From a bacterium (GTDB taxonomy: Bacteria; JAAXHH01): a DNA stretch of 64,000 nt. Positions 1-64,000 of this stretch are shown here, in pieces. The position numbers and the translations under genes are program-made. The number at the start of each line of letters is the position of its first letter. Positions within the stretch are counted from its first letter, which is position 1. The notes beneath the pieces were generated by a model. It ran no database searches. It saw only the letters and a list, made by a program, of their open reading frames with translations, and was not told where the DNA came from. The DNA lies in assembly GCA_963693015.1 (NCBI GenBank), contig OY843748.1, positions 3,651,059-3,715,058 of the forward strand, given 5' to 3'.

Positions 1-624
1 CGGTACTTCGGCGAACCCGTACCCCACGTCAGGCCGCAGCCGGACCGGCCCATCGAAGAGATCTTCGTCATCTCGAACGTGACCGAGGACGGCAAGCCCA
101 TCGGCGCCCTCGGCAGCGAGGAAATCCCCTTCCATTCCGATTTGTCCTACCTGCCTGAGCCGGGCACCATTTCGTTGCTTTACGCCATCGAAATCCCGGA
201 GCGGGGCGGAGAGACGATGTGGGCGAATGGTTACGCGGCCTATGAAGCGTTGGATCCCGAAGCGCGGTCCCGCGTAGACGGGCTTCACGCCGTCCATCGC
301 CATCCCATCGACGCGTTGAACACGCCGGAACCCACGATGCACCCGGTCGTGCGCACCCACCCGGAGACCGGACGCAAGGTAATCTACGTGAGCCCCCACC
401 TGACGAGCCACATCGCGGATATGGAGCGTGAGGAAGGCCGGGCCCTGCTCGACGCACTGATCGCCCACGCCACCCATTCGCGTTTTGTCTGGAAACACCG
501 GTGGCAAGTCGGCGACCTGGTCATGTGGGACAACCGCTGCACCATGCACCGCCGGACGCCCTTCGACGATCGGCAGCGGCGGGTCATGTGGCGCACGCAG
601 GTGTTCGGCGCGGGTGCCAGATAG
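1..624 (+). CDS. TauD/TfdA-family Fe(II)/2-oxoglutarate-dependent dioxygenase (5' partial, runs off window start)
   Basis: Frame 1 is open from base 1 (the ORF track starts at an internal GTG at 79). The FHSD and DLVMWDNRCTMHRR motifs are typical of taurine-dioxygenase-like enzymes. Confidence 0.75.
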   Translation, partial: RYFGEPVPHVRPQPDRPIEEIFVISNVTEDGKPIGALGSEEIPFHSDLSYLPEPGTISLLYAIEIPERGGETMWANGYAAYEALDPEARSRVDGLHAVHRHPIDALNTPEPTMHPVVRTHPETGRKVIYVSPHLTSHIADMEREEGRALLDALIAHATHSRFVWKHRWQVGDLVMWDNRCTMHRRTPFDDRQRRVMWRTQVFGAGAR

Positions 625-675
625 CATGCGCGGATCCCGTATCCGGCCGGGGCTTGGCCGGAGAGGCGGCCGGGA

Positions 676-1593
676 TCAGTCGGTATCCGGATTCAACTCC
701 ATCGCTTCGAATCCGAACCGGTCGTCCCCCTCGCTGAAAATCCTGCCGGAAGATTCGTTGGCATCATGGTCGAGCACGATGATCCAACCCTCGTCGGCCG
801 CCTGCCTCAGCAAACGCATCTTGGCTACCATGGTGTCGTAGGGGAACAGGTCGTAGGCCATGTTGTAGGGGGCGCGCAGGTGGGTCGTCATGGGCAGGAT
901 ATCGCCTGAGTAGACCGCCCGGGTATCGCCGGACGCCACCTTCACCAGGTGGTGGCAGCGGGTATGGCCGCCGGTCACCTCCACACTGATCCCCTCCTCG
1001 ACCTCCACGTCACCTTCCACCAGGTCAAGCACGCCGTGGTCCATCAGAGGCCGGTAGTTCTCCGGGCGGTAGGTGGTCTTCATGGTGCCGTAATCGTTCA
1101 GCGCGTCCTCCCATTCGCCTTTCTGAACCACGTACCGGGCATTGGGAAAGGCGGGCACGACCCTGCCCTCGTCGTCCGTCCGGGTCGCGCCGCCCGCGTG
1201 ATCGAAATGGAGGTGGCTCAGGATGACCAGATCGACGTCTTCCGCGGATACGCCCCGGGCCGATAGCGACCCCCGGATGGTGGACCCCGACATGCCGTAG
1301 ATACCCCGGTCCCGTTCGGTCATCTTGTCGCCATAGCCCGTGTCGACCAGGATGAGGCGGCCGTCCTTTCGGATGAGCAGGCAGTTGGTGTCGTTGGTGA
1401 TCCGATTCAGGTCGTCGGGAGGACAGAGCTTCTGCCAGAGCGGCTTCGGAACGATGCCGAACATGCTCCCGCCGTCCAGTTTGAATACGCCGCCGCTGAC
1501 GACGGACAGTTCCACTTTGCACTCCTTTTTGACGCGCCCGGTTGCCGGTTGACCTGACCCACACAGTATAGTAGCGGGCCCGGCAATTGTCAT
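676..1593 (-). CDS. MBL-fold metallo-hydrolase (cytoplasmic)
   Basis: HLHFDHAGG (HxHxDH) metal-binding motif. I prefer the ATG at 1593 (MTIAGP...) over the GTG at 1995, because the first 134 aa of the track ORF are Arg/Gly-rich and non-protein-like and overlap the adjacent gene. Confidence 0.75.
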   Translation of the reverse strand: MTIAGPATILCGSGQPATGRVKKECKVELSVVSGGVFKLDGGSMFGIVPKPLWQKLCPPDDLNRITNDTNCLLIRKDGRLILVDTGYGDKMTERDRGIYGMSGSTIRGSLSARGVSAEDVDLVILSHLHFDHAGGATRTDDEGRVVPAFPNARYVVQKGEWEDALNDYGTMKTTYRPENYRPLMDHGVLDLVEGDVEVEEGISVEVTGGHTRCHHLVKVASGDTRAVYSGDILPMTTHLRAPYNMAYDLFPYDTMVAKMRLLRQAADEGWIIVLDHDANESSGRIFSEGDDRFGFEAMELNPDTD

Positions 1594-1683
1594 GGCAAAT
1601 GTGTATAGAGGTTGTCCGTCAGGCCGGATTTTGCTTTCTTGGATCAAAGGCGGGTAAACGCAAGAAACGTTCGGATGCTGAAC

Positions 1684-2724
1684 ATGTCCCTGTACGACCA
1701 CATCGCCGCCGCGCCCAAGGCGGAACTGCACGTGCACCTGGAAGGGGCCATCCAGCCGTCGACGCTGCTGATGCTGGCGAAGAGGCACCGCGTCGACCTG
1801 CCGGCCGACACCGAGGAGGGTTTGCGTAACTGGTACCGGTTCAGGGACTTCCACCATTTCATCGAGGTATACGTTGGCATCACGAGGTGCCTGCGCACCG
1901 TCGAGGATTTCGAGCTGATCGTGTACGAATTCGGCGCCGACATGGCCCGCCAGAACGTCCGATACGCCGAAGTGACCTTCTCGCCGAGCACCCACCTGTG
2001 GCTGAACGGGGTGGACCAGGACGTCTGGTTCACGGGACTCACGGAAGGACGGCGCCGGGCGAAGGAATCATTTGGCTGCGATATCAACTGGATTTTCGAC
2101 CTGGTGCGCAACGACTACCCCGAGCTGGGAAGGTTCGACTATACGACCGGTGTAGCCATCGAGGGGATGGACGACGGGGTGGTCGCCCTTGGCCTGGGCG
2201 GCATGGAGGAAGGATACCCGCCCGCGCCGTTCGCGCCGTGGTTCGACCGGGCGCGGGCGGCGGGACTGCACAGCGCCCCCCACGCGGGGGAGCACGCCGG
2301 ACCGGAGAGTATCCGGGGCGCGATTGAAGACCTCGGCGCCGAGCGCATCGGGCACGGGGTACGGGCCATAGAGGATCCGAAACTGGTCGATTACCTGGCC
2401 GAACACGTCATACCGCTCGAAATCAGTCCCACGAGCAACATCTGCCTGGGGCTTTATCCCGATGCGGCGTCCCATCCCCTGAAAGGACTCCACGAGGCGG
2501 GCGTAACCGTCACCGTGAATTCGGACGACCCTCCCCTGTTCAATACCACGCTTACCGACGAACTGGCGCTGCTCGTTGACCCCTGCGGTTTTTCCAGGGA
2601 AACCGTCGACGAGATCCTGCTGAACGGCGTGCGCTTCAGCTTCCTGCCCGATGAGCAGAAGCACCGCATGGAAGCGGATTTTCTGGATGAAATGCGCGCG
2701 TTGCGGGACGCGGCCGAAAACTGA
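1684..2724 (+). CDS. add: adenosine/adenine deaminase family protein
   Basis: AELHVHLEGA near the N-terminus and SDDPP near the C-terminus are ADA zinc-site motifs. An alternative start is ATG 1675; the ORF-track start at 1612 is probably too far upstream. Confidence 0.8.
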   Translation: MSLYDHIAAAPKAELHVHLEGAIQPSTLLMLAKRHRVDLPADTEEGLRNWYRFRDFHHFIEVYVGITRCLRTVEDFELIVYEFGADMARQNVRYAEVTFSPSTHLWLNGVDQDVWFTGLTEGRRRAKESFGCDINWIFDLVRNDYPELGRFDYTTGVAIEGMDDGVVALGLGGMEEGYPPAPFAPWFDRARAAGLHSAPHAGEHAGPESIRGAIEDLGAERIGHGVRAIEDPKLVDYLAEHVIPLEISPTSNICLGLYPDAASHPLKGLHEAGVTVTVNSDDPPLFNTTLTDELALLVDPCGFSRETVDEILLNGVRFSFLPDEQKHRMEADFLDEMRALRDAAEN

Positions 2725-2745
2725 TTTGACCCGCAATCCGGACGC

Positions 2746-2822
2746 CGTCAGACCAGGTGGCACGCCGCGCCGTCAGACCAGGTGGCACGCCGCGCCGTCA
2801 GACCAGGTGGCACGCCGCGCCG

Positions 2823-2845
<23 letters not shown>
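2746..2845. repeat. perfect 25-bp direct tandem repeat x4 (cgtcagaccaggtggcacgccgcgc)
   Basis: Seen directly in the sequence: three identical copies and a fourth with one mismatch. It lies in the convergent gap between add (stop 2724) and the ABC ATPase gene, whose stop (2823) sits inside the last copy. Confidence 0.9.
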
Positions 2846-3827
<982 letters not shown>

Positions 3828-3872
3828 GCGTCTCCACTCCGCTCCGCCATCTCCTCCTCGTACCGTCGGCCG

Positions 3873-4859
3873 TCAGGCCATCTCCTCCCGCATGATCCGC
3901 TGCCATTCCCCGCATCGTACCACGTGGCGGCTTTCCACGTCCTGCAACGCCTGCGGCCGGCCGCAGGCTTCCGCCGCGAAATCGCAGCGCGGCGCGAAGC
4001 GGCATCCGGCCGGGAAGTCCACCGGGTCCGGCACCGCGCCCTCTATGGTCGAAAGTTCCTCCGTCGCCGAACTCATGGTCGGTACGGAGGCGAGCAAGCC
4101 GCGGGTATAGGGATGGCGGGGGCTTCCGAAGAGCGTCTTCACGTCGGCCTGCTCCACGACCTGCCCCGCGTACATGACCAGTACCTCGTGGGCCATCTCG
4201 GCCACGATGCCCAGATCGTGGGTAATCAGGATCAGACCCATGCCCAGTTCTTCCTGCAGGCGCCGCAGTACGTCGAGGATCTGCGCCTGTATGGTGACGT
4301 CCAGCGCCGTCGTGGGCTCGTCGGCGATCAGCAGCTTCGGATCGCAGGAGATGGCCATGGCGATCATCGCGCGCTGGCGCATGCCGCCGCTGAGTTCGTG
4401 GGGATAGCTTCCGGCCCGTTCTTCCGGCAGCGGGATGTCCACGAGGTCCAGCAGGTCCACGGCCCGTCGCCAGGCGTCCTTCCGGTCCGCGCCCCGGTGC
4501 AGCCGGATCGCCTCGGCGATCTGTTCGCCGACGGTGAACACCGGGTTGAGGGACGTCATGGGTTCCTGGAAGATCATGGCGATGTCGTTTCCCCGTATGC
4601 CGCGGATACGTCGGGGCGAGAGCTGCAGCAGGTTCCTGTCCTCGAAAAGGATCTCGCCTCCGGCGATGCGCCCGGGGGGCCGCGGAATCAATCCCAGGAT
4701 GGAGTAAGCGGTCATGCTCTTGCCGCAACCGGATTCGCCCACGATGCCGAGGGTCTTGCCGGCTTCCACCTCGAAGCTGACGCCGTCGACGGCCCGCACC
4801 ACGCCGTCCTCGGTATCGAAGTACGTCTTCAGGTCGTTTACACGCAGGATCGCGTTCAA
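3873..4859 (-). CDS. oligopeptide/dipeptide ABC transporter ATP-binding protein (OppD/DppD-like)
   Basis: [10 protein letters not shown] Walker A and LSGGMRQR signature. There is a C-terminal CxxC-containing tail. Confidence 0.85.
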
Positions 4860-4869
4860 ATCTGACCTC

Positions 4870-6000
4870 TCATGCGTTGCCGCGTTGCCTCGGGTCGAGG
4901 GCGTCGCGCAGTCCGTCTCCCAGCAGGTTGTACAGGGTCACCGTGATAAAGATAGCGAATCCGGGCACGATCACAAGCCACCATGCGGCGATGTTGCTTC
5001 GCGCGCCGGCCAGCAGCGATCCCCAGGTGATGACCTCGGCGGGCACGCCGATGCCGAGAAAACTCAATCCGGATTCGGCCAGGATGGCGCCCGCCACGCC
5101 GAAAGCCGCGGGGATCAGCACGGGCGCGATGGCATTGGGCAGGATGTGCGCCGCCATGATGCGCAGGTTCGAACAGCCGAGGGCCCGGGCGGCCGCGATG
5201 TAGTCGAAGGCCCGGACCTGGAGGAACTGGGACCGGGTCAGCCGGGCGATGCCGACCCACCCGGTGAACCCGATGATGATCATGATCCAGAAGAGGCTCG
5301 GCGGGAAGAAGGCCGCCGCGGTGATGATCAGGAAGAAGGGCGGGATGGCGGCCCAGAGTTCGAACACGCGGGACAGGATCAGGTCGGTCCATCCGCCCAG
5401 GTACCCCGCCAGCGCGCCGAGCCCCACGCCGATGAGCAGGGAGATGCCCACCGACACCAGTCCGATGGTCAGCGAGTACCGCGTGCCGTGAATGAGACCG
5501 GCCAGCACGTCGCGCCCGAGCCGGTCCGTCCCGAAGAGATGAGCGCCTCCCGGCCGCTCGTACCGGTCGCCGAGCCGGATCTCGTCCGGCGCGTAGGGGA
5601 TGAGGGGAAACACCGCGTCGCTGTATGCGTACCGCTTGAAATTCTTCCGCGTGCGCAACTCTTCCGGCCAGTCCATCAACCCGGTGTAGACCCCGTACTG
5701 GCGAAAGGCGGGGAAATAGGTTTCTCCCTCGTAGACCATGTAATACGGCTTGTTTCCGGCGATCAGGTCCGCGGAAAGCGCGAGGACGGCCATGGCCGCG
5801 AGGACGTAGAGACTGTACAGCGCCGGCCGGTTCTTGCGGAACTCCTTGCGCGTGAGCCGCCAGAAGCTTTCGCCGCCCTCGTTCGTTACCGTGTAGGCCG
5901 GCGTGCCGTTCGCTGCGTTCGATTCCTTTTTGGTGACCGCGTCCAGTGAAGACCCGGCCCCGGTCGATCCACCTTGTTGCGTATCTCTGGATGAAACCAC
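4870..6000 (-). CDS. ABC transporter permease (OppC/DppC-like) with N-terminal extension
   Basis: Multi-TM BPD-transporter permease pattern with a conserved EAA-like loop. It directly follows the upstream permease with a 10-bp gap. Confidence 0.8.
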
Positions 6001-6010
6001 GTTTCCTGTC

Positions 6011-7312
6011 CTAACCCTGCAACTGGTCGAAGGTGATCCGCGGATCGACCACCTTGAGCAGGACGTCCGCGACCAGGATCCCCAGGAGCGAAAGCAGGGA
6101 GCCGATGGTGAAAATCGCCATGACCATGGGATAGTCCCGGTTCAGCACGGATTCGAATCCGAGCAGCCCCATCCCGGGTATGGTGAAAATCGTTTCGATG
6201 AATACGGACCCCGCGATCATGGCCGGCAGCAGCCCGGCGGAGGTGGTCACGATCGGGATCAGGGAGTTCCGGTACACGTGCCGCAGGATGACCACCTTTT
6301 CCGACAACCCCTTGGCCCGGGCGGTCCGCACGTAGTCCTGGCGCAGGTTCTCCAGCATGCTGGTCCGCATGAAGCGGGATATGGTCGCGAAGCTGATGTA
6401 GGCGGAGGCCAGCACGGGCAGGAACATGTGGTACGCGTGGTCCGTGAGGATCCGCCAGGTGCTCCAGTCGCTGGAGGCGTCCAGCGATTGTATGCCCGAG
6501 GCCGGGAACCAGTAGAAGAACTCCCGGTTGCACAGGAATATGATCAGCAGCATGCCCACCCAGAAGGAAGGCATGGACCAGAGGACGAAGGTGCCGGTCG
6601 TGAGCATCCGGTCCGTCAGGGAGTTCTGCTTGACCGCGAGCCAGACGCCGAGCGGCAGGCCGACCAGGTAGGCGATGACGATCGCGATGATATTGATCTC
6701 GAGGGTGACGGGCAACCGCTCCATGATCCGGCCGATGACGGGCTGGTTGTCCTTGAAGGAACGGCCGAAATCCAGCGTGACGAAACGGTGTCCCGCGACG
6801 ATGAAGAGTTCGATCCCCGCGCCCCGGTAAGCATAGTTGCCCTCGGCGCTGAAGGTCCTCCCTTCCCAGAACGAGGACCGTTCCAGTTCGCTCGCCTCCT
6901 CCGGCGCGAATCCGCCCACAAGGGCAAGGAACCGGTCTTTCTGTTCCCCCCGGTCCAGCGCCGTCAACGCCCTGCGTTCCGACGCTTCGAGGCGATCCAG
7001 CAACCCGTCCGCCCGCAAAGCGTTTCGGTCGAAGGCGCTTAAGGGTTCGATTTTCAGGAACAGCGCCGCGACCCAGTTGAAGTACTGCACGTGGACCGGC
7101 CGGTCCAGTCCAAGCTGCCTGCGCAGTTCTTCCCGGGTTTTCTCGATATCCTGCTGCCGGTCGGAAGCCAGCCCCTCGCCGCCGGCCACGCCGCCCAGGA
7201 ACAGGTCCACGGGGTCGCCGGGGGCGAGATGCATGATGAAGAAGGAAATCACCGTGATCCCAACGAGCGTGGGGACCATGAGCAGCGAGCGTTGAAGAAT
7301 GTAACCGAGCAT
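6011..7312 (-). CDS. ABC transporter permease (OppB/DppB-like) with about 110-aa periplasmic loop insertion
   Basis: N-terminal MLGYILQRSLLMVPTLVGITVISFFIMHLAPGDP is the canonical OppB/DppB start. A hydrophilic insertion follows TM1. Confidence 0.8.
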   Translation of the reverse strand: MLGYILQRSLLMVPTLVGITVISFFIMHLAPGDPVDLFLGGVAGGEGLASDRQQDIEKTREELRRQLGLDRPVHVQYFNWVAALFLKIEPLSAFDRNALRADGLLDRLEASERRALTALDRGEQKDRFLALVGGFAPEEASELERSSFWEGRTFSAEGNYAYRGAGIELFIVAGHRFVTLDFGRSFKDNQPVIGRIMERLPVTLEINIIAIVIAYLVGLPLGVWLAVKQNSLTDRMLTTGTFVLWSMPSFWVGMLLIIFLCNREFFYWFPASGIQSLDASSDWSTWRILTDHAYHMFLPVLASAYISFATISRFMRTSMLENLRQDYVRTARAKGLSEKVVILRHVYRNSLIPIVTTSAGLLPAMIAGSVFIETIFTIPGMGLLGFESVLNRDYPMVMAIFTIGSLLSLLGILVADVLLKVVDPRITFDQLQG

Positions 7313-7390
7313 AGCGAAGATTGATCCCGCGCAGGATCGCGGCCGGTCTTTCGGTCCGTCAACCGCGGGGCCGGTTCCTGGTACGGCCGG

Positions 7391-9250
7391 TCACTGGTAC
7401 AGCCGGTCGGCGGGCTCGACCCACCACTCCTGCGTCACGGCGCCGGCCGGATACCAGTTGACGCCGTGGTAGCGCCGGCTGTACGCGCTGGCGACGCGCG
7501 ACTTCCAGAGAAAGGTATAGGGCTGTTCCTCGTGGAGGATTTCCTGGAAGCGGCGGTACATTTCGATCCGCTTGTCCACGTCGAATTCCTTCCGGTAGGC
7601 CGTCAGGATCGCATCCGATTCATCGTTCCTGAAACTGATGAAATTGGATCCGTTCCCCGCGATCTGGGACGAGTGCCAGATCTGGTAGGCGTCGGGCGGA
7701 AAGCGCAGGCCCGTTCCGCCGGTCCAGCCGAGGGTGACGGCCGCGAAGTCCTTGTTCTTCACCCGCTCCAGGAAGATCGACCAGTCCAGTTCACGGACCT
7801 GGCAGTCGATGCCGACGTCCTCGAGCGCGCTCTGAAGCGTAAGGGCGATGTCCTTGCGAAGCTGATTGCCCGAGTTCACGAGAAACTCGAACCGGAACGG
7901 CGTGGAAGCGCCATCGATTTCCTTGTCGAGCATCCCGTCGTTGTCGGAATCCGTCCATCCCGCTTCATTCAGAAGCGCCAGGGCCCGTTCCGGGTCGTAG
8001 GCATAGGGTTGCAGATCGTGATTGTACTCGGGGCGGAACTTGTGTATGGGACTCTCGACTGTTTCCGCGAGTCCGAAGAGCAGGTTGCGCACCATGCCGT
8101 CACGGTCGGTGAAGTGGGTCATCGCCTGCCGGACGCGCCGGTCCCGGAATATGGGATGGTCGTTGTTCCATCCGATGTACGTGTAGCCTCCCGCGTACTG
8201 GATGCCCTTCATGAACCGCTCGACGAACCCGGGCGACCAGCTCTTCTCTTTGAACTCCAGCGGTTTCATGCCATGGATGTCCAGGTTGCCGTTGGTCAGT
8301 TCGATGAACGCGGCGTCCAGGTTGTTGATGATCTTGAAGACGACCTTGTCCACGTTTCCCGTCGCGGGCAGTCTATCCACGTCCCGGCCCCAGTAACGGT
8401 CATTACGGCTGAGCACGACCTTCTGTCCCGTGACCACGTCGTTCTCCCAGTCCGCCACGAAATACGGTCCGGAGCCAAGCATCTTCCGGTTGAAATCCTG
8501 GTTGAAGCGGTCGCCGAAGAGCCGCACCCGGTCCGCGTGTTCACCGCCTTCCCAACTGCCGTCTATCAGGCTGGTGATCGGCACCGGGTCCAGCAGCCCG
8601 TCCGGGTCGTAGAAGTGCCTGGGCAGGATATCGAAACTGCCCAGAAAGAGGTCGTTCAGGATATACGGTTCCCGGCAGACGAAACTGATCTCGTATTCCC
8701 CGAGTTTCCTGACGTCCATGATCGCGGAATAGTAGTTTCTCAGGTGCGGCGCCCGTACCGTGGGCGTCTGGATGACCTTCATGCTGAAGAGCACGTCGTC
8801 CGCGGTGAGGGGAACGTCGTCGGCGAATCGAACGTTCCGGCGCAGGGTAAAGGTATAGGTGAGATGATCGTCGGAGATGATGGGATAGTCTGCTGCGATA
8901 AAACCGCGCTGAGTATACGGTGGATCGTATTCCGGTTCCAGCAGAGACTCGAAGACGTAGGTGTGGACCTGGGTCGCGCCCTGGTCGCTCGAAGTGTAGG
9001 GATTGAAGTTCTCCGGGTCGGACAGCGCGTGGCGCACCATCCAGTCGCCGAATACCGGCTCATCCGTCCCGTCGTACTTGAGCGGTGCCTTATCCGTCCC
9101 GTCCAGCACGACGGTATCCTTTGACTCCGACAGGATCGTCTGAACCTTGTTCCAGGGATCTTCTGGCGTTTCGCCGCCGCCGCAGGCAAGCTGGGCGGCA
9201 AACAGGACCAGTGCGGTGGTCCTCGTTACGGAACAGATGGTCTTTCGCAT
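7391..9250 (-). CDS. ABC transporter substrate-binding lipoprotein, family 5 (peptide/nickel/opine type)
   Basis: Lipoprotein signal ...LFAAQLACGGG. At 619 aa it fits the SBP_bac_5 family, and it is the first gene of the permease/ATPase operon. Confidence 0.85.
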   Translation of the reverse strand: MRKTICSVTRTTALVLFAAQLACGGGETPEDPWNKVQTILSESKDTVVLDGTDKAPLKYDGTDEPVFGDWMVRHALSDPENFNPYTSSDQGATQVHTYVFESLLEPEYDPPYTQRGFIAADYPIISDDHLTYTFTLRRNVRFADDVPLTADDVLFSMKVIQTPTVRAPHLRNYYSAIMDVRKLGEYEISFVCREPYILNDLFLGSFDILPRHFYDPDGLLDPVPITSLIDGSWEGGEHADRVRLFGDRFNQDFNRKMLGSGPYFVADWENDVVTGQKVVLSRNDRYWGRDVDRLPATGNVDKVVFKIINNLDAAFIELTNGNLDIHGMKPLEFKEKSWSPGFVERFMKGIQYAGGYTYIGWNNDHPIFRDRRVRQAMTHFTDRDGMVRNLLFGLAETVESPIHKFRPEYNHDLQPYAYDPERALALLNEAGWTDSDNDGMLDKEIDGASTPFRFEFLVNSGNQLRKDIALTLQSALEDVGIDCQVRELDWSIFLERVKNKDFAAVTLGWTGGTGLRFPPDAYQIWHSSQIAGNGSNFISFRNDESDAILTAYRKEFDVDKRIEMYRRFQEILHEEQPYTFLWKSRVASAYSRRYHGVNWYPAGAVTQEWWVEPADRLYQ

Positions 9251-9298
9251 GACGTAGATCCTCCATCGCGCCGTCTGGCGCGCAATCCTTCGGTCCGC

Positions 9299-9400
9299 GT
9301 GGCCGCCTGGTTCGCCTGGCCCGCCTGGTCCGCCCGGCCCGCGTGGCCGCCTGGTCCGCCTGGCCCGGCCGGGCGGTCAGGTCGGCGGTCAGGTCGGCGT
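9299..9400. repeat. GC-rich short tandem repeats (cgcctggyccgc x about 6; ggtcaggtcggc x2) in intergenic gap
   Basis: Seen directly between the SBP start (9250) and the ADH stop (9400). Confidence 0.6.
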
Positions 9401-10389
9401 TACCTGCCCAGGCCCTTTTCCTCGAAATCGATGATGATCTTGATGCACTCGCCCTTGCGCTTCGTGGCCATTTCGAAGCCTTCCTGTACCCGGGCGAAGG
9501 GCAACTTGTGGGAGATCATCGGCGCCAGGTTCACACGCCCTTCACCAATGGTCCGCATGGCGCTCCTGAAATCGGTTTGTATATCCGGTCCCACGGAAGT
9601 CGTCAGCTGCAGGTTCTTGCGGAACAGGTCCAGCATGTCGACCGTGAATCGCGCAGTCTTGGGCACGCCGAAGTCGATGAATCGGGCTTTGTGCCGGGCC
9701 AGCTTCACGCACAGGTTGAACGTCTCCTCCACGCCGACGACCTCGATCACCACGTCGGCCATCCGGCCCTCCGTGATCTCGGCCACTGCCTCGGACGGAT
9801 CGGTGTGCCGCGTGTTCACGGTGTGGGTCGCGCCCATTTCCCGGGCCGCGGCGAGGCGGTTGTCATACTGGTCGATACCGATGATCAGCGCGGCGCCGAG
9901 GTTCCGCATCATGGTGGTGAACAGCAGTCCCATCGGGCCCTGGCCGACCACGGCGACCTCGGCGTCGAAGAAGTGGCCCAGTTTCCGCAGACAGCAGATC
10001 ACGGTGCCGAGGGGCTGAGCCATCAACAGCTGCTCCTGGGGCAGGCCCGGCGGCAAGGGGGTCACGGACGCGCCGAGACCGAGAAAATACTCGGCCATGG
10101 CGCTCGAACCGGAGGGCAGGACCATGGCGAGATCACCTTCCCTGCATCCGTCCGCCCACGATTTTTCGATGATCCCGATACTCTCGTGCAGGGACACGCC
10201 AGGGGCCGCGGGATAGTTTGCCGGGCCCGTGAACAGCGGATGGTCGCTGCCGCAGATGGCGGCGTTCACGGTTCGTACGAGCACGAGGTCTTTGAGCCCC
10301 TCCGGATTGGTTTTTTCCAGCGCGAGGTCCGGCCGTTCCGCCTCCACGATTTCAATTTGCTCCTGCGCGACCACTTGTCCCGCTTTCAT
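9400..10389 (-). CDS. Zn-dependent alcohol dehydrogenase (medium-chain dehydrogenase/reductase; threonine/sorbitol dehydrogenase-like)
   Basis: AAICGSD motif and GxGxxG Rossmann motif (VVGQGPMG). The start is assigned to the ATG at 10389 (MKAGQVV...), preceded by AAGGA. The upstream 46 aa of the track ORF are Arg/Pro-rich. Confidence 0.75.
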   Translation of the reverse strand: MKAGQVVAQEQIEIVEAERPDLALEKTNPEGLKDLVLVRTVNAAICGSDHPLFTGPANYPAAPGVSLHESIGIIEKSWADGCREGDLAMVLPSGSSAMAEYFLGLGASVTPLPPGLPQEQLLMAQPLGTVICCLRKLGHFFDAEVAVVGQGPMGLLFTTMMRNLGAALIIGIDQYDNRLAAAREMGATHTVNTRHTDPSEAVAEITEGRMADVVIEVVGVEETFNLCVKLARHKARFIDFGVPKTARFTVDMLDLFRKNLQLTTSVGPDIQTDFRSAMRTIGEGRVNLAPMISHKLPFARVQEGFEMATKRKGECIKIIIDFEEKGLGR

Positions 10390-10630
10390 CTGAATTCCTT
10401 TCTGGCGGCTGATGCAATAACCCTGGCAGGCTATCTGTTTGACGGCAAACGGTGCGCCTCGATCCACAAAAACCAGCCTGTATGGGCGTACCGGACCGGG
10501 CGCGCCCGGTCGAATCCCTCGACTCAAAGACCGGACGCATCTTCCTGAGGGACCGGACGCATCTTCCTGAATGTATCCAAGCCGCGGGTATTGTCAAACC
10601 GAAATGGTCGTGGCCGCGCGGGGTTTTCCG

Positions 10631-12370
10631 CTATCGCCCGCCATCGCCGATATAGATGTCGAAATACCCGGTGTTGTTGCCCCAGAAGGGGTATTCGCTG
10701 TCCCGGTCCTTTTTGATGCCTTTGAGCCAGGGTTTTCGCAGGGCGGCCTTCTTGCCGTAATAGAGAAACACGGCGCCCACGTCCTCGGAGAGGACCCGCT
10801 GCGCCTGGTCGTACAGGCGAAACCGCCGGTCGCCGTCCATCTCCGACGCCGCCTCGTCGACCAGGCGGTCGAATTCCGCGTTTCGCCAAGGATGGCGGCT
10901 GTATCCGGCCGGCTGGGACCGCCAGACCATGGCGAGCATGTTGTTCGGATCGGGATAGTCGTAATGATACTGAATCAGGCTGAAGGGGATCTTTCGCTGG
11001 TACTGGGCGGTCCGGTAGGAGATGCTCTCGACCACGCGTATCGACATGTCGATCCCCAGGTGGGTCTTGAGCATTTCCTGAATGGCCTGGCCGACCTGCT
11101 GCCGGGCGACGTTGTTGACCCACATCTCTATCCGCGGGAATCCCCGTCCATCCGGATATCCCGCTTCGCGCAGGCGCTGTTTGGCCAGTTCTGGATCGAA
11201 TCGCTGGATGTCCCGGTACTTGCCGCCCGCGTAGCCCGGAAATCCCGGCGGAAGCATGGACCAGGCCGGCATGCCCATGCCCTGGAGCAATACCCGGCAT
11301 ATGACCTCCCGGTCGATCGCGTGGCTGATCGCCTGCCGCACCTTCAGGTTGTCGAAGGGCGGATAGTCTGCATTGAAGAAGAGAAAATGGGTCATGAAAT
11401 CCTTGCTGATATGCAACTCCCCGGAGAGTCGCGGATGGCGTCTGATGCGCGGAAGATCGATGGGGGAAACGTCCTGCTGGTCGATCTCGTCGTTCTCATA
11501 GGCCAGCGTGCCGCCGGCCATCATGCGGGTATCCACGAACTTGCCGATGATCCGTTCCACGTATCCCTTGTGGGGACCGTTGTAATTCGGGTCCAGGACG
11601 AATTCGAAGCGGGAACCGTGATCCCAGGACGCCAGCTTGAATGTCGAATTCGTCACGAACCGGCCGGGTTCGGACCAGCCCGGACCGTACTTCTCCACCT
11701 GCCAGCGGGGCACGGGCACGGACGTGGGGAAGGAGGCGATATAGGGGAGGTAGGGACAGGGCAGCGCGGTCCGGATGACCAGCGTGTGGTCGTCGACGGC
11801 CCGCACGCCGACGGAATCCGCGTCCCGGGTCAATCCCTGGTTGAAGGCCTTCGCCCCTTCGATTTCGTAGTAAAAGGAGGCGTTCCTGTTCGCGCTGGCC
11901 GGGTCCACCATCCGCCTGAAGGCATATTCGAAATCATGGGCGGTGACGGGTCTGCCGTCGCTCCACCTCGCGCCCCTGCGCAGGTGGAAGGTCCAGCGCG
12001 TGCCGTCGGGAGACACCTCCCATCGATCGGCCGCCGCCGGCATGAGTTCATTGTTGTGGTCCAGCCGGGTGAGGCCCTCGAAGGAAAACACCGCGCCGGT
12101 CGCTTCGTAGACGGCGATCCCGATGTCGAGCGTGGTCGGCTCCGGAAGGTGAAAGGAATACACCTGCTCGGCGAGGGGCGCCGCATCCGGGGGCATGGCC
12201 TTGCCGACCGTATTGACGGGTTGCGCGGCAGGCCCGGAATGGGCGGAGTAATCCTGCGCGACTTGAAGGACGGGCGGCGCGGCAGGCCCGGAATGGGCGG
12301 AGTAATCCTGAGCGACTTGAAGGACCGGCAGGAAGAGCAGGAGAAAACACAGCAGGAGGCCGGGATTCAT
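10631..12370 (-). CDS. ABC transporter substrate-binding protein, family 5 (second paralogue)
   Basis: Signal peptide MNPGLLLCFLLLFLPVL and SBP_bac_5-like length and composition. It contains an internal 18-aa tandem duplication. Confidence 0.8.
   Translation of the reverse strand: MNPGLLLCFLLLFLPVLQVAQDYSAHSGPAAPPVLQVAQDYSAHSGPAAQPVNTVGKAMPPDAAPLAEQVYSFHLPEPTTLDIGIAVYEATGAVFSFEGLTRLDHNNELMPAAADRWEVSPDGTRWTFHLRRGARWSDGRPVTAHDFEYAFRRMVDPASANRNASFYYEIEGAKAFNQGLTRDADSVGVRAVDDHTLVIRTALPCPYLPYIASFPTSVPVPRWQVEKYGPGWSEPGRFVTNSTFKLASWDHGSRFEFVLDPNYNGPHKGYVERIIGKFVDTRMMAGGTLAYENDEIDQQDVSPIDLPRIRRHPRLSGELHISKDFMTHFLFFNADYPPFDNLKVRQAISHAIDREVICRVLLQGMGMPAWSMLPPGFPGYAGGKYRDIQRFDPELAKQRLREAGYPDGRGFPRIEMWVNNVARQQVGQAIQEMLKTHLGIDMSIRVVESISYRTAQYQRKIPFSLIQYHYDYPDPNNMLAMVWRSQPAGYSRHPWRNAEFDRLVDEAASEMDGDRRFRLYDQAQRVLSEDVGAVFLYYGKKAALRKPWLKGIKKDRDSEYPFWGNNTGYFDIYIGDGGR
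12225..12332. repeat. 54-bp in-frame tandem duplication (PVLQVAQDYSAHSGPAAx x2) near the N-terminus of the SBP
   Basis: Seen directly: two near-identical 54-nt copies on the plus strand. Confidence 0.85.
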
Positions 12371-12430
12371 GCGTACCTCCCCGGGGTTGTGCGGTCCTGA
12401 ACCGCTGTCCCGGTCCTCTCCATGCTCACG

Positions 12431-13627
12431 CTAACCGGCAAAGATCGCGCGGTTCGAGATGCCCGAGCGATAGGACGCCTGTTGAATGCCGCCGATGAAT
12501 TGCGCGGTGCGGCCCGCCGGCGCCGAGCCTTCGTACCAGGCGCTGAAGGACGCGTTGAATTCCTGTATCCAGGCCCTGTTCGCCTCTGAATCGTCGCCGG
12601 CGACCACGTAGGCGTTGTTGAAGATGCCGTCTTCCTTGAGTCCGTTTCCGCCCGCCGCCTTGATGCGCGCGTCCAGCGTGGAAAGCTGGCGGCCCGCGTC
12701 GTCGCCGCCCACGGCGCTGGCCATGACCTCGGTCACGCCGCCGTACTGGATGGCGGTCCACGTGCTGAAGCCGTCCTCGATCTCGCCGGACCGCGCGATG
12801 CGCACGTCGCCGGAGACCACCCGGGGCTGGGGCTCCACGATGCCGTCCAGGTTCGGGATGCGGGAAACCGGGTAGATCAAACCGGCGGGCCGGTCGTCGC
12901 CGTAGTAGTCCTCGAAGACCCGCCGGACCGTATCGATCCTCTCCCAGGTCTTTTCGGGCGCGTCGTCGACGGCGACCAGGATTTCCATCCACACCGTCTG
13001 CTTCCTGAAATCGACGCCGGCTTCGGCGAAGGGCTTTTCGTAGTGCTCGTCGAGCACGAAGGCCGTTTCCTCCGCCAGGTCGGACCCCAGGGACGTGATG
13101 ACCTCGCCGTTGCGGGTGTGCATGACCGAGGCGCCGCTCGGCTGGTGGTCCTGCCAGTATCCGTAGTCGATCACGCCGTCGCCGATAGAGACGTGCTCGC
13201 CGGCCACCGCCTTGATCTGGACCTCGAAGAGCGCCACGGGGTCCGGGAAGCCTTCAGGGTGGGTAAACCGCGCCATGCGGTTGGAACGAAGCGGGCCGCC
13301 GGTCACCGCGTCGATCATCGGGGCGTAAATGGCGTTGTACTCGTCCTTCATCCTGTCGCAGACGTCCCGGCCGCCGGATGGCGTGGTCCACAGCACGTCC
13401 GTCTTGTAAACGTCCGACCAGTCGACCCCGCAGATCCTGAGGTTCTTGTTCAGGTTCTCTATGGTGCCGAACCACTCGGAACCCATGTCATTCGGGTATT
13501 GCGTGCCGACGTTCCCACTCGGCTCAATCAGCCGGAAGACCTGGTTGCGGTCGTCCTTGACGAGCACTTCCGTGGGATTGGAAAAAATGGCGATGGGATT
13601 ATGCCTGACGATGCTGACCTGTGCCAT
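12431..13627 (-). CDS. hypothetical protein with RidA/YjgF-like C-terminal domain
   Basis: C-terminal ARIKAAGGNGLKEDGIFNNAYVVAGDDSEANRAWIQEFNASF...AGRTAQFIGG resembles the RidA family. The ATG start at M46 of the track ORF (MAQVSIV...) is preferred; the track ORF begins at a TTG. Confidence 0.4.
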   Translation of the reverse strand: MAQVSIVRHNPIAIFSNPTEVLVKDDRNQVFRLIEPSGNVGTQYPNDMGSEWFGTIENLNKNLRICGVDWSDVYKTDVLWTTPSGGRDVCDRMKDEYNAIYAPMIDAVTGGPLRSNRMARFTHPEGFPDPVALFEVQIKAVAGEHVSIGDGVIDYGYWQDHQPSGASVMHTRNGEVITSLGSDLAEETAFVLDEHYEKPFAEAGVDFRKQTVWMEILVAVDDAPEKTWERIDTVRRVFEDYYGDDRPAGLIYPVSRIPNLDGIVEPQPRVVSGDVRIARSGEIEDGFSTWTAIQYGGVTEVMASAVGGDDAGRQLSTLDARIKAAGGNGLKEDGIFNNAYVVAGDDSEANRAWIQEFNASFSAWYEGSAPAGRTAQFIGGIQQASYRSGISNRAIFAG

Positions 13628-13833
13628 GCGGTGATGTCCTTTCAGATCGGTACGGTATTGAATGATCTCAGCGTGAATACTGCGGATGACCGCGAACCGG
13701 AAGTCCTCCGGTACGTTTCCCGCAAATCCCGACACGGTCGAAAAGGGACTGCGGATTCTCAATCAATTCAAGCCATGGAAATTAAACTGTCGAGCCGGTA
13801 AAAACAAGCGGGAAATGGATTCGACGCTATCCC

Positions 13834-15069
13834 CTATCCCTGGCAGAACCTTGCGAAAACCGCTACGTGCTCCCGGGCGATATCCTCGTCATCCGGAAGA
13901 CCCGTAATGTTGAGTCTGCATCGCCCCGGCGTAAAGACCGGATACAGGTGGGCGTCGTAGATCGCCGCCCGGGCCTCGTCACCGACGCGGGGATTGCGGA
14001 ACAGGCCGGCGTAGCCGTTCGTGAACAGTTCGGCGAGCGGCGTCCCGGCTGATCTGTCCTTCCACGACGTCTCCGCCGCGGCCACGCGCCGCAGGATATC
14101 CGCGTGTTCGCGTTCCAGACGCGCAAGGTCGTGGACCAGCGCCGATACGAAGGCCCGCGTAACGGGATGTTCGAAGGACGAACCCCGGGCGCGCGTCACC
14201 GTGTTGGCCAGTGCCGCGACCTCTTCGGCGCGGGACGCGTCGGGACAGTGCACCAGGAGCATACCGCAGGGGCGGAGGGCGAAGGTGCCGAAGGACTTGG
14301 TGGGGCTGACGGATACCCAGAAAGGCACGTCGTTTTCGATGAAGGGCCGGATCTGGTCGTCGTAACTCATGGCCATGATCCTGTCGTACCCGCGGGAATC
14401 GAGGAGACGGGCGTACTCGAACCCCGAGTAGGCCCGGTCGAGGAGCACGGGGCGGCCCTTCGCGGCCTCGGCCCGTGTGCGCATGGTCTCCCGGGACTGG
14501 ACGCGGCCCGTCGTGTTCATGGGCCCTGCCTGGTAGACCCGCAGGAGGTCCGCCGCGTTCATCGCGTCGCCGATGGGGAACTCCCGGCACGAGATCCTGC
14601 TCATCCGCGCAATCGCCTTGTACGCGGGCCAGGAAAGCTCCTCCACGCCGATCGCCCGCAGGCCGGGGTACAGCTGCAGGGCCATCTCGACCGCCGTCTT
14701 TACCGCACCGGTGCCGGCGTCCGAGGGGGTCAGCAGCGAGAAGCGGTCCCAGTGTTCCTCCGGGATGCGCTGCCAGCGCAGCACGGCCTCCTTCAACGGA
14801 GCGGCAAGGGAAGCGGTGCTCATGTATTCGCCGAGCAGGCTGTTGCCGATTTCGGCCCTGGCCTGATCGAGCAGGGTCTCGGAGGTCGGCCACGCTTTGC
14901 CCATCCCGTCCACGACGATGCCGATACCGTAGTTGTACCCGTCGGGGTCCTGGTCGCATACGATCTTCGCGATCTGGTTGGCGTCCTTGCCCTGGGCGCT
15001 CAAGGTCTCCGCAGCGCGCTGGACGACGGTACCGAAAGACGATTTCATACTCGCTCCGTTTTTGCTCAA
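13834..15069 (-). CDS. PLP-dependent aminotransferase class I/II-like protein
   Basis: SVSPTKSFGTFALRPCG resembles the SxSKxFG PLP-lysine motif of aspartate/aromatic aminotransferases. Confidence 0.5.
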   Translation of the reverse strand: MSKNGASMKSSFGTVVQRAAETLSAQGKDANQIAKIVCDQDPDGYNYGIGIVVDGMGKAWPTSETLLDQARAEIGNSLLGEYMSTASLAAPLKEAVLRWQRIPEEHWDRFSLLTPSDAGTGAVKTAVEMALQLYPGLRAIGVEELSWPAYKAIARMSRISCREFPIGDAMNAADLLRVYQAGPMNTTGRVQSRETMRTRAEAAKGRPVLLDRAYSGFEYARLLDSRGYDRIMAMSYDDQIRPFIENDVPFWVSVSPTKSFGTFALRPCGMLLVHCPDASRAEEVAALANTVTRARGSSFEHPVTRAFVSALVHDLARLEREHADILRRVAAAETSWKDRSAGTPLAELFTNGYAGLFRNPRVGDEARAAIYDAHLYPVFTPGRCRLNITGLPDDEDIAREHVAVFARFCQG

Positions 15070-15109
15070 AGATAATCCGTTTGCAGTAAGGAGGGCGCTT
15101 ACAAGGCGC

Positions 15110-15853
15110 TTACGACAGGTATACGAAAACGAACAGCACGGGCCAGATGAGCACGACGAATCCCCAGAACATCCCGCCCATGGTCAACCCGTCGTGTGCT
15201 TCGCGGGTATAGGCTCCCCTGCCGAACCTGCGCAACACGTAGAGCAGCCCCAGGACGGCGATGAAGACGTGCAGTGCGTGCATCCCGATCATCACGTAGA
15301 AAACCGCGCCGTAGATGTTCCGGGTGACCGTCAGTCCGAAATCGATCAGCCGGACCCATTCCACGCCCTGCACCACCAGGAACAGGATGCCGAGCAGCGT
15401 GGCCGCGGCCAGTAGACGACCGGACGACCGCACCCGTCCACTTCGCATGGCCCGCCACGCGCCGAACATGGCGGCGCCGCTGCCCAGCAGGACCAGGGTG
15501 TTGAAGAAGGACGCCATCACGGGAAGCCTGGGCTGGTCCGATGGCGGCCATTCCGGGTATCCGGCCCGCACCACGGCGAACGTGACGATCAGCGTGAGGA
15601 AAAGGACGGCTTCGCTGGCGATGAACATCAGCATGCCCAGCACGTTGGCTCCAGCACCGGGCGGCTTGACGGCGGATGATCCGGGTGGTTCGTCGCCGCC
15701 ACCTCCCCGGCCGGCCCCGTTGCCATTTCCCCTGCCGCGGTCATCCAGACCGGCATTCCCGCCGCTGAAGCCGGGGAGCCGGGTCCACTCCCGTTCCCGC
15801 ACTTCAGGCGCGAGCACGTCCGTCCCGGCGCCCGGCCCCGTTACCACAGACAT
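15110..15853 (-). CDS. heme-copper oxidase subunit III family protein (CoxC/NorE-like), orphan
   Basis: Multi-TM protein with the HALHVxxG motif and subunit-III-like topology. The start is set at M9 (ATG 15853). No subunit I/II genes are nearby. Confidence 0.65.
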   Translation of the reverse strand: MSVVTGPGAGTDVLAPEVREREWTRLPGFSGGNAGLDDRGRGNGNGAGRGGGGDEPPGSSAVKPPGAGANVLGMLMFIASEAVLFLTLIVTFAVVRAGYPEWPPSDQPRLPVMASFFNTLVLLGSGAAMFGAWRAMRSGRVRSSGRLLAAATLLGILFLVVQGVEWVRLIDFGLTVTRNIYGAVFYVMIGMHALHVFIAVLGLLYVLRRFGRGAYTREAHDGLTMGGMFWGFVVLIWPVLFVFVYLS

Positions 15854-15884
15854 CCTTGCAACTCCTGTCGGCCCCACGCTCTAT

Positions 15885-16727
15885 TCACCCTAATCGGTAG
15901 AATGCGCTGGCGTTGTCGTGAAACAGCTTGCGGCGCTCGTCGTCGGATATGTCCTTCACCGCGTCAACGAGGGTGTCGAACCATGCCCTGTACGTGGCCG
16001 CGAGCGTGCAAACGGGCCAGTCGCTGCCGTACATCACCCGGTCGAAGCCGAATATATCGAGCAGGTGATCGATGTAGGGCTTCAGGTCGTCCCTGGTCCA
16101 GTCTGCCTTCGCCCGGGTGACCAGCCCTGATATCTTGCAGACCGTATTGGGAAATCCGGCCAACTGATTCATGTAGTCCGCCCATGGCGCGAATCCATCG
16201 CCCGCGACGTCGGGTCCTCCGCAGTGGTTGATGGCATGGGTGACATCGGGCGTCGCGCGCACCAGGGTCACCGCGGCGTCGAGCTGGGTGACGTTGGCGC
16301 ACAATTCGAAGGTGTATCCGTACCGGGGCAGGGATCGGACCCCTTCGATCAGGGACGGCCAACTGTAGAACTCCGGATCTTCGTGGTGCCAGGCCATGCG
16401 CCGGATGCCGACCACCATGGGATAGTCCGCGGCCAGCCTGTCCAGCGTCTCCTCCCGTTCATCCGATTCCAGCGGCGCCGTGGCGACGATCGCGCCGATC
16501 ATGCCGTCCTCGGCGGCGATGCGCACGAGCCGGTCCACCTCGGCCACCTCCGCGCCTGGCGCGGGATCCGCTTCTATGTGGACGGACTTTGTGATTTCGA
16601 TGCCGTCGATAGCCGCCCGGTAGTCTTCCGGTCCGTAACGCTGACGCAGGGCGTCGAAGCCCTCCAGCCAGGGATAGCTCAGCTCAGACGTATCCCAGAG
16701 ATGCTGATGACCATCGATGATCTGCAA
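15885..16727 (-). CDS. amidohydrolase-2 family metal-dependent hydrolase (LigI/2-pyrone-4,6-dicarboxylate lactonase-like)
   Basis: N-terminal MQIIDGHQHLWD (HxH) and TIM-barrel amidohydrolase_2 signatures. Confidence 0.75.
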   Translation of the reverse strand: MQIIDGHQHLWDTSELSYPWLEGFDALRQRYGPEDYRAAIDGIEITKSVHIEADPAPGAEVAEVDRLVRIAAEDGMIGAIVATAPLESDEREETLDRLAADYPMVVGIRRMAWHHEDPEFYSWPSLIEGVRSLPRYGYTFELCANVTQLDAAVTLVRATPDVTHAINHCGGPDVAGDGFAPWADYMNQLAGFPNTVCKISGLVTRAKADWTRDDLKPYIDHLLDIFGFDRVMYGSDWPVCTLAATYRAWFDTLVDAVKDISDDERRKLFHDNASAFYRLG

Positions 16728-16900
16728 TGAACACCTCCTGTCGTGCCCGTATGCTACCGCGCGTCAAGTGCGTGTCAAGCGAAGCCGCCGGTTTGACGTG
16801 GCCGATGCGAGCCGCTCCGACGCGTGCTGTTTCGGTGCGCGGTCACGCGTCTCATGCCGGTGCGCTGTCACGCGTCTTATGCCGGTCGTTGCCACGCGCT

Positions 16901-17791
16901 TTATTCCGGTGTGCTGTAACTGTTGTAGATCGTCTCGATCCATCGCGCTTCCGGGACGAAGTCGTTCGCGTATCCGTCCCATTGCTCCGGCAGGCCCGCC
17001 GCTTTGATTTCGTCGAGCGCTTTTTCTTCCGCCATCATCGCGCGGACGACCTCCGTTGTCGCAACGAGCATGTCGTGGTAAGCCTCCAAAGCCGCCCGGT
17101 CTCCCAGGGCGCCGTGGCCGGGAATCACGCGGGTATCCGGTCCGATCATCTCCAGAACGTGCCCGATGTTCCGGATCAGCCCGGCGACGCTGCCGCCGCT
17201 GCCCAGGTCCACGAAGGGGAAACGGCCGTTGAAGAAGGTATCCCCCATGTGCGCCACGTCCGATCCGGTGAAATGGATGACGCTGTCGTTATCGGTATGG
17301 CCTTCGGGCATATGCACCAGCCTGATCTCTTCCCCGTTGAAATGGACCGATACCTCCTCGTCGAAGGTGATCACCGGCCACCCTTCCTCCACCATGGCGG
17401 GGATGGAGCGATCGCCCCGCTGCTGCGGCGTTGACACCCGCTTGCGGACGTTGGCGTGGGCGACGATGGTCGCCTCTAGGCCGAAGATGGGGTTGCCGCC
17501 CACGTGGTCGCCGTGGAAATGGGTATTGAGGACGAACTTGAGCGGGCCGGCATGCAGGCCGCGCAGGGCCGACTTGATCTTGTCGGCCAGCGGCGCGTAC
17601 TGGTCGTCGACGATCAGTATGCCGTCATCGCCGACCGAGACCCCGATATTGCCTCCACTGCCCGTCAGCATGTAGATATTGCCGACGACGGGATGGGCTT
17701 CTACGACGACCTCGTCCCAGTGCTGCTGCGCATACGCCGCGCCGTTAGCCAGGAACGTGGCCGCGGCCATATATGCAAACAGACGTTTCAT
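16901..17791 (-). CDS. secreted MBL-fold metallo-hydrolase, subclass B3 beta-lactamase-like
   Basis: Signal peptide MKRLFAYMAAATFLANGAAYAQ. HFHGDH = the HxHxDH motif of B3 MBLs. At 296 aa the size is typical. Confidence 0.65.
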   Translation of the reverse strand: MKRLFAYMAAATFLANGAAYAQQHWDEVVVEAHPVVGNIYMLTGSGGNIGVSVGDDGILIVDDQYAPLADKIKSALRGLHAGPLKFVLNTHFHGDHVGGNPIFGLEATIVAHANVRKRVSTPQQRGDRSIPAMVEEGWPVITFDEEVSVHFNGEEIRLVHMPEGHTDNDSVIHFTGSDVAHMGDTFFNGRFPFVDLGSGGSVAGLIRNIGHVLEMIGPDTRVIPGHGALGDRAALEAYHDMLVATTEVVRAMMAEEKALDEIKAAGLPEQWDGYANDFVPEARWIETIYNSYSTPE

Positions 17792-17945
17792 GGATTTCCT
17801 CCGGAATCACACGTCCCAAATCATCGTTTTCACGTCCCAAATCATCCAGAACCTGCATATACATCCGGCTCTCTCGCGACCTGATTGCTCGCATACCGAG
17901 TATACGTACAATTCGTGGGACTGTCATGGGTATTCTGAAGCTTCG

Positions 17946-18251
17946 TCAACCGGAACGGCTATAGAACGCTTCCGCCGTCTTGCAGGTGAGGAACAGGTTG
18001 CCGAGGAACAGCAATATGAGGACGTACATGGGCCATCCCGGCGCGAACCACCAGGCCAGGCCGCAGAAGATCGTACCGAGCAACGTGCCGGGAAACACCA
18101 TCTTGTTGTACGCGACCTTGAGCAGTACGAGGACGCACAGCCCGGCGAATCCCTTCAGTATCAAACCGACCGGCGTACCGGGCAATTCGAGCAACAGGAC
18201 GACGAAAACGCAGATGAAAGCCTGCAGAACGATGGGCAGCGTACGGTTCAT
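17946..18251 (-). CDS. small integral membrane protein (3 TM), unknown function
   Basis: Hydrophobic 101-aa ORF with plausible TM segments. Confidence 0.4.
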   Translation of the reverse strand: MNRTLPIVLQAFICVFVVLLLELPGTPVGLILKGFAGLCVLVLLKVAYNKMVFPGTLLGTIFCGLAWWFAPGWPMYVLILLFLGNLFLTCKTAEAFYSRSG

Positions 18252-18454
18252 GGGGAATCACCGAACCTTCGGCTGGCAGCATCCGGCAAGGTCCACCCGC
18301 GGCCCGAAATGCCTTGTGGACCCGGAGAACCCTGTAGGCCCGCCGGGCCGCCGGGACCCCGTTCTCGCTGGCATGAAACTGCAAAAGTAGTCGCCGTCGG
18401 CAAGACCGCTCCAAGCGTCACTCGAATTTCCTCAGTTCGTCCCGGTACACCTGG

Positions 18455-19660
18455 TTACGGCAGCCACGTTTCCCCGTTCCAGTTTTTAGGGAAGGCCTGG
18501 TACTCCGCATACCCATCGGACCGCGCGCCGACTTCGGCGGTATCGGTATCGTTCAACCCGTCGACGGTAACGGTAGCATCCAGGCTCGCCAGAAAGTCCA
18601 GCAGGTCCCACGCAACCGCGATGTTTATACCGAAGTTATCGAGCGTGTCCACGGACGCCAGGAACTCTTCTTCCTCTTCTTCCTCCTCTTCGCCTTCCCC
18701 CTCCTCTTCGCCTTCTCCCTCGCCCTCACCTTCTCCCTCGCCCTCACCCTCGTCTTCCCCTTCGCCTCCACCCTCACCTTCTTCCTCCTCATCTTCATCA
18801 CTGGGCGGTGGTAAGGGAATGATCTGATTGATCCCCGCGTGGTTTATTGCAATGATGAATCCCTGGTGATCGAAGACCGGACTCCCGCTTGTTCCGCCGC
18901 GGGTCGCGAGGCTATAGTGGACTAACTGGCCGGTGTTTATGGGAAAATTGATGAAGGATTCGTTGTATAACGGCCTGAGCGCGCTGATCGTCCCTTCTTT
19001 GAAGCTGGCCAGGGGAAGAATGGCGTCGAAAATTGGAGGAAGACCCGGAAAACCGAGCGTTCCCACCGGCTGCCCGATACGCAGGTCGTCGGTGTGTTCC
19101 CTGGGCAGAAAAGACGGCGTGGCATGGGTGATCGTACCGTTGATCTCTATCAGCGCGATGTCCGCGGACATCGGTGTGCCATCGTATTCCGGATGGAAGA
19201 TGTATGGCGCCCACAGATAAGTTTCGTCACCGCCAAGCAGCGTGCCGGTACGCGCGACGACCGGGACCGGATTCAACTCCGCGACTTCGGGATCTTCGGT
19301 GAACTCCAGGGCGGCCTCCACCACGTGGGCGTTCGTCCATAACTTGTCGGTGAAGTAAGCGCTGAACGCGGTCCCGACGTGTTGAAAACCCGTATCCGTA
19401 ATCACGCCGACGATGTAGATGGACTCGTACAGATTTCCCGTCTCGATGACATCAGCCCAGTTCAGCGTCTCGCCGGGGTCGCCCTGATCGCCCTGCTCTC
19501 CCTGAGGTCCCTGAGGTCCCTGGACCCCTTGATCACCTTGAGCACCCTGGACGCCCTGTGCGCCCTGGACACCCTGATCTCCTCGAGGACCCAGAGGACC
19601 ATGATCACCTTTGCAGGCAACCAGTACGCATGCGATCGCCAGTACAGTTGATAGACGCAC
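18455..19660 (-). CDS. lipoprotein with N-terminal collagen-like Gly-X-Y repeats and trypsin-like (S1) serine peptidase domain; poly(Glu-Gly) insert
   Basis: Lipobox [20 protein letters not shown]... gives 15 Gly-X-Y triplets. The His motif TNAHVV and the Ser motif GGTSGSPVF (GxSGSP) are S1B/V8-like. A roughly 45-aa EEEGEGEGE tract is present. Confidence 0.7.
18670..18805. repeat. poly(Glu/Gly) coding low-complexity tract (ctc/ttc/ccc repeats on plus strand)
   Basis: Seen directly. It produces the spurious Ser/Pro-rich plus-strand ORF 17679..18827. Confidence 0.8.
19480..19615. repeat. collagen-like GXY coding repeat (low complexity)
   Basis: Runs of cctgg/ccctg codons on the plus strand, corresponding to Gly-X-Y on the minus strand. 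Confidence 0.7.
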
Positions 19661-19899
19661 CGAATCTACCTTTCACCTGGAGGTTGCCGTACTGCCCATA
19701 AATTCGGAAATTACTTAAATACTGATATTGCCGGATATTACATCCATATCTGTATATTGCATAGGTTTAAATTCGGTCTCACGGATATTCTGTTAGACAC
19801 GTACCATGTGCTGGAGATAGATTATCCCGAACCTCATGCTTCTTCAGGATCATGAAAGCACTCGCTCCAAGCGGCGAATTGCGCCCATGGCGGATAGAT

Positions 19900-21030
19900 A
19901 TGGCCCTTCACGAGGAACGCCCTATGCCTCCGGAGTATTACCCCACCTACGACAGTGTAAGCGTTCGGCCCTTGATCAACTGCAAGGGTACCCTGACCAT
20001 GTACAGCGGTTCGGTCATGCTGCCCGAAGTCAGACAGGCCATGGCCGAAGCGTCCAAAAAGTATGTGCATATCGAAGAACTGATCGACGGGGTCGGCCGG
20101 CGTATCGGGGAGATCATGAAGACGGAATTCGGCCTCGTGACCAATGGATGCGCCGCGGCGCTTTGCCAGGTGACCGCCGCCTGCGTGGCAGGGACGGATC
20201 CGGTTCGTATCGCCCGGTTGCCCGATACCACGGACATGAAGAACGAAGTCATCACGCTCAAGACCCACCGGCACGCCTACGACCACGCCATCCGTATGAC
20301 CGGCATAACGCTTGTCGAAGTGGAAGACGATCCTGATGCCTTTCGGTCTGCCTTAAACGAGCGGACGGCGATGGTCGCGATCTTCGGCGACCGGGCGGGC
20401 GACGGCGTGATGACCGTCCGGGAAATCGCCTCCATCGCCCACGGACACGGCGTTCCCGTGTTCGTCGACGCGGCCGCCGAACGGCCGGACGTACCGAACC
20501 CGTACCTGGCCGACGGCGTGGACGCGGTGGCCTACAGCGGGGGCAAGTGCCTGCGCGGACCCCAGGCCTCCGGGCTGGTCCTGGGCCGGCGGGACCTGCT
20601 GTGGGCCGCCTTCATGAACGGCGCCCCGCACCATTCCATCGCTCGGCCCATGAAGGCCGGCAAGGAGGAAATCATGGGCCTCCTGGCCGCGGTGGAGCAG
20701 TGGGGGGTGAGAGACCACGAAGCGGAATGGAAGGCGTGGGAAGGATATCTTCAGACGGTAATCGACGCCGTTGCGCCCCTTCCATCCATACGGACGACGA
20801 TCCGTCAACCGGGCCGGTCCAACGTGGCGCCGGTTTTGCACATAGACTGGGAGACCTCGGAAATCGGCATCCATCCGGACGAAGTCGTGCAACAGTTGTC
20901 CGAAGGCGAGCCCCGGGTCGAAATGGGCGGGGGCGGCGGCCTGTCCGTCATGCCCTATATGATGGAACCCGGCGAGGATGCCCTGGTGGCCGCCCGGCTC
21001 AGGGAGATCCTGGAACCGCGGGTACGGTGA
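19900..21030 (+). CDS. SelA-like PLP-dependent enzyme (L-seryl-tRNA(Sec) selenium transferase / DgaE family)
   Basis: YSGGKCLRGPQASGLVLGRRDLL resembles the SelA/DgaE PLP-lysine region. The ATG at 19900 is preferred over the upstream start at 19852. Confidence 0.6.
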   Translation: MALHEERPMPPEYYPTYDSVSVRPLINCKGTLTMYSGSVMLPEVRQAMAEASKKYVHIEELIDGVGRRIGEIMKTEFGLVTNGCAAALCQVTAACVAGTDPVRIARLPDTTDMKNEVITLKTHRHAYDHAIRMTGITLVEVEDDPDAFRSALNERTAMVAIFGDRAGDGVMTVREIASIAHGHGVPVFVDAAAERPDVPNPYLADGVDAVAYSGGKCLRGPQASGLVLGRRDLLWAAFMNGAPHHSIARPMKAGKEEIMGLLAAVEQWGVRDHEAEWKAWEGYLQTVIDAVAPLPSIRTTIRQPGRSNVAPVLHIDWETSEIGIHPDEVVQQLSEGEPRVEMGGGGGLSVMPYMMEPGEDALVAARLREILEPRVR

Positions 21031-21084
21031 ACGGGGGAAGGACGCCATGAAATCAGAAAGACGCCATGAAATCAGAAGGATGCC

Positions 21085-21399
21085 ATGAAAGTAATCGTTG
21101 ATCTGTGCGTGGTGCCCATCGGGGTCGGCGTATCGGTATCCGAATACGTAACGGCCTGTGAAAGGGTGCTGAAGAAGGCGGGACTCAAGACCTTCATGCA
21201 TGCCTACGGCACCAATATCGAAGGCGAATGGGAGGAAGTATTCGCCGCCGTGAGACAGTGTCACGAGACCGTGCACGAAATGGGCGCGCCGCGGATTTCC
21301 ACGACCATCCGCCTGGGTACGCGGACCGACCGCGCGCAGACCATGGAAGAGAAGATCGAAAGCGTCGAGCAGAAGTTGAAAGACGAAACGTCTTCCTGA
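21085..21399 (+). CDS. MTH1187/YkoF-family protein (DUF77, thiamine-binding-like)
   Basis: 104 aa. N-terminal MKVIVDLCVVPIGVG...SEYV matches the family signature. Confidence 0.7.
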   Translation: MKVIVDLCVVPIGVGVSVSEYVTACERVLKKAGLKTFMHAYGTNIEGEWEEVFAAVRQCHETVHEMGAPRISTTIRLGTRTDRAQTMEEKIESVEQKLKDETSS

Positions 21400-21406
21400 T
21401 GCGGCC

Positions 21407-22570
21407 ATGAAGATCACCGACGTCCGAACGTTTCTCATGAACGCCTCGCCGCCGGGAAAAGCCTCCTGGCGCCACTGGCTCTTCGTCAAGGTGTATACAG
21501 ATGAAGGTCTATACGGCGTAGGCGAATGCTGGGGCTGGCCGCGCGTCGTCGAAACGGCCATACACGACCTCAAATCCCTCGTCATCGGCGAGGATCCCTT
21601 CCACGTCGAGCGTCTCTGGCACAAGATGTTCGCGGCGGTCATGGGACACGGCATGACGGGCGTGGTCGGCAGCGGAGCCCTGACCGGCATCGAGATGGCC
21701 CTCTGGGACATCAAGGGGAAGGCCCTCGGCACGCCCGTGTGGAACCTGCTGGGCGGCAAGATGCGGGACCGCATCCGTCTCTACGGCCACGCCTTCGACA
21801 TGGACCGGGCCCACGATCTGGTCGAGCGTGGGTTTACCGGCCTCAAGTTGTTCGGCTGGAACGACTGCGTTTCGCGGGTCGAGGCGCTGCGAGATGCGTT
21901 CGGCCCGGACGTCGACCTGATGGTGGACGCGGGCGGGGGGCCGTGGCAGACGCCGGGAGACGCCATCGCGCTGGGGAAGCGCCTGGAGCCTTGTGCCCTG
22001 CTGTTCTATGAAGATCCGGTATCTTCCCTGGACGTCGAGGCGGTCGCAAAAGTGTCGGACGCCGTGAACGTCCCTATCGCCATCGGGGAAAGCCATCCCG
22101 GCGTTTACTCCCTGGCGCCCTTGATCCAACGGGGAATCATCGACGTGGCACAGCCCGATACGGGCCGCTTCGGCGGGTTGCTGCAGATGAAGAAACTCGC
22201 GGCCATCGCCGAGGCCCACTCCGTCATGGTGGCTCCCCACGACGGCTCGCTGGGTCCCGTGGCGGAAATGGCGGCCGTGCACCTGCTGGCCGCGATTCCC
22301 AATTTCCTCATCCAGGAGCACCTGGCCAACGACGTCCCCCAGCGGTACGAAGTCATGACCGGCCAGCCCGTGATCGAGGAGGGACACATCGTCGTCCCGG
22401 ATACGCCGGGCCTGGGCGTGGATATCGACGAGGGCGTTATCGCGCGCTACCCGCCCCACCCGAATAGCATGCCGGTGGACGACAACGCCTCCGAATACGA
22501 CTTTCAGTACGTCGCCGCCCACGGGAAACGGGCGCGCTGGCTGGAGGGGAGCGGGAAGGGTTGGAATTAG
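21407..22570 (+). CDS. enolase-superfamily dehydratase (mandelate racemase/muconate-lactonizing enzyme family; galactonate/mannonate dehydratase-like)
   Basis: MKITDVRTF start, typical of MR/MLE N-terminal domains, with conserved metal-ligand D/E pattern in the C-terminal barrel. Confidence 0.8.
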   Translation: MKITDVRTFLMNASPPGKASWRHWLFVKVYTDEGLYGVGECWGWPRVVETAIHDLKSLVIGEDPFHVERLWHKMFAAVMGHGMTGVVGSGALTGIEMALWDIKGKALGTPVWNLLGGKMRDRIRLYGHAFDMDRAHDLVERGFTGLKLFGWNDCVSRVEALRDAFGPDVDLMVDAGGGPWQTPGDAIALGKRLEPCALLFYEDPVSSLDVEAVAKVSDAVNVPIAIGESHPGVYSLAPLIQRGIIDVAQPDTGRFGGLLQMKKLAAIAEAHSVMVAPHDGSLGPVAEMAAVHLLAAIPNFLIQEHLANDVPQRYEVMTGQPVIEEGHIVVPDTPGLGVDIDEGVIARYPPHPNSMPVDDNASEYDFQYVAAHGKRARWLEGSGKGWN

Positions 22571-22654
22571 TCCGGGACCGCCGCCGGCTCCGGCTCGTAC
22601 CCGCCGCCGGCCCAGGTGCGCTGCCGCCCAGACGCGCACCCGCCGGGAATGCAG

Positions 22655-23620
22655 CTAGTTCCCGACGGCCTCGCTGATGTGTCCGAACAGCCGTCGAATA
22701 CGTTTTACGTGCATTTCGGGGAGGGGCCCCTTGGCGATGCTGTGGATGTTCTGTTCGATCTTGTCCAGGGTAACGGCGCTGCACACGGCGGTGGTCACCC
22801 CTTCCGTGTACACGACGAATCGATAGGCCGCTTCGACCAGCGTCTCGATATCGGGATCCTCGAGCAGGAAGTCGTAGGGCGCCCTGGGATCGATGGATTC
22901 ATCCAGTAGTTCCTGACGCTGAAGTTCTTCGATCGTCTCCTTGAGGCGCGACGGATCCTTGAAGATGTTCCGTACCGAGAAGATGTTCATGACCCCCACG
23001 TCGTGCGCCCGACAGTACGGGAAGACCGTATGGTGAGCAGACTGGTTGAGCATGCTGTAGGCGATCATGATGACGTCCAGCTGCCCGGTCGGCAGCGCCG
23101 CCCGCAACCATGCATGGGCGCCGTCGGACAACGCGGTCTCGCTGGATCCGAGGAAACGGATCTTGCCCTGCCGGCACAGCCGTTCCAGGATGGGAAACTG
23201 CTCGTTGATCATATAGTCGAAATCGGCCGTCTCGGTCGCGGCGATCAGCGCCACGTCGATCGCGTCGACTCCCAGGCGGCGCAGGCTGGTCTCGATGGAA
23301 TCCGTGATGTGCCCGGGCGTCATCAGGATCGGCCCGCGCTCCTCGTCGAGCTGCGAGAGCACGACCCGCGTGGCAACGTGGTATCGGTCGCGGGGGATAC
23401 TTCGAAAGGCGCGCCCGAGTATCGCCTCGGCTTCAAGGTAGCCCGGAGACGTATCGAAGAGGTTGATGCCCAGATCCAGGACCCCGTGCACGAGTCGGTG
23501 CATCTCCGGCTCGGTCAACGGGGGATCGCTGGTCTGACCCAGCCGGTTGTAGCCGCCGGAGCCCATGCTCAGCGTCGATACGTTCAAGCCCGTACGGCCC
23601 AGGGGACGGTAGGAAACCAT
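22655..23620 (-). CDS. aldo/keto reductase
   Basis: LGRTGLNVSTLSMGSGGY...DTSPGY are AKR N-terminal signatures. Confidence 0.8.
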   Translation of the reverse strand: MVSYRPLGRTGLNVSTLSMGSGGYNRLGQTSDPPLTEPEMHRLVHGVLDLGINLFDTSPGYLEAEAILGRAFRSIPRDRYHVATRVVLSQLDEERGPILMTPGHITDSIETSLRRLGVDAIDVALIAATETADFDYMINEQFPILERLCRQGKIRFLGSSETALSDGAHAWLRAALPTGQLDVIMIAYSMLNQSAHHTVFPYCRAHDVGVMNIFSVRNIFKDPSRLKETIEELQRQELLDESIDPRAPYDFLLEDPDIETLVEAAYRFVVYTEGVTTAVCSAVTLDKIEQNIHSIAKGPLPEMHVKRIRRLFGHISEAVGN

Positions 23621-23751
23621 GTCAACTCCCGCTCATGTCGAATGGGGTGAGATTCGCCTTTACAAAAGGGTTGGTTTTGACTATCGATCTTGCATCATAT
23701 CCCAACGTCGGAAACCACGTTATGGAGTCACATTAAGCGGAAGGAACGGGC

Positions 23752-24582
23752 ATGTCAACCGTCGAAGACCTCGTGAAGCGGATCAAGATCGAAGGCTGGT
23801 GCGTTGCGGACGGCGTAATACCCCCTGACGAGGTGGCGAAGGTCCGCGAGAGCCTGATCGCCACGGCGGACGAAAGGCCCGAGGACCTGACGAACGGCCG
23901 CCATTGCGTTCGGGGCATCATCGCCTGCGACCCGACGATCGCCCCCTACCTTTCCGACGACCGGATCATGGGCGTCACCGAGGCGTTCTTCGGCCAGCAC
24001 GTCCGCATTTCCATGACCACGGGCGTCATCCTCCACCCCGGATATCCCCGGACGGACGACCCGGGCGGAGGCCTTCACGCAGACTGGCCCTTCGGACAGG
24101 GCTACGACTATCGCATCCCGGCGCCCTATCCCGACGCGCCGCTGCTGCTGACCAGCCTCTGGATGCTTACGCCCTTTACCAGGGAGAACGGCGGTACGGT
24201 ACTGGTGCCCGGAAGCCACAAGGCGGGCAACAATCCGACGGGCGACGGCAGCCTCGTGCGGGGGGCGAGCCACCCATCTGAGATTCAGGCCGAAGGAAAG
24301 CCGGGAAGCGTGCTCATCTTCGACAGCCGGACCTGGCATATAAACGGACACAACAACAGCGACGAGACCCGCATGGCCGTAATCGCACGGTACGCGGCGT
24401 GGTGGTTCAACCTCAACCCGCTGATTCCCGGTCTTTCGGACTTCGAACGCGATGCGGCCAACCGGGGATTCCGGCCTGACGACGTCGTGCCGCTGACCCC
24501 GGAGCAGTACGAGGCGCTGCCGGAACGGACGAAACCGCTGTTCCATCATATCGTCCTGGGACAGCAGGTCCTGCCCTCGTGA
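23752..24582 (+). CDS. phytanoyl-CoA dioxygenase (PhyH) family Fe(II)/2OG oxygenase
   Basis: HADW..D and H...R facial-triad spacing, PhyH-like length, and an RBS AAGGAA upstream. Confidence 0.7.
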   Translation: MSTVEDLVKRIKIEGWCVADGVIPPDEVAKVRESLIATADERPEDLTNGRHCVRGIIACDPTIAPYLSDDRIMGVTEAFFGQHVRISMTTGVILHPGYPRTDDPGGGLHADWPFGQGYDYRIPAPYPDAPLLLTSLWMLTPFTRENGGTVLVPGSHKAGNNPTGDGSLVRGASHPSEIQAEGKPGSVLIFDSRTWHINGHNNSDETRMAVIARYAAWWFNLNPLIPGLSDFERDAANRGFRPDDVVPLTPEQYEALPERTKPLFHHIVLGQQVLPS

Positions 24583-24664
24583 TCACGTTCGGCCCCTGCG
24601 ATTTCAGCATCCCGGTTGTCCATGCGGGGATGAAATTTGAAGTGGATGGAACCAGGTACGACAA

Positions 24665-26128
24665 ATGACCGGTAGCAACCGCCCCAACGTGGTCCTCATC
24701 TGCGCCGACCAGCTTCGCGGCGACACCCTGGGCATCGCGGGCCACCCCGTGGTCCACACGCCCGGTATCGACGCGCTGGCCCATACCGGACACTACTTTC
24801 CCCGTGCCGTCTCCGAAGTGCCATCATGCGTCGGCGCCCGCCGGACCCTCTTCAGCGGTCAGTGGCCGATCACCCACGGCATGGTCGGATTCGACGACAT
24901 GGCGCCCTGGGACGAACCGGACACGCTCTGCCGGGTATTCCAGCGCAACGGCTACAAGACCTACTGCATCGGGAAGAGGCACGTCTACCCCCAGGACGCA
25001 CCCTGCGGCTTCGACCGTATCGTCGCCCACGAGGAAGGCCGGTTCCTGTCGCCCGGATACAGGGATGATTACATCGACTGGCTGGCGGAGCAGGGATGGG
25101 GCGATTTCGGCCTGTTCAACGCGGGCGTGACCAACAACGGGTACACGGCCCGTCCCTGTGTCTTCCCCGAAGAGTTCCACGTGACCACCTGGACGGCCAC
25201 GCAGGCCATCCGCGTCATGGATGAGCACGCGCGGGATCACGGCCATGACACGCCCTTCTTCCTGTTCGTATCCTTCAGCAAGCCCCATCCGCCCTGGGAC
25301 CCGCCGGCGTTCTTCTACGAGCGATACGCCGACGACCCCGATCTGCCCGACCCGGTCATCGGCGATCCGTCCCGTTACGTGGGTGGACGCACGCCCTTCG
25401 TCAAGGCCCACGGCCCCTTCCCGGAAGCCGAGTATCTCCCCCTGTCCCGCAAGAACGTCCGGCGGGCCCGGGCGGGATATTACGGCTGCATCGATCACGT
25501 GGACACACAGATCACGCGGTTCACCTATCACATGTGGCGCATGCTCCAGCTGCGCAATCTGGTCTTCGCCTTCGTCGGCGACCACGGCGACATGATGGGC
25601 GACCACCATTACTGGGCGAAGTCCTACGGGTACGAGGGTTCGATCCGCGTGCCCTTCGTCCTGAACTTCCCCGCGCAGATGGATCTCCCCGCGGGCCGCC
25701 GGTACCCCGAAACGACCGTGGGCCTGGCCGACCTGATGCCCACGCTGCTCGACGTGTGCGGCCTGCCCGCGCCCGGCCGCATGGACGGCCGTTCGCTCAT
25801 GCCGCTCGTGCGGGGCGAGACGGACCGGCTGGACCGGGAGCGTCTGCACGCCGAGCACCTCGAATTCGGCCATTACCTGGTAAACCACAGGGAGAAGTTC
25901 ATCTGGCACTACCGTACCGGGCAGTTCGAATACTACGATCTCCAGGAAGATCCGCTCGAGTGCCGGAACCTGTACAGCGATGATCATCCGAGGGCTCGAG
26001 GCCTTCGGGACCAACTGCGGGACCGCATCGTGGAGCAGGGCCGGGAGAAGGACTTCATGCGCGACGGGAAACTGAACAACGAAGTCGCGCAAAGCCACAC
26101 GCACGAGCTCCCGCCCTACGCCGTGTAG
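24665..26128 (+). CDS. sulfatase-family hydrolase (alkaline-phosphatase superfamily)
   Basis: VVLICADQLRGD N-terminal sulfatase motif. The expected C/S-x-P/A-x-R FGly box is here CVGAR, a non-canonical third position. Confidence 0.7.
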   Translation: MTGSNRPNVVLICADQLRGDTLGIAGHPVVHTPGIDALAHTGHYFPRAVSEVPSCVGARRTLFSGQWPITHGMVGFDDMAPWDEPDTLCRVFQRNGYKTYCIGKRHVYPQDAPCGFDRIVAHEEGRFLSPGYRDDYIDWLAEQGWGDFGLFNAGVTNNGYTARPCVFPEEFHVTTWTATQAIRVMDEHARDHGHDTPFFLFVSFSKPHPPWDPPAFFYERYADDPDLPDPVIGDPSRYVGGRTPFVKAHGPFPEAEYLPLSRKNVRRARAGYYGCIDHVDTQITRFTYHMWRMLQLRNLVFAFVGDHGDMMGDHHYWAKSYGYEGSIRVPFVLNFPAQMDLPAGRRYPETTVGLADLMPTLLDVCGLPAPGRMDGRSLMPLVRGETDRLDRERLHAEHLEFGHYLVNHREKFIWHYRTGQFEYYDLQEDPLECRNLYSDDHPRARGLRDQLRDRIVEQGREKDFMRDGKLNNEVAQSHTHELPPYAV

Positions 26129-26288
26129 GTCTGGAGACGCCGCGTTGCGGCGATCGCGTAACGCCCCGCCGATGTCGCGTCGAATCGACCGGGTGCCGCG
26201 CCGTAAACGCCGCGCCGTAAACGTCGCGTTGATCCGGCCGGACCATGCGGGACTTCAGACACCCGATGAACCGGTGGCGAGGTACAGG

Positions 26289-27281
26289 ATGGAAAAGCCG
26301 TTCGAGACCACCTATGACCGCAAAGGGCTGCGGCCCCGATTTCCCGAATCGGTTCCGCCCGAAAAGATCCGCGACAAGCTGCTGGAGCTCTTCGGCATGG
26401 CGGACATCCCCGGGCAGGTCGACTTCTCCGTGGGCGATTCACGGGTGGAAGACGCCATCCGGCTCACCCATCTTACCTACGCCAATTCCCACGGGGAGAC
26501 GGTCCCGGCCATCCTGATCGAACCCCTGGACGATCCGGCCGAATACCTGCCGGGCGTGGTCTGCGTGCCGGGAACGGGCGGATCGGCCGAGCGCATGGCC
26601 CTCGGACGGTTCTACAAGGACGGCCCGAATGAGCCGCCGCTCTACGGCTGGGCACGGGAACTGGCGCGGCGGGGCTACGTCGCCCTGGCCATATCGCCCA
26701 AGGGTTGCCACGGCCGGGGTACGAACGAGGTGTCCTGGTACATCGAACTCAAGCACCTGCTGGCCTACGGCATTTCGCAGATGGGGCTCCTCGTGGAGGA
26801 AGCGCTCAGGGGCGTCCGCGTGCTCGAAGTGCAGGACCGGATCGGGAACAACAAGGTGGGGCTGACCGGCATGTCCCTGGGGGGCAACGCGACGTGGTAC
26901 GCCATGGCCTGCGCTCCGTGGCTGGCGACAGGCGTGCCCATCTGCGGCGGCGTCGGACAACTGGAGAGCGTCATACGGGGAGGCGACCTGTACCGGCACA
27001 GCGCCTACTTCTACGTGCCCCACCTGCTCCGTTACTTCGACCATCCCGAAATCGTCGCGAACTGCATTGCGCCACGGCCCTTCATGATGGTGGCGCCCAC
27101 GTCCGACGAGGACATGCCGAAGTCCGGTGTCGACGAACTCATTCGCGTGGTGGCGCCGGTTTACCGAGACGCCGGTGCGAGCGATCATTTCCGCGTATAC
27201 CAGCCCGATGGCAACCACGTCTTCCGGTTCGAGTACTTCGAATGGATGGTGGACTGGTTCGACCAACATCTCAAGGGATAA
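26289..27281 (+). CDS. alpha/beta-hydrolase (dienelactone hydrolase / acetyl-xylan-esterase-like)
   Basis: GMSLGG nucleophile elbow. The start is set at the ATG at 26289 (MEKPF...) rather than the Arg-rich upstream extension. Confidence 0.6.
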   Translation: MEKPFETTYDRKGLRPRFPESVPPEKIRDKLLELFGMADIPGQVDFSVGDSRVEDAIRLTHLTYANSHGETVPAILIEPLDDPAEYLPGVVCVPGTGGSAERMALGRFYKDGPNEPPLYGWARELARRGYVALAISPKGCHGRGTNEVSWYIELKHLLAYGISQMGLLVEEALRGVRVLEVQDRIGNNKVGLTGMSLGGNATWYAMACAPWLATGVPICGGVGQLESVIRGGDLYRHSAYFYVPHLLRYFDHPEIVANCIAPRPFMMVAPTSDEDMPKSGVDELIRVVAPVYRDAGASDHFRVYQPDGNHVFRFEYFEWMVDWFDQHLKG

Positions 27282-27320
27282 TGCCCTTGACGGTCGTCGA
27301 AAACCGGCCTTACTTTAACC

Positions 27321-28565
27321 GTGTTCCCAGCAACATCATCCACGCAGGGTAAACCCGTGAGCGAATCCGCCAGGGACACAAGAGGATCGATTGAATCCTC
27401 CGGCAAGGCCGAATCTCCCGGTCCGCCTGGACAGCCCGGTCCGCCTGGACAGCCCGAAATCGTCGGTCCGGACCCCGCCGCGCTGACCGACGAGGAAGTG
27501 CTGACCGAGGGGCCGCAGTACAACGCGCCGCTCCCGAAGAAGCGCGTGAAGTGGTACCGATGCCGCTTGACCCGTGCGCAGTTGGCCAGCCTGAACAGAC
27601 GCAGCGATTTTCTCGGATTCGTCCAGACCCTGGGCTATCTCGCCGTACTCGCCGCGGGGGCCGGTATCGCCATCTACTCTTCCCTTAACTGGCCCTGGTA
27701 CGTAACCCTCCTGCTGGTGTTCGTCAACGGGCATTTCTGGCATTTCCTGGTAAACGGGTTTCACGAACTGGTCCACGATTCCGTCTTCAGGACCCGCTGG
27801 CTCAACCGGTTCTTCCTCCGCGTCTATTCCTTCCTGGGGTGGCATAGCCATCACCACTTCTGGGCAAGCCATACCGAACATCATAAGTATACGCTCCATC
27901 ATCCCGACGACCAGGAGGTGGTCCTGCCCGCGAAGTTCGACCTGCGTAACATGTGGAAGTGGTCGATCGTCAACTACCGCTATCCCTACGACCTGGTAAA
28001 AGGCAAACTGGCAGCTTTCGCTGGGAAGATCCCGAACGACCGATGGACGCAGGAGCTCTTTCCGGAAAGCGATCCGGAGCGGCGCCGCGCCTACACCAAC
28101 TGGGAACGGATCATGTTCACCGGGCACGTGCTGATCGCGGGCGTATCGCTGGCATACGGCCTCTGGGTCGTTCCCCTGGTCATCACCTTTCCGAAGATGT
28201 TCGGCTCATGGCTTCAGTTCCTGTGCAATGCCACGCAGCACGTGGGCCTGCAGGACGAGGTTCCCGACTACAGACTGTGCTGCAGGACGTTCTATATCAA
28301 CCCCGTCCTGCAGTTCCTGTACTGGCACATGAACTACCATACCGAGCACCACATGTACGCCGCGGTGCCTTGCTACAGGCTGGGCCGCCTGCACCGGCTC
28401 ATCAAACACGAGATGCCCTACTGCACCAGCGGCCTGTGGGAGACCTGGAAGCAGATCATCCGGATCATGGACCGCCAGCAAGTGGAACCCGACTACCAGT
28501 TCGTCGCCGAACTCCCGGCGCCCGCCGTGGCCGCGGAACGGAAGACGGTCCCGGTCGCTAATTAG
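27321..28565 (+). CDS. membrane fatty-acid desaturase/hydroxylase family protein (di-iron, His-box)
   Basis: His boxes HELVHD, HTEHHKYTLHHPDD and HTEHHMY. The start codon is uncertain (GTG at 27321 or 27357). Confidence 0.7.
   Translation: MFPATSSTQGKPVSESARDTRGSIESSGKAESPGPPGQPGPPGQPEIVGPDPAALTDEEVLTEGPQYNAPLPKKRVKWYRCRLTRAQLASLNRRSDFLGFVQTLGYLAVLAAGAGIAIYSSLNWPWYVTLLLVFVNGHFWHFLVNGFHELVHDSVFRTRWLNRFFLRVYSFLGWHSHHHFWASHTEHHKYTLHHPDDQEVVLPAKFDLRNMWKWSIVNYRYPYDLVKGKLAAFAGKIPNDRWTQELFPESDPERRRAYTNWERIMFTGHVLIAGVSLAYGLWVVPLVITFPKMFGSWLQFLCNATQHVGLQDEVPDYRLCCRTFYINPVLQFLYWHMNYHTEHHMYAAVPCYRLGRLHRLIKHEMPYCTSGLWETWKQIIRIMDRQQVEPDYQFVAELPAPAVAAERKTVPVAN
27417..27452. repeat. 18-bp x2 tandem repeat encoding PGPPGQ-PGPPGQ in the desaturase N-terminus
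   Basis: Seen directly. Confidence 0.8.
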
Positions 28566-28617
28566 TCCGGCGGCCCGTTCGCCGCAATGAATCCTCCGCG
28601 CACCGTCAGGAATTTTC

Positions 28618-29745
28618 ATGAAAATCACCGGCATCAGGCTCTTCGTCCTGGAAGATCCCGCCCAGCCGCAGTATTACCATGAACTCAGGCAGGTTCCGGG
28701 CCTGAGACGCACGCAATACACCCACGGCAGCACGCAGCATCCGAAGGGCGGCAACCTGCGCCAGCACTTCATCCGGGTGGAGACCGACGAAGGCGTCGAG
28801 GGCACGTGCACGACCACCATGGACCGGGAGCAGGTGGAGATCCTGCGCGCGCAGGTGCTGGGCAGGAATCCGCTGAACCGCGAAGAACTGTTCCAGCTGC
28901 TGCACAAGGGCACGCGCTGGCTGTACCAGAGGCCGGGATGGTTCGGCGACTTCGACAACTGCCTCTGGGACATCGCGGGCAAGAAGGCCGGCCTGCCCGT
29001 CTACGCCCTGATCGGCCGGGTACGTGCCCGCTTTCCCGTGTACCTGACCGGGGGCGATTCCGATATCGAGACCTACCTGCGGATGATCGAGGAGGGCGGG
29101 GAGTACGGGGTAGATGCCTACAAGTTCCACACCTACAAGGGCGGAAAGGCGGACATCCCCATCTTCCGGGAGGTCCGAAGGATCGTCGGCCCCGATTACC
29201 TGCTCCTGAACGACCCGGTCTGTTCCTACACGCTCCGGGAAGCCATCGAGGTGGGGCGGGTCATGGAGGAATTGGATTTCATCTGGCTGGAAGAACCGAT
29301 GCACGAACAGAAAGAGCACCAGTACCGGGTACTGTGCGAGGAGCTGACCATACCGGTAATGGGGAACGAAACGCTGATGCACGACCTGGGGATTTCGACC
29401 CAGCGGCTGATATCCGGGGCGACCGACCTGCTGCGCGCCAACGCCCGTTTCGGGACCACGCAGGTGCTCAAGATGGCCCATTTCGCCGAGATGTACGACA
29501 CCAACGTCGAACTGAACGCCGAAGGCGGCCTCTTCGGCCTCGTCCACGCCCATCTCGGATGCTGTATCGACAATACGAGCTTCTACGAGACCGGCGGCAA
29601 CGGCTTCATAGACACGGCCAGCACCTGGGGGATGGTCAACAAGCCCCTCGTCGAGGACGGTCACATCGTACCGCCCGGCGGTCCCGGCTGGGGCGCGGAG
29701 TGGGACCTGGACCGGTTCGAGGCCATGACCGTGGCCGAGTATTGA
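28618..29745 (+). CDS. enolase-superfamily dehydratase (MR/MLE family), second paralogue
   Basis: MKITGIRLFVL N-terminus and MR/MLE fold signatures. Confidence 0.8.
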   Translation: MKITGIRLFVLEDPAQPQYYHELRQVPGLRRTQYTHGSTQHPKGGNLRQHFIRVETDEGVEGTCTTTMDREQVEILRAQVLGRNPLNREELFQLLHKGTRWLYQRPGWFGDFDNCLWDIAGKKAGLPVYALIGRVRARFPVYLTGGDSDIETYLRMIEEGGEYGVDAYKFHTYKGGKADIPIFREVRRIVGPDYLLLNDPVCSYTLREAIEVGRVMEELDFIWLEEPMHEQKEHQYRVLCEELTIPVMGNETLMHDLGISTQRLISGATDLLRANARFGTTQVLKMAHFAEMYDTNVELNAEGGLFGLVHAHLGCCIDNTSFYETGGNGFIDTASTWGMVNKPLVEDGHIVPPGGPGWGAEWDLDRFEAMTVAEY

Positions 29746-29816
29746 AGTCCGGCCTGCGCCATCCACTTGAATCCCTGGCCGACCTCCCGCTTGAATCCTG
29801 GCCTGCGCCTCCCGCG

Positions 29817-30290
29817 TTACACTTCCAGGTACTTGATCTCGCCGCGTATATACTTTGCAGATACCTGAAGGCGTGCGACCGTGACGGGCAGGCTGAAGCG
29901 GCGGGGGCCCGCGCTCCCGGGGTTGAGGTGCCACACTCCGCCGCCGCGCCTTTCCCATACCGGACGGTGGGAATGGCCGAAAACGATCACGTCGATGCCG
30001 GCGGCGACCGGGTCCACGTCTAAATCTTCCATATCGTGCACGACGTAGATCGACCGGCCTCCGGCTTCCAGCAGTTCGGTCATCGACAGCCGCGCCGCCC
30101 ACGGCTCATAGTCCGTATTGCCCCGGACCGCCGTTACCGGCGCGATCTCCGCCAGCGCTTCCAGGATATCCTCGCCGCCCACGTCCCCGCCGTGAATGAT
30201 CCCCTCCACCCCGGCCAGCGCGGCCGCGGCCTCCGGCCGCAACAGGCCGTGGGTATCCGAAATCACACCGATCTCGACGGGTTGGCTCAT
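29817..30290 (-). CDS. metallophosphoesterase, YfcE/MJ0936 family
   Basis: GVISDTHG ... GGDVGG ... GHSH motifs. Confidence 0.8.
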   Translation of the reverse strand: MSQPVEIGVISDTHGLLRPEAAAALAGVEGIIHGGDVGGEDILEALAEIAPVTAVRGNTDYEPWAARLSMTELLEAGGRSIYVVHDMEDLDVDPVAAGIDVIVFGHSHRPVWERRGGGVWHLNPGSAGPRRFSLPVTVARLQVSAKYIRGEIKYLEV

Positions 30291-30339
30291 AGGTCCCCGG
30301 GTTAACGTACGGTTCCACCAGGATTGCCCGGCAGGATCG

Positions 30340-30792
30340 CTAGGACTGTTCTTTCTCTGTCCCCGGCATCAGGCTGTACTTGCCCGGTCCGGTAAACCAC
30401 AGGGCCACGTACACGGCCAGCAGTTCCATGGCGTGGGATGCGCCGCTGAAACCGGAACCCGGATTATCTTCGGGCAGCGTCAGGTGACGCAGCATGGCCA
30501 GGAGCATGGTAATCGCGAGCAGCGTCGTCGCGGGCCGGAAGAACGCGCCGAGGATCACCAGGATCGAGCAGACGAATTCCGCGAACCCGGCCATGAAGCC
30601 CCAGAACGCGGGGAGGAAGCTGATGCCGACCAGTTCCATGTTGCCGCCGATGGCGGCCCAGCGTTCGGGATTGGAGATCTTGCCCCAGCCGTGAAAGGCC
30701 GCCATGCTGAAGCCGATCACGATGCGGATGATGAGCAGACCGAGGTCGGTCATGCCGAGGTTTTTCGTGAGAAAGCACATGAGTCTGTTCAT
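30340..30792 (-). CDS. DoxX-family membrane protein
   Basis: LLIIRIVIGFSMAAFHGWGK and four TM helices. Confidence 0.7.
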   Translation of the reverse strand: MNRLMCFLTKNLGMTDLGLLIIRIVIGFSMAAFHGWGKISNPERWAAIGGNMELVGISFLPAFWGFMAGFAEFVCSILVILGAFFRPATTLLAITMLLAMLRHLTLPEDNPGSGFSGASHAMELLAVYVALWFTGPGKYSLMPGTEKEQS

Positions 30793-30887
30793 GTAGTTGT
30801 CCTCCCGGATCGGGTGAATTACCGTTCAACTGATTGTAATGGACACACGGGAACATGCACTGTTACACGAGACTGACGGACCCACCG

Positions 30888-31886
30888 TCACGTCCAGGTC
30901 ACCTCCCGCGCTTCGCCGCCGGGGCCGGCCTGCAGAATCGTATCCGCGACGGCGATGGCCTTGATCGCCTCGGTGCCCGGCGAAAGACACGTGACGTCTC
31001 CGCGCACGCAGGAGAGAAAATGCTCCGCCTGGTACGTGTACATGTCAGGTTCGGCCTTCGACTTGATCAGCGTCTGCTCACCCTCCCGGTCGGTGAAACA
31101 GCAGTACTGGTGGGGTTCCGCGTCTTCCGGTTCGGGCAAGTCTCCCGTCCCGAATTGAATAAAGCCCTTCGGTCCGACGATATCATGGAGGCCGTTGCCC
31201 CTTGCCGACCAGCTCCAGGACATGAGCAGCTGGCTGCCATTCCCGTACCGGACGACGGCGGAGCAGGTATCGAGCGCGGAAACCGCCGGATCGAGGTTGA
31301 TCGAGCTGGACAGGACGCGCTCGGGATCTCCGAAGAGGAAATTGGCGAAGTCGTAATTGTGCACGGCGCCGTCCATGAGCGGACCACCGCCGAGACTGTG
31401 GTCCATGAACCACCGGCCGGGGCCGAAACCGGCCATGGCGTTGCGCCAGAGCACGGGCGACCCCAGCTTGCCGGACGCGACATAGGCGCCCCAGGACTTC
31501 CAGTAAGGGTCGAAACGGCGGCAGTGGGCGACCATGAGTACGGTGTTGTTGCGGTCCGCTTCTTCGATCATGCGCCGGCATTCGTCCACCGTGCGGGCCA
31601 TGGGTTTCTCCACCAGCACGGGAATGCCCGCGGCCAGGGCGGTCAACGCCGCGGCGCAGTGGAGGCCCGTGGGGACCGCGATCACGACGGCGTCGACTTC
31701 CCCGCTGTTCACGATGGCTTCGGCGGAGTCGTAAACCCTGGTGCCGGGATAGGTACTCGCGAACTGCTCCCGCATCTCAGGCGACGGGTCGGCGCCCGCG
31801 ACCAGCTTGCAGCCTTCGACGCTGTTGAAGGTCCTGGCCTGATGCGACCCCATGCCGCCGACTCCAATGGAACCCACTCGGATCAT
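30888..31886 (-). CDS. Gfo/Idh/MocA-family NAD(P)-dependent oxidoreductase
   Basis: IRVGSIGVGGMG Rossmann start and the EKP motif (VLVEKPMA). Confidence 0.85.
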   Translation of the reverse strand: MIRVGSIGVGGMGSHQARTFNSVEGCKLVAGADPSPEMREQFASTYPGTRVYDSAEAIVNSGEVDAVVIAVPTGLHCAAALTALAAGIPVLVEKPMARTVDECRRMIEEADRNNTVLMVAHCRRFDPYWKSWGAYVASGKLGSPVLWRNAMAGFGPGRWFMDHSLGGGPLMDGAVHNYDFANFLFGDPERVLSSSINLDPAVSALDTCSAVVRYGNGSQLLMSWSWSARGNGLHDIVGPKGFIQFGTGDLPEPEDAEPHQYCCFTDREGEQTLIKSKAEPDMYTYQAEHFLSCVRGDVTCLSPGTEAIKAIAVADTILQAGPGGEAREVTWT

Positions 31887-32326
31887 GATCCGTCCTTTCG
31901 TGAAATGCCTGGAGGACTACCTGCGCGCTTGCGCTTGCCGCCGATCCGGATTCCACGGCGCAGGCCGTGATCGCCGGCAGGGCGTTTTTGTCGTGGTTGT
32001 AACATTGACGGGGAACTGCTTGTCCAAAACAGTAGATGAATTAACTTGCACTTTGTCAAGTTTTCATGCTTTCAAGTGCTCACGAAAAAGTGAATCATGC
32101 GCTGTTGTTCGCACCAGATTCACCCCCGAACAACAGGAGAGCAAGCCATGTCCAACGAACTGGAGATCCAGGAAGCGAACCTGGCCAAGCAAGAACTGTC
32201 AGACGACGAACGGTTGCAGTTCGACGTGCAGTTCGGTACCCGGCGGAAAGACCCGACCGTTGCCCTCGCGGCCAGGCAGCGCTGCGGTCCGCCTTTTCGC
32301 GAACCGGTTTCGAACCGAATGGCTGC

Positions 32327-32707
32327 CTACCAGGTTGCCGACGCCTTGGGATCCGGTCCGTACCGGTTTTCGCCCCTGGTTCCGTCCAGGATCAGGAACA
32401 CAAGGAGGACGATAACGCCCACGATTGGGATAAACGCGATCAGAACCCACCATCCGCTGCGGTCGGTGTCGTGCAGGCGCCGCACCGCAACGGCCAAACT
32501 GGGTAGGAATAACGCGATGCCGAGAAGCAGGGCCAATACCCCTATTTCGGCTTCTCCCGGTCTCCAGATCGATCCCAGCACCAAGTCGATCACTCCGGAG
32601 ATCAAGTACAAAACTAAGTAGAACAAAGCGAAGCACCAGTACTCCTTCCTCCTCGCCCTTCCGCTAAAAACCGCGTATTTCCTCAGAACTTCCACAAACC
32701 AGTGCAT
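32327..32707 (-). CDS. DUF805 (YhaH-like) inner-membrane protein
   Basis: RARRKEYW ... RRLHDTDRSGWW ... NRYGPDP are signature DUF805 motifs. Confidence 0.8.
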   Translation of the reverse strand: MHWFVEVLRKYAVFSGRARRKEYWCFALFYLVLYLISGVIDLVLGSIWRPGEAEIGVLALLLGIALFLPSLAVAVRRLHDTDRSGWWVLIAFIPIVGVIVLLVFLILDGTRGENRYGPDPKASATW

Positions 32708-32731
32708 GATGCCTCCTTGTTTATCCGAAGT

Positions 32732-33862
32732 TCACTGCCACAAGGGCTCCCCGTCTTCCATCTGCGACGCGAGAAACGCCTCGTTCAATTCCACGCCCAG
32801 CCCCGGCGCTTCCGTCAGGACCACGTGACCGTCCTGGATGACCGACTCCCCGGTTGCCAGTACGTCGTCCCAGGTCGGATCGTCGAAGCGGTGGTACTCC
32901 AGGACCAGAAAATTCGGCACGCTCGCGCAGACGTGGGCGTCCCCCACCGTGCTCAGCGCGCTGGAGTTGTTGTGCGGCGCGAAGGGCACGTAGTACATCT
33001 CGGCCATGTTGGCGATCTTGCGGCACTCCGACAGGCCGCCGCATTTCGAGATGTCCGGCATGATGACGTCGGCGGCCTGCTGCTGAAGCAGGTCCCGGAA
33101 TCCGTGGCGCAGATAGAGGTTCTCGCCGACGCAGATCGGCGTGCCCGTGGCATGGGTGATCTTCGCCAGGGCATCGATGTTCTCCGGCGGAACCGGTTCC
33201 TCGAGCCACAGGAGGTTCAGTGGTTCGAACTCCTGGGCCATTTTCATCCCGGCCGTCGCGTCGTACCGGCCGTGCAGGTCGATGGCCAGGTCGAGGGACG
33301 GACCGATCCCCTCCCGGATCGCGAAGGCTTCGTCCACCAGGGACCTGAGTTCGTCGGGCGTCACCGACCAGTTCCACGGGTCCAGCTTGTGGGGATTCTC
33401 CGCGTCGTCGAGGTCGAACTTGATCGCCGTGAATCCCCGCTCTCTCACCTCGGCCGCCCGCTCGTCGTAATCGGAATGGGCGCTGTCCACGTACAGCCGG
33501 ACCCGGTCCCGGAACTTGCCGCCAAGCAGTCGGTAGACCGGGAGCCCCTGCGCCTTGCCGGCGAGGTCCCAGAGGGCGACCTCGATGCCGGTAAGGGCCG
33601 AAATGGCCGTGCCTCCCGCGCCGCCCATGAAGATGTACCTTCGACGGATGAGTTCGAAACAGGCGTCCACGTCGCGGGGGTCCATGCCGATGATCATCTT
33701 CGCCATGTGCCGGGTCGACTCCCGCCATCCGCCGTCGACGTGACTGGCTTCCCCGGTGCCGTAAACCCCTTCGTCCGTGTATACGCGGACGTAATGGTAC
33801 CGGTAGGTGGTATTTCCGGATTTCACGGGAACGTCAGCGGTCTTTATGTCGGTGATCTTCAT
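32732..33862 (-). CDS. enolase-superfamily dehydratase (MR/MLE family), third paralogue
   Basis: MKITDIKTADVPV N-terminus and ...LWLEEP... barrel motifs. Confidence 0.8.
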   Translation of the reverse strand: MKITDIKTADVPVKSGNTTYRYHYVRVYTDEGVYGTGEASHVDGGWRESTRHMAKMIIGMDPRDVDACFELIRRRYIFMGGAGGTAISALTGIEVALWDLAGKAQGLPVYRLLGGKFRDRVRLYVDSAHSDYDERAAEVRERGFTAIKFDLDDAENPHKLDPWNWSVTPDELRSLVDEAFAIREGIGPSLDLAIDLHGRYDATAGMKMAQEFEPLNLLWLEEPVPPENIDALAKITHATGTPICVGENLYLRHGFRDLLQQQAADVIMPDISKCGGLSECRKIANMAEMYYVPFAPHNNSSALSTVGDAHVCASVPNFLVLEYHRFDDPTWDDVLATGESVIQDGHVVLTEAPGLGVELNEAFLASQMEDGEPLWQ

Positions 33863-34021
33863 TCGGGCTCCTGTCTGGTTTCGAATCGATCGCGGTTACG
33901 TTTCACTATACGCGGTTGCGATATCCTGCGCGGCTGCGATATCCTGCTCCCGTTGCGATACCCTGCGCGGTTGCGCGTCCGCGGCGACGAGCCCGCTGCT
34001 TCCGGCTTCCCGCGTCCCTGC

Positions 34022-36142
34022 TCAGTCACCAATCCGGACCGCCTTCAGGCGGTTATTGTAGTGATCGCTGACGAGCAGCACGTCATCCCCGTAAAAGCAA
34101 AGGCCGTGGGGTTCGTTCAGCGGCGCCTCCCGCGCATCCACCGGCTGGTCGCGGTCGCCGTAATCGCCGCTGCCGACGACCGTTTCCAGCCGGCCGTCTT
34201 CAGCGATGCGCCGCACCCGGTTGTTGCCCGAATCGGAAAAGTACAGGCGGCCCCTTTCGTCCAGGGCGAGGCCCCGGGGGGTGGAAATCGCGGCCTGCGA
34301 GGCCCTTGCACCGTCCGGGGAGCAGCCCTCTTCTCCGGTCCCGGCCACGGTGGTGATCAGCCCGTTGTCGCCGTCCACCCGGCGGATGACGTGATAGCGA
34401 TCGTCCGCGAAGTAGAGGTGGCCCGAACCGTCGACCCGAATGGCCGTGGGCGAGCCGATCCGCGCCTGGGTCGCCGGCCCTCCGTCGCCCGAATAACCCG
34501 GCAGTCCGATGCCGGCGACCGTGTCGATGATGCCGGTCTCCGCGTCGATCTTCCGGATGCGCCCGCATCCTGCGTCTCCGATATACACGTCGTCGCCAGG
34601 TCCGTGGGCGACCGAGAGGACGTGCATCAGGCACGCGCTCAGCGCCGGCCCCCCGTCGCCCTTGTCCCACTGGAAGGCCGCGCCCGCTATGTTATGGATG
34701 ACGCCCCGGCCGTCCACCCGCCGCACGTGACCGTGCCGCGTATCGGCGATGACCACCCGCCCGGCGCGGTCCACGGACACGTCGTGGGGGTTGCCCAGGT
34801 GGGCGTCGACGGCCGGCCCGCCGTCGCCGCCGTATGCCCGGGCGCCGGAACCGGCGATCGTGCCGATCAGGCCGGTATCGGGATCGATCGCCCGTATGCG
34901 CTGGTTCCACACGTCGGCGATAAGGATCGTGCCGTCGGGGCCGACCGACAATCCACCGGGTCCGTTCAGGAACCCCGCCTCGGCGGTCTCGCCGTCGTGC
35001 ACGCTCGTCCCGCCGAGGACCGTGGTAACGATCCCCGTACCGCCGTCGCATCGCCGGAGCCTGCCGGAGCAGTCGCCCCAGAACACCGTGCCGTCCGGGT
35101 CGGCGCAGATCCCCGCCTCCACGGAATTGCACCGCGTGACGACGCCGGGCAGTCCTTCCTCGCCGAAACCGGGCTCGCCCGTGCCGACCAGCGTCTGCAC
35201 GATGCCCGTTTCCCGCACCACCTTGCGCACCCGGAAGCCGTACTTCTCGCCGACGTAGAGATTGTCGCGGGCGTCCAGGCAGATGGCGTCCGGCATGAGC
35301 GTGCTCGCCTCGACGGCCGGCCCGCCGTCGCCGTTGGAGGCGCGCTGCCCGTTGCCCAACACCGTGTCGATGATTCCGGTCCGCATGTCGATCCTGCGGA
35401 CGCGGTCGTTGGAATTGTCGCACACGTACAGGTCGCCCCGCGAATCGAAGGCCAGGTGCTCCGGGTGGTAGAATCCCGCGTCGCGGGCCGGCCCGCCGTC
35501 GCCGTGGTAGCCGCCCAGGCTCAGTCCCCGGCCCGAGTACGGCCGGCTGGCCCCCCGCTCGGAGGGATAGTGCCGGGCGTGATGGCCGAAGACGGTCTCG
35601 ACGATCCCGGTCTTTGCGTCGATGCGCCGGATGTTGTTGGTCCACTCGCTGGAAAGGTACACGTCGCCGTCCCGGTCCACGGCCACGCCGCAGGTGCAGT
35701 CCAACTCCGCGTCGAGCGCCGGTCCGCCGTCGCCGCCCCGGCCGACGCGTCCGTTCCCGGCCACGCGGGTGACGACGCCGGTCTCGTAGTCGATGCGGCG
35801 GATGGTGAAGTTGCCCAGATCGGAAAGGTACAGGTTGCCGTGCCGGTCCTGGTACAGATCATGGGGGTGGCGGAACCTTGCTTCGGCGGCCGGCCCGCCG
35901 TCGCCCGAGTCGCCCGCGATCCCGTCGCCGGCAAAGGCGTGGAGGATCCCATCGCGATCGATCCGCCAGATGCGATGCCACTGGTAGTCGATCACGACCA
36001 GGTCGCCGTCGGGCCGGCGCACCACGCCCATGGGCCACCCGGCGTCGGCCTCCCGCGCGGGGATCCCATCGCGCTGGCCCACGCCGGCAATCACCAGGGC
36101 TTCTCCGAAGGGCAGGCTATTCAGTTTTTCGATGATGCGCAT
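34022..36142 (-). CDS. NHL-repeat protein (about 12 repeats, tandem six-bladed beta-propellers)
   Basis: Recurrent ...G.GxRxxxGDGGPAxxAxLxxPxGVAVDxxGNLYIAD... units about 55 aa apart. Confidence 0.7.
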   Translation of the reverse strand: MRIIEKLNSLPFGEALVIAGVGQRDGIPAREADAGWPMGVVRRPDGDLVVIDYQWHRIWRIDRDGILHAFAGDGIAGDSGDGGPAAEARFRHPHDLYQDRHGNLYLSDLGNFTIRRIDYETGVVTRVAGNGRVGRGGDGGPALDAELDCTCGVAVDRDGDVYLSSEWTNNIRRIDAKTGIVETVFGHHARHYPSERGASRPYSGRGLSLGGYHGDGGPARDAGFYHPEHLAFDSRGDLYVCDNSNDRVRRIDMRTGIIDTVLGNGQRASNGDGGPAVEASTLMPDAICLDARDNLYVGEKYGFRVRKVVRETGIVQTLVGTGEPGFGEEGLPGVVTRCNSVEAGICADPDGTVFWGDCSGRLRRCDGGTGIVTTVLGGTSVHDGETAEAGFLNGPGGLSVGPDGTILIADVWNQRIRAIDPDTGLIGTIAGSGARAYGGDGGPAVDAHLGNPHDVSVDRAGRVVIADTRHGHVRRVDGRGVIHNIAGAAFQWDKGDGGPALSACLMHVLSVAHGPGDDVYIGDAGCGRIRKIDAETGIIDTVAGIGLPGYSGDGGPATQARIGSPTAIRVDGSGHLYFADDRYHVIRRVDGDNGLITTVAGTGEEGCSPDGARASQAAISTPRGLALDERGRLYFSDSGNNRVRRIAEDGRLETVVGSGDYGDRDQPVDAREAPLNEPHGLCFYGDDVLLVSDHYNNRLKAVRIGD

Positions 36143-36411
36143 GCGTGAAGGGAGTACTCCGGCGCTTGACCTGCGTACCTGAGCGGCGGACGAGAGAGAG
36201 CCGCCGATCGCGTATACTCGTCCCGCGTATACGCATCCCGGGCAAATGAACGTGTAAGACGACGGTGTCGGCAGGCGGCCGACGAGTAGAGATGGTACAG
36301 GTTCCCCCCATGGTTTGCAACCGTTAAATGCAATTTGACAGCCGCTTCCCGACCGGTTAACATACCTCGCCGCACGGACGGTTTCGTACGCTCCCCAATG
36401 TCCCCGATCCG

Positions 36412-37650
36412 ATGGAGAAGGCCTTCCTCATGAACTACAACTTCGATCAGCGTATCAATCGCAACGGAACCAATTCGTACAAGTGGGATTACGTGAAACG
36501 GGACGGGGCCGTCGTTCCGTGGGACGAGACCGACGCCAGGCGCCACGAGAAACCCGTGCTTCCGCTCTGGGTGGCGGACATGGACTTTCCGTGCCCGCGG
36601 CCGGTGGTCGACGCGGTGACCGAAATCGCCCGCATGGGCGTTTACGGATACGCCTTCCCGCCGCCCTCCTATTACGATTCCGTGGTGCGGTGGATGAAGC
36701 GGCGCCACGGCTGGACCGTCGATCCCGACACCATCTGCTTCACCCCCGGCATCGTACCCGCCCTGCACATGCTGGTTTCGGCCTATACGAAGCCGGGCGA
36801 CAGGGTGCTGGTCCAGCCCCCGGTGTACTACCCCTTCTTCAACGCCATCGAGAACCTGCAGACGCGCCCGGCGCTGAATCCGCTGCGCTATGAGAACGGC
36901 CGGTACTACATGGATTTCGACGACCTGGAAGCCCAATGCGCCGATCCCGAGGTGAAACTGGCCATCCTGTGCAGCCCGCACAACCCCGTCGGCCGGGTCT
37001 GGTCAGCCGATGAACTGCGCCGTTTCGGCCGGATCTGCATGGACAACGACGTGCTGGTCGTCTCCGATGAAATCCACTGCGACCTGATCCTCGGGGACCA
37101 CACCTTTACGGCCTACGCCACGCTGGGGCCGGAATACGAGGAACGGTCGATCATCTGCACCTCCCCCAGCAAGACCTTCAACCTCGCCGCGCTGCAGGCG
37201 TCGAACATGATGATCCCGGACGCCGATTTGCGGGAGACCTTTCAGCATACCGTCCGCAGCGCCGGCATCTTCACGCTGAACCCCTTCGGCATCGCCGCCG
37301 TCGAAGCCGCCTACGATCACGGCGAGGAATGGCTGGAGCAGTTGCTGGCCTACCTGGAGGGGAATTTCCGGTTTCTCGAGTCCTTCTTCCGCGAGCGCCT
37401 GCCCCGGATAAAGGTCATCGAAACCGAGGGCACCTATCTCGTCTGGGTGGATTTCACGAGCCTGGGCCTGGACAAGGACGCCCTCCAGCGCCTGATGATG
37501 GAGGAGGCGCGCGTCTTCCTCGACGAGGGGTACATCTTCGGCGCGGAGGGCGAGGGCTTCGAGCGGATCAACATCGCCTGCCCCCGGTCGGTCCTCGCCG
37601 AGGCGCTGGAGCGGATCGAGAGGGCGGTGAATGGGCTGAATTCTACATAA
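36412..37650 (+). CDS. MalY/PatB-type PLP-dependent C-S lyase (cystathionine beta-lyase family)
   Basis: NRNGTNSYKWD start motif, SPSKTFNLAALQ PLP-lysine region, and the C-terminal CPRSVLEEALERI typical of PatB/MalY. Confidence 0.8.
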   Translation: MEKAFLMNYNFDQRINRNGTNSYKWDYVKRDGAVVPWDETDARRHEKPVLPLWVADMDFPCPRPVVDAVTEIARMGVYGYAFPPPSYYDSVVRWMKRRHGWTVDPDTICFTPGIVPALHMLVSAYTKPGDRVLVQPPVYYPFFNAIENLQTRPALNPLRYENGRYYMDFDDLEAQCADPEVKLAILCSPHNPVGRVWSADELRRFGRICMDNDVLVVSDEIHCDLILGDHTFTAYATLGPEYEERSIICTSPSKTFNLAALQASNMMIPDADLRETFQHTVRSAGIFTLNPFGIAAVEAAYDHGEEWLEQLLAYLEGNFRFLESFFRERLPRIKVIETEGTYLVWVDFTSLGLDKDALQRLMMEEARVFLDEGYIFGAEGEGFERINIACPRSVLAEALERIERAVNGLNST

Positions 37651-37835
37651 ATGTCCTCTGATGGCCGCCTGAACACCAAGTTGAAGTTCACGTGAGATAA
37701 TACATACCTGATAAACGACGCATTGACATCAAGTAAATCGATACCCAACCGACATGGTAGCAATCCGGCCTACTCCAACCTCTACCGTTTCTATTACTTA
37801 CACCACTTCCATCTGAACCACAGCAGGTAGTCGAA

Positions 37836-40800
37836 ATGCCGAATCACCCATTTAAGTTCAGCAACATACGCCAATGGCGCGGGTCACAGGATCAAGCGTT
37901 CGAGGAACTGTGTTATCAACTACGTGATCCAACGCCTGATAACGCCGAATTGGTCAAGACAGGGAATCCGGACGGTGGTCTGGAGTGGTATGTCACTCTG
38001 AGTAATGGAGTACAGTGGGGATGGCAGGCGAAGTTCATATTCAAAATTGACATGCTTCTTCAACACATGAAGAAATCGCTTGAGACTGTTGTTCAAAAGC
38101 GACCGAAGTGTCGTAGACTGACTTTCTGTATTCCCTTTGATCTCCCAGACGCTCCAGGAGTTAACGAGCGCAAATCAGCCAGGCAGAAATACAAGGATGC
38201 GAAGGAGCGGTGGCGTGAACGAATCCCAGGCGCTGATCGAGTCCGGATTGAACTGTGGTCGGAGGGTGATCTTTTACAGCGACTTGTCCGTAATCCGGCA
38301 CATCGAGGTATTTCATGGTTCTTCTGGGATGAAGAGGTGTTTTCCCCCGAGTGGTGTAAGCAACGCCATTTGAAGGCTGTCAATTCAGCTGGACCGCGCT
38401 ATAGTCCTGAATTGCACATTGATCTACCAGTATCATTTGCGTTTGAGGGTCTTGCACAAACCGAAGACTTTTGGGAAAGATACCGCGCTCGTCGAAATGC
38501 CGTGCTAACTGCCACAGATGATATCAACGTTTCGGGTTACACGGGTATTGGCGTCACGGGAGAGTTAAGGACACTTGTTCAATGTCTTAAAGAGTGGAGA
38601 TTCAAGGTCCCGGAAAGGGTGGGGCTACCGACACGGCTGGACCGGAATTTGTTGGTGGATCTGACGATCACCTGTCTCAAATCCGCCAATGACGCATTTC
38701 CGCAAGATCGCCCTCGTCCAAAACGAAGCGCGGCAACAAAGAAACAAATCCACAACAACGAACGCCGTAATCGACTGAAGCGTTATCTCCACGATTTGCT
38801 CGCTGCCCTGCAAGACTTTGACGATCTGTTACTGAGTAACGCGGCGAAGGCAGCAGACGCCGGATTGATACTTCTTTCGGGGGAGGCTGGACAGGGAAAG
38901 ACACATCTTTATTGTGACGTCAGCAGACGTGCGATCGAAAATGATCAACCAGCCATTCTGATCTTCGGCGGACGCATGTCCGGAAGGCACGTTTGGTCGG
39001 AAGTCGCCGAGCAGCTTGGTCTTGAGCAAGTCGGCTCGGAGTACTTACTAGGTGCGATGCAGGCGGCAGCCGAAGCCTCGAATTCACCGTTTTTGTTGTT
39101 AATCGATGCATTGAACGAGGCCGCTGATCCACACGCTTGGCGAGAGGAACTTCCCGCGCTACTTTCCGAAGTTGATCAGAATCCATGGATTTCGGTTGGT
39201 ATTTCAGTAAGGTCGTCCTACCGTCGGATTGTGCTCCCAGATTCGGGACTTACCGACGTTGCTGAAATCGAACACACTGGATTCAGGGAGCGCGAGATAG
39301 AGGCATCAGAGGTGTTTTTCAGCGCCTTCGAACTTGAGCTGCCGAGAACCCCGAGACTCGAACCTGAGTTTACGAATCCACTGTTTCTAAAGCTCTACTG
39401 TGAAAGTCTGAAAGGTCTGGGTCTAAGCGCTCCACAGGTCGGCGGGGCGCACATGAGTGAGGTTTTCGATTGGTATCTGGAGTGTAAGGAAAGCCAAATT
39501 GTGTCCCGGTTAAAACTCGATCCGGCATCCAGACCTGTAAAGGCTGCGATCAACGCATTTAGCGAAGCGCTTGCGAAAGATAACCGCGACTATCTCGCAC
39601 GCGACCGGTGCGAACAGATAATCAATGGAATCGCTCCCCAACTGTACGAATGGCCAAATACGTTATTCGGGCAATTGCTAAGCGAGGACGTACTAACCAA
39701 AGATGTAACCTGGAAAGGTGAGGAAGCGGTTCGATTTACGTATCAGCGTTTTTCCGACTATAGGGTAGTTTCTACACTCCTAAAGCCATATAACCGTGAT
39801 CAGATTCGTTTAAGGCAAGCATTAAAACCTAGAAATCGCTTAAGAAATCGGGTTTTGAAGGTGCCGCCAGGATGGATCGAGGCGTTGTCCGTACAACTAC
39901 CCGAGCGGTTTAATATCGAACTGTTGGATGCTGCCCGCTGGCACCTCAGATCGTACACTCGTTACCAATGGGATGAAGCGTTCGTACAGAGCATCTCTGT
40001 GCGTCGCCCTTCTGCCGTAACAGAAAGAACTCGTGAAGTGCTCAGTCAAGTACACCGACGCTCTGGACTCAATGAACTCGTGCTCGAAACGGTTCTGACG
40101 GTAGCGCCACAGCCGGAACACCTTCTGAATGCGAAAGCGTTACACAGATGGCTTAAGAGACTGCCAATGCCAACGCGTGACGTGGTTTGGAGTATACCTA
40201 CTTACTTCGAATTTAACCGTGGCGGGGCGCTTGACCGCCTGATTCGTTGGTCGGCCCGGGGACCATACCCGGATTGTCCGGACGAGGCGGTTGAATTGGC
40301 CGCGATTCCTTTGATCTGGACCTTCACGTCGCCAAACCGACGAATGCGGGACTACGTTACCAAATGCCTTTCGTCGCTTCTTTCTGAACGGTTGTCAGTA
40401 CTCCCAGCGCTAATACGGAAATTCGATGGCTGTAACGATCCCTATGTCGTCGAAAGACTTGCCGTGGTCTCTCATGGTGCCGTTCTGAGCGGAGGCATCT
40501 GTAATCCCCAAGCGGCCGTTTCTATAGCTGTAGGACTGAAGAAAGTCGCGTTTGCTGAAGACCAGATCCCCAACATTATCACCAGAGATGCAGTACGAGG
40601 TGTTTACGAATGGTGCATACAACACGGTCTGATTGACGACGCCCAGTATACCTCCGTACAGCCGCCCTATGGATCCGCGCCTCCCAAGACTCCACGTACC
40701 AAGGAACAGCTTGAACGTCAGTACGATCAACAGAGGTATGTAGGTGTGACAGCGAGGTGGCCGTACTCACGGGTTTTCAACTCAGTCTTTTCAGATGACT

Positions 40801-42125
40801 TCAGTTGTTATGTAATCGATTCCAAACTCCGGAATTTCAGTCATGTGTCACTGTCATCTGTAAGGCGAAATCATGGAATAGAAGAGTGGTATCCAGTGAT
40901 GCAGGCCAAGTGCTGGGTATTTGAACGCGTGCTTTCTCTCGGATGGAAGCCTGAGTTGTTCAGCGATTTCGATCGCGATTACGTTGGACATCAGGCAGGA
41001 CGTAGCGAGCACAAAATAGAGCGTTTTGGCAAGAAGTACCAGTGGATGGCTCTCCAGGAGTTGATCGCGCGGGTTGCGGACAACTTTCAAATGACAGAAA
41101 ATATCGACTATCAGGGACCGTGGCAGTTCTTCAGCCGAGACGTCGATCCCACGCTACCCCCTCCCTCTCTTGAACGTATTGAGGATGACAGTTTCAGGTT
41201 GCATTCAACCTTTTCCCCGACCAAAGCGGACCTGTGGTCTCCGCCCGGACCGAGTTATCGTCATAACGACCCGGTGGCAGGAGAAGATTGGGGGACGAAC
41301 ACTGATGATGTACCCGGATTTGAAACACTGATTAGAAATAAGGACGAAGACGGAATCCATTGGGTGGTCTTGCACGCGCACTACAACTGGGATGAAGAAA
41401 TCCCTGAGGGCAAGCACTGGTGGAGCCAGCGTCACCGTAGTTTCTGGTCTCACATTTACAGTTGGCTCGTCCATCCTGCTGATCAGCCAAAGCTTACCCG
41501 GAATCTAAATAGACATTCGTTAAAGGGACGATGGATGCCCGTAGGGCTTGAGCACGCTGACGCAGCATATCTCGGTGAATTGCCATGGGCCAAAGCGGCA
41601 AACTCGCATTCTACAACATCAGATAGGATAAGATGGCCGCATCACCCGATTCAACTCAAACATGACGTCCACCCAACCTGGATCGAGTACCTTTGGGAAG
41701 GTAACGTTCTTGACTGTTCAATAAATGATGGCGTTCACGCTTGGCTACCTACGCCTATCCTATGCACCCAAGCCAAACTCAGATGGCGACCTGGTACTCG
41801 TGAGTGGGTAACGCCTAACGGTACTACAGTGGTCCAGCACTGCGAACGCGAGCGTCACATGGTGTTGTTAGTACGTGAGTCCTGGTTGAAGAGGACAATT
41901 CGACAGACTGGTCATTCTATCGTTTTTGGCTGGCTCGGCGAAAAAAAACTGCTTGAGGCTGGATTTTCTACCGGATTGGTAGGTGATTGGACAGAGATAA
42001 ACGGAATTGCTACGCTGGTAGAAAACCAATGGGATTTTGGGAAACCACGACTGGAAAGACATATAGTCAATCGTCAGGTGGATTCATACGATACCATACA
42101 ACCGGCAGATCATACTTCTGCTTGA
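37836..42125 (+). CDS. STAND-class P-loop NTPase (NACHT-like) with N-terminal PD-(D/E)xK-like domain; candidate antiviral STAND (Avs/bNACHT-like) protein
   Basis: Walker A GEAGQGKTHL (about aa 340) and NACHT-type Walker B LLLIDALNEA (hhhhDxhxE). N-terminal GNPDGGLEWYV...QAKF is consistent with a PD-x(n)-E-x(n)-QxK nuclease core. A roughly 900-aa C-terminal helical region follows. The gene sits in a low-GC insertion. Confidence 0.65.
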   Translation: MPNHPFKFSNIRQWRGSQDQAFEELCYQLRDPTPDNAELVKTGNPDGGLEWYVTLSNGVQWGWQAKFIFKIDMLLQHMKKSLETVVQKRPKCRRLTFCIPFDLPDAPGVNERKSARQKYKDAKERWRERIPGADRVRIELWSEGDLLQRLVRNPAHRGISWFFWDEEVFSPEWCKQRHLKAVNSAGPRYSPELHIDLPVSFAFEGLAQTEDFWERYRARRNAVLTATDDINVSGYTGIGVTGELRTLVQCLKEWRFKVPERVGLPTRLDRNLLVDLTITCLKSANDAFPQDRPRPKRSAATKKQIHNNERRNRLKRYLHDLLAALQDFDDLLLSNAAKAADAGLILLSGEAGQGKTHLYCDVSRRAIENDQPAILIFGGRMSGRHVWSEVAEQLGLEQVGSEYLLGAMQAAAEASNSPFLLLIDALNEAADPHAWREELPALLSEVDQNPWISVGISVRSSYRRIVLPDSGLTDVAEIEHTGFREREIEASEVFFSAFELELPRTPRLEPEFTNPLFLKLYCESLKGLGLSAPQVGGAHMSEVFDWYLECKESQIVSRLKLDPASRPVKAAINAFSEALAKDNRDYLARDRCEQIINGIAPQLYEWPNTLFGQLLSEDVLTKDVTWKGEEAVRFTYQRFSDYRVVSTLLKPYNRDQIRLRQALKPRNRLRNRVLKVPPGWIEALSVQLPERFNIELLDAARWHLRSYTRYQWDEAFVQSISVRRPSAVTERTREVLSQVHRRSGLNELVLETVLTVAPQPEHLLNAKALHRWLKRLPMPTRDVVWSIPTYFEFNRGGALDRLIRWSARGPYPDCPDEAVELAAIPLIWTFTSPNRRMRDYVTKCLSSLLSERLSVLPALIRKFDGCNDPYVVERLAVVSHGAVLSGGICNPQAAVSIAVGLKKVAFAEDQIPNIITRDAVRGVYEWCIQHGLIDDAQYTSVQPPYGSAPPKTPRTKEQLERQYDQQRYVGVTARWPYSRVFNSVFSDDFSCYVIDSKLRNFSHVSLSSVRRNHGIEEWYPVMQAKCWVFERVLSLGWKPELFSDFDRDYVGHQAGRSEHKIERFGKKYQWMALQELIARVADNFQMTENIDYQGPWQFFSRDVDPTLPPPSLERIEDDSFRLHSTFSPTKADLWSPPGPSYRHNDPVAGEDWGTNTDDVPGFETLIRNKDEDGIHWVVLHAHYNWDEEIPEGKHWWSQRHRSFWSHIYSWLVHPADQPKLTRNLNRHSLKGRWMPVGLEHADAAYLGELPWAKAANSHSTTSDRIRWPHHPIQLKHDVHPTWIEYLWEGNVLDCSINDGVHAWLPTPILCTQAKLRWRPGTREWVTPNGTTVVQHCERERHMVLLVRESWLKRTIRQTGHSIVFGWLGEKKLLEAGFSTGLVGDWTEINGIATLVENQWDFGKPRLERHIVNRQVDSYDTIQPADHTSA

Positions 42126-42291
42126 TTGTAAGGGAAAGCAACCGAGAGACTTAGTTCGCTATAAATGATGAAATTGACTTCGAGAATACAATCTCCTCTT
42201 CGACTGAAGAACATAAGACAAAGAAGAAATGCTCCAGCGCAATCTCAGACTTTTTAAAGTACTATCGGGTCTAAAGTAAAGGGGCAGTCCG

Positions 42292-43470
42292 ATGCCATTC
42301 ATAGAACGCCTTCGCTTAGGCGGCCTGCTGTCTTTTCCTCCGGACATGGAGTTCTTCGACTTACGCCCTCTGAACGTCCTGATTGGTCCGAACGCGTCGG
42401 GGAAATCCAACTTCATAGAGGCGCTGGAACTGCTACGGGCCTTGCCTGTGGACTTCGCCGCCGCGATCCGGGACGGCGGCGGTGCGGAAGAGTGGTTGTG
42501 GAAAGGCGATCATCCACCCGCCCCCGCGGCAATAGAAGTGGAAACCGGTCCCGGCATGGAAACCGGTCGACATTTAGAGTATCGTCTGTCGTTCACCGCA
42601 GCGGGCCAGCGGGTCCGGATCCTCGACGAGGCCATCGAAGAGGCGCCTGCACAACAGGCATCCGAGCCGTACTTCCACTACACGTTTCAACAAGGACGCC
42701 CGGTAATCAATGTTCGAACGCCCGGTGGACAAGTATCCGAGAGACAGGTAAAGTGGGATAATCCTTCGCTGGATCAATCCGTTCTTGCACAAAGAAAAGA
42801 CGCTTATCGTTATCCGGAACTTTACTGGCTTGGTTTGCGATTCCAATCGATCCAGACGTTCCGGGAATGGACGTTTGGTCGTTACGGCTCGCTCCGACGG
42901 CCGCAACGAGCCGATCTCCCGGAGAACCGGCTACTTCCCGATTCTGGTAATCTTCCGTTGGTCCTCAACCACATTGAGCATACGACCGGCGTGGTCTTCA
43001 ATGAACATCTGAAACGGTTCTTCCCCCGATTCGAGCGGATGTCCACGTCGATCTCGGGGGGCACCGTGCATTTCTACCTGCACGAATCCGGCTTCGGCAC
43101 GCCGATCCCCGCAACGCGGCTGTCCGACGGCACCATCAGATTCATCGCGCTGCTGGCCACTCTGCTTACCCCGACGCCTCCATCGCTGGTATGCATCGAG
43201 GAACCCGAACTCGGACTGCATCCCGACGCAGTGGCGCTGCTCGCCGACCTGCTGGTTGAAGCCTCCGACCGGATGCAACTCGTGATCACTACGCATTCCG
43301 ATGCCCTGGTGTCGGCGCTGACCAATCAACCAGAGGCCATCGTCGCCTGTGAACGCCCCGGGGCCGCCACCGAGTTGCGCCGCCTCGACGCGGAACGCCT
43401 GGCCGGTTGGCTTGAGAAGTATCAACTAGGCGACCTGTGGCGCATGGGCGAGATCGGGGCAAACCCTTGA
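42292..43470 (+). CDS. AAA_21/ABC-type ATPase (OLD/PtuA/AriA-like defence ATPase family)
   Basis: Walker A LIGPNASGKSNFIEAL, Walker B LVCIEEPELGLHP, and a split ABC ATPase with a long insertion. Confidence 0.75.
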   Translation: MPFIERLRLGGLLSFPPDMEFFDLRPLNVLIGPNASGKSNFIEALELLRALPVDFAAAIRDGGGAEEWLWKGDHPPAPAAIEVETGPGMETGRHLEYRLSFTAAGQRVRILDEAIEEAPAQQASEPYFHYTFQQGRPVINVRTPGGQVSERQVKWDNPSLDQSVLAQRKDAYRYPELYWLGLRFQSIQTFREWTFGRYGSLRRPQRADLPENRLLPDSGNLPLVLNHIEHTTGVVFNEHLKRFFPRFERMSTSISGGTVHFYLHESGFGTPIPATRLSDGTIRFIALLATLLTPTPPSLVCIEEPELGLHPDAVALLADLLVEASDRMQLVITTHSDALVSALTNQPEAIVACERPGAATELRRLDAERLAGWLEKYQLGDLWRMGEIGANP

Positions 43471-44105
43471 GGAGGAGTGTCAGCATCTATCTTGAAGGCG
43501 GAGGCGATACTTCTGGTACGAGGGCGGCGCTCCGCCATGGAATGGATACGTTCCTTCAGCCGCTGAAGCAAGCGGCCAGGGACAAGGCGCTACGTTGGAA
43601 ACTGGTCGCCTGCGGTACGCGCAGGGAAGCTTACAAAGGGTTTCGAAACGCTATACACGATCTTGAAAGAGATGAGGTCGTCGTCTTACTGGTGGACGCG
43701 GAAGGACCGGTAAACCGGTCGGCGTCCGAACACCTGCGAAACCGCGATGGTTGGGATTTCAGCCTTGCTTCAGACTACGGGGTTCAACCTGACGACGTGG
43801 TACATCTTATGGTGGAGACGATGGAAACCTGGATCGTGGCGGATCCGCACACGTTAGGCGTTTACTACGGCCAGGGATTCAGGACAAATGCACTACCCAA
43901 AGCGCAGAACCTTGAAACCGTTACCAGGATTGATGTCGCGCACAGTTTGAAGGAGGCGACAAGGCAGACCCGGAAAGGATCATATCACAAGATCAAACAC
44001 GCGAGCGACCTTTTGCGGCGGATCGACGTGGAAAAAGTAAAGCGACGCTGTCGTCACTGCCGGTTGCTGTTCGAGAGACTCGGGCCACTGGTCGACGCGG
44101 CCTGA
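43437..44105 (+). CDS. DUF4276-family protein (partner of AAA_21 ATPases)
   Basis: SIYLEGGGD near the N-terminus matches the family (i-hVEG..D signature). The more likely start is the TTG at 43467, overlapping the ATPase stop (TTGA), which suggests translational coupling. Confidence 0.6.
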   Translation: MAHGRDRGKPLRRSVSIYLEGGGDTSGTRAALRHGMDTFLQPLKQAARDKALRWKLVACGTRREAYKGFRNAIHDLERDEVVVLLVDAEGPVNRSASEHLRNRDGWDFSLASDYGVQPDDVVHLMVETMETWIVADPHTLGVYYGQGFRTNALPKAQNLETVTRIDVAHSLKEATRQTRKGSYHKIKHASDLLRRIDVEKVKRRCRHCRLLFERLGPLVDAA

Positions 44106-44372
44106 AATCCTGGATCAGGGGGCTTTGGTACCGTCAGCAGGTCGGCGCGGGCCAAGTCCAAAGTGAACGTGTTCCGAAGTCGTTTTCTCCTGCATCCTGT
44201 CGCCCGCCTCATGTTTGCTTCCACTTCGGATCGTGCAGCCCCCGTTGTCACACGGTGTCACACAACCGGGAAGGTCGGATGGATGGGCGGAAACCCCCGT
44301 TTCCGTCACTTTGATGACGATCAGGCACTGGCTCATGATCCTTGCCCCTTCGCAATCTGCTGAAAACGTTAC

Positions 44373-44399
44373 TTGACCATCCGCGATTTCATCTATAAT
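44373..44399 (+). promoter_or_regulatory. sigma70-like promoter candidate (TTGACC - 15 nt - TATAAT) upstream of the halogenase/RiPP operon
   Basis: Perfect -10 hexamer 37 nt upstream of ATG 44436. The RBS AAAGGA is 8 nt before the start. The spacer is short (15 nt). Confidence 0.4.
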
Positions 44400-44435
44400 T
44401 AGAAAAACTGACCGATACCTGCGAAAGGACGTGGG

Positions 44436-45716
44436 ATGATACGGCCGGGCGCTGAATCGTTGCGGAAGATCGCGGTCATCGGACAGGGAACCGCGGGCTC
44501 CCTGGCGGCCGCCAGTGTAACGCGTCTTCTCTCCGACGACGACCACGAACTGCATCACATCTACGACTCGCGCATTCCGGTCATCGGCGTGGGCGAAGGC
44601 AGTTGGCCGAGTCTGGTACAGGAACTGCACCAGCTGACGAATCTGCCCCACGCAACCGTCCAGCGGCGCTTGAACGGAACCCGCAAGTACGGCGTCGCAT
44701 TCGAGGGATGGGGGTGCCGCAGCCGGGATTTCACCCACTACTTCACGCCGCAACAGGTATCCTATGCCTACCATTTGTCCGCCGACGTGCTGGCGGAGCT
44801 GTTGCGCGAAAGCACGCGCGCGCGCCACGTCGACGCGAACGTGCGCGACATCAAAACCCTGGAGGACGGCGCGCAAGTCGAGTTCGACGGCCGGGCGCCG
44901 GAACGCTACGACCTGGTCTTCGATGCGCGCGGATTCCCGAAAGAACTCCATCCCGACCGGCACATCGACATTTCCTTCATTCCCACCAATACGGCCGTCA
45001 TCCGGCGCTGCCCGGCCGTCATCGCGGAAGAGCGGGACGGGCCGGTCGTGAAGCATACCTACACCCGTGCCGTTGCACGTCCCCACGGCTGGATATTCGT
45101 CATTCCGCTGACGGTGCACACCTCCTACGGGTACATCTTCAACCGCGATATATCCAGCCTCGAAGAAGTCGAATCGGACTTCGACGCCTTCCTTGAAGCC
45201 GATGGCGTGCCGGAATTCGAGCAGCGCGCCGTCATTCCGTTTCCCAACTTCATCCATCGCCGGATCTACGATGGCGCCGTGGCCCGCGTTGGCAACGCGG
45301 CGGCCTTCATGGAGCCCCTGGAGGCCACGGCGATCGTATCTGCCCAGCTGCAAATCGGGATGGTGTTGCAGACGCGTCTGAACCGGCCGGCAGAGCATCT
45401 CGCGCCCGACGCGCCGGTGGTCAACCGGTTTCTCGTCGACAACATGCTCTGCTACGGCCTGTTCGTCGGCTGGCACTATTGCCGTGGCTCCAGGTACGAC
45501 ACCACGTTCTGGCGTCACGCCCGAAACGACGTGTGGCCCCGTCACCGCGACGCGGCAGCGCCCGAGGCGGTGGATTGCGCCGCACTCGGCAAATTCGATG
45601 GGATGTTCGAGCTACTGAATCAACCGGTCATCGACAAATCGGATTGGGACCGGATGTGCGCGGTACCGCTTACCAGCTACGCCCAGGTGTCCCAGGGGCT
45701 GGGCTGCCAAAAGTGA
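44436..45716 (+). CDS. flavin-dependent halogenase (tryptophan-halogenase family, PF04820-like)
   Basis: N-terminal KIAVIGQGTAGSLAA (GxGxxG) and the GWIFVIPL motif (the WxWxIP signature of FADH2-dependent halogenases). Size is about 426 aa. Confidence 0.8.
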   Translation: MIRPGAESLRKIAVIGQGTAGSLAAASVTRLLSDDDHELHHIYDSRIPVIGVGEGSWPSLVQELHQLTNLPHATVQRRLNGTRKYGVAFEGWGCRSRDFTHYFTPQQVSYAYHLSADVLAELLRESTRARHVDANVRDIKTLEDGAQVEFDGRAPERYDLVFDARGFPKELHPDRHIDISFIPTNTAVIRRCPAVIAEERDGPVVKHTYTRAVARPHGWIFVIPLTVHTSYGYIFNRDISSLEEVESDFDAFLEADGVPEFEQRAVIPFPNFIHRRIYDGAVARVGNAAAFMEPLEATAIVSAQLQIGMVLQTRLNRPAEHLAPDAPVVNRFLVDNMLCYGLFVGWHYCRGSRYDTTFWRHARNDVWPRHRDAAAPEAVDCAALGKFDGMFELLNQPVIDKSDWDRMCAVPLTSYAQVSQGLGCQK

Positions 45717-45809
45717 CATTACTTGATTCGGGATGCGTATAACTTCATATTATATATCTAAATAAAGTAGTTTTGACTTGCTCGACAACCGGGAGGCATT
45801 GCTACAGTC

Positions 45810-46514
45810 GTGTTCAACAATCCATTAAACTCATTCCATGATACCGTTGCCGAAGCGAAGGAAGAGCGGGAACAGCTCGACCGGTTGCTGACGATTTCCA
45901 CGCCGCGGGAGCGTCTGCTCGTCGTCGCGATCGCGGTTGTGCTGTGCGTCACGCTGGCATGGCTTTTCTATGGCAGCGTAGCGCATAGTATTGCGGTGGA
46001 CGGCGTACTGTCCGCATCCGGGCTAGTCGAAGCCCCGTCCGGTCAAGTCGAAGTCCCGGCCGAGCGGGGCGAAAACGGGTCCGTTCAAGTCGAAGCCCCT
46101 GCCGGGCAAGGCGAAAAATCGACCGTTCAAGTCGAAGCCCCTGCCGGGCAAGGCGAAAAATCGACCGTTCAAGTCGAAGCCCCGGCCGAAGGCAGCCGGT
46201 CCGTGCAGGCCCTCGCCTGGATCGACGGCGGTATCGCGCCGCAGATCGAAGCCGGGATGCCGGTGGTGATCGAGCCGGATCCGGCAGATGGAGAACCCGG
46301 CGCGCTGGGCGGAACGGTCCGGGCGATCTCCGCCGTGCCCTTTGCCGGGGCGCTGGCGGCCTTCGAATCCGGGGCGCCGGCGTCCGTGCACCGTATCGAT
46401 ATCGCCCTCGAAGAGAGTCTTGATCCGGATTCCCTTGCGGGCAGGAAATGCCGGATCGTCATCGAGCTGGGCAGGCAATCTCCGATCACGCTGTTTCGAA
46501 TGAGGCGGCCATAG
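45810..46514 (+). CDS. HlyD-like membrane-fusion/secretion protein, unusually short (NHLM bacteriocin-system type)
   Basis: Cytoplasmic N-terminus, a single TM (LLVVAIAVVLCVTLAWLFYG) and a C-terminal beta-rich region. The coiled-coil region is replaced by VQVEAPAGQGEKST repeats. Start is a GTG. Confidence 0.55.
   Translation: MFNNPLNSFHDTVAEAKEEREQLDRLLTISTPRERLLVVAIAVVLCVTLAWLFYGSVAHSIAVDGVLSASGLVEAPSGQVEVPAERGENGSVQVEAPAGQGEKSTVQVEAPAGQGEKSTVQVEAPAEGSRSVQALAWIDGGIAPQIEAGMPVVIEPDPADGEPGALGGTVRAISAVPFAGALAAFESGAPASVHRIDIALEESLDPDSLAGRKCRIVIELGRQSPITLFRMRRP
46039..46206. repeat. 42-bp tandem repeat x4 (two perfect copies) encoding (S)VQVEAPAGQGEKST
   Basis: Seen directly. Perfect copies are 46081-46122 and 46123-46164. 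Confidence 0.85.
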
Positions 46515-46588
46515 GATGTCGAAGCGCATATCCACGGCCAGGCGTCGAAGCGCCAGGTCCTCCAGAACTCGAATGAGGCAACCATAGG

Positions 46589-48802
46589 ATGTCGACGAGC
46601 ACCTCCAGGGGAGCCAGAGGCAAGGCCTCCTCGGATAAATCAGACCAGCGGGTAACCACGCCGATTCTGTTGCAGATGCACGCTTCAGAATGCGGCGCCG
46701 CCTGTCTGGGCATCGTACTGGCCCACTTCGGGAGATGGGTACCGCTTACCGAACTGCGCGAGAAATGCGAGGTGAGCCGGGACGGCAGCAGCGCCGCAAG
46801 CATCCTGCGTGCCTCCAGGCACTATGGGCTCGAATGCAACGGGCTCAGCGTACGCGTCGATCAACTGCACATGCTGCCGTTGCCCCTGATCCTGTTCTGG
46901 CAGTTCAGCCATTTCGTCGTCCTCGAGGGATTCGATGGCCGTAACTTCTACCTCAACGACCCTGCCACGGGACGCCGCCGCCTTTCCGCCGAAGAGTTCG
47001 AGTCGGGCTACAGCGGCATAGCGCTTCGCTTCAAGCGCGGCAAAGACTTCGAGTCCGGTGGCGAGCAGCCCGACTTGTTCCGGCAACTGGGCGCCTTGCT
47101 CGCCGGATCGTGGAGATCGCTTGCCGGGGTGTTTGCCTGCGGACTCATGTTGACGTTGCTGACGCTGATCATTCCCGCGTCGATCGGTGCCTTCGTCGAC
47201 GACGTCATGGAAACGCAAGGGGCCTGGGGCGGTTTGGTGACCGCCCTGCTTGGCGGCGGCGCCCTGGTATACGTCCTTTCCCTGCTCAAGAACCGGTTCC
47301 TCAAGCGGCTCGCGGTCAGGGTGTCGGTGACCGGCTACAGCCGCGGGATGTCGCGGCTGCTGCGGTTGCCGGTGGAGTTTTTCGAACACAGGCTGACGGG
47401 CGATCTGACCGACCGGGTCTCGTCCACCGACCGGATCGCGAAGAACCTGGCGGACCAGTTCCTGGTGCTCATCATCGACGTGGCCATGAGCCTGGTGTTC
47501 CTCGCGGCGATGTTCGCCTTCGACGTCCTGCTCACGCTGATCGTGCTTTTGCTGGCGCTGCTGCACGGTCTGCTGGCCCACTTCCTCAACGCCCTTCGGG
47601 CCGTTCGAAGTCAGGCGATGCGGCGCGAGCAGGGACTGCTGATCGGCCTCGGCATGCAGATGCTGAGTCACGCCGACAATCTGCGCATGACGGGCGCGGA
47701 CGATCGGTTTTTCTCGCGCTGGAGCGGTCAACAGGCCCGCGAACTGCGCGCGCGCCAGCTCTATGCCGAACTGGGCGCCGTCAATACCTCGCTTCCGGGC
47801 CTGGTCGACGCCCTGCGCAGCGCGGCGATACTCGCCATCGGCGGCAGCATGGTCCTGAACGGAGCCATGACCCTGGGGACGCTGGTCGCCTTCTACATCC
47901 TGGCGGAGATGTTCCTGACGCCCGTCGAGCGCTTCCTGGCCTTCGCCGAAAACCGCCAGGCGCTCGAAACCGATCTGCAACGACTCGAGGACGTCTCCAG
48001 GACCGATGAAGATCCCGTTTTCAGCCGCAGAAGCCAGGAGTCGGAATCGGTCCCCACGTTCAACGGCCGGCTCCAACTCGCGGGCCAGCTCGAACTGCGG
48101 AACGTCACCTTCGGTTTCAACAGGAGCCGGCCGCCCCTGATAAAGGACTTCAACCTCGTGATCAAGCCGGGACAGCGGGTCGCCGTGGTCGGTCCCAGCG
48201 GTTCCGGCAAGTCGACGCTGGCGCGGCTGGTTTCGGGGGTCTATCAGCCCTGGTCGGGCGAAATCCTGTTCGACGAGGGCCATCTGCGGGATCAGATCCC
48301 GGAGGAAGTGCTGCGGCAGTCCATATCCATGGTGGATCAGGAGGTCGTGCTCTTCTCCGCGTCCCTGCGCGACAATATCACGCTGTGGAACCCGGCCGTT
48401 CCGGATGAAGTCCTCTTCGCCGCGACGCGGGACGCCCGGATCCACGACGAAATCCTGGTCAGACCGCAGGGATACGCGTCCCTCGTCGAAGAAGGCGGGG
48501 CGAATTTCAGCGGCGGCCAGCGGCAACGGCTGGAAATCGCCCGCGCGCTGGTGGGGAACCCGACGGTGCTCATTCTGGACGAGGCCACCAGCGCCCTCGA
48601 TGCCGCGACGGAGGAATACGTCGACGATGCCCTGCGGCGTCGCGGCGTCACCTGCCTGATCGTGGCGCACCGGCTGAGCACCGTGCGGGACTGCGATGAG
48701 ATCATCGTGCTCGACAAAGGCGCCACCGTGCAACGCGGCACGCACGACGAGTTGATCGCGGATCGGAACGGCGCCTACTACAACCTGGTCAGATCGAACT
48801 GA
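46589..48802 (+). CDS. peptidase-C39 domain ABC exporter (double-glycine leader-cleaving bacteriocin/RiPP transporter)
   Basis: N-terminal QMHASECGAACLGIVL (C39 catalytic Cys) and HFVVLEGFDG (His). Six TM helices, Walker A GPSGSGKST and signature LSGGQRQRLEIARAL. Confidence 0.85.
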   Translation: MSTSTSRGARGKASSDKSDQRVTTPILLQMHASECGAACLGIVLAHFGRWVPLTELREKCEVSRDGSSAASILRASRHYGLECNGLSVRVDQLHMLPLPLILFWQFSHFVVLEGFDGRNFYLNDPATGRRRLSAEEFESGYSGIALRFKRGKDFESGGEQPDLFRQLGALLAGSWRSLAGVFACGLMLTLLTLIIPASIGAFVDDVMETQGAWGGLVTALLGGGALVYVLSLLKNRFLKRLAVRVSVTGYSRGMSRLLRLPVEFFEHRLTGDLTDRVSSTDRIAKNLADQFLVLIIDVAMSLVFLAAMFAFDVLLTLIVLLLALLHGLLAHFLNALRAVRSQAMRREQGLLIGLGMQMLSHADNLRMTGADDRFFSRWSGQQARELRARQLYAELGAVNTSLPGLVDALRSAAILAIGGSMVLNGAMTLGTLVAFYILAEMFLTPVERFLAFAENRQALETDLQRLEDVSRTDEDPVFSRRSQESESVPTFNGRLQLAGQLELRNVTFGFNRSRPPLIKDFNLVIKPGQRVAVVGPSGSGKSTLARLVSGVYQPWSGEILFDEGHLRDQIPEEVLRQSISMVDQEVVLFSASLRDNITLWNPAVPDEVLFAATRDARIHDEILVRPQGYASLVEEGGANFSGGQRQRLEIARALVGNPTVLILDEATSALDAATEEYVDDALRRRGVTCLIVAHRLSTVRDCDEIIVLDKGATVQRGTHDELIADRNGAYYNLVRSN

Positions 48803-48830
48803 CGCGGCAAACGGAGCCGGAATACAGACC

Positions 48831-51797
48831 ATGCCGGAATACACGTCCATAGCCGAACTCGCCGCCCGCTTCGGCGAGTCCGTGCCCTGCGCGGGCAACC
48901 TGCCGGTCGAACTCGTCGACCCGGAGAGCGTCTGGTTCATCGATCAGGGCGCCGTCAATCTGTTCCTGGTCGAATTCAGGGACGGGGTGGAACAGGCCGC
49001 GCCCCAGCATCTGCTGCGCCGGGAATCGGGCTGGTTGCTGCCGGGTGTCGCGCCGGACCGGGGGGACAGCGACGAAGACACCACGCTCAGCATCATCGCC
49101 AAGGGACTGCCGGGCACCCTGCTGAAACGTCTGCCGGCCGCCTTGCTGTCCCGGGTACGTCCGTCGGAACTGGCGGAACAGACCGATACCTGGCTGACCG
49201 CCATTACCGAGACGCTGGCGCGTTACGCGATTCCCCTTCCCCGGCCGGATGCGCTGGCCGAACCCGGCCTGACGCAGACCCTGGCCCCGTGTACGCTATC
49301 CGTACGGCGCGGCGTGGCATGGGTTACCGAACCGCCGTCCGGCGCAAGCCTGTACATGGGTATCGTAGACTACGCGGACAGTGCGGGAGCGAGCGGCCCC
49401 CATGGTCCGGGCGGTCCGCACGGCCCGCACGACGCGGTCGTTCCGCTGACGCGGACGAGCTGGCTCACCTTGACCGACGAGGCGACGCTGACAGGCCAAT
49501 CCACTGAAACGCTGGCGGAGCAAGGCGTGCTGCTGCCCGCCCTCGCCGCTTTTCACGCGGTTGCCTTCACCCTGGAACGCCTGAACCGCCGACTGGTCGT
49601 GGTCGACGCCGTCAATCTCGAACGCGCGCAGATCGCCAGCCGCCGCACGGCCGAGAAAACCGCCCGGCAGCGGCTCTACAATATCTATGACCGTCCGTCC
49701 GGCCGGGATGCCGGCATTGAGGACACGGCACTGACGGATGCCCTGAAGCTCGTCGGCCGCCATGAAGGCATCGATTTCAAGATTCCGGCGCCGTCGGGCC
49801 AGGCCGATGCTCGGGTCGGCCTCGTCGACGTTCTTGAAGCGTCGGGCGTGCGGGCCCGGCGCGTGCGATTCAAAGACGAGGGCAGCTGGTGGCGCGGCGA
49901 CAGCGGAGCGATGCTGGCGTTCCGCGCCGGGGACGGCCAGCCCGTGGCGCTGCTGCCGGGCATGTTCGGACGGTACCGGGAAGTCGACCCGGTCACCAAG
50001 CGGAGCGTCCGGGTTACGGCGGCCCGCCTGGACGGCGCGGGCAAACTGGCGGATGAAGCCTGGACGTTCTATCGGCCCTTGCCGCCGGGGGACGTGAAAC
50101 CGGCGGATCTGCTGAGAATCGCCCTGCACGGCGCGGCTCCGGATCACGTACGGCTGGTCATGGCCGGGCTTCCGGGCGGCCTGATCAAACTGCTGCCGGC
50201 GATCGCCCTCGGGTTCGTTGCCCATCAGGTATCGGCGGGCGGCAGCGCGGGAACGCTCTATGCCGTCGCCGTGGCGGTGGCGGCCTTCGGCCTGCTCGGC
50301 GCATTGCTGCACCTGCTTCAGAGCACGGCGATGATGCGGCTCGAAGGGCGCTCCGGCTCCCGGGTCGAAGCGGCCTTCTGGGACCGTCTCATGCGCCTTC
50401 CCTCAAGCACGCTGCACCGACATCCGGCCGGCGATCTGGCGATGACGGGCATGACGTTCCAGCATCTTCGCGACGGCCTGCAGGGCGTCGTCGCCAACGG
50501 CTTTCTGTCGATCATCTTCCTCCTTCCGGTTTTTGGCGTCATCTTCTTCTACGATGCCGCCCTCGGTGTCATCACCCTCGCCTTCAGCCTGGTTTCGCTG
50601 CTGGTCACCGTCGTACTGGGGTTGCGCCAGATTTCGCCTTACGGGTGGATGATTACCGCGTCGCGTCGCGTGGCCGGCCGGCTGTTCCAGATCGTGGGCG
50701 GCATCTCCAAGCTGCGCATGGATAACGCGGAAGGGTCGGCTTACGCCATCTGGGCGAAGCACTATCGCGAGCAGAAGCGCGCGGAGATCGAACTCGGGGC
50801 GCTGGAAGGCCATTCGCGGGCCCTTGGCGCCGCCCTTCCCTTTCTTGCCGGCGGGGTGCTGCTTTACGCGGTGGCATCGGGGGGAGACCGGAACGTTCCG
50901 GTCGGCGATTTTCTCGTCGTCTACATCGTCTTCATCGTCTTCCAGTCCGCCATCGCCCGGCTCGGCGAGTCCTTCGGCGCCATTGCCGCGATGCTGCCGT
51001 CCTTCCAACAGATGCGCCCGATGCTCTCGGCGGTTCCTGAAACCGGGACCGAGGGCGAGCCGGTCGAATATCTGGGCGGCGACATATTGTTCGACCGCGT
51101 TTCCTTCCGCTACGATCCCGATGGTCCGTTGATACTCGACGACGTCACAATTCGCGCCCATCCCGGCGAATTCGTCGCCATTGCCGGTGAATCCGGCGCC
51201 GGCAAGAGCACCCTGTTCCGGCTCGCCCTCGGTATCGACTGGCCGACCGCCGGCGCGGTGTATTACGACGGACGCGACCTGCGGCACCTGAATCTGAAGC
51301 AGGTGCGCCGCAAGATCGGCGCGGTGCCGCAATCCATCGGCCTTCATCCTCAGGATCTGTGGGACAATCTGGTCAGCCACCACGATGCCGTGACGACCGA
51401 GGAAGTCTGGGCGGCGGCCCGGACCGCCGAAGTCGAAGCCCAGATCAAGGACATGCCCATGGGCATGATGACCATGGTGGGCGCCAGCGGGTCCGTCCTG
51501 TCGGGCGGCGAGAGCCAGCGCATCGCAATCGCCCGCTCGGTGATCGGCAACCCGCGAATCATGCTGTTCGACGAGGCGACGAACTGGCTGGACAACGAAA
51601 ACCAGTCCAGGGTCATGGGGAACATCGCCGGCCTGACTTCCACCCGCCTCGTCATCGCCCACCGCCTGTCCACGCTGGAACAGGCCGACCGCATCTACGT
51701 GCTGCAGGCCGGGCGAGTCGTGCAAAGCGGTTCCTTTACGGAACTTATGGAGGCCGACGGGGTATTCAAAGAGCTGATCAGAAGGCAGATCGCCTGA
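48831..51797 (+). CDS. NHLM-type bacteriocin ABC exporter, ATP-binding/permease protein with long N-terminal domain
   Basis: About 480-aa N-terminal non-transporter region, then 6 TM, Walker A GESGAGKST and signature LSGGESQRIAIARS. Its pairing with a C39-ABC and an HlyD matches the TIGR03794/03796/03797 trio architecture. Confidence 0.7.
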   Translation: MPEYTSIAELAARFGESVPCAGNLPVELVDPESVWFIDQGAVNLFLVEFRDGVEQAAPQHLLRRESGWLLPGVAPDRGDSDEDTTLSIIAKGLPGTLLKRLPAALLSRVRPSELAEQTDTWLTAITETLARYAIPLPRPDALAEPGLTQTLAPCTLSVRRGVAWVTEPPSGASLYMGIVDYADSAGASGPHGPGGPHGPHDAVVPLTRTSWLTLTDEATLTGQSTETLAEQGVLLPALAAFHAVAFTLERLNRRLVVVDAVNLERAQIASRRTAEKTARQRLYNIYDRPSGRDAGIEDTALTDALKLVGRHEGIDFKIPAPSGQADARVGLVDVLEASGVRARRVRFKDEGSWWRGDSGAMLAFRAGDGQPVALLPGMFGRYREVDPVTKRSVRVTAARLDGAGKLADEAWTFYRPLPPGDVKPADLLRIALHGAAPDHVRLVMAGLPGGLIKLLPAIALGFVAHQVSAGGSAGTLYAVAVAVAAFGLLGALLHLLQSTAMMRLEGRSGSRVEAAFWDRLMRLPSSTLHRHPAGDLAMTGMTFQHLRDGLQGVVANGFLSIIFLLPVFGVIFFYDAALGVITLAFSLVSLLVTVVLGLRQISPYGWMITASRRVAGRLFQIVGGISKLRMDNAEGSAYAIWAKHYREQKRAEIELGALEGHSRALGAALPFLAGGVLLYAVASGGDRNVPVGDFLVVYIVFIVFQSAIARLGESFGAIAAMLPSFQQMRPMLSAVPETGTEGEPVEYLGGDILFDRVSFRYDPDGPLILDDVTIRAHPGEFVAIAGESGAGKSTLFRLALGIDWPTAGAVYYDGRDLRHLNLKQVRRKIGAVPQSIGLHPQDLWDNLVSHHDAVTTEEVWAAARTAEVEAQIKDMPMGMMTMVGASGSVLSGGESQRIAIARSVIGNPRIMLFDEATNWLDNENQSRVMGNIAGLTSTRLVIAHRLSTLEQADRIYVLQAGRVVQSGSFTELMEADGVFKELIRRQIA

Positions 51798-51851
51798 TCC
51801 GATTACGAGGATGACGGCCTGGCGGCAAACGCGCGCCTTCGGCCCGGACCC

Positions 51852-53168
51852 GTGAAAACGGAGTGGAAAACGATGAAGAAGCCCTTTGACGTGACGGGTT
51901 ACCTGCAGTCGCGTGCCGACGACGACCACGACTTCCGGGAACGTCTTCTCGCCAGGCCCAGGGAAACCATCGAAGAGGAATTCGGCGTGACGATGGCCAG
52001 AGACCATGAGATTCACGTCCACGAAGAATCCTATGCTTCGACGCACGTTGTCCTGCCGCCGCGTAGCAAATACACCAAGGCGGAACAGGAAGAAGCGAGA
52101 ACCGGCGCGGCCTCGCTCGAGTTCCTTCGCAAGACGATGTCCGATCCCGCGCCGCCCCTGCGTCCGCCCGCGGGTGAAGGGGAAAGCGTTTCCGGATTCT
52201 CCGGTACCCCCGAGGCGCTTGCAGACGCGGCCAGAGAGCGCATCCGCCGCGGCCTCGTCTTCCTGGAATCCGCCATAGACGAAAGGGGCGCCTGGCACTG
52301 TATCCGATTCAACGTGGGCGACCCGAATATCCCGCGGCATTTCGAAAGACCCGCCTTCATATCGGCTTACTGCGTCCTTGCCCTGGAGTATTGCCGGGAG
52401 GCGCGGGCCCGGTCCATCTGCGCCGCGGCCAGGGCGTATCTTGCCGACACCATCGAATACCCCGGATTCTGGCGCTATTACCGCCATCTGCCCCAGGATC
52501 TCGACAGCACCACGCTTTCTTCGCTTGTGATTGGAACGCACCCCTGGATCCTGCTGGAGCGAAACGTTCCGCGGATACTGGCGAATCGCGACGGGGAAGG
52601 CCGTTTCATGACCTGGGTGCTGACGGAAGACGAACCCGACGTCGTGTCGCGCTTTCGCATCGAAGCCGACCCCGTCGTCAATGCGAACGTCATCGCCTAT
52701 CTCGGCGACCGCCCGGAAACCAGGGAAGCGCAGCGATGGCTGGAAGCGCTGGTAGCCGAAGGCGATCTCGCGGGGTCGTCCAAATGGTATCCCGACGAGG
52801 TGGCCATCTACTATGCGATCGCCCGCGCCATGGGTCGCGCCGAGCCCGCGCTGAGTGGCCTGCGCCCGGTACTCGCGGACCGTGTCCTCGGCTTGCAGGA
52901 CGACAGTGGAGATTTCGGCAACGTCCTTCAGACCGCCCAGGCCGTGTCGGTGCTCCACGAAGTCGGACGCCTTGACCGCATCGACGCGAAACGCCAGGCG
53001 GAAAGACTCTTATGTTCCCAGCGCGAGGACGGCAGCTGGCCGGAACTCCTCGCCTTTGGAGACCAATCGTTGAAGTGGGGCGCAGTAGGACAGATCGGAC
53101 ACGGATCCGAAGCCGTGACCTCTGCGTTCTGTATCGAAGCGCTCGAGCGCCTCGTCACGTACCTGTGA
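51852..53168 (+). CDS. NHLP-type leader domain fused to prenyltransferase/terpene-cyclase-like alpha/alpha-toroid domain
   Basis: Residues 20-70 (DHDFRERLLARPRETIEEEFGVTMARDHEIHVHEESYASTHVVLPP) align position-by-position with the precursor at 59393-59644 and with the NHLP consensus. The C-terminal 350 aa carry QxxDGSW-like repeats (QREDGSWPE, LQDDSGDFGN, NRDGEGRF). Confidence 0.6.
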   Translation: MKTEWKTMKKPFDVTGYLQSRADDDHDFRERLLARPRETIEEEFGVTMARDHEIHVHEESYASTHVVLPPRSKYTKAEQEEARTGAASLEFLRKTMSDPAPPLRPPAGEGESVSGFSGTPEALADAARERIRRGLVFLESAIDERGAWHCIRFNVGDPNIPRHFERPAFISAYCVLALEYCREARARSICAAARAYLADTIEYPGFWRYYRHLPQDLDSTTLSSLVIGTHPWILLERNVPRILANRDGEGRFMTWVLTEDEPDVVSRFRIEADPVVNANVIAYLGDRPETREAQRWLEALVAEGDLAGSSKWYPDEVAIYYAIARAMGRAEPALSGLRPVLADRVLGLQDDSGDFGNVLQTAQAVSVLHEVGRLDRIDAKRQAERLLCSQREDGSWPELLAFGDQSLKWGAVGQIGHGSEAVTSAFCIEALERLVTYL

Positions 53169-53253
53169 ACGTGAATCCTGCCGGTCCGGGAATCCCGCGA
53201 CGAGATAACTTCCCGCGTAGGTGTTCGATTATGCTTACTAAGGAGGTGTTACC

Positions 53254-55653
53254 ATGTCACAGCACAGTTCTGCGGTAATCACCGGCGCCGATCCGGGCAA
53301 CGCCGACGCCACGCGGCAGATCGAACCGTCCATGCTGACGGCCCTCCCCCATTATCTGCCGCTCGGCGTCTTTCCCTTGATCATCCTCGCCGCGCTGAAT
53401 GGCGGCTGGTGGTTGCTGCCGCCCATCGTCTTCATGAGCCTTTCCTGGTCCTTCGACCGGGTATTCGGCCGCGACGGACGCAACATGGATCCGTGGAGCA
53501 CGCCGAAACACCGGCTGATCTGGCACAATCTCCCGGTCTGGACTTGGGCGTTCCTGTGGCCGCCGACGCTCATTTTCGGCGTCTGGCAGATCCTGGTGGC
53601 GGGTCAGTTCGCTCTGTGGGAAAATGCGCTGCTGGCGATCGTACTGACGATGGAAGCCCAGGCCGTATTCGTCGTCGGCCACGAACTGATCCACCGGCGC
53701 ACGTCCTGGGAACGCCGGATCGGCGAATTCCTGCTTTCCTCCTGTTCCTATCCGCAGTATGCCACGGAACACGTGTATATCCATCACGCGCTGGTCGGCA
53801 CGCCCCACGACGTGGGGTCCGCGCCAAAGGGCGAGAGTTTCTGGAAATACATGCCCAAGGAAATCATCAGCAACCTCGTCAATTCCTGGGAAGTCGCAAA
53901 AGATCGCCTTGGGCGCCGCCGCCTGACCATGTGGCATTACAGCAATCCCTTCTGGCGCTACGGCATCGGGGTCGCCTTCTGGTACGGTCTGGTTTTCTGG
54001 ATGGGCGGCATATGGGCCGTTCCGGTCTTTGCCTTCCTCGGCCTTTCCTGCGTCTTTTCCATGAAGATCAGCAATTACTTCCAGCACTACGGCCTGCGGC
54101 GGGTCCGCCTCGAAAACGGCCGCTGGGAGAAGATCATGCCACGGCATTCCTGGAGCGCGGACTGGAAGTTCAGCAACTGGATGCTGTTCAACGCCCAGCG
54201 CCACGCGGATCATCACGCCGTGGCGTCCCGCCAGTATCCCCTGCTCCAGGTCGGCAGCCACGACGAATCGCCGGAACTGCCGGGCACCTACGCCGATATG
54301 ATGAACATCGTCCTGCGGCCCAAATGCTGGTTCGAGAAGATGGACCCGCTGGTAGACCAGTGGCGGAAGCACTTCTACCCGGATATCGAGGACTGGAGTC
54401 CCTACGACAGCCCGCTTGCCGCCGCGCGGCCCGACGCCTTCGACGCGATCGTCGAGATCTTCGGCGCCGCCCCGCGGCTCGCGAAACGGATCGAGCAGAA
54501 CCCGGAACTGCTGGACAACCTGCAGGACCAGGAATTCCTCGATCTCGACCTGCCGAAGGGATTCGGGGAGGATGAAGAGTTCGAAGCGATCGCGCGGCGC
54601 GGACTTGCGAGAGTGTACTGGACGTACGAAATGGGCGTTCGGGAAATGAAGGACCTGATCGTCGAGCTGCCCGTGGTCGATGCCGGGGAAACCGCTGAGA
54701 TCGTGCGGAACTGGTCGAACGACAGGGCGTTCCAGATCGGCATGCACGTGGTGCGGGGCAACCTGTTGCCGGCGGAAGCGGGGACCGCGCTGTCGAATCT
54801 GGCCGAAGCGTCGATTTCGACCGTGCTTGCCTCCGTGGTTGCGGATTTTACCGAGCGGTACGGATCGCAGAGCGTGGGTGACGTCGCCGCGGTCTTCCTG
54901 GGCGACCTGGCCAGCCGCGAGGCATATCCCGGCATTGCGATGGATATGATGTTTGTCCATGACGGCCGGGAGTCCGGCGAGAACGAACGCATGTGCCGGA
55001 GTTTCCGAAAGGCCCTGGCCGACCTGGCGCAGGACAACCTGTTGTTCGCCCCGATCAGCCCCGATCCGGATTCCATTCCCTCGATGCAGCTTTCGGAACT
55101 GGCCGAGGGTGCTGGTGGTTCGACTTCCGGTGAAGTCCCCGTCCTCACCAGGGCGCGGTGCGTGTTCGAGCCTGACGGTTCCGACATGGGCGGCCGCTTC
55201 GACGAGGCGCGCCGTGAAATCCTGGCCGGGAGCGGCGCGAATGAGTCCCTTGTCGCCTGGTCGAGCGAGCAGCCGGAGGACCGCGCCGAGACGAGCGTGT
55301 CCACCTACGCCCGGGTGCGCGGCGGACTGGACGACGTGGAGCGGACCGCGCGATACCTTCAGCTGGTCCATGGCGGAACCCGCCTCGAAGAACCGGCGCC
55401 GACCGCCGCCGCGGTGTTCGAAGCCGCCGGCGACGAGCCGCTGGCGCAGGCGGCGAAACTGTGGCGGGACCTCCAGGGCGCCATGCGCCTGGTCGGCGAG
55501 GACGGATTTGAACTGGAGGAGGCGGGGCCGAAGGTCAGATCGCTTGTCGCGAAGGCCTGCGGGCAGGACGATTTCGATGGGTTGACGGCGGAGGTCGCCG
55601 AAACCGCGTCCCGCGCGGCCGCCCGGATCGAAGCCCTTGTTGCACGCCCATGA
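53254..55653 (+). CDS. AlkB-type integral-membrane di-iron hydroxylase fused to GlnE-like nucleotidyltransferase/helical domain
   Basis: N-terminal 400 aa: HELIHRR, EHVYIHHALVGTPHD, NYFQHYGL and NAQRHADHHAVASRQY, which match AlkB HELGHK / EHNRGHH / NYIEHYGL / LQRHSDHHA. C-terminal 400 aa: NPELLDNLQD ... VAAVFLGDLASREAYPGIAMDMMFVHDG resembles the GlnE adenylyltransferase core (GKLGGRELxxxSDLDLIF), with the second Asp replaced. RBS AAGGAGG upstream. Confidence 0.7.
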   Translation: MSQHSSAVITGADPGNADATRQIEPSMLTALPHYLPLGVFPLIILAALNGGWWLLPPIVFMSLSWSFDRVFGRDGRNMDPWSTPKHRLIWHNLPVWTWAFLWPPTLIFGVWQILVAGQFALWENALLAIVLTMEAQAVFVVGHELIHRRTSWERRIGEFLLSSCSYPQYATEHVYIHHALVGTPHDVGSAPKGESFWKYMPKEIISNLVNSWEVAKDRLGRRRLTMWHYSNPFWRYGIGVAFWYGLVFWMGGIWAVPVFAFLGLSCVFSMKISNYFQHYGLRRVRLENGRWEKIMPRHSWSADWKFSNWMLFNAQRHADHHAVASRQYPLLQVGSHDESPELPGTYADMMNIVLRPKCWFEKMDPLVDQWRKHFYPDIEDWSPYDSPLAAARPDAFDAIVEIFGAAPRLAKRIEQNPELLDNLQDQEFLDLDLPKGFGEDEEFEAIARRGLARVYWTYEMGVREMKDLIVELPVVDAGETAEIVRNWSNDRAFQIGMHVVRGNLLPAEAGTALSNLAEASISTVLASVVADFTERYGSQSVGDVAAVFLGDLASREAYPGIAMDMMFVHDGRESGENERMCRSFRKALADLAQDNLLFAPISPDPDSIPSMQLSELAEGAGGSTSGEVPVLTRARCVFEPDGSDMGGRFDEARREILAGSGANESLVAWSSEQPEDRAETSVSTYARVRGGLDDVERTARYLQLVHGGTRLEEPAPTAAAVFEAAGDEPLAQAAKLWRDLQGAMRLVGEDGFELEEAGPKVRSLVAKACGQDDFDGLTAEVAETASRAAARIEALVARP

Positions 55654-58139
55654 AGGTACCTGCCGGGCAGACGCCGAATCCCCGGATGCCGGGGCAGACG
55701 AAGACGGATTCTCCACGGGGGATATTAACTAGAACGACGCCTGCGGACCGCGGCAGCGTCGAGCTTCCCGCCCTCGCTCCGCACCTGGTCTGCCACGTCA
55801 TCGGCGAGCAGCAGACGCTCCTGGTTTCCGAGTCCTTCGATACGTTGCTGCACGGCGGCCTGTATTGCGACCTGCTTCCGCTTCTCGACGGCCGGCGTCC
55901 ACTGGCCGGGATCGTAGCCGGTCTGGAGGGCCGCCATACGGCCGCCCGTGTCGAAGCGGCCGTTGCTTCGCTCGCCGACAGGGGCTACGTCGTCTCCGCC
56001 GACTACGGCATGGACCGATCCCGGGCGGCCTACTGGTCGTCCCTCGGCGCGTCGCCCCGATGGGCCGAACAACGGCTGTCGGAATCGTCCGTCGCGGTCG
56101 AAGGCGACGACGGCCGGCTGGCATGTCACCTGGAAGCACGCGGCGCCGGTGTGGCGGCAGACGAGCCCGACTCGAGCGGCGCCGGTATGAAGGCAGACGA
56201 GCCCGACTCCAGCGGTGCGGGTGTGGCGGCAGACGAGCCCGACTCCAGCGGCACCGGTATGAAGGCAGATGAGCCCCGGCTCACGGTAATCGTCTGCGAC
56301 GATTATCTCGAACCACGATTCGCAGCGGTGAATCGGCGCCGTCTCGAGAAGAAAGCGCCGTGGACGCTGGTGCGGCCCCGCGGCATGGAGCCGCTGTTTG
56401 GCCCCGTCTTCCGCGCGGACGCAGACGGGCCCTGCTGGGACTGCCTGGCTACCCGGCTGCGCAGCCATAAGGAGGTGCACGATTTCCTGCGCCACGTTGC
56501 CGGCGAGGATGCCGCATTCAAGCCCTTCGCCGCCGAACCCGCGGTGCTGGAAGCGGTCTACGGCCTGATCGCGGCGGAGATCGTCAAATGGCTGGTGCTG
56601 GATGGGGCGGCCCCGATCCACGATCAGGCGATCTCGATGAATGTGGGCGAATTCGCCGTCTCGAAGCATCCGGTCATGCGCCGGCCGCAATGCCCGGCCT
56701 GCGGCGATGAAGCCTTGCATCGTCCGGATCGGCCGCCGGCGCCCCTGCGCCTGAATCCGAGTCCCAAGCCCCATCGCAACAGCGGCGGCGCGCGGGCCGT
56801 GGCGCCGGAAGCCACTCTGGCGAAATACCGCCACCTGGTGAGCCCGGTCAGCGGCGTCGTAACCTGGCTGAAGCGCACGACCAGTGAGCGCGACGCCTGG
56901 CTCCACGTCCACTGGGCCGGAAGCAATCCGGCCATGCGAAGCCGGAGCCTGAGTTCGCTCAGACGCAGCCTCCGCAGCAAGAGCGCCGGCAAGGGCAGCA
57001 CGGGGGAACAGTCCGAGGTCAGCGCCCTCTGCGAGGCGATCGAGCGTTATTCGGGCGCCCGTTGCGGAGACGAAATCCGCATCCGCCGGCGATTCGTCGA
57101 TTTCGCCGAAGAAGACGAGGCCATCCATCCCAACGACGTGCAGCTGTTCAGCGACCATCAGCTGGACAACGCGGAAAGCATCAACGCGGAAGGCCACCCC
57201 TACAACGTCGTCCCGCCGCGCCTCGATCCCGAAGCCGAGCTCGACTGGACCCCCGCGTGGTCGTTCACGCAGGGCCGGCACCGGTATCTGCCGACCTCGA
57301 TGCTCTACGGCACGTCGGCCGAACAGCGCGGAAGTACCGATCTGATCGCCGATTCCAACGGTTGCGCCGCGGGCAACACCCTGGAAGAGGCCATCCTGCA
57401 GGGGTTCTACGAACTGGTCGAGCGCGATGCCTTCGCCATCTGGTGGTACAACGGACTGCGCGTACCCGGAGTCGATCTTGCCAGCTTCGGCGACGAATTC
57501 CTGGCATCTGCCGAGGATTACTACGGCCGCCATGAGCGGGAAGTGTGGATGCTCGACGTGACTTCCGATCTGGGCATTCCGTCCTTCGTCGCCCTCTCGC
57601 GCAGGCCGGACGGGGATACCGAGGATATCATATACGGCGCCGGCGCCCACGCCGACCCGCGCCTGGCGGCCCTGCGCGCGGTCTGTGAGCTGAACCAGTG
57701 CCTTACCTGGTTGCCGCGTCCCGGGGGGAGCGACGGCCCGCCTGGCCGGCCTGACCGGTCTGGCCGACCCATGATCGACGATCCATTTGCCCTTCGCTGG
57801 TGGCAGACGGCTCGAATCGCCGACTGCTCCTGGCTGGTGCCGGAACCGGAGGCGCCGCTCAGGCAAGGCGCCCGGTATCCGGCGATCGAAACCGAGGACA
57901 CGCGCGACGACGTGGAACGATTCAGGGCACTGGTCGAGGCCCGGGGCATGGAGTTCCTGGTGCTGGACCAGACCCGGCCGGATATCGGCATGCCGGTCGT
58001 GCGGGTCATCGTGCCGGGCATGCGCCATTTCTGGGCGCGGTTCGCCCCCGGGCGCCTGTACGACGTGCCCGTCGCCATGGGGCGCCGCGATCGCCCGCTG
58101 GCCGAAGGCGATCTGAATCCCGCACCGGTAATCGCGTAA
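55650..58139 (+). CDS. fused RRE/E1-like docking domain + YcaO cyclodehydratase (thiazole/oxazole-forming, PatD/TruD/SagCD-type)
   Basis: E1-like PLFGPVFRADADGPCWDCLATRLRSH ... CPACG (tetrathiolate Zn site). YcaO: KYRHLVSPVSGVV ... SALCEAIERYSG ... SNGCAAGNTLEEAILQGFYELVERDA, with a Pro-rich C-terminus. The start overlaps the upstream stop (ATGA). Confidence 0.85.
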   Translation: MKVPAGQTPNPRMPGQTKTDSPRGILTRTTPADRGSVELPALAPHLVCHVIGEQQTLLVSESFDTLLHGGLYCDLLPLLDGRRPLAGIVAGLEGRHTAARVEAAVASLADRGYVVSADYGMDRSRAAYWSSLGASPRWAEQRLSESSVAVEGDDGRLACHLEARGAGVAADEPDSSGAGMKADEPDSSGAGVAADEPDSSGTGMKADEPRLTVIVCDDYLEPRFAAVNRRRLEKKAPWTLVRPRGMEPLFGPVFRADADGPCWDCLATRLRSHKEVHDFLRHVAGEDAAFKPFAAEPAVLEAVYGLIAAEIVKWLVLDGAAPIHDQAISMNVGEFAVSKHPVMRRPQCPACGDEALHRPDRPPAPLRLNPSPKPHRNSGGARAVAPEATLAKYRHLVSPVSGVVTWLKRTTSERDAWLHVHWAGSNPAMRSRSLSSLRRSLRSKSAGKGSTGEQSEVSALCEAIERYSGARCGDEIRIRRRFVDFAEEDEAIHPNDVQLFSDHQLDNAESINAEGHPYNVVPPRLDPEAELDWTPAWSFTQGRHRYLPTSMLYGTSAEQRGSTDLIADSNGCAAGNTLEEAILQGFYELVERDAFAIWWYNGLRVPGVDLASFGDEFLASAEDYYGRHEREVWMLDVTSDLGIPSFVALSRRPDGDTEDIIYGAGAHADPRLAALRAVCELNQCLTWLPRPGGSDGPPGRPDRSGRPMIDDPFALRWWQTARIADCSWLVPEPEAPLRQGARYPAIETEDTRDDVERFRALVEARGMEFLVLDQTRPDIGMPVVRVIVPGMRHFWARFAPGRLYDVPVAMGRRDRPLAEGDLNPAPVIA
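56142..56276. repeat. 36-bp tandem repeat x3.75 encoding acidic GAG(V/M)(A/K)ADEPDSS linker between RRE and E1-like domains
   Basis: Seen directly, alternating VAA/MKA variants. Confidence 0.85.
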
Positions 58140-58148
58140 GGAGGCGGA

Positions 58149-59267
58149 ATGAATATCGACGAAGCCGTTCTGCTTACCCAGGATCGTCTCGCCGAAGAGG
58201 GCGGCACGCTGGCGGAATTGCTCGGGCGCTTCAGGAGCCGGGTTTCACCGAGCCTTATCGGGGAGCGGGAATGGACGCTCATACTGGAACGCGCAAAGCA
58301 ACTCCCCATCTCCATGGGCGCCCAGCCCTTCGGCTTTGAATTGCCGCTCCATGACAGCCGGCCCGTGGCGGATTTCGGCGTCTCGCTGGCGAGCGGGAAC
58401 CGGTCAGGCAATTTCTATGAAGCGCGGGCGCGAACGGACGAGACGGACGAGACCGCAAGTGCGGTCGGTCGGCTGTTCGCGGAAATGGAAGCCCGGGACT
58501 CGCCGCTGCGGGAGATCGTGGGACGCAAGCTGATGCTGGAGTATGACATCGGCTCGGCGCACGGGAACAAGGCGTCGCTGCCTGGGTTGTTCCTGCGGCC
58601 CAACGAACGCACCTTGTCCGGTGGCGGAGGCCTTGCGCGTGACGTCGGGATCGTGGTTGACGCCCTGGTTTCCAGCGTCGGCTGGGAAAGGATCGACGCC
58701 GAACGGAAAAACGTCGAGCGGGTCTACCTGGCGCAGCCCGACGACACGCGCATGGATTCCTTCGGCGTATTCCCGTCCCGGGAACGAACGATCCGCCTGG
58801 CGGTCATGGGCTTCAACGGACAGGAGGCCCTCTGTTCTTATCTGGAAGCCACCGACTGGCCGGGGCGTATTTCGGCTGTCGAGTCCGTGATTTCACGCTT
58901 GAAGGAACGGGCGGATATCGTGAGTACGGGTGTGAATATCGACGTGCGGGCAGACGGACTGGGGCCGACGCTCGGCCTTACGCCCATCGTCAAGCAGAGA
59001 TATACGAATGACAGCCGCTACTGGATCGACGGCCAGACCGATTGGGAGCCTATCCTCGAAGCCCTGAGGTATGAGGACTGCGTCGTACCGGAGAAGCTTG
59101 CGGCGCTCGGCGACTGGGCGTCGAAACCGACCACGCTGTTTGGCCGTACCGGCCCCTTCGTCATGTTACGCGGCATACATCACGTAAAGCTGGTCATATC
59201 CGGAAACAGACTGGAGAAGGTCAAGGCCTATCTCTACATGGTGCTTTCCGGAGCGCTCTCGATTTAA
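58149..59267 (+). CDS. hypothetical protein (372 aa), last gene of the RiPP-like operon
   Basis: Protein-like composition, 10-bp gap to the YcaO gene. No motif recognised by eye. Confidence 0.5.
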   Translation: MNIDEAVLLTQDRLAEEGGTLAELLGRFRSRVSPSLIGEREWTLILERAKQLPISMGAQPFGFELPLHDSRPVADFGVSLASGNRSGNFYEARARTDETDETASAVGRLFAEMEARDSPLREIVGRKLMLEYDIGSAHGNKASLPGLFLRPNERTLSGGGGLARDVGIVVDALVSSVGWERIDAERKNVERVYLAQPDDTRMDSFGVFPSRERTIRLAVMGFNGQEALCSYLEATDWPGRISAVESVISRLKERADIVSTGVNIDVRADGLGPTLGLTPIVKQRYTNDSRYWIDGQTDWEPILEALRYEDCVVPEKLAALGDWASKPTTLFGRTGPFVMLRGIHHVKLVISGNRLEKVKAYLYMVLSGALSI

Positions 59268-59298
59268 GCGCTTCAAGCGCAACTTCGGGAACCCGACG

Positions 59299-59337
59299 CA
59301 AAAATCCCCCCGACCAGGTTGATCGGAGGGATTTTTT
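59299..59337. terminator. bidirectional Rho-independent terminator (GC stem flanked by A-tract and T-tract)
   Basis: gcaaaaatcccccc-gaccaggttgatc-ggagggatttttt. It lies between the convergent genes ending at 59267 (+) and 59393 (-). Confidence 0.6.
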
Positions 59338-59392
59338 GACCTGCTCAATCATGCGAACGCCGGGCGTCCGCATGCGAACCGGTGTCTCTGGC

Positions 59393-59644
59393 CTACCAGC
59401 AGCAGCAAAGGCCGGCAGAAACGGCTTCGAGTTGCTCCTCGGTGATATTCGGATCCGGGGGCAACGCGATGTGCACCGTCTGCATATCGCTTTCGTGGAC
59501 CTGGATCGTCATCGATTCAGGCATCGTAATGTCCAACTCCTCGCAAATGACCGACTTCGGATCTGCGATCAATTTCTGCCTGAAATCTGCGTCCAGGGCG
59601 GACTTGTCCACAATCTGCTTCAGCATTTCGTCGCCACTTCTCAT
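59393..59644 (-). CDS. NHLP (nitrile-hydratase leader peptide) family RiPP precursor; predicted core LCCCW
   Basis: MRSGDEMLKQIVDKSALDADFRQKLIADPKSVICEELDITMPESMTIQVHESDMQTVHIALPPDPNITEEQLEAVSAG-LCCCW. The leader matches the NHLP consensus (DxxFRxxLxxDPxxxxxEELxxxxPExxxIxVHExxxxxxHIxLPP ... LExVxAG). Strong RBS AGGGAGG 6 nt upstream, and ATG start. Confidence 0.8.
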   Translation of the reverse strand: MRSGDEMLKQIVDKSALDADFRQKLIADPKSVICEELDITMPESMTIQVHESDMQTVHIALPPDPNITEEQLEAVSAGLCCCW

Positions 59645-59672
59645 GATTCAACCTCCCTTGTCTGGCAACATG

Positions 59673-59690
59673 GCCAAGGCAGCCCTTGGC
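59673..59690. promoter_or_regulatory. inverted repeat GCCAAGG-CAGC-CCTTGGC upstream of the precursor gene
   Basis: Perfect 7-bp arms with a 4-bp spacer, about 30 nt upstream of the precursor start on the minus strand. Candidate operator. Confidence 0.3.
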
Positions 59691-59743
59691 AACAATGACA
59701 AAATAGTACTTAATCAATATATGTCATTTTCGCCGAAAAGTCA

Positions 59744-60400
59744 AGGGATTTAGAGTGATATGCGTATCACGGCCGGTCCTGTTGTCGACGTGGCGCGGCT
59801 TCGACAGTCGTCCCATTCACCCTGTTGAAGGGCGTTCCCGGTTCTTCTTCTTCCTCGACGCGTGGATGACCGAGGCATCCACTACCCTGCCTTTGCGCAC
59901 CGCCAGCCCCGCCTCGGACAGATAGCGCTTCGTCTGCCGGGACAACGCCTGGGCCAGCCCGTGCGCTTCCAGTAAATGGCGGAACTTGCAGATCGTCGTC
60001 TCATCGGGAACGCCGTCTACGTCCACGCCCGCGAAGCGGCGCATCAATTCCACGTCGTAGAGATTGTCCTCCATGGTCGGGTCGCTCAGGCCGTACCATT
60101 GCTGCATGAAGTAGATACGGAGCATCACCTCGGCGCCAATGGGACGCCTGCCGTTGCCGGGCTTCGGATAGTGCTCCAGGATGGGGGCAAGCAGCAGATC
60201 CCAGGGCAATACCGCGTTCATTTCTCCCAGAAAGAGTTCCTTGCGCGTTTTCTTCCCGCGTATGCTCTTCTGATCGGAGGCTATACCGAAAAACTCGTTG
60301 GGTTTCATGACTGAATACGTGACTCAGGATGGTCCGTCGCTCGGGTTGCGTTTACGTCTGCGTTTGTATCGTACGTAAATATAAAGGATTTAGTGTGATC
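59744..60400. mobile_element. IS5-family insertion-sequence remnant flanked by 17-bp imperfect direct repeats
   Basis: agggatttagagtgata (59744-59760) and aaggatttagtgtgatc (60384-60400) bracket a truncated IS5 transposase ORF. Confidence 0.5.
59817..60308 (-). pseudogene. IS5-family transposase, N-terminal 163-aa fragment (DDE domain missing)
   Basis: LPWDLLLAPILEHYPKPGNGRRPIGAEVMLRIYFMQQWYGLSDPTMEDNLYD...TTICKFRHLLEAHGLAQAL closely parallels the IS5 Tnp N-terminus. The ORF stops where the catalytic domain should begin. Confidence 0.7.
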
Positions 60401-60569
60401 AATGTGTGAATAATACGGCTTTTAAGAAGAATATTTCGTGAATTTCTGAGGATCAGGCGCGGACTATGTCCCGGAGCGCCGACAGCAGGCACGTAATCCT
60501 GATCGATCTTCCGCCCGCCCTGCCCGGGTCATGTGGCCGATATTGGAAGGGCGATCTTCGAGAAAGGTC

Positions 60570-62021
60570 TTAGCCAGGGGAGCGCCTCCCCGCCCGACTC
60601 GCCACCGCCCCCACGATCACGTTGAGCGCCAGGCCCAGCACGCCGGCGTGCCAGCCCCAGACCTTGCCCATGCCCGCGAGGGTCAGCCCGGCCGCGAGCA
60701 ACGTGCCCGCGGCCATCCCCGCGGCCGCGCCGGTCGCGTCATAGCGTTTCCACAACACGCCGAGGACGAACAGCGGCGCGGTCTGGATCAGCACCTCCAT
60801 CTTGAGCTCTATGAGTCCCCACAGGGTGAGGTCGGGCGTCAACGCAATGGCGACCAGAATGGCCATGATGGCCCAGGACAGGCGCTTCCCCCACGCGGTG
60901 AGCCGCTCTTCCGGGAGCGATCCCATTCGAAATCGGCCCAGAACGTCCTTGACGAGCAGGGAGGAGAGGCTGAGCAGGACGGAATCGGCCGTCGACATGA
61001 TGGCCGCGACGATGCCGGTGAGGACGAGCACGGTCATGACGTACAGCCAGAGGGATTCCGCCGCCCACACCCTAAGCAGGCGGGGCATGACCTGGTCGGT
61101 GTCGACACCCTCGAGGCCCGATAGCTGGGGGATGGCGAGGATCCCGACCAGGACGACCGCCGATATGGTTACGAGGGGCATGAAGGCCATGAAGGTGAAG
61201 GAACGTTTCAGGCTGCGGGCGCTCCGGGCGGCGAATATGCGTTGGATGGCCTGGGGATAGACGGCGGCGGCAAATCCCACGAGCAGGATCGTGCTGATCC
61301 AGGTTCGGATCGTATCGCCTTGCGGGAGCGCGGCTTTCGCGGGCTGATTGACGATGATCCAGGCCGTTGCTTCGCCGAGGCGGTCGCTGCCCGGCACCAC
61401 GGCGGCCAGCATGCCGAGCAGGCCCACGAAAAGCAGCAGGCCCTGGATGCAGTCGGTCCAGGCCACGGCCTGCATGCCGCCGAGGGTCTCGTAGAACAGG
61501 ATGATGACGGCCAGGACCACCACGCCGGCCCAGAAGGGAATGGCCCCGCCGGACAGGCCGGAGACGATATGGCCCACGGCGAGGAGCTGGGCGAGCAGGT
61601 AGTTGGCAATGGCGACCACGAACAGCACGCCGGCGAAGAAGGTCAGCCCCTTCGATCCGAAACGGTGGGTGATCCAGTCGCCGGGCGTCACGAAGCGCCA
61701 TTGGCGGGACAGGCGATACAGCGCCGGCGCGAAGAGAAGGTAAGCCACCACGATGGCCATCATGAAACCGATGCTCATGATCCAGGCGTAGCCCAGCCGG
61801 TAGGCCTCGCCGGGATAGCCGACGAGCGTGTTGCCGCTGTACTGCGTGGCATAGAGGGTGAAGAAGAGGACCGGCGCGCCCAGGTTCTTGCCCGCCAGGT
61901 AGAAGGAGGACATCGAATTGTCCCGCCGGCGGGCGCGGGCCACGTATCCGAGGACGATCATGAAGACGAGGTACGCGGCCAGGAACAGGAGCGCGCCTGG
62001 GCCGTAGGGCTGTTCCGCCAT
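60570..62021 (-). CDS. sodium:solute symporter (SSS) family transporter
   Basis: 13 TM-like segments, with an N-terminal FYLAGKNLG motif (the SSS 'GR/K' region). Confidence 0.85.
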   Translation of the reverse strand: MAEQPYGPGALLFLAAYLVFMIVLGYVARARRRDNSMSSFYLAGKNLGAPVLFFTLYATQYSGNTLVGYPGEAYRLGYAWIMSIGFMMAIVVAYLLFAPALYRLSRQWRFVTPGDWITHRFGSKGLTFFAGVLFVVAIANYLLAQLLAVGHIVSGLSGGAIPFWAGVVVLAVIILFYETLGGMQAVAWTDCIQGLLLFVGLLGMLAAVVPGSDRLGEATAWIIVNQPAKAALPQGDTIRTWISTILLVGFAAAVYPQAIQRIFAARSARSLKRSFTFMAFMPLVTISAVVLVGILAIPQLSGLEGVDTDQVMPRLLRVWAAESLWLYVMTVLVLTGIVAAIMSTADSVLLSLSSLLVKDVLGRFRMGSLPEERLTAWGKRLSWAIMAILVAIALTPDLTLWGLIELKMEVLIQTAPLFVLGVLWKRYDATGAAAGMAAGTLLAAGLTLAGMGKVWGWHAGVLGLALNVIVGAVASRAGRRSPG

Positions 62022-62132
62022 GATATCCTAACCTCCGGGGCCGCGGGTGCTTGTTTCACCTGCGCGGCCTGAGGCGCACGGGGCGGACGCACGAAGGAAG
62101 GCGTCTGGATCGTGACGCAGGGCGCTCATGGG

Positions 62133-62369
62133 CTAATCGTCCTCCCGCCAGAACCTGTGGATTGCGAAGGCGGTGAAGCACGCGATGGCCAGGCAGACGC
62201 CCAGGCAGATCACGACCCAGTAGGGCACGCCGAACCATATGGGGACCGGTTCGATTTCAGGAAGGTACCAGGGAATCGACAGGGCGAACAGGCCCGTGTA
62301 CACGGCCCATATCCACAGGGGGAATCGGCGACCGGAGATTGGAGGGTTCATGAAGGACCCGTTGTTCAT
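62133..62369 (-). CDS. DUF3311-like small membrane protein (accessory subunit commonly preceding SSS transporters)
   Basis: 78 aa, two TM (WIWAVYTGLFALSIPWY ... VVICLGVCLAIACFTAFAI), immediately upstream of the SSS gene. An alternative start is at 62351. Confidence 0.55.
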   Translation of the reverse strand: MNNGSFMNPPISGRRFPLWIWAVYTGLFALSIPWYLPEIEPVPIWFGVPYWVVICLGVCLAIACFTAFAIHRFWREDD

Positions 62370-63214
62370 ACGCGGACGTATTTGTGCACGAGGTTCTCCA
62401 CGCCTACTTCGCCCACGTAGATATCGCCGTGGCGGTCGACCCAGACGCTGTGGGCGCCGTGGGCCTGATCGACCGGCCCGCCCCTGACGACCCACTGGGC
62501 GATGAGTCTTCCGTCCATGTTCATGATGGTGACCCCGCCGCCCTCGCCCAGGAAGACCGTATCCTCGTCGTCTACGAACAGGCCGCAGGGCGCGGGACGG
62601 CCGGGCCATTCCGCGAGGAAGCTGCCCTCCGAATCGAAGACCTGTATCCGGTTGTTGGTCTCCCGGTCCGCCACCAGCAGCCGTCCGTCGGACGTGGAGA
62701 ATATGTTGTGGGGGAGCGTGAACTTCCCGGGCGCGTCGCCCCGGCCGCCCCAGGTATCGACCAGGTCGCCCGAAGGCGTCATCCGGTGCACGTAACACTG
62801 TCCATAACCGTCGGCGACGTACAGATCGCCGGAAGGCCCTTTGACCGCGCGCGTCGGCATGTTGAAGGGTTTGCCCGGCGCTCCGGTCCGGCCAGGCTCA
62901 CCCAGCGTCTGCAGGAGCGCGCCGTTGGTCGAAAACACCCGGACGGTGTGGTCTCTGCAGTCCGGAATGAAGATCCTGTCCTCGCCGTCGATCCATATCT
63001 CGTGGGGCAGGGCCAGTATGTCGTGACCCCATTCGTTCAACAGGTGGCCGTCCCGGTCGTAGACCACCACGGCGGGATTCGGCTCCCGGTCGACGACGTA
63101 CACGCGGTCCTCCGAATCCACGGCCACGGCCGTGGCGATGCCCAGAGTCCGCTCGGAACCCCATCCGAGCACCTTCTCGTAACAGTAGTCTCCTGATCCC
63201 CAGATCATTTGCAC
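62366..63214 (-). CDS. NHL-repeat six-bladed beta-propeller protein (peptidyl-alpha-hydroxyglycine alpha-amidating lyase-like)
   Basis: Repeated ...G.G.G.F..P.G.A.D.DG.lYVAD..N.RiQvF units in 282 aa. Confidence 0.65.
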   Translation of the reverse strand: MQMIWGSGDYCYEKVLGWGSERTLGIATAVAVDSEDRVYVVDREPNPAVVVYDRDGHLLNEWGHDILALPHEIWIDGEDRIFIPDCRDHTVRVFSTNGALLQTLGEPGRTGAPGKPFNMPTRAVKGPSGDLYVADGYGQCYVHRMTPSGDLVDTWGGRGDAPGKFTLPHNIFSTSDGRLLVADRETNNRIQVFDSEGSFLAEWPGRPAPCGLFVDDEDTVFLGEGGGVTIMNMDGRLIAQWVVRGGPVDQAHGAHSVWVDRHGDIYVGEVGVENLVHKYVRV

Positions 63215-63459
63215 GTCCTCTCAGGAAATGAATGCGGGATTATGCGCTGAGTGCCGGCCCCGACCGGCGAATCCCCGGATGGAACCGATAGGTACAAAGG
63301 TTTTGTCGTGTTCATACCCGAAGTATATACTAAATCCGATCCCGCAACACCGGATATTCGCCGTATCATGAACCGGGTTGCCGGTACGGTCCGGCTTCGG
63401 TATCCCTCACGTCAGCATCATTTGTCCGGTTTCAACTTACAGATGACAGGAGCCATCTC

Positions 63460-64000
63460 ATGGGCGTACTCGACAGTTTTTCCCTACAAGGCCGTATCGC
63501 CGTGGTCACGGGCGGCGCGGGTCCGCAGTTCGGCAGCAGCATCTCCGAAGCCCTGGCCGAAGCGGGGGCGACCGTGGTCGTCGCTTCGAGGGACCTCGAC
63601 AACAACCGGCGGTTCGTCGCCGGACTGAACGAACAGGGTCTCGATGCCCACCCCGAAGCACTCGACATCACGGACACCGACTCGATCAATAGCCTGAAAC
63701 GACGCGTCATGGACCGATTCGGCCGCGCGGACGTCCTGGTCAACAGCGCGGTGGTCGGCCGGGGCGGCGGTTTCGACGAGCAGACCCCCGACTACTGGGC
63801 CGCCAGCGCCCAGGGGAACATGGTGGGTCTCTTCGCCCTGTGCAAGGCCTTCGTGCCGGTCATGGCCGGCCAGGGCGGCGGCAGCGTCATCAACATATCC
63901 AGTATCTACGGCGTCGTGGCCAACGACCCGGGCCTGTACGAGGAGACCGGGATGAAGCAGCCCCCGGACTACACTTTCGTCAAGGGCGGCATGATCAATT
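63460..64000 (+). CDS. short-chain dehydrogenase/reductase (SDR), 3' partial
   Basis: TGGAGPQFGSSISEALAEAGATVVVASR (TGxxxGxG Rossmann motif) and NSAVVG. RBS GACAGGAG upstream. Runs off the window end. Confidence 0.8.
   Translation, partial: MGVLDSFSLQGRIAVVTGGAGPQFGSSISEALAEAGATVVVASRDLDNNRRFVAGLNEQGLDAHPEALDITDTDSINSLKRRVMDRFGRADVLVNSAVVGRGGGFDEQTPDYWAASAQGNMVGLFALCKAFVPVMAGQGGGSVINISSIYGVVANDPGLYEETGMKQPPDYTFVKGGMIN

Follow-up and report, generated by a model that had tools for sequence, protein, structure and literature searches.

A copy-number-variable tandem repeat in a predicted disordered loop of a putative SrpC cyclodehydratase from an srp gene cluster

The window analysed here (64,000 nucleotides of bacterial DNA) contains, from 44436 to 59644, what to judge by its sequence is a complete srp (sponge-derived RiPP proteusin) gene cluster, of a kind that is already known and was reportedly first described by Nguyen et al. 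in 2021 (JACS, doi 10.1021/jacs.1c03474). Its genes, and the features of the putative srpC gene with which we are mainly concerned, are collected in Table 1.

Table 1. Genes of the srp cluster and features of the putative srpC gene (positions in the window)
Feature	Position	Strand	Basis
srpI-like flavin-dependent Trp halogenase (brominase)	44436..45716	+	PF04820 at 4.8e-46
Short HlyD-like export protein	45810-46514	+	TIGR03794, partial match
C39-peptidase ABC exporter	46589-48802	+	TIGR03796, 857 bits
Second ABC subunit, export	48831-51797	+	TIGR03797, 651 bits
NHLP-like/alpha-toroid-like fusion, conserved srp gene	51852-53168	+	kept in 77/81 related loci
FA_desaturase-GlnE-like fusion, conserved srp gene	53254-55653	+	kept in 69/81 related loci
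ATGA start/stop overlap of srpC and the upstream FA_desaturase-GlnE-like gene	55650..55653	+	ORF positions
Putative srpC orthologue, fused RRE/E1-like/YcaO azoline-forming cyclodehydratase, 829 aa	55650..58139	+	ORF, Pfam, NCBIfam, PDB and Foldseek matches
Winged-helix RRE (aa 43-114), leader-binding domain by homology	55776..55991	+	PF21084, LynD alignment, AF2
E1-like (MccB/ThiF-like, non-catalytic) domain, aa ~147-404	56088..56861	+	TIGR03882, Foldseek, AF2 secondary structure
36-bp x3.8 in-frame tandem repeat, units A-B-A-B', aa 165-209	56140..56276	+	Tandem Repeats Finder
YcaO domain, aa 446-829	56985..58136	+	PF02624 and TIGR03604
Second hypervariable loop, Gly/Pro-rich PGGSDGPPGRPDRSGRP, aa ~690-707, in YcaO domain	57717..57770	+	TRF and orthologue comparison
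Conserved 372-aa srp protein	58149..59267	+	kept in 75/81 loci
srpE precursor, 83 aa: NHLP leader, ITEEQL motif, SAG cleavage site, core LCCCW	59393..59644	-	TIGR03793

The precursor gene srpE scores 63.7 against TIGR03793 (cutoff 50.9), and the leader that it encodes is 77% identical to that of published SrpE, from which it departs in having ITEEQL in place of LTEEQL; both this variant and the gene length of 252 bp are as reported from sponge metatranscriptomes. The peptide ends in SAG-LCCCW, in agreement with the preliminary description of the locus, which had taken LCCCW to be the substrate. Further features in common with the published srp system (PMC10286304; PMC10858898) are NHLM-type exporters, a fused YcaO enzyme and a halogenase in which K84 and P105-Q106-Q107-V108-S109 match the residues at the published SrpI positions. 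The cluster encodes no azoline dehydrogenase; the conserved 372-aa protein has no match in Pfam, NCBIfam or PDB, and a PDB sequence search with the NHLP-like fusion gave nothing informative. SrpC has been reported to turn the three Cys residues of LCCCW into thiazolines, and SrpI to brominate the Trp (PMC10286304; PMC10858898). The presence in one cluster of an NHLP precursor with this core and of an SrpI-type halogenase therefore leads us to infer that the YcaO enzyme is the SrpC orthologue, an assignment drawn from cluster, SrpE and SrpI.

Relatives of this SrpC with at least 69% identity are found in 569 species genomes of many phyla. The comparison set comprised 81 related loci, including 80 relatives kept (69-82% amino acid identity) from sponge and coral MAGs that represent Latescibacterota, Nitrospinota, Proteobacteria, Gemmatimonadota, Acidobacteriota, Binatia and Nitrospirota. 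SrpC and SrpE are kept together in every one of the 81, and a gene order common to the window and the 80 sponge and coral loci has been conserved.

The srpC product is, by homology, a three-domain enzyme of the PatD/TruD/LynD type, with all of its zinc, ATP/Mg and C-terminal motifs intact. PF21084, the winged-helix domain, matches with 36.9 bits (cutoff 24.1, E 4.5e-9) in a region that aligns with LynD residues 6-113 and is modelled by AF2 at pLDDT 83-93; the E1-like/docking model TIGR03882 covers aa 236-404 (141 bits, cutoff 36.9); PF02624 covers aa 446-792 over model positions 1-325 of 325 (310 bits), and TIGR03604 aa 447-826 (280.8 bits, cutoff 219.25). By sequence the best solved relatives are LynD (1.8e-160), TruD (7.9e-155) and MusD, and the same three lead by fold in Foldseek, with MccB also among the matches. 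The four cysteines of the zinc site (C262, C265, C348 and C351) align with the CWDC and CPTC of LynD and are invariant in 118 orthologues, as are the YcaO motifs S458xxxE462xxE465R466 and E580/Q584/E588/E591/R592, which are the same as in LynD. On the strength of this identity we take SxxxExxER (458-466) and ExxxQxxxExxER (580-592) to correspond to the ATP-binding residues of YcaO reported by Dunbar et al. in 2014. At the C-terminus ...DLNPAPVIA aligns with the ...MNPTPM of LynD and TruD; across the same 118 orthologues N823 does not vary, and conservation of P824 and P826 is 90% or higher. The proline-rich C-terminal tail of YcaO proteins inserts into the active site (PMC6395948). Thus the placing of RRE, E1-like and YcaO domains on one chain in the preliminary description is borne out by the domain models and by the LynD and TruD matches, and the alignment to those enzymes, which it had set as a check, finds the catalytic motifs present and identical to those of LynD.

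With LynD, TruD and PatD (PDB 4V1T, 4BS9; E-values 1e-155 to 1e-160), then, the protein shares its one-chain architecture, a CxxC...CxxC zinc site, identical ATP/Mg helices (LCEAxERYSG and NTLEEAILQGFxELVERD) and an NPxP tail. It differs from them in overall sequence (Foldseek identity is about 35%), in a conserved N-terminal extension of about 38 aa and in a variable loop of other length and sequence. Its substrate has a long, structured NHLP leader whereas the cyanobactin leader is short, and, unlike cyanobactin systems, the srp cluster has neither the cyanobactin proteases nor a macrocyclase. The ATG of srpC at 55650 overlaps the TGA of an upstream ORF (53254..55653) in which Pfam recognizes an FA_desaturase and a GlnE-like region. 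The ATGA overlap, which had been remarked on previously, is a recurrent arrangement: at 32 of 72 related loci the gene likewise shares four bases with a long ORF upstream of it (more than 300 codons, mostly about 800).

How the enzyme works can be suggested by analogy with the literature on its orthologues. It would function as a head-to-tail homodimer (by homology with LynD/TruD and MprC), in which the N-terminal winged-helix RRE binds the ITEEQL strand, of the L(X)4L type, of the SrpE NHLP leader, and the five-residue core LCCCW is handed to a YcaO active site. Each Cys would there attack the preceding amide carbonyl, the hemiorthoamide would be phosphorylated by ATP/Mg2+, and elimination of phosphate would give three contiguous thiazolines, which would remain thiazolines because no azoline dehydrogenase is encoded. 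SrpI would next brominate the C-terminal Trp, and the C39-peptidase ABC exporter would cut after SAG and export the product. MprC, likewise a fused RRE-YcaO enzyme acting on NHLP precursors, has been proposed to bind the L(X)4L strand and NHLP helix alpha1 on its RRE and to pass the core to the other protomer (PMC12455567). In contrast to the srp enzyme, however, it is substrate-promiscuous and is paired with a dehydrogenase, MprD, to give thiazoles, and its activity is not supported by the SrpE leader (PMC12455567).

The window's srpC has four 12-aa units in a loop of the E1-like domain and, in the YcaO domain, a Gly/Pro loop that is slightly lengthened, features by which it would differ from published SrpC. 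Tandem Repeats Finder scores the array at 197 with a period of 36 bp (3.8 copies, 84% matches) and at 239 with a period of 72 bp (1.9 copies, 92% matches), far beyond chance, so that the repeat noted earlier (as 3.75 copies) is confirmed. Read in frame from 56142, the units are GAGVAADEPDSS, GAGMKADEPDSS, GAGVAADEPDSS and GTGMKADEP(RLT). Over its 45 aa the segment has 11 acidic and two basic residues, a net charge of about -9. All three of the nucleotide differences between the first and third units are synonymous, a pattern that may hint at purifying selection acting on the peptide, but from a very small count.

The preliminary description had placed the repeat as a linker between the RRE and the E1-like domain, but secondary structure puts it within the second domain, and we have rejected the interdomain reading. 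It lies some 50 residues beyond the winged helix and past the E1-like domain's first beta-alpha unit; in the AF2 model it is flanked by a helix (156-163) and a strand (167-169) on one side and by a strand (211-215) on the other. By this model, then, the repeat enlarges a loop internal to the E1-like domain, that between alpha1 and beta2, an assignment based on the well-predicted N-terminal 170 residues and on sequence alignment to TruD. The model was built from an MSA and is of moderate quality overall (mean pLDDT 54.6), because the homologues in the MSA are all at least 72% identical; the single-sequence model (pLDDT 35) was unusable. Residues 172-206 are predicted to be disordered (pLDDT ~33). 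Of the suggestion that this is a flexible acidic linker there survive the disorder and, in this allele, the acidity; the element is an intradomain loop, and its acidity is not conserved across lineages.

It is among the orthologues that the nature of the repeat becomes clearer. In an alignment of 121 close orthologues, 97 have the native unit once, with no more than one residue added, and the loop in single-unit proteins is of about eight residues. Expansions are limited to one clade, probably Latescibacterota (from the synteny of the flanks with MAGs so labelled), within which they are recurrent, sister sequences differing in copy number from one unit to four. The unit order is shuffled among alleles of at least 90% identity, with ABA, AAA, BBA and ABAB all represented and three units opposed to four, and the allele L001, 96% identical in nucleotide sequence, differs from that of the window by exactly one 36-bp unit. 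Unit sequence and charge vary by lineage too, the expanded units elsewhere being neutral or less acidic (such as GAGVTSGAAGSS, GVVA and GVVAGVVA). The proposal of an origin by replication slippage is well supported by the clean one-unit difference and the shuffled three- and four-unit alleles, and the suggested check of copy number in relatives has revealed a polymorphism. The clade with the expanded repeat has also expanded the second loop, of the YcaO domain, which includes a 9-bp x3.6 repeat (57735-57766; TRF), varies from 10 to 67 aa across orthologues and falls within a stretch of low predicted order (aa 691-715, pLDDT below 50).

From these comparisons we consider it very likely that the gene is an SrpC orthologue and that the repeat is a tolerated, slippage-born expansion of a disordered loop, lying outside the enzyme mechanism. 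The native 'GAGVxxxDP' loop, which joins helix alpha1 to strand beta2, would have grown from one unit to four as an in-frame minisatellite, a 72-bp A-B dimer having been duplicated through slippage or unequal exchange. Copy number and unit order would drift among close alleles because the loop is disordered and tolerant, and the repeat is thus probably a neutral, copy-number-variable expansion of a floppy surface loop and not a tuned linker. Loop length may nonetheless have some effect on SrpC solubility or activity, since the published SrpC was poorly active and its purification was not achieved, according to the srp literature.

Might the acidic repeat be a functional flexible element, serving in precursor capture (by electrostatic steering, for example), in contact with an Srp partner or in solubility? 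The E1-like domain in LynD and McbB forms half of a 'peptide clamp' with the RRE of the other protomer, and the strong negative charge, the synonymous-only changes, the repeated origin of expansions at the same site and the length of the equivalent TruD loop could all be read in favour of such a role. We nevertheless think it unlikely, as a loop of about eight residues is sufficient in 97 of the 121 close orthologues, some of them from lineages with high transcription of the srp precursor (as the metatranscriptome literature reports for sponges), expanded units elsewhere are not acidic, alleles of at least 90% identity differ in the number and order of their units, and the same lineage has expanded an unrelated YcaO-domain loop and many other genes. 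The earlier idea that the repeat tunes precursor capture is for these reasons without comparative support. The partners that might be envisaged for such an element, the membrane FA_desaturase-GlnE-like protein or the NHLP-like fusion, make for a version of this idea that is itself improbable. A further and quite improbable extension is that both hypervariable loops, the 12-aa repeat and the collagen-like Gly/Pro loop, are fast-evolving, length-tunable modulators of SrpC. If so, the loops could determine how far the peptide clamp reaches, or its electrostatics, in gripping the bulky NHLP leader, or could hold SrpC to the membrane-bound SrpB-like protein, and changes in copy number would act as a 'dial' with which evolution could quickly adjust the output of this peptide, one highly expressed in sponges.

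Assemblers can collapse or expand tandem repeats, and the four-unit form is known only here and in an identical protein of a public collection (P0125), so that this state comes from one assembly, P0125 being probably from the same genome as the window. That the array or its copy number is an artefact of assembly is, however, very doubtful, and we have rejected it: the units have diverged from one another (84% identity at period 36), the 137-bp array is shorter than typical reads, and the contig that carries the identical protein measures 3.94 Mb, a length suggestive of long-read assembly at chromosome scale. Moreover, close alleles in independent assemblies share the array, with three units, more distant relatives have two or three units of their own sequence, and the reading frame and downstream domains are intact. 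That srpC is a decaying or inactive copy, its low-complexity insertions marking relaxed constraint on the whole enzyme, can be dismissed as most improbable, for although two such expansions occur in one protein and the HlyD-like gene nearby is a short one (234 aa, for a model of 421 positions), the ORF is full length with its zinc, ATP/Mg and C-terminal motifs invariant, identity to orthologues of other phyla is 70-95% with insertions only in the two loops, and the cluster is complete, precursor, halogenase and exporter all being present.

Taking the repeat, as we prefer, to be a tolerated loop expansion, the practical value of the analysis is in annotation: the window contains a complete srp cluster, in which the flagged gene is SrpC. 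As this is the SrpC of a known cluster, the cyclodehydration experiment proposed earlier has essentially been done already, and the current understanding of YcaO chemistry is unchanged by the repeat findings. What is new is a single detail: at two defined loops SrpC accommodates in-frame repeat expansions, which are polymorphic at the population level. The loops are natural indel-tolerant sites that could aid in the engineering or purification of the poorly behaved SrpC, and orthologues with one unit may be better targets for expression. The repeats draw attention, too, to a host lineage in which coding minisatellites are unusually abundant. Several further in-frame minisatellites are present in unrelated genes of the window, and arrays with a period that is a multiple of three have a density of 1.21 per 10 kb in the host lineage, as opposed to 0.31 at other srp loci (TRF; about 4-fold, p = 2e-4, with the srpC arrays themselves included in the count).

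The flagged gene (55650-58139) is, judged by sequence, an srpC orthologue within a complete srp (sponge-derived RiPP proteusin) cluster at 44436-59644. The system, SrpC of srp clusters, is thus one already known, and all that is new here is that two low-complexity SrpC loops vary at population level. A six-frame search for Cys-rich peptides yielded an 83-aa ORF that scores 63.7 with the NHLP leader model TIGR03793, above the cutoff of 50.9, and its terminal LCCCW, looked up in full-text articles, pointed to the srp literature, in which LCCCW is the core of the precursor SrpE, its three cysteines are converted to thiazolines by the YcaO enzyme SrpC, and its C-terminal tryptophan is afterwards brominated by the halogenase SrpI (PMC10858898, PMC10286304). 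The assignment follows from the leader, 77% identical to that of the published S. aurea SrpE; from the 252-bp precursor gene, which has the ITEEQL variant known from sponge metatranscriptomes; from the Trp halogenase, in which all the residues named for published SrpI (K84 and P105-Q106-Q107-V108-S109) are found; and from the cluster's content, which includes export genes and three further conserved genes. No azoline dehydrogenase was found among the genes of the window's srp cluster.

Features of the srpC gene, the srp cluster and their surroundings (window coordinates, or srpC residues where marked aa)
Feature	Position	Strand	Remarks
25-bp x4.0 perfect direct repeat	2743-2843		CGCCGTCAGACCAGGTGGCACGCCG
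Multiple-of-3-period arrays in long ORFs	9292-9367, 12215-12329, 18665-18787, 27417-27456, 33911-33975		
Low-GC island	37836-44105		50-56% vs ~63% GC; directly upstream of srp halogenase
Trp halogenase (SrpI-like)	44436-45716		
srp HlyD-like gene	45810-46514		234 aa
In-frame 42-bp x3.6 repeat in HlyD-like gene	46039-46188		VQVEAPAGQGEKST
Other srp export genes			NHLM-type C39-peptidase ABC exporter; second ABC subunit
NHLP-like fusion protein	51852-53168		438 aa; conserved in 77/81 srp loci
Membrane FA_desaturase/AlkB-like + GlnE-like (nucleotidyltransferase-associated) fusion	53254-55653		In 69/81 srp loci
srpC orthologue	55650-58139	+	829 aa
N-terminal extension	55650-55765		aa 1-38
Winged-helix RRE	aa 43-114		PF21084 (family search)
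In-frame tandem repeat	56140-56276	+	Tandem Repeats Finder
12-aa repeat units u1, u2, u3, u4			GAGVAADEPDSS, GAGMKADEPDSS, GAGVAADEPDSS, GTGMKADEP then RLT
E1-like 'TOMM precursor leader peptide-binding' domain	aa 236-404		TIGR03882, 141 bits vs cutoff 36.9
YcaO domain			Full-length; PF02624, 310 bits; TIGR03604, 280.8 vs cutoff 219.25
Gly/Pro-rich collagen-like loop in YcaO domain	57717-57770		aa ~690-707; second indel hot spot
372-aa protein gene	58149-59267		Between srpC and srpE; conserved in 75/81 srp loci
srpE precursor gene	59393-59644	-	83 aa, MRSGDEML...ITEEQLEAVSAG-LCCCW

The fused RRE/E1-like/YcaO architecture of the preliminary description is correct, all three domains being matched on one chain. 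By sequence, its nearest relatives of known structure are LynD (1.8e-160), TruD (7.9e-155) and MusD; Foldseek with an AF2 model gave the same three, then stand-alone YcaOs, McbD and MccB. The ATP-binding residues, whose absence had been named as grounds for refutation, are kept: the helices S458-x3-E462-x2-E465-R466 and E580-x3-Q584-x3-E588-x2-E591-R592, which we take to be the ATP-binding motif of Dunbar (2014), are identical in LynD and invariant or nearly so among 118 orthologues, as is the Zn-site (C262, C265, C348, C351). Also conserved is the C-terminal N-P-x-P tail, which has a described catalytic importance (PMC6395948). By homology and the literature, the enzyme would act like published SrpC and the enzymes related to it in structure, binding the SrpE leader through its RRE and carrying out ATP/Mg-dependent cyclodehydration of the three cysteines, with no oxidation step to follow. 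SrpC orthologues share an N-terminal extension (…GILTRTTPADRGxVxLP…), bearing short duplications (ARQGK) in some lineages, that LynD and TruD lack; it may be specific to NHLP leader recognition.

The 36-bp in-frame repeat noticed earlier was confirmed (period 36 x3.8, 84% matches), although a period of 72 (x1.9, 92%) fits better. Units u1 and u3 have three differences, all synonymous, and u2 and u4 have two within their first 27 nt, so the array is a duplicated dimer of two unit types, A and B. The segment carries 11 acidic and two basic residues. Its placement between the RRE and the E1-like domain was imprecise. In the MSA-based AF2 model (mean pLDDT 54.6, moderate; residues 30-170 good, 60-93), a wHTH (aa 40-116) and two helices (aa 123-145) precede a strand (147-151), a helix (156-163) and a short strand (167-169) at the start of the E1-like fold; aa 172-206 are disordered (pLDDT ~33), and a strand (211-215, TVIVC), a helix (222-233) and a strand (238-241) follow. 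Together with the alignment to TruD, which has a longish low-complexity loop at the equivalent position, this predicted secondary structure puts the repeat between alpha1 and beta2 of the Rossmann-like E1 fold, within domain 2 and away from the RRE/E1 boundary.

Among 121 aligned orthologues (72-100% identity), 97 keep to the one native unit or are at most a residue longer at this site (…SGAGVGTGDPRLTV…); the other 24 are expanded here, by 4 to 36 residues. In an NJ tree all the expanded sequences fall in a single clade, where expansions recur and copy number differs between sister sequences. A syntenic metagenomic locus (L001), 96% identical in nucleotides over srpC, differs by one clean 36-bp unit; alleles of the 90%-identity cluster show the unit orders ABA, AAA, BBA and ABA where the window has ABAB, and a neighbouring cluster has two or three units. 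A database entry identical to the query protein, probably from the same genome, lies on a 3.94-Mb contig, a length that points to long reads and assembly at chromosome scale. The best explanation of the repeat is slippage or unequal exchange, acting on a loop that is disordered and tolerant in a lineage that readily forms minisatellites within genes. The earlier suggestion that an acidic repeat tunes precursor capture could appeal to the contribution of the E1-like domain to the peptide clamp, to the wholly synonymous u1/u3 substitutions and to the poor behaviour of published SrpC in vitro, but it has no comparative support: expanded units include, besides GAGVAADEPDSS, GAGAGDPGSWDT, GAGLASGGPDSS, GAGVTSGAAGSS and GVVA (a 4-aa period), and these differ, so acidity is no conserved property of expansions.

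The second loop, in the YcaO domain, has 10 aa in most orthologues, reaches 67 aa in the repeat-expanding clade, and is polymorphic among close alleles (at least 90% identity). Further in-frame arrays occur in unrelated ORFs of the window (PGPPGQ x2.2, an 18-aa unit x2.1 and an (E/G)-rich run, for example) and in the srp HlyD-like gene, whose product matches just the first ~58 of 421 positions of the NHLM_micro_HlyD model; similarly short versions occur in 63 of 81 loci. These arrays suggest that the genome as a whole is inclined to form coding minisatellites. Multiple-of-3-period arrays number 1.21 per 10 kb in host-lineage loci against 0.31 in other srp loci, an excess of about fourfold (Mann-Whitney p = 2e-4; srpC arrays counted in). 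The perfect 25-bp direct repeat has a period that is no multiple of three.

The srpC ATG does share ATGA with the TGA of the preceding FA_desaturase/GlnE-like ORF, as had been described. Of 72 related loci, 32 show a 4-base overlap, ATGA or GTGA in most cases, with an upstream ORF that is long (>300 codons, ~800 in most), which would fit translational coupling. The 438-aa protein, probably that of srpA from gene order, joins a leader-like domain to an enzyme-sized one: its N-terminus (aa 18-82) is NHLP/nitrile-hydratase-alpha-like, under the family cutoff, and the rest is a ~350-aa domain with weak squalene-hopene-cyclase-like repeats. The 372-aa protein had no match in Pfam, NCBIfam or PDB. 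The low-GC island encodes an Avs2-type STAND NTPase (1429 aa; PADLOC, 1133 bits) and a candidate defence pair, HEC-01A/HEC-01B (AAA_21 + DUF4276), and was not found within the flanks of related loci.

When one genome per species was scanned, 569 genomes were found to have relatives. The 80 related loci kept (69-82% amino acid identity) are on MAGs that carry the labels Latescibacterota, Nitrospinota, Alpha- and Gammaproteobacteria, Gemmatimonadota, Acidobacteriota, Binatia and Nitrospirota; sponges or corals are the source of many of these MAGs. Gene order is conserved across the loci. This agrees with the published picture of srp as 'highly distributed'. The non-BGC flank downstream (59700-64000), with genes for an SSF symporter and an NHL-repeat protein, is 83-97% identical in nucleotides in nine loci (L001-L003, L007, L008, L011, L014, L021 and L031), three of them labelled Candidatus Latescibacterota; for eight loci, the three with this label included, identity is 83-88%. 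The cluster therefore keeps to one place on the chromosome within this lineage, which contrasts with its sharing across many phyla.

What the first reader, a model, noticed from the sequence alone, without database searches (positions are those of the whole stretch)
58149..59267. 372-aa protein of unknown function as the last operon gene: candidate missing tailoring enzyme
It is separated by 10 bp from the YcaO gene and followed by a bidirectional terminator shared with the precursor. I could not assign any family from the sequence. Azoline-forming YcaO systems usually carry an FMN-dependent dehydrogenase and this cluster shows none. That makes this ORF a candidate for a new oxidase, a scaffold, or an immunity function.
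Basis: inference. Interest (0 to 1): 0.5.

Follow-up and report, generated by a model that had tools for sequence, protein, structure and literature searches.

The report
Hidden prenyltransferase in sponge RiPP cluster
The unassigned 372-residue gene is a conserved member of the known sponge-microbiome "srp" peptide gene cluster, and its predicted structure has the barrel fold of aromatic prenyltransferases, which suggests that the still-unidentified srp product carries a lipid (terpene) group.

Summary
The ORF at 58149-59267 (+) is a real gene. It has an AGGAGG ribosome-binding site, starts 9 nt after the YcaO stop, and is followed by a hairpin shared with the convergent precursor gene. It matches no Pfam, NCBIfam or PDB sequence family.

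The surrounding cluster is the published srp BGC: NHLP precursor SrpE with core LCCCW, YcaO SrpC, and a Trp brominase like SrpI. By gene order the ORF is probably "srpD".

The gene lay next to an SrpE-type precursor in all 85 srp-type loci examined, from more than 10 phyla. More distant homologues (22-50% identity) also sit beside NHLP or Nif11 precursors, and most of those outside one Trp-less branch end in Trp.

[quoted passage not shown] It carries a DxD(S/D)T motif.

Best reading: a leader-guided peptide prenyltransferase. It probably alkylates the C-terminal Trp, and the neighbouring cyclase then acts on the product. This resembles NctPC and MppC.

It is not an oxidase, scaffold or immunity protein. 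It counts as a new member of a known kind; activity and acceptor site are untested.

The parts
58149..59267 (+). Target gene (probably 'srpD'): 372-aa protein with a predicted ABBA/PT-barrel fold; proposed peptide prenyltransferase
58138..58144 (+). Shine-Dalgarno sequence AAGGAGG, overlapping the YcaO stop codon
   Evidence: Read directly from the sequence.
59300..59337 (.). Hairpin flanked by an A-run and a T-run; likely a bidirectional terminator between the operon and the convergent precursor gene
   Evidence: Fold dG -21.1 kcal/mol, z -1.8; sequence.
59393..59644 (-). SrpE-type NHLP precursor, 83 aa, ending ...EEQLEAVSAG|LCCCW
   Evidence: TIGR03793 1.1e-17. The LCCCW core is the published SrpE core (PMC10286304 and PMC10858898). 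Found next to the target gene in 85/85 loci.
55650..58139 (+). SrpC-type fused leader-binding (E1-like)/YcaO cyclodehydratase, 829 aa
   Evidence: PF02624 1.9e-92, TIGR03604, TIGR03882.
53254..55653 (+). Membrane FA_desaturase-family di-iron domain fused to a GlnE-like region, 799 aa (probably 'srpB')
   Evidence: PF00487 1.4e-25, PF03710 5e-6. Present in 65/85 loci within 10 kb.
51873..53168 (+). [quoted passage not shown]
48831..51797 (+). NHLP bacteriocin export ABC transporter, permease/ATPase subunit
   Evidence: TIGR03797 3e-195.
46589..48802 (+). NHLP export ABC transporter with a C39 peptidase domain (leader cleavage after ...SAG)
   Evidence: TIGR03796 8e-258.
45810..46514 (+). HlyD-like NHLP secretion protein (short)
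   Evidence: TIGR03794 1.6e-9, N-terminal region only.
44436..45716 (+). SrpI-like flavin-dependent tryptophan halogenase
   Evidence: PF04820 4.8e-46. SrpI is a peptidyl Trp-6 brominase acting on the C-terminal Trp of SrpE (PMC10286304).

Best explanation
The 372-aa protein is a soluble ABBA-fold (PT-barrel) peptide prenyltransferase of the srp proteusin pathway. It belongs to a sequence family that Pfam and NCBIfam do not cover.

Proposed mechanism (inferred):
1. The enzyme binds a prenyl diphosphate from primary metabolism in the barrel lumen, using a ring of conserved basic and Tyr residues (R211, R216, H345, K347, K359, Y361). The donor is probably C15-C20, because a cyclase partner is present.
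2. It ionises the donor and alkylates the leader-attached SrpE core, most probably on the indole of the C-terminal Trp. That is the same residue that SrpI brominates at C6.
3. The neighbouring class II terpene-cyclase-like protein, which carries an NHLP-like domain, then protonates and cyclises the chain.
4. The C39-ABC exporter removes the leader and exports the product.

What is shown: the predicted fold, the conservation, the gene linkage, the cyclase-like partner, and the link between the family and precursors ending in Trp. What is inferred: prenyl transfer itself, the donor length, the acceptor atom, the order of steps, and cyclisation.
For: Fold:
- AF2 gives pTM 0.83 and five aabb repeats.

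Active site:
- E64, D75, E131, D133, R211, R216, D265, K316, H345, K347, K359 and Y361 are at least 80% conserved in each of three subfamilies that share only 25-45% identity.
- Most of these residues lie on predicted barrel strands (K316 is on a helix; D133 and R211 flank strands). There they alternate with hydrophobic positions, as expected for lumen-facing residues.

Linkage:
- An SrpE precursor lies beside the gene in 85/85 loci. When the cluster is rearranged, the gene stays with the cyclase gene and the precursor rather than with YcaO.

Partner:
- It has DLDST at the DxDDTA position. The partners of distant homologues have DVDDT, DADDT or DLDDT.
- A terpene cyclase in the cluster implies a prenylated intermediate, and this ORF is the only prenyltransferase candidate.
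- One distant locus also carries an IspA-like polyprenyl synthase next to the pair (L088).

Acceptor:
- Precursors next to distant homologues mostly end in Trp or have Trp near the end. Azospirillum B510 has 7 of 8 ending in W. L086 has all 11 with W at or near the end. L090 ends EWYDW. The Pseudanabaena precursor ends IKW.
- The cyclase and the halogenase track Trp-containing cores: 75/78 against 2/14, and 28/78 against 0/14.

Precedents:
- NctPC is an ABBA prenyltransferase domain fused to an MstE-like cyclase domain. It geranylgeranylates Trp and then cyclises the chain (review PMC13290415).
- MppC is a leader-dependent ABBA prenyltransferase that geranylates a Trp. Its BGC also has an SrpI-like halogenase and a terpene synthase (PMC12715784 and PMC11791876).
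Against: - There is no detectable sequence similarity to any characterised prenyltransferase, so the assignment rests on a predicted fold at 7-11% identity.
- I had no model coordinates. Lumen orientation of the conserved residues is inferred from strand periodicity only.
- Relatives at 39-52% identity sit in Des+YcaO+methyltransferase clusters whose cores mostly lack Trp: LCCCG, LSCCL, RCCC, LCCCGI. Trp therefore cannot be the acceptor for the whole family. The srp enzyme could share a non-Trp acceptor with them.
- The window has no polyprenyl synthase.
- ABBA-fold proteins without activity exist (PatF).
- The cyclase model is only moderate (pLDDT 67.6), and its motif has Ser in place of the last Asp.
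- The 2021 srp paper could not be read, so its annotation of this gene is unknown to me.
Confidence: 0.65

Rival explanations
1. It is an active ABBA prenyltransferase, but the acceptor is not the Trp side chain. Candidates are the C-terminal carboxylate, a Cys thiol before cyclodehydration, or an azoline-related atom. Under this reading the Trp matters only to the halogenase and cyclase.
For: - Relatives at 39-52% identity keep the enzyme together with YcaO and Des, while their cores lack Trp (LCCCG, LCCCT, LSCCL, RCCC, LCCCGI, FCCCI). Those clusters lack the cyclase and halogenase and gain a methyltransferase.
- The shared features of all these cores are the x(C/S)CC motif and a free C-terminus.
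- Cyanobactin prenyltransferases that prenylate peptide termini are cited in the papers read (AgeMTPT as a peptide N-terminal modifier; the bis-prenylated muscorides). That MusF prenylates the N- and C-termini is from my own knowledge.
Against: - Homologues outside the YcaO clade have no CC motif, yet most of their precursors end in Trp, Tyr or His.
- From general knowledge (not tested here), cyanobactin ABBA prenyltransferases of broadly similar relatedness differ in acceptor, so the Trp-less branch may simply have changed acceptor.
- The best structural matches are indole prenyltransferases.
Confidence: 0.2
2. It is a catalytically dead ABBA-fold protein, like PatF. It would serve as a scaffold or substrate-presenting partner for the YcaO, cyclase or desaturase.
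For: - Published work describes poor activity of SrpC on its own (PMC10286304), which could hint at a missing partner.
Against: - A dozen charged or aromatic residues, most on predicted barrel strands, are conserved across subfamilies of 25-45% identity. A pure scaffold would not be expected to preserve a polar lumen.
- The family also occurs in clusters with no YcaO, desaturase or cyclase within the fetched flanks (L087, L089).
Confidence: 0.08
3. It uses the ABBA barrel to transfer a different electrophile (a non-isoprenoid alkyl or other diphosphate-activated group), or it binds a lipid without transferring it.
For: - The sequence family is far from all characterised ABBA enzymes.
- The window has no dedicated prenyl-diphosphate synthase.
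Against: - The terpene-cyclase-like partner, and an IspA-like gene in one distant locus, point to isoprenoids.
Confidence: 0.05
4. One reading: a new azoline oxidase/dehydrogenase, or an immunity protein.
For: - No nitroreductase-type dehydrogenase was found among the cluster proteins scanned.
- The gene is the last one in the operon.
Against: - The fold is not a redox fold.
- The family occurs in clusters with no YcaO in the fetched flanks.
- The N-terminus read shows no obvious signal peptide or membrane segment, which argues against an immunity role (no predictor was run).
- The published SrpC products are thiazolines (PMC10286304).
Confidence: 0.02

Closest known systems
NctPC (Hubrich et al., Chem 2024; read only through the review PMC13290415)
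   Same: - An ABBA-barrel prenyltransferase module with low similarity to cyanobactin prenyltransferases works with an MstE-like class II terpene cyclase module.
- The acceptor is a Trp, which is prenylated (geranylgeranyl) before cyclisation.
   Different: - In NctPC the two modules are fused; here they are separate genes, sometimes adjacent and sometimes separated by the desaturase and YcaO genes.
- The srp cyclase carries its own NHLP-leader-like N-terminal domain.
- The srp core is a 5-residue tri-Cys/azoline peptide that is also brominated.
- Sequence homology to the NctPC prenyltransferase domain could not be tested, because no sequence was available.
MppC of the Moorena producens mpp BGC (PMC12715784, PMC11791876)
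   Same: - It is a soluble ABBA peptide prenyltransferase that needs the long structured leader (Nif11-like, related to NHLP).
- It alkylates a Trp indole near the C-terminus.
- Its BGC also encodes an SrpI-like brominase (MppI) and a terpene synthase (MppD).
   Different: - Its substrate is a lanthionine-cyclised heptapeptide (ACWRWSG), not an azoline pentapeptide.
- In mpp, bromination and prenylation fall on two different Trp residues. SrpE has a single Trp, so both modifications would share one indole.
- Sequence relatedness was not tested. A Pseudanabaena homologue of the window protein does sit in a LanM/Nif11 cluster.
Bacterial DMATS-type indole prenyltransferases (MpnD, CymD, 6-DMATS, TleC)
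   Same: - They have a similar size (about 350-375 aa).
   Different: - Sequence identity is only 9-11%, and there is no Pfam Trp_DMAT match.
- Those enzymes act on free Trp or small molecules, not on leader-bearing ribosomal peptides.
Cyanobactin F-family prenyltransferases (PagF, PatF, LynF and others)
   Same: - They share the ABBA fold and act within RiPP pathways that contain YcaO-made azolines.
- Their products include short linear azoline peptides that are prenylated.
   Different: - Cyanobactin prenyltransferases act after leader removal and independently of the leader (PMC12715784). The srp family is always encoded next to NHLP or Nif11 precursors.

Membership tests
ABBA (PT-barrel) aromatic prenyltransferase superfamily | Five alpha-alpha-beta-beta repeats forming a 10-stranded antiparallel barrel surrounded by helices | tested here: met
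   [not shown]
ABBA (PT-barrel) aromatic prenyltransferase superfamily | Match to a curated sequence model of a known ABBA family (Pfam Trp_DMAT or PTase_Orf2; NCBIfam cyanobactin prenyltransferase) | tested here: not met
   No Pfam or NCBIfam match at E<=0.1. None of 87 family members hit these models at E<=10. A profile search of PDB sequences found no prenyltransferase.
ABBA (PT-barrel) aromatic prenyltransferase superfamily | Basic and Tyr residues lining the barrel lumen to hold the diphosphate, plus an acidic or basic catalytic residue | tested here: inconclusive
   R211, R216, H345, K347, K359, Y361, E64, D75, E131, D133 and D265 are conserved across three subfamilies. Most sit on strands, in register opposite to hydrophobic positions. 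I had no coordinates and no structure-based alignment to known diphosphate ligands.
ABBA (PT-barrel) aromatic prenyltransferase superfamily | Transfer of a prenyl group from a prenyl diphosphate to a nucleophilic acceptor | not testable with these tools
   Needs an enzyme assay or heterologous co-expression with mass spectrometry.
srp BGC (sponge-derived RiPP proteusins; Nguyen et al., JACS 2021) | NHLP precursor SrpE with core LCCCW | tested here: met
   The precursor at window 59393-59644 (-) ends ...SAGLCCCW. The published core is LCCCW (PMC10286304 and PMC10858898).
srp BGC (sponge-derived RiPP proteusins; Nguyen et al., JACS 2021) | YcaO cyclodehydratase (SrpC) and flavin-dependent Trp halogenase (SrpI) in the cluster | tested here: met
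   YcaO PF02624 1.9e-92 at 55650-58139. Trp_halogenase PF04820 4.8e-46 at 44436-45716. Identity to the published SrpC and SrpI sequences was not checked, because the sequences were not at hand.
srp BGC (sponge-derived RiPP proteusins; Nguyen et al., JACS 2021) | Near-identical clusters spread over many bacterial phyla of sponge microbiomes | tested here: met
   The 80 best genome loci are MAGs titled Gemmatimonadota, Latescibacterota, Nitrospirales, Nitrospinota, Alpha-/Gamma-/Deltaproteobacteria, Acidobacteriota, Binatia, Opitutales and others, at 67-86% identity; one record is titled Spongia_Bin9. The other isolate tags do not name their source, so sponge or coral origin is my reading of them.
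RiPP prenyltransferase + class II cyclase systems (NctPC type) | An MstE-like monodomain class II terpene cyclase module accompanying the prenyltransferase | tested here: met
   [not shown]
RiPP prenyltransferase + class II cyclase systems (NctPC type) | Prenyltransferase and cyclase fused in one polypeptide | tested here: not met
   They are separate genes at 58149-59267 and 51873-53168, with the desaturase and YcaO genes between them. In some loci they are adjacent but still separate ORFs.
RiPP prenyltransferase + class II cyclase systems (NctPC type) | Trp of the core peptide as prenyl acceptor | not testable with these tools
   Only correlations are available. The cyclase occurs with Trp-containing cores in 75/78 loci against 2/14 without Trp. 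Precursors ending in Trp accompany distant homologues. Trp-less relatives also exist.
FMN-dependent azoline dehydrogenase (SagB/nitroreductase type) | Nitroreductase-like flavin-binding fold or family match | tested here: not met
   No such Pfam or NCBIfam match, and the predicted fold is an ABBA barrel.

The most novel reading that the evidence does not exclude
The cryptic product of the srp cluster, which the 2021 paper (abstract recalled, not read here) describes as highly distributed across sponge microbiomes, would be a peptide-terpenoid hybrid. It would be a tri-thiazoline pentapeptide whose single C-terminal Trp is both 6-brominated and alkylated with a long prenyl chain. That chain would then be cyclised by a class II cyclase that carries its own leader-like domain. 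The prenyltransferase would belong to a previously undescribed ABBA sequence family dedicated to NHLP/Nif11 precursors, typically with a C-terminal Trp.
Probability: 0.35. Interest if true: 0.75.

Novelty: new member of a known kind. Interest (0 to 1): 0.58.

Why it matters
The srp BGC is present in very many sponge symbionts, with 467 hits among species-level genomes, and a 2023 preprint reports elevated expression of srp RiPPs in sponges. Its final product is still described as cryptic. Only the YcaO and the brominase have been characterised in the papers I could read.

Assigning a prenyltransferase fold to this gene and a terpene-cyclase fold to its neighbour gives a concrete, testable prediction for the missing steps. 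It also predicts the chemical class of the product: a lipidated, possibly polycyclic, brominated azoline peptide.

The result also defines a protein family of about 485 clusters at 50% identity that has no Pfam or NCBIfam model. In every locus examined here that held enough flanking sequence, the family sat beside NHLP or Nif11 precursors. It could serve as a genome-mining handle and as a source of leader-guided biocatalysts for peptide lipidation.

One homologue lies in a cultured bacterium, Azospirillum sp. B510.

Tried and rejected
Sequence searches that assigned no family:
- Pfam, NCBIfam and PDB searches with the single sequence.
- A PDB profile search built from 87 members.
- Pfam scans of all 87 members at E<=10.
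- Pfam scans of the longer family members.

Technical failures:
Narrower alignments worked.
- The simple terminator scan missed the hairpin.
- My first cyclase/Trp contingency table had a filter bug and was discarded. One search is the corrected version.

Papers not held in the library, so I could not read how the authors annotate this gene or compare sequences with NctPC or MppC:
- the original srp paper (PMC8780398);
- the MprC paper (PMC9746716);
- Hubrich et al. 2024 (PMC11484575).
The MppC supplement holds no protein sequence.

Ideas considered and rejected:
- Azoline dehydrogenase, immunity protein and scaffold (see the rival explanations).
- No polyprenyl synthase is present in the window.
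Full report
**Observation**

The ORF at 58149-59267 (+) encodes 372 aa. GGAGG lies 4 nt upstream of its ATG, and the ATG lies 9 nt after the TAA of the YcaO gene. Downstream, at about 59300-59337, a hairpin flanked by A5 and U6 folds at -21 kcal/mol. It sits between the operon and the convergent 83-aa precursor gene at 59393-59644 (-). The simple terminator scan missed it because of its 9-nt loop, and its z-score against shuffles is only -1.8.

- Pfam and NCBIfam give nothing.
- PDB sequence searches give nothing with the single sequence or with an 87-member profile.
- None of the 87 diverse members hits a Pfam family consistently, even at E<=10.

The gene is strongly conserved. There are 899 homologues at E<1e-3. 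The best 120 are 68-99% identical and 369-383 aa long, and those carrying a source name are called 'hypothetical protein'. An exhaustive search finds 485 clusters at 50% identity.

**What the cluster is**

The neighbours, in window order, are:

| Coordinates | Protein |
|---|---|
| 44436-45716 | Tryptophan halogenase (PF04820, 4.8e-46) |
| 45810-46514 | HlyD-like protein |
| 46589-48802 | NHLP export ABC transporter with C39 peptidase domain |
| 48831-51797 | NHLP export ABC transporter, permease/ATPase |
| 51873-53168 | 431-aa protein: NHLP-leader-like N-terminus plus weak squalene-cyclase repeats |
| 53254-55653 | Membrane FA_desaturase fused to a GlnE-like region |
| 55650-58139 | Fused leader-binding/YcaO cyclodehydratase |
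| 58149-59267 | The target |
| 59393-59644 (-) | NHLP precursor ending ...EEQLEAVSAG-LCCCW |

This is the published srp BGC ('sponge-derived RiPP proteusins'). SrpE has the core LCCCW. SrpC (YcaO) turns the three Cys into thiazolines. SrpI is an obligate, leader-dependent brominase of the C-terminal Trp at C6 (PMC10286304 and PMC10858898). By my recollection of the 2021 abstract the encoded RiPP is cryptic. No text I could read assigns a function to the gene between srpC and srpE.

The original 2021 paper is not held. From the lettering (C = YcaO, E = precursor) the target is probably 'srpD', the cyclase-like gene 'srpA' and the desaturase 'srpB'. That is an inference, not something I read.

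**Fold**

An AlphaFold2 model built on 33 homologues has pLDDT 79 and pTM 0.83. It consists of three N-terminal helices followed by five alpha-alpha-beta-beta units.

- fungal DMATS enzymes (about 15-16);
- the NphB type (14.6), CloQ (13.3) and EpzP (13.1);
- the cyanobactin proteins PatF (13.0) and PagF (12.4), and DciF (10.7).

The scores then drop to 6.3. Foldseek gives the same picture. Sequence identity in these alignments is 6-11%. The protein therefore belongs to the fold superfamily but to none of its described sequence families.

**Is the barrel likely to be an active site?**

I compared three subfamilies that share only 25-45% identity: the srp type, 'cluster 29' and 'cluster 10'. 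The residues that stay at least 80% conserved in all three include E64, D75, E131, Y132, D133, R211, R216, D265, K316, H345, K347, K359 and Y361.

Most of these fall on the predicted barrel strands, in i/i+2 register opposite to conserved hydrophobic positions; K316 lies on a helix, and D133 and R211 sit just outside strands. Examples are G62-E64, E131-D133, H345-K347 and K359-Y361. This is the pattern expected for residues that line a polar lumen while the other face packs against helices.

A ring of Arg, Lys, His and Tyr plus several acidic residues fits a diphosphate (and possibly Mg2+) site, as known ABBA enzymes have. I could not superpose coordinates, so this remains an inference.

**Gene linkage**

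I took 85 loci holding close homologues (67-86% identity). Their record titles name Gemmatimonadota, Latescibacterota, Nitrospirales, Nitrospinota, Alpha-, Gamma- and Deltaproteobacteria, Acidobacteriota, Binatia, Opitutales and others. One is titled Spongia_Bin9, and I read the other isolate tags as sponge- or coral-derived.

A tblastn census finds, within 10 kb:
- the precursor next to the target in 85/85 loci, nearly always convergent and 100-500 bp downstream;
- the cyclase-like gene in 76;
- YcaO in 70;
- the desaturase in 65;
- the halogenase in 28.

Where the cluster is rearranged, the target directly follows the cyclase-like gene and keeps the precursor, while YcaO and the desaturase lie elsewhere or out of range. 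Examples are L002, L029, L037, L043, L046, L048, L062 and L077.

The cores are LCCCW (77), LSCCW (5), LTCCW (1) and MCCCGI (2).

**The partner protein**

- lanosterol synthase (21.2);
- drimenol and drimenyl-diphosphate synthases and ent-CPP synthase (17.5-19.4).

Glycoside hydrolases with the same toroid fold score 16.6 or less.

At the position of the class II 'DxDDTA' motif, all 76 srp-type loci scored and all 29 aligned homologues have P-x-D-L-D-S-(T/S). The homologous partners of distant family members have DVDDT, DADDT and DLDDT. A class II terpene cyclase in a RiPP cluster implies a prenylated intermediate, and the target is the only candidate in the cluster to make it.

**The wider family**

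Distant homologues at 22-32% identity to the window protein also sit beside NHLP or Nif11 precursors and their exporters. No YcaO was seen in the fetched flanks of most of them.

| Locus | Context | Precursor C-termini |
|---|---|---|
| L086 | Two full copies plus one split copy; a cyclase homologue | 11 precursors, ...CW, CWS, CWV, CWDHN and similar |
| L087 | Single precursor | ...RCY |
| L088 | PT, then cyclase, then an IspA-like polyprenyl synthase | HSH / HNH |
| L089 | With a methyltransferase | ...NDSY |
| L090 | Cyclase split by a transposase | EWYDW |
| L119, Pseudanabaena galeata plasmid | PT domain fused to a 2OG-Fe oxygenase, in a LanM/Nif11 cluster; motifs FGFE, LE(Y/F)D, RGIHHVK and K(A/S)Y retained | ...IKW |
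| L120, Nostoc plasmid | Nif11 and NHLP precursors plus a large unannotated ORF (470 aa) | ...VKS |
| L122, Azospirillum sp. B510 plasmid | Eight NHLP precursors, the PT homologue and a YcaO homologue | Seven end in W (AKW, RKW, IKW, KPW, GSW) |

Every family member examined that had enough flanking sequence is thus in a long-leader RiPP context. Outside the Trp-less cluster-29 branch described next, a C-terminal Trp (or another aromatic residue) is the most common feature of the accompanying cores.

**An observation that cuts the other way**

Relatives at 39-52% identity ('cluster 29', metagenome loci L091-L110 and L112-L114) sit in desaturase + YcaO + PT clusters. Those clusters have a class I methyltransferase but no cyclase and no halogenase. 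Their precursors end in LCCCG, LCCCT, LSCCL, RCCC, LCCCGI, LCCCGF or FCCCI, and one ends RCCCCW.

Across 92 loci of at least 12 kb:

| Gene | Loci with a Trp core | Loci without Trp |
|---|---|---|
| Cyclase | 75/78 | 2/14 |
| Halogenase | 28/78 | 0/14 |
| Methyltransferase | 0/78 | 11/14 |
| YcaO | 68/78, no association (p = 0.41) | 11/14 |
| Desaturase | 62/78, no association (p = 1) | 11/14 |

These loci are not phylogenetically independent, so the p-values only describe the sample.

Trp is therefore tied to the cyclase and the halogenase, while the PT persists without Trp. Either the Trp-less branch changed acceptor, or the srp enzyme uses a non-Trp acceptor. From general knowledge rather than anything tested here, cyanobactin ABBA prenyltransferases of broadly similar relatedness do differ in acceptor. 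I weight the first option higher, because branches both closer to and more distant from the srp type keep a C-terminal Trp. The question stays open.

**Comparison with known systems**

Two characterised systems have the same logic.
- NctPC is an ABBA prenyltransferase domain with low similarity to cyanobactin PTs, fused to an MstE-like cyclase domain. It geranylgeranylates a Trp and then cyclises the chain (summarised in PMC13290415). The primary paper is not held. My recollection that it concerns a cyanobacterial proteusin, and that it predicts cyclic isoprenoid units for several RiPP families, comes from memory of its abstract.
- MppC is an ABBA PT that strictly needs the long Nif11-like leader and geranylates Trp82 at C5. 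Its BGC also encodes an SrpI-like brominase and a terpene synthase (PMC12715784 and PMC11791876).

The srp arrangement differs in four ways:
- the PT and the cyclase are separate proteins;
- the cyclase carries an NHLP-leader-like domain of its own;
- the core is a five-residue azoline peptide with a single Trp, which would have to carry both bromine and the terpenoid;
- a membrane desaturase-family enzyme belongs to the set.

I could not test whether the window protein is homologous in sequence to NctPC or MppC.

**Verdict**

The finding is real. It is a conserved, unannotated tailoring gene of a known and ecologically widespread BGC.

The most likely function is leader-guided peptide prenylation (about 0.65). 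The C-terminal Trp is the most likely acceptor, and cyclisation by the neighbouring class II cyclase is the likely next step.

The gene is best filed as a new, uncharacterised member of a known kind: ABBA RiPP prenyltransferases working with terpene cyclases. Its sequence family has no curated model.

All functional claims rest on a predicted fold, conservation and gene context. No activity has been shown.

Noticed in passing
window 51873-52100 (+): The first ~75 residues of the cyclase-like enzyme are themselves an NHLP-leader-like domain (TIGR03793 1.4e-9; 38% identical to the SrpE leader). The domain is conserved in the srp loci checked and absent from the cyclase partners of distant PT homologues. 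An enzyme carrying a copy of its substrate's leader is unusual. It might pair with the SrpE leader or engage the other leader-binding enzymes.
   Followed up: partly
window 53254-55653 (+): A 799-aa fusion of a membrane FA_desaturase-family di-iron domain with a GlnE-like (nucleotidyltransferase) region. Its stop overlaps the YcaO start (ATGA at 55650-55653). It co-occurs with YcaO and the PT whether or not the core has Trp. Its role is unknown; possibilities are oxidation of the azolines or of the isoprenoid.
   Followed up: partly
window 37836-44105 (+): A low-GC stretch (0.50-0.56 against about 0.63) encoding an Avs2-like AVAST protein (3.5e-246), a MADS3-like AAA ATPase and a DUF4276 protein. 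It looks like a defence island inserted directly upstream of the halogenase gene.
   Followed up: no
window 59817-60308 (-): An N-terminal fragment of an IS5-family transposase (NF033581, 1e-39, covering 136 of 285 profile positions) lies just beyond the precursor's promoter-like sites (59700-59744). This fits the mobility of the cluster across phyla.
   Followed up: no
L091-L110 and L112-L114 (metagenome contigs): A sister cluster type: desaturase + YcaO + PT homologue (39-52% identity) + class I methyltransferase, without cyclase or halogenase. Its NHLP cores are LCCCG, LCCCT, LSCCL, RCCC, LCCCGI, FCCCI, mostly without Trp.
   Followed up: partly
L122 (Azospirillum sp. B510 plasmid pAB510a, NC_013855.1 1248387-1269403): A cultured bacterium carries eight tandem NHLP precursors, seven ending in Trp (AKW, AKW, RKW, GSW, IKW, RKW, KPW). 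They are followed by a PT-family homologue and a YcaO homologue. PLSDB holds no annotation for this record.
   Followed up: partly
L119 (Pseudanabaena galeata CCNP1313 plasmid pPg_03, 11947-13740 of the locus): WP_281009877 is annotated only as '2OG-Fe(II) oxygenase'. It is in fact an N-terminal PT-family domain (about 363 aa, all family motifs kept) fused to the oxygenase domain. It sits in a LanM + Nif11 cluster whose precursor ends ...IPPIKW.
   Followed up: partly
L086 (ERZ21830300 ctg716686l) and L090: L086 holds 11 NHLP precursor paralogues, two intact PT paralogues, one split PT paralogue and two toroid proteins within 15 kb. In L090 the cyclase gene is split by a DDE transposase.
   Followed up: no
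window 51852 vs 51873: The mechanical ORF for the cyclase-like gene starts at GTG 51852 (438 aa). Most homologues listed are 431-433 aa and begin at the ATG at 51873, which is the likelier start.
   Followed up: yes

Follow-up and report, generated by a model that had tools for sequence, protein, structure and literature searches.

The srp ("sponge-derived RiPP proteusin") cluster, reportedly described by Nguyen et al. in JACS in 2021, is the closest described counterpart of the locus analysed here, and its precursor SrpE, the LCCCW core, the thiazolines made by a YcaO enzyme and the leader-guided bromination of Trp are said to have been in print since that year. The brominase of this system, SrpI, already serves as a bioconjugation tool. 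[quoted passage not shown] SrpI brominates and does not chlorinate (PMC10286304, Biochemistry 2023), and it tolerates a thiazoline-containing core (PMC10286304). SrpC shows poor activity in E. coli and yields partly modified products (PMC10286304), and the installation of thiazolines and of 6-bromo-Trp was demonstrated for the Smenospongia aurea orthologue and chimeric substrates only (PMC10858898, PMC10286304). In the characterised SrpE the motif reads NLTEEQL, and exchange of Leu67 for Ala lowers its bromination. In sponge metatranscriptomes, a precursor gene of 252 bp that encodes an LCCCW core and shows the consensus ITEEQL is highly transcribed and occurs in bins of many phyla (bioRxiv 10.1101/2023.06.09.544420).

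The stretch of 64,000 nucleotides analysed here (the window) carries, on its minus strand at exactly 59393..59644, an ORF of 83 codons that is very probably srpE, the precursor gene of an srp cluster occupying about 44.4-59.7 kb of the window and operating by the mechanism proposed below. Compared with the published SrpE leader and SrpI sequences, which were taken from the supplement of PMC10286304, the encoded peptide is identical to SrpE at 65 of 83 positions (78%; 95% positives, no gaps) and ends in the identical core LCCCW, and the halogenase of the window (426 aa) shares 79% identity with SrpI over its full length. The gene also matches the gene of the sponge metatranscriptome preprint (10.1101/2023.06.09.544420) exactly in its 252-bp length and its ITEEQL motif. 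The host is a sponge- or coral-associated bacterium, with Latescibacterota and Gemmatimonadota MAGs as its nearest named relatives. The srpE finding itself is already known and is no discovery; what the window contributes is a further orthologue, from a further symbiont lineage.

The srpE gene and its conservation

The features of the gene and its flanks are as follows.

59393..59644, minus strand: srpE, encoding the 83-aa proteusin (NHLP) precursor (TIGR03793 match, identity to SrpE, conservation, purifying selection)
59411-59644, minus strand: SrpE leader, codons 1-78
59396-59410, minus strand: SrpE core LCCCW
59393-59395, minus strand: srpE stop codon TAG
59652-59659, minus strand: Shine-Dalgarno sequence AAGGGAGG, 7 nt 5' of the srpE ATG, read directly from the sequence
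59744..59716, minus strand: putative sigma-70-like promoter 5' of srpE, a consensus match (TTGACT-17-TATATT, 10/12)
about 59300-59337, both strands: hairpin with flanking A-runs and T-runs between the convergent srpE and 372-aa genes, from folding

The peptide begins with MRSGDEML and continues ...LEAVSAGLCCCW; written as leader and core it reads MRSGDEMLKQIVDKSALDADFRQKLIADPKSVICEELDITMPESMTIQVHESDMQTVHIALPPDPNITEEQLEAVSAG-LCCCW, and the gene closes with the codons CTT TGC TGC TGC TGG TAG. A preliminary description of this DNA, made from the raw sequence, had proposed a genuine precursor ORF with a Shine-Dalgarno sequence and an ATG start at this position; its coordinates proved exact, both signals are present, and the strand, which it had left unstated, is the minus strand. 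It had further assigned residues 1-78 to the NHLP leader pattern. The NHLP leader model TIGR03793 agrees, matching with 63.7 bits, above its curated cutoff of 50.9, and aligning residues 6-78 with model positions 4-77 of 77, and PF02979 (NHase_alpha) scores 30.4 bits against 27.2. The leader ends in a double-glycine-type site, ...N-I(-12)-T-E-E-Q-L(-7)-E-A-V(-4)-S-A-G followed by LCCCW, with hydrophobic residues at -4, -7 and -12, and the published SrpE supplement places the boundary between leader and core at the same position (PMC10286304). The SAG site that the preliminary description had placed before LCCCW can thus be read in the sequence, and release of the core at this site by LahT150 is published for the orthologue. 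The brominase-binding L(X)4L motif takes the form I(X)4L here (NITEEQL; SrpE residues 65-71, window 59432-59452, minus strand), and NITEEQL is the majority form, present in 87 of the best 120 homologues.

The hairpin at about 59300-59337 is stable in either strand, with -26.4 kcal/mol (z = -3.3) for the srpE strand and -17.9 kcal/mol (z = -2.2) for the plus strand, and is therefore probably a bidirectional terminator. It was revealed by folding, having been overlooked by a consensus terminator scan because its 9-nt loop exceeds the limit of that scan. No second copy of srpE was found in the window, where otherwise only the 431-aa protein described below matches, through its NHLP-like domain (38% identity).

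A search of a large protein collection, of the kind that the preliminary description had suggested together with a tally of the cores, returned 594 SrpE homologues. Among the best 120 of these, 117 are exactly 83 aa long, the C-termini are LCCCW (110), LSCCW (8) and LTCCW (2), and the core is always preceded by L-E-A-(I/V)-(S/A)-A-G. A scan with one genome per species located srpE relatives in 252 genomes from many phyla. The best 80 of these 252 are all metagenome-assembled and carry the labels Latescibacterota, Gemmatimonadota, Nitrospinota, Nitrospirota, Acidobacteriota, Alphaproteobacteria and Gammaproteobacteria. The same 80 loci all retain the ATG start, an intact frame and a stop codon directly after the Trp. 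Their differences from the srpE of the window amount to 898, 276 and 2433 at codon positions 1, 2 and 3, respectively, and their codon changes comprise 2018 synonymous and 1018 non-synonymous ones; srpE is under purifying selection.

The neighbourhood is conserved as well. Of the 80 loci, 76 have the 372-aa gene no further than 10 kb from srpE, 72 the YcaO gene, 65 the desaturase fusion and 63 the 431-aa gene. The halogenase was found within this distance in at least 27 of the 80, a lower bound because it sits 14 kb from srpE in the window. Gene order and the convergent orientation of srpE are conserved, and the same architecture is seen in six further contigs (L001-L005 and L086), of which L086 (ENA PANK22-1_SAMN12291395 scaffold_108), from an independent sample, has 97-98% DNA identity to window positions 48138-64000. 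The preliminary description had made its reading depend on conservation of the ORF beside YcaO genes and on an undisrupted frame; the 72 loci with a YcaO gene within 10 kb and the 80 intact frames answer both points in its favour. Its main reading is supported at every main element, yet these elements are already published; a reader working from raw sequence had recovered the correct biochemistry.

Cluster genes and their surroundings

Besides srpE, the following genes were assigned.

44436..45716, plus strand: SrpI orthologue, by analogy a flavin-dependent peptidyl Trp-6 brominase (79% identity to SrpI; PF04820, 158 bits)
45810..46514, plus strand: short HlyD-like secretion adaptor (TIGR03794 on the N-terminal 53 residues only, 37 bits)
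46589..48802, plus strand: C39 peptidase-ABC exporter (PCAT; TIGR03796, 857.3 bits, cutoff 853.3; PF03412 Peptidase_C39, 118 bits)
48831..51797, plus strand: NHLP-type ABC exporter subunit 2, permease/ATPase (TIGR03797, 650.7 bits, just under the equivalog cutoff of 709.4)
51873..53168, plus strand: 431-aa protein with an NHLP-like N-terminus and a predicted class II terpene-cyclase-like alpha/alpha domain
53254..55653, plus strand: 799-aa fusion of a membrane fatty-acid-desaturase/AlkB-like di-iron domain and a GlnE-like nucleotidyltransferase (PF00487, 91 bits; PF03710, 26.5 bits; 65/80 loci)
55650..58139, plus strand: SrpC-type cyclodehydratase with a winged-helix/E1-like leader-binding region and YcaO (TIGR03604, 280.8 bits, cutoff 219; TIGR03882, 141.2 bits; PF02624, 310 bits)
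58149..59267, plus strand: 372-aa protein with a predicted ABBA aromatic (indole-type) prenyltransferase fold (predicted structure; no family match)

The YcaO cyclodehydratase and its E1-like/RRE partner reside on one polypeptide (TIGR03604 and TIGR03882), which was assigned to the SrpC type by family and synteny only. The preliminary description had taken the three adjacent Cys residues as a substrate for this enzyme, in agreement with the thiazolines that SrpC makes on the orthologue (PMC10858898, PMC10286304). It had called the YcaO gene a neighbour of the precursor; the two belong to the same cluster, with the correction that the YcaO gene is two genes away and convergent. Its association of the terminal Trp with a Trp halogenase likewise stands, given the bromination of this residue in the orthologue and the 79% identity of the halogenase to SrpI, but "neighbouring" was wrong for a gene about 14 kb off, at the opposite border of the cluster. 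Solely from the order of the genes and from the known C, E and I, we infer that the 431-aa gene is srpA, the desaturase fusion srpB and the YcaO gene srpC; by gene order, the 372-aa gene is probably srpD.

A dedicated NHLP export set accompanies srpE, consisting of the C39 ABC exporter, the second ABC subunit and the short HlyD-type adaptor. Despite its sub-cutoff score, TIGR03797 is clearly the best family for the second subunit. By analogy with its family, the PCAT would be expected to cut after ...SAG and to export the core. A family-model scan of the cluster ORFs (44.4-59.7 kb) identified no SagB-type FMN-dependent azoline dehydrogenase among them, which is consistent with the published product bearing thiazolines and not thiazoles.

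Two genes of the cluster contain in-frame tandem repeats. The one in the YcaO gene is a 36-nt repeat of 3.8 copies (56140-56276, plus strand) that encodes ...SGAGMKADEPDS... and lengthens the linker before the E1-like domain. Its copy number varies, as the YcaO protein is 829 aa long here, 817 aa in contig L086 and 772 aa in other loci. The HlyD-like gene has a 21/42-nt repeat (about 8 and 3.6 copies; 46018-46188, plus strand) encoding VQVEAPAGQGEKST units. The possibility that this gene is a truncated pseudogene was considered and rejected, its homologue in contig L040 being equally short (199 aa); the protein is a naturally short variant of about 200 aa.

A truncated IS5-family transposase (59817-60308, minus strand; DUF772; 163 aa versus a 285-aa model) lies about 170 bp upstream of srpE. 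The fragment beside srpE recurs in contig L086, and this recurrence of the arrangement in an independent sample, at 97-98% identity, suggests that it is tolerated. At the other end of the cluster, immediately 5' of the halogenase gene, GC content falls to about 50-52%, versus about 65% (37836-44105, plus strand). A 1429-aa protein encoded there matches AAA_22/NACHT (STAND-like ATPase) models weakly and below threshold, and after it, where GC is about 53-59%, comes a gene pair for an AAA_21 (AbiEii-like) ATPase and a DUF4276 protein. The region 37836-44105 looks like an anti-phage defence islet adjoining the srp cluster.

Proposed route to the product and alternative readings

A 2025 survey refers to the accessory genes as "several genes of unknown function" (PMC11832590), and the original 2021 cluster description may already annotate them. 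Sequence comparison gave no match for the 372-aa protein in Pfam or NCBIfam, none of 50 members of its family matched any Pfam model at E <= 10, including Trp_DMAT, PTase_Orf2 and the cyanobactin PT models, and the family profile had no match in the PDB. Its AlphaFold model is confident (pLDDT 84.9, pTM 0.86) and displays the ten-strand antiparallel beta-barrel of alpha-beta-beta-alpha repeats that defines ABBA enzymes; the top 50 Foldseek hits are all ABBA prenyltransferases, led by bacterial Trp DMATS enzymes, with 6-16% identity in the structural alignments. Residues R126, K127, R150, R211, R213, R216, K347, K359 and Y361 are invariant in the family. At the level of fold, we predict from this model that the protein is indole-type ABBA prenyltransferase-like. 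The profile of the 431-aa family matches nitrile hydratase alpha subunits and the solved NHLP leader 8tb1, and the family has an invariant DLDST, which includes D211, and a near-invariant QREDGSW (QW-type) motif; the protein is predicted, again at fold level, to be a class II terpene-cyclase-like domain fused to an NHLP-like domain. A role of the latter as a cleavable export leader is not supported, since its conserved ...EEARTGAAS... lacks the hydrophobic -4/-7/-12 pattern.

Based on these assignments and on the published work on the orthologue, we propose the following multistep route in which (i) the 83-aa SrpE would be translated from a 252-bp gene of the type published as highly transcribed in sponge microbiomes; (ii) the fused E1-like/YcaO enzyme would bind the 78-residue nitrile-hydratase-like leader through its leader-binding region and, at the expense of ATP, close Cys80, Cys81 and Cys82 by cyclodehydration into three thiazolines in a row, as demonstrated for the orthologue; (iii) the SrpI orthologue would bind the C-terminal L/I(X)4L motif of the leader (here NITEEQL) and brominate C6 of Trp83, in keeping with the leader-dependent enzyme of the orthologous system, which brominates only; (iv) the C39-peptidase ABC exporter would, by analogy with its family, cut after Ser-Ala-Gly78 and export the modified pentapeptide. 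Further tailoring by the ABBA prenyltransferase-like protein, the NHLP-fused class II terpene-cyclase-like protein and the desaturase/GlnE protein is likely.

Prenylation of the core Trp, which the preliminary description had raised in passing, appears plausible; the indole-prenyltransferase fold predicted for the conserved 372-aa neighbour lends this idea unexpected support. More tentatively, and with doubt prevailing, the mature srp product might be a peptide-terpenoid hybrid, in which the 372-aa protein would attach a prenyl chain to the core, with the indole of 6-bromo-Trp as the most plausible site, and the 431-aa protein would cyclise the prenyl chain, its NHLP-like domain being a built-in leader look-alike that docks the partners of the precursor. 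If this were true, a leader look-alike within an enzyme would represent a new kind of docking device. The residual interest of the locus lies in the mature product and in this predicted prenyltransferase/cyclase pair, and the fold predictions offer a concrete, testable route to the finished molecule and to the question of why symbionts of many phyla keep and strongly express a near-invariant five-residue core.

We considered three other readings of the locus. The CCCW end could be used otherwise, for instance as a metal-binding thiolate cluster or as a CaaX-like S-prenylation signal, the thiazolines then being an artefact of heterologous expression. The poor and incomplete activity of SrpC in E. 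coli (PMC10286304) would fit this view, the native product has never been seen, the most conserved neighbour (76/80) has a prenyltransferase fold, and C-C-C-W formally fits C-a-a-X. However, the YcaO is a canonical azoline-forming enzyme of the SagD type with a fused E1-like domain and has counterparts in 72 of the 80 loci, SrpI accepts the thiazoline-containing core (PMC10286304), and the LSCCW and LTCCW cores (10 of the best 120) keep a heterocyclisable Ser or Thr, which cannot be S-prenylated and is a poorer metal ligand. The predicted fold, moreover, is that of the soluble ABBA indole prenyltransferases and not that of the alpha/alpha CaaX prenyltransferases. The CaaX-like version was rejected on the basis of these core variants and this fold, and we regard alternative use of the CCCW end as a whole as very unlikely. 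We give slightly less credence still to the reading that the copy in the window is a decaying, non-functional remnant, a suspicion raised by the truncated IS5 transposase (59817-60308) adjoining srpE, by the in-frame tandem repeats in the YcaO (56140-56276) and HlyD-like (46018-46188) genes, and by the low-GC, defence-like genes just upstream, next to the halogenase. Nevertheless, srpE and the ten plus-strand genes of the cluster, eleven in all, each retain an intact reading frame of full length that is 60-94% identical to homologues at other loci; the repeats, with lengths divisible by 3 nt, leave the frame unbroken, short HlyD-like proteins are the norm in this family, and the Shine-Dalgarno sequence and promoter-like site of srpE lie intact between the gene and the IS fragment. 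The 97-98% identical contig from an independent sample also keeps the layout.

That the srpE ORF might be a fortuitous frame antisense to the end of the operon, encoding nothing, is a natural concern in a GC-rich genome, where many spurious ORFs arise (101 ORFs of at least 40 aa in 14 kb) and where this one lies on the strand opposite the biosynthetic operon. This convergent orientation is itself conserved, however, and a chance frame would not be expected to exceed the curated cutoff of the NHLP model, to have 594 homologues with the same length and core in nearly all of the best 120, to keep its ATG and its stop after the Trp in 80 of 80 loci, or to collect substitutions mainly at third codon positions. 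Together with the orthologue, which has been expressed and modified experimentally (PMC10858898, PMC10286304), the homologues, intact frames and codon bias already refute a fortuitous ORF, to which we assign a negligible probability. No observation speaks against the srpE assignment.

Comparison with known systems

Among related systems are MprE, MprC and MprD of Methylovulum psychrotolerans (reportedly described by Nguyen et al. in ACS Chem Biol in 2022, as cited in PMC10286304), which resemble the system of the window in their NHLP-leader precursors, in YcaO-made azol(in)es on Cys, Ser and Thr and in the L(X)4L motif of the leader. MprC and MprD can process the LCCCW core when it is fused to an Mpr leader, and MprC rejects the SrpE leader (PMC10286304); for the brominated LCCCW product obtained with MprC and MprD, the supplement of that paper gives an [M+H]+ of 647.06. 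The mpr cluster differs in having ten different, longer cores and the azoline oxidase MprD and no halogenase, whereas the cluster genes of the window include no azoline oxidase. The mpp cluster of Moorena producens likewise employs an SrpI-like, leader-dependent Trp brominase on a very short core of 7 aa (PMC11791876). In contrast to the srp system, its leader is of the Nif11 type, its rings are formed by a LanM lanthionine synthetase with no YcaO, and its core is ACWRWSG (PMC11791876). The TIGR03793 leader and the TIGR03794, TIGR03796 and TIGR03797 export genes are also features of PoyA/polytheonamide-type proteusins and of the NHLP/TOMM systems of Haft et al. 2010 (PMC2887384). These systems have cores of tens of residues and radical SAM epimerases, methyltransferases and other enzymes, whereas the core encoded by srpE has five residues.

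With the srp cluster, the locus shares the 83-aa NHLP precursor, the LCCCW core, the SAG motif, the SrpI orthologue, the YcaO enzyme and the NHLP-type exporters, as well as the occurrence in MAGs of uncultured symbionts from many phyla. It differs from the characterised SrpE of Smenospongia aurea in the leader motif, which is NITEEQL here and NLTEEQL there, and from the published srp cluster in its host lineage, nearest to Latescibacterota and Gemmatimonadota MAGs, and in the repeat insertions of its YcaO and HlyD-like genes. In every feature that can be tested, the system of the window matches the srp family, and there is no difference in kind.
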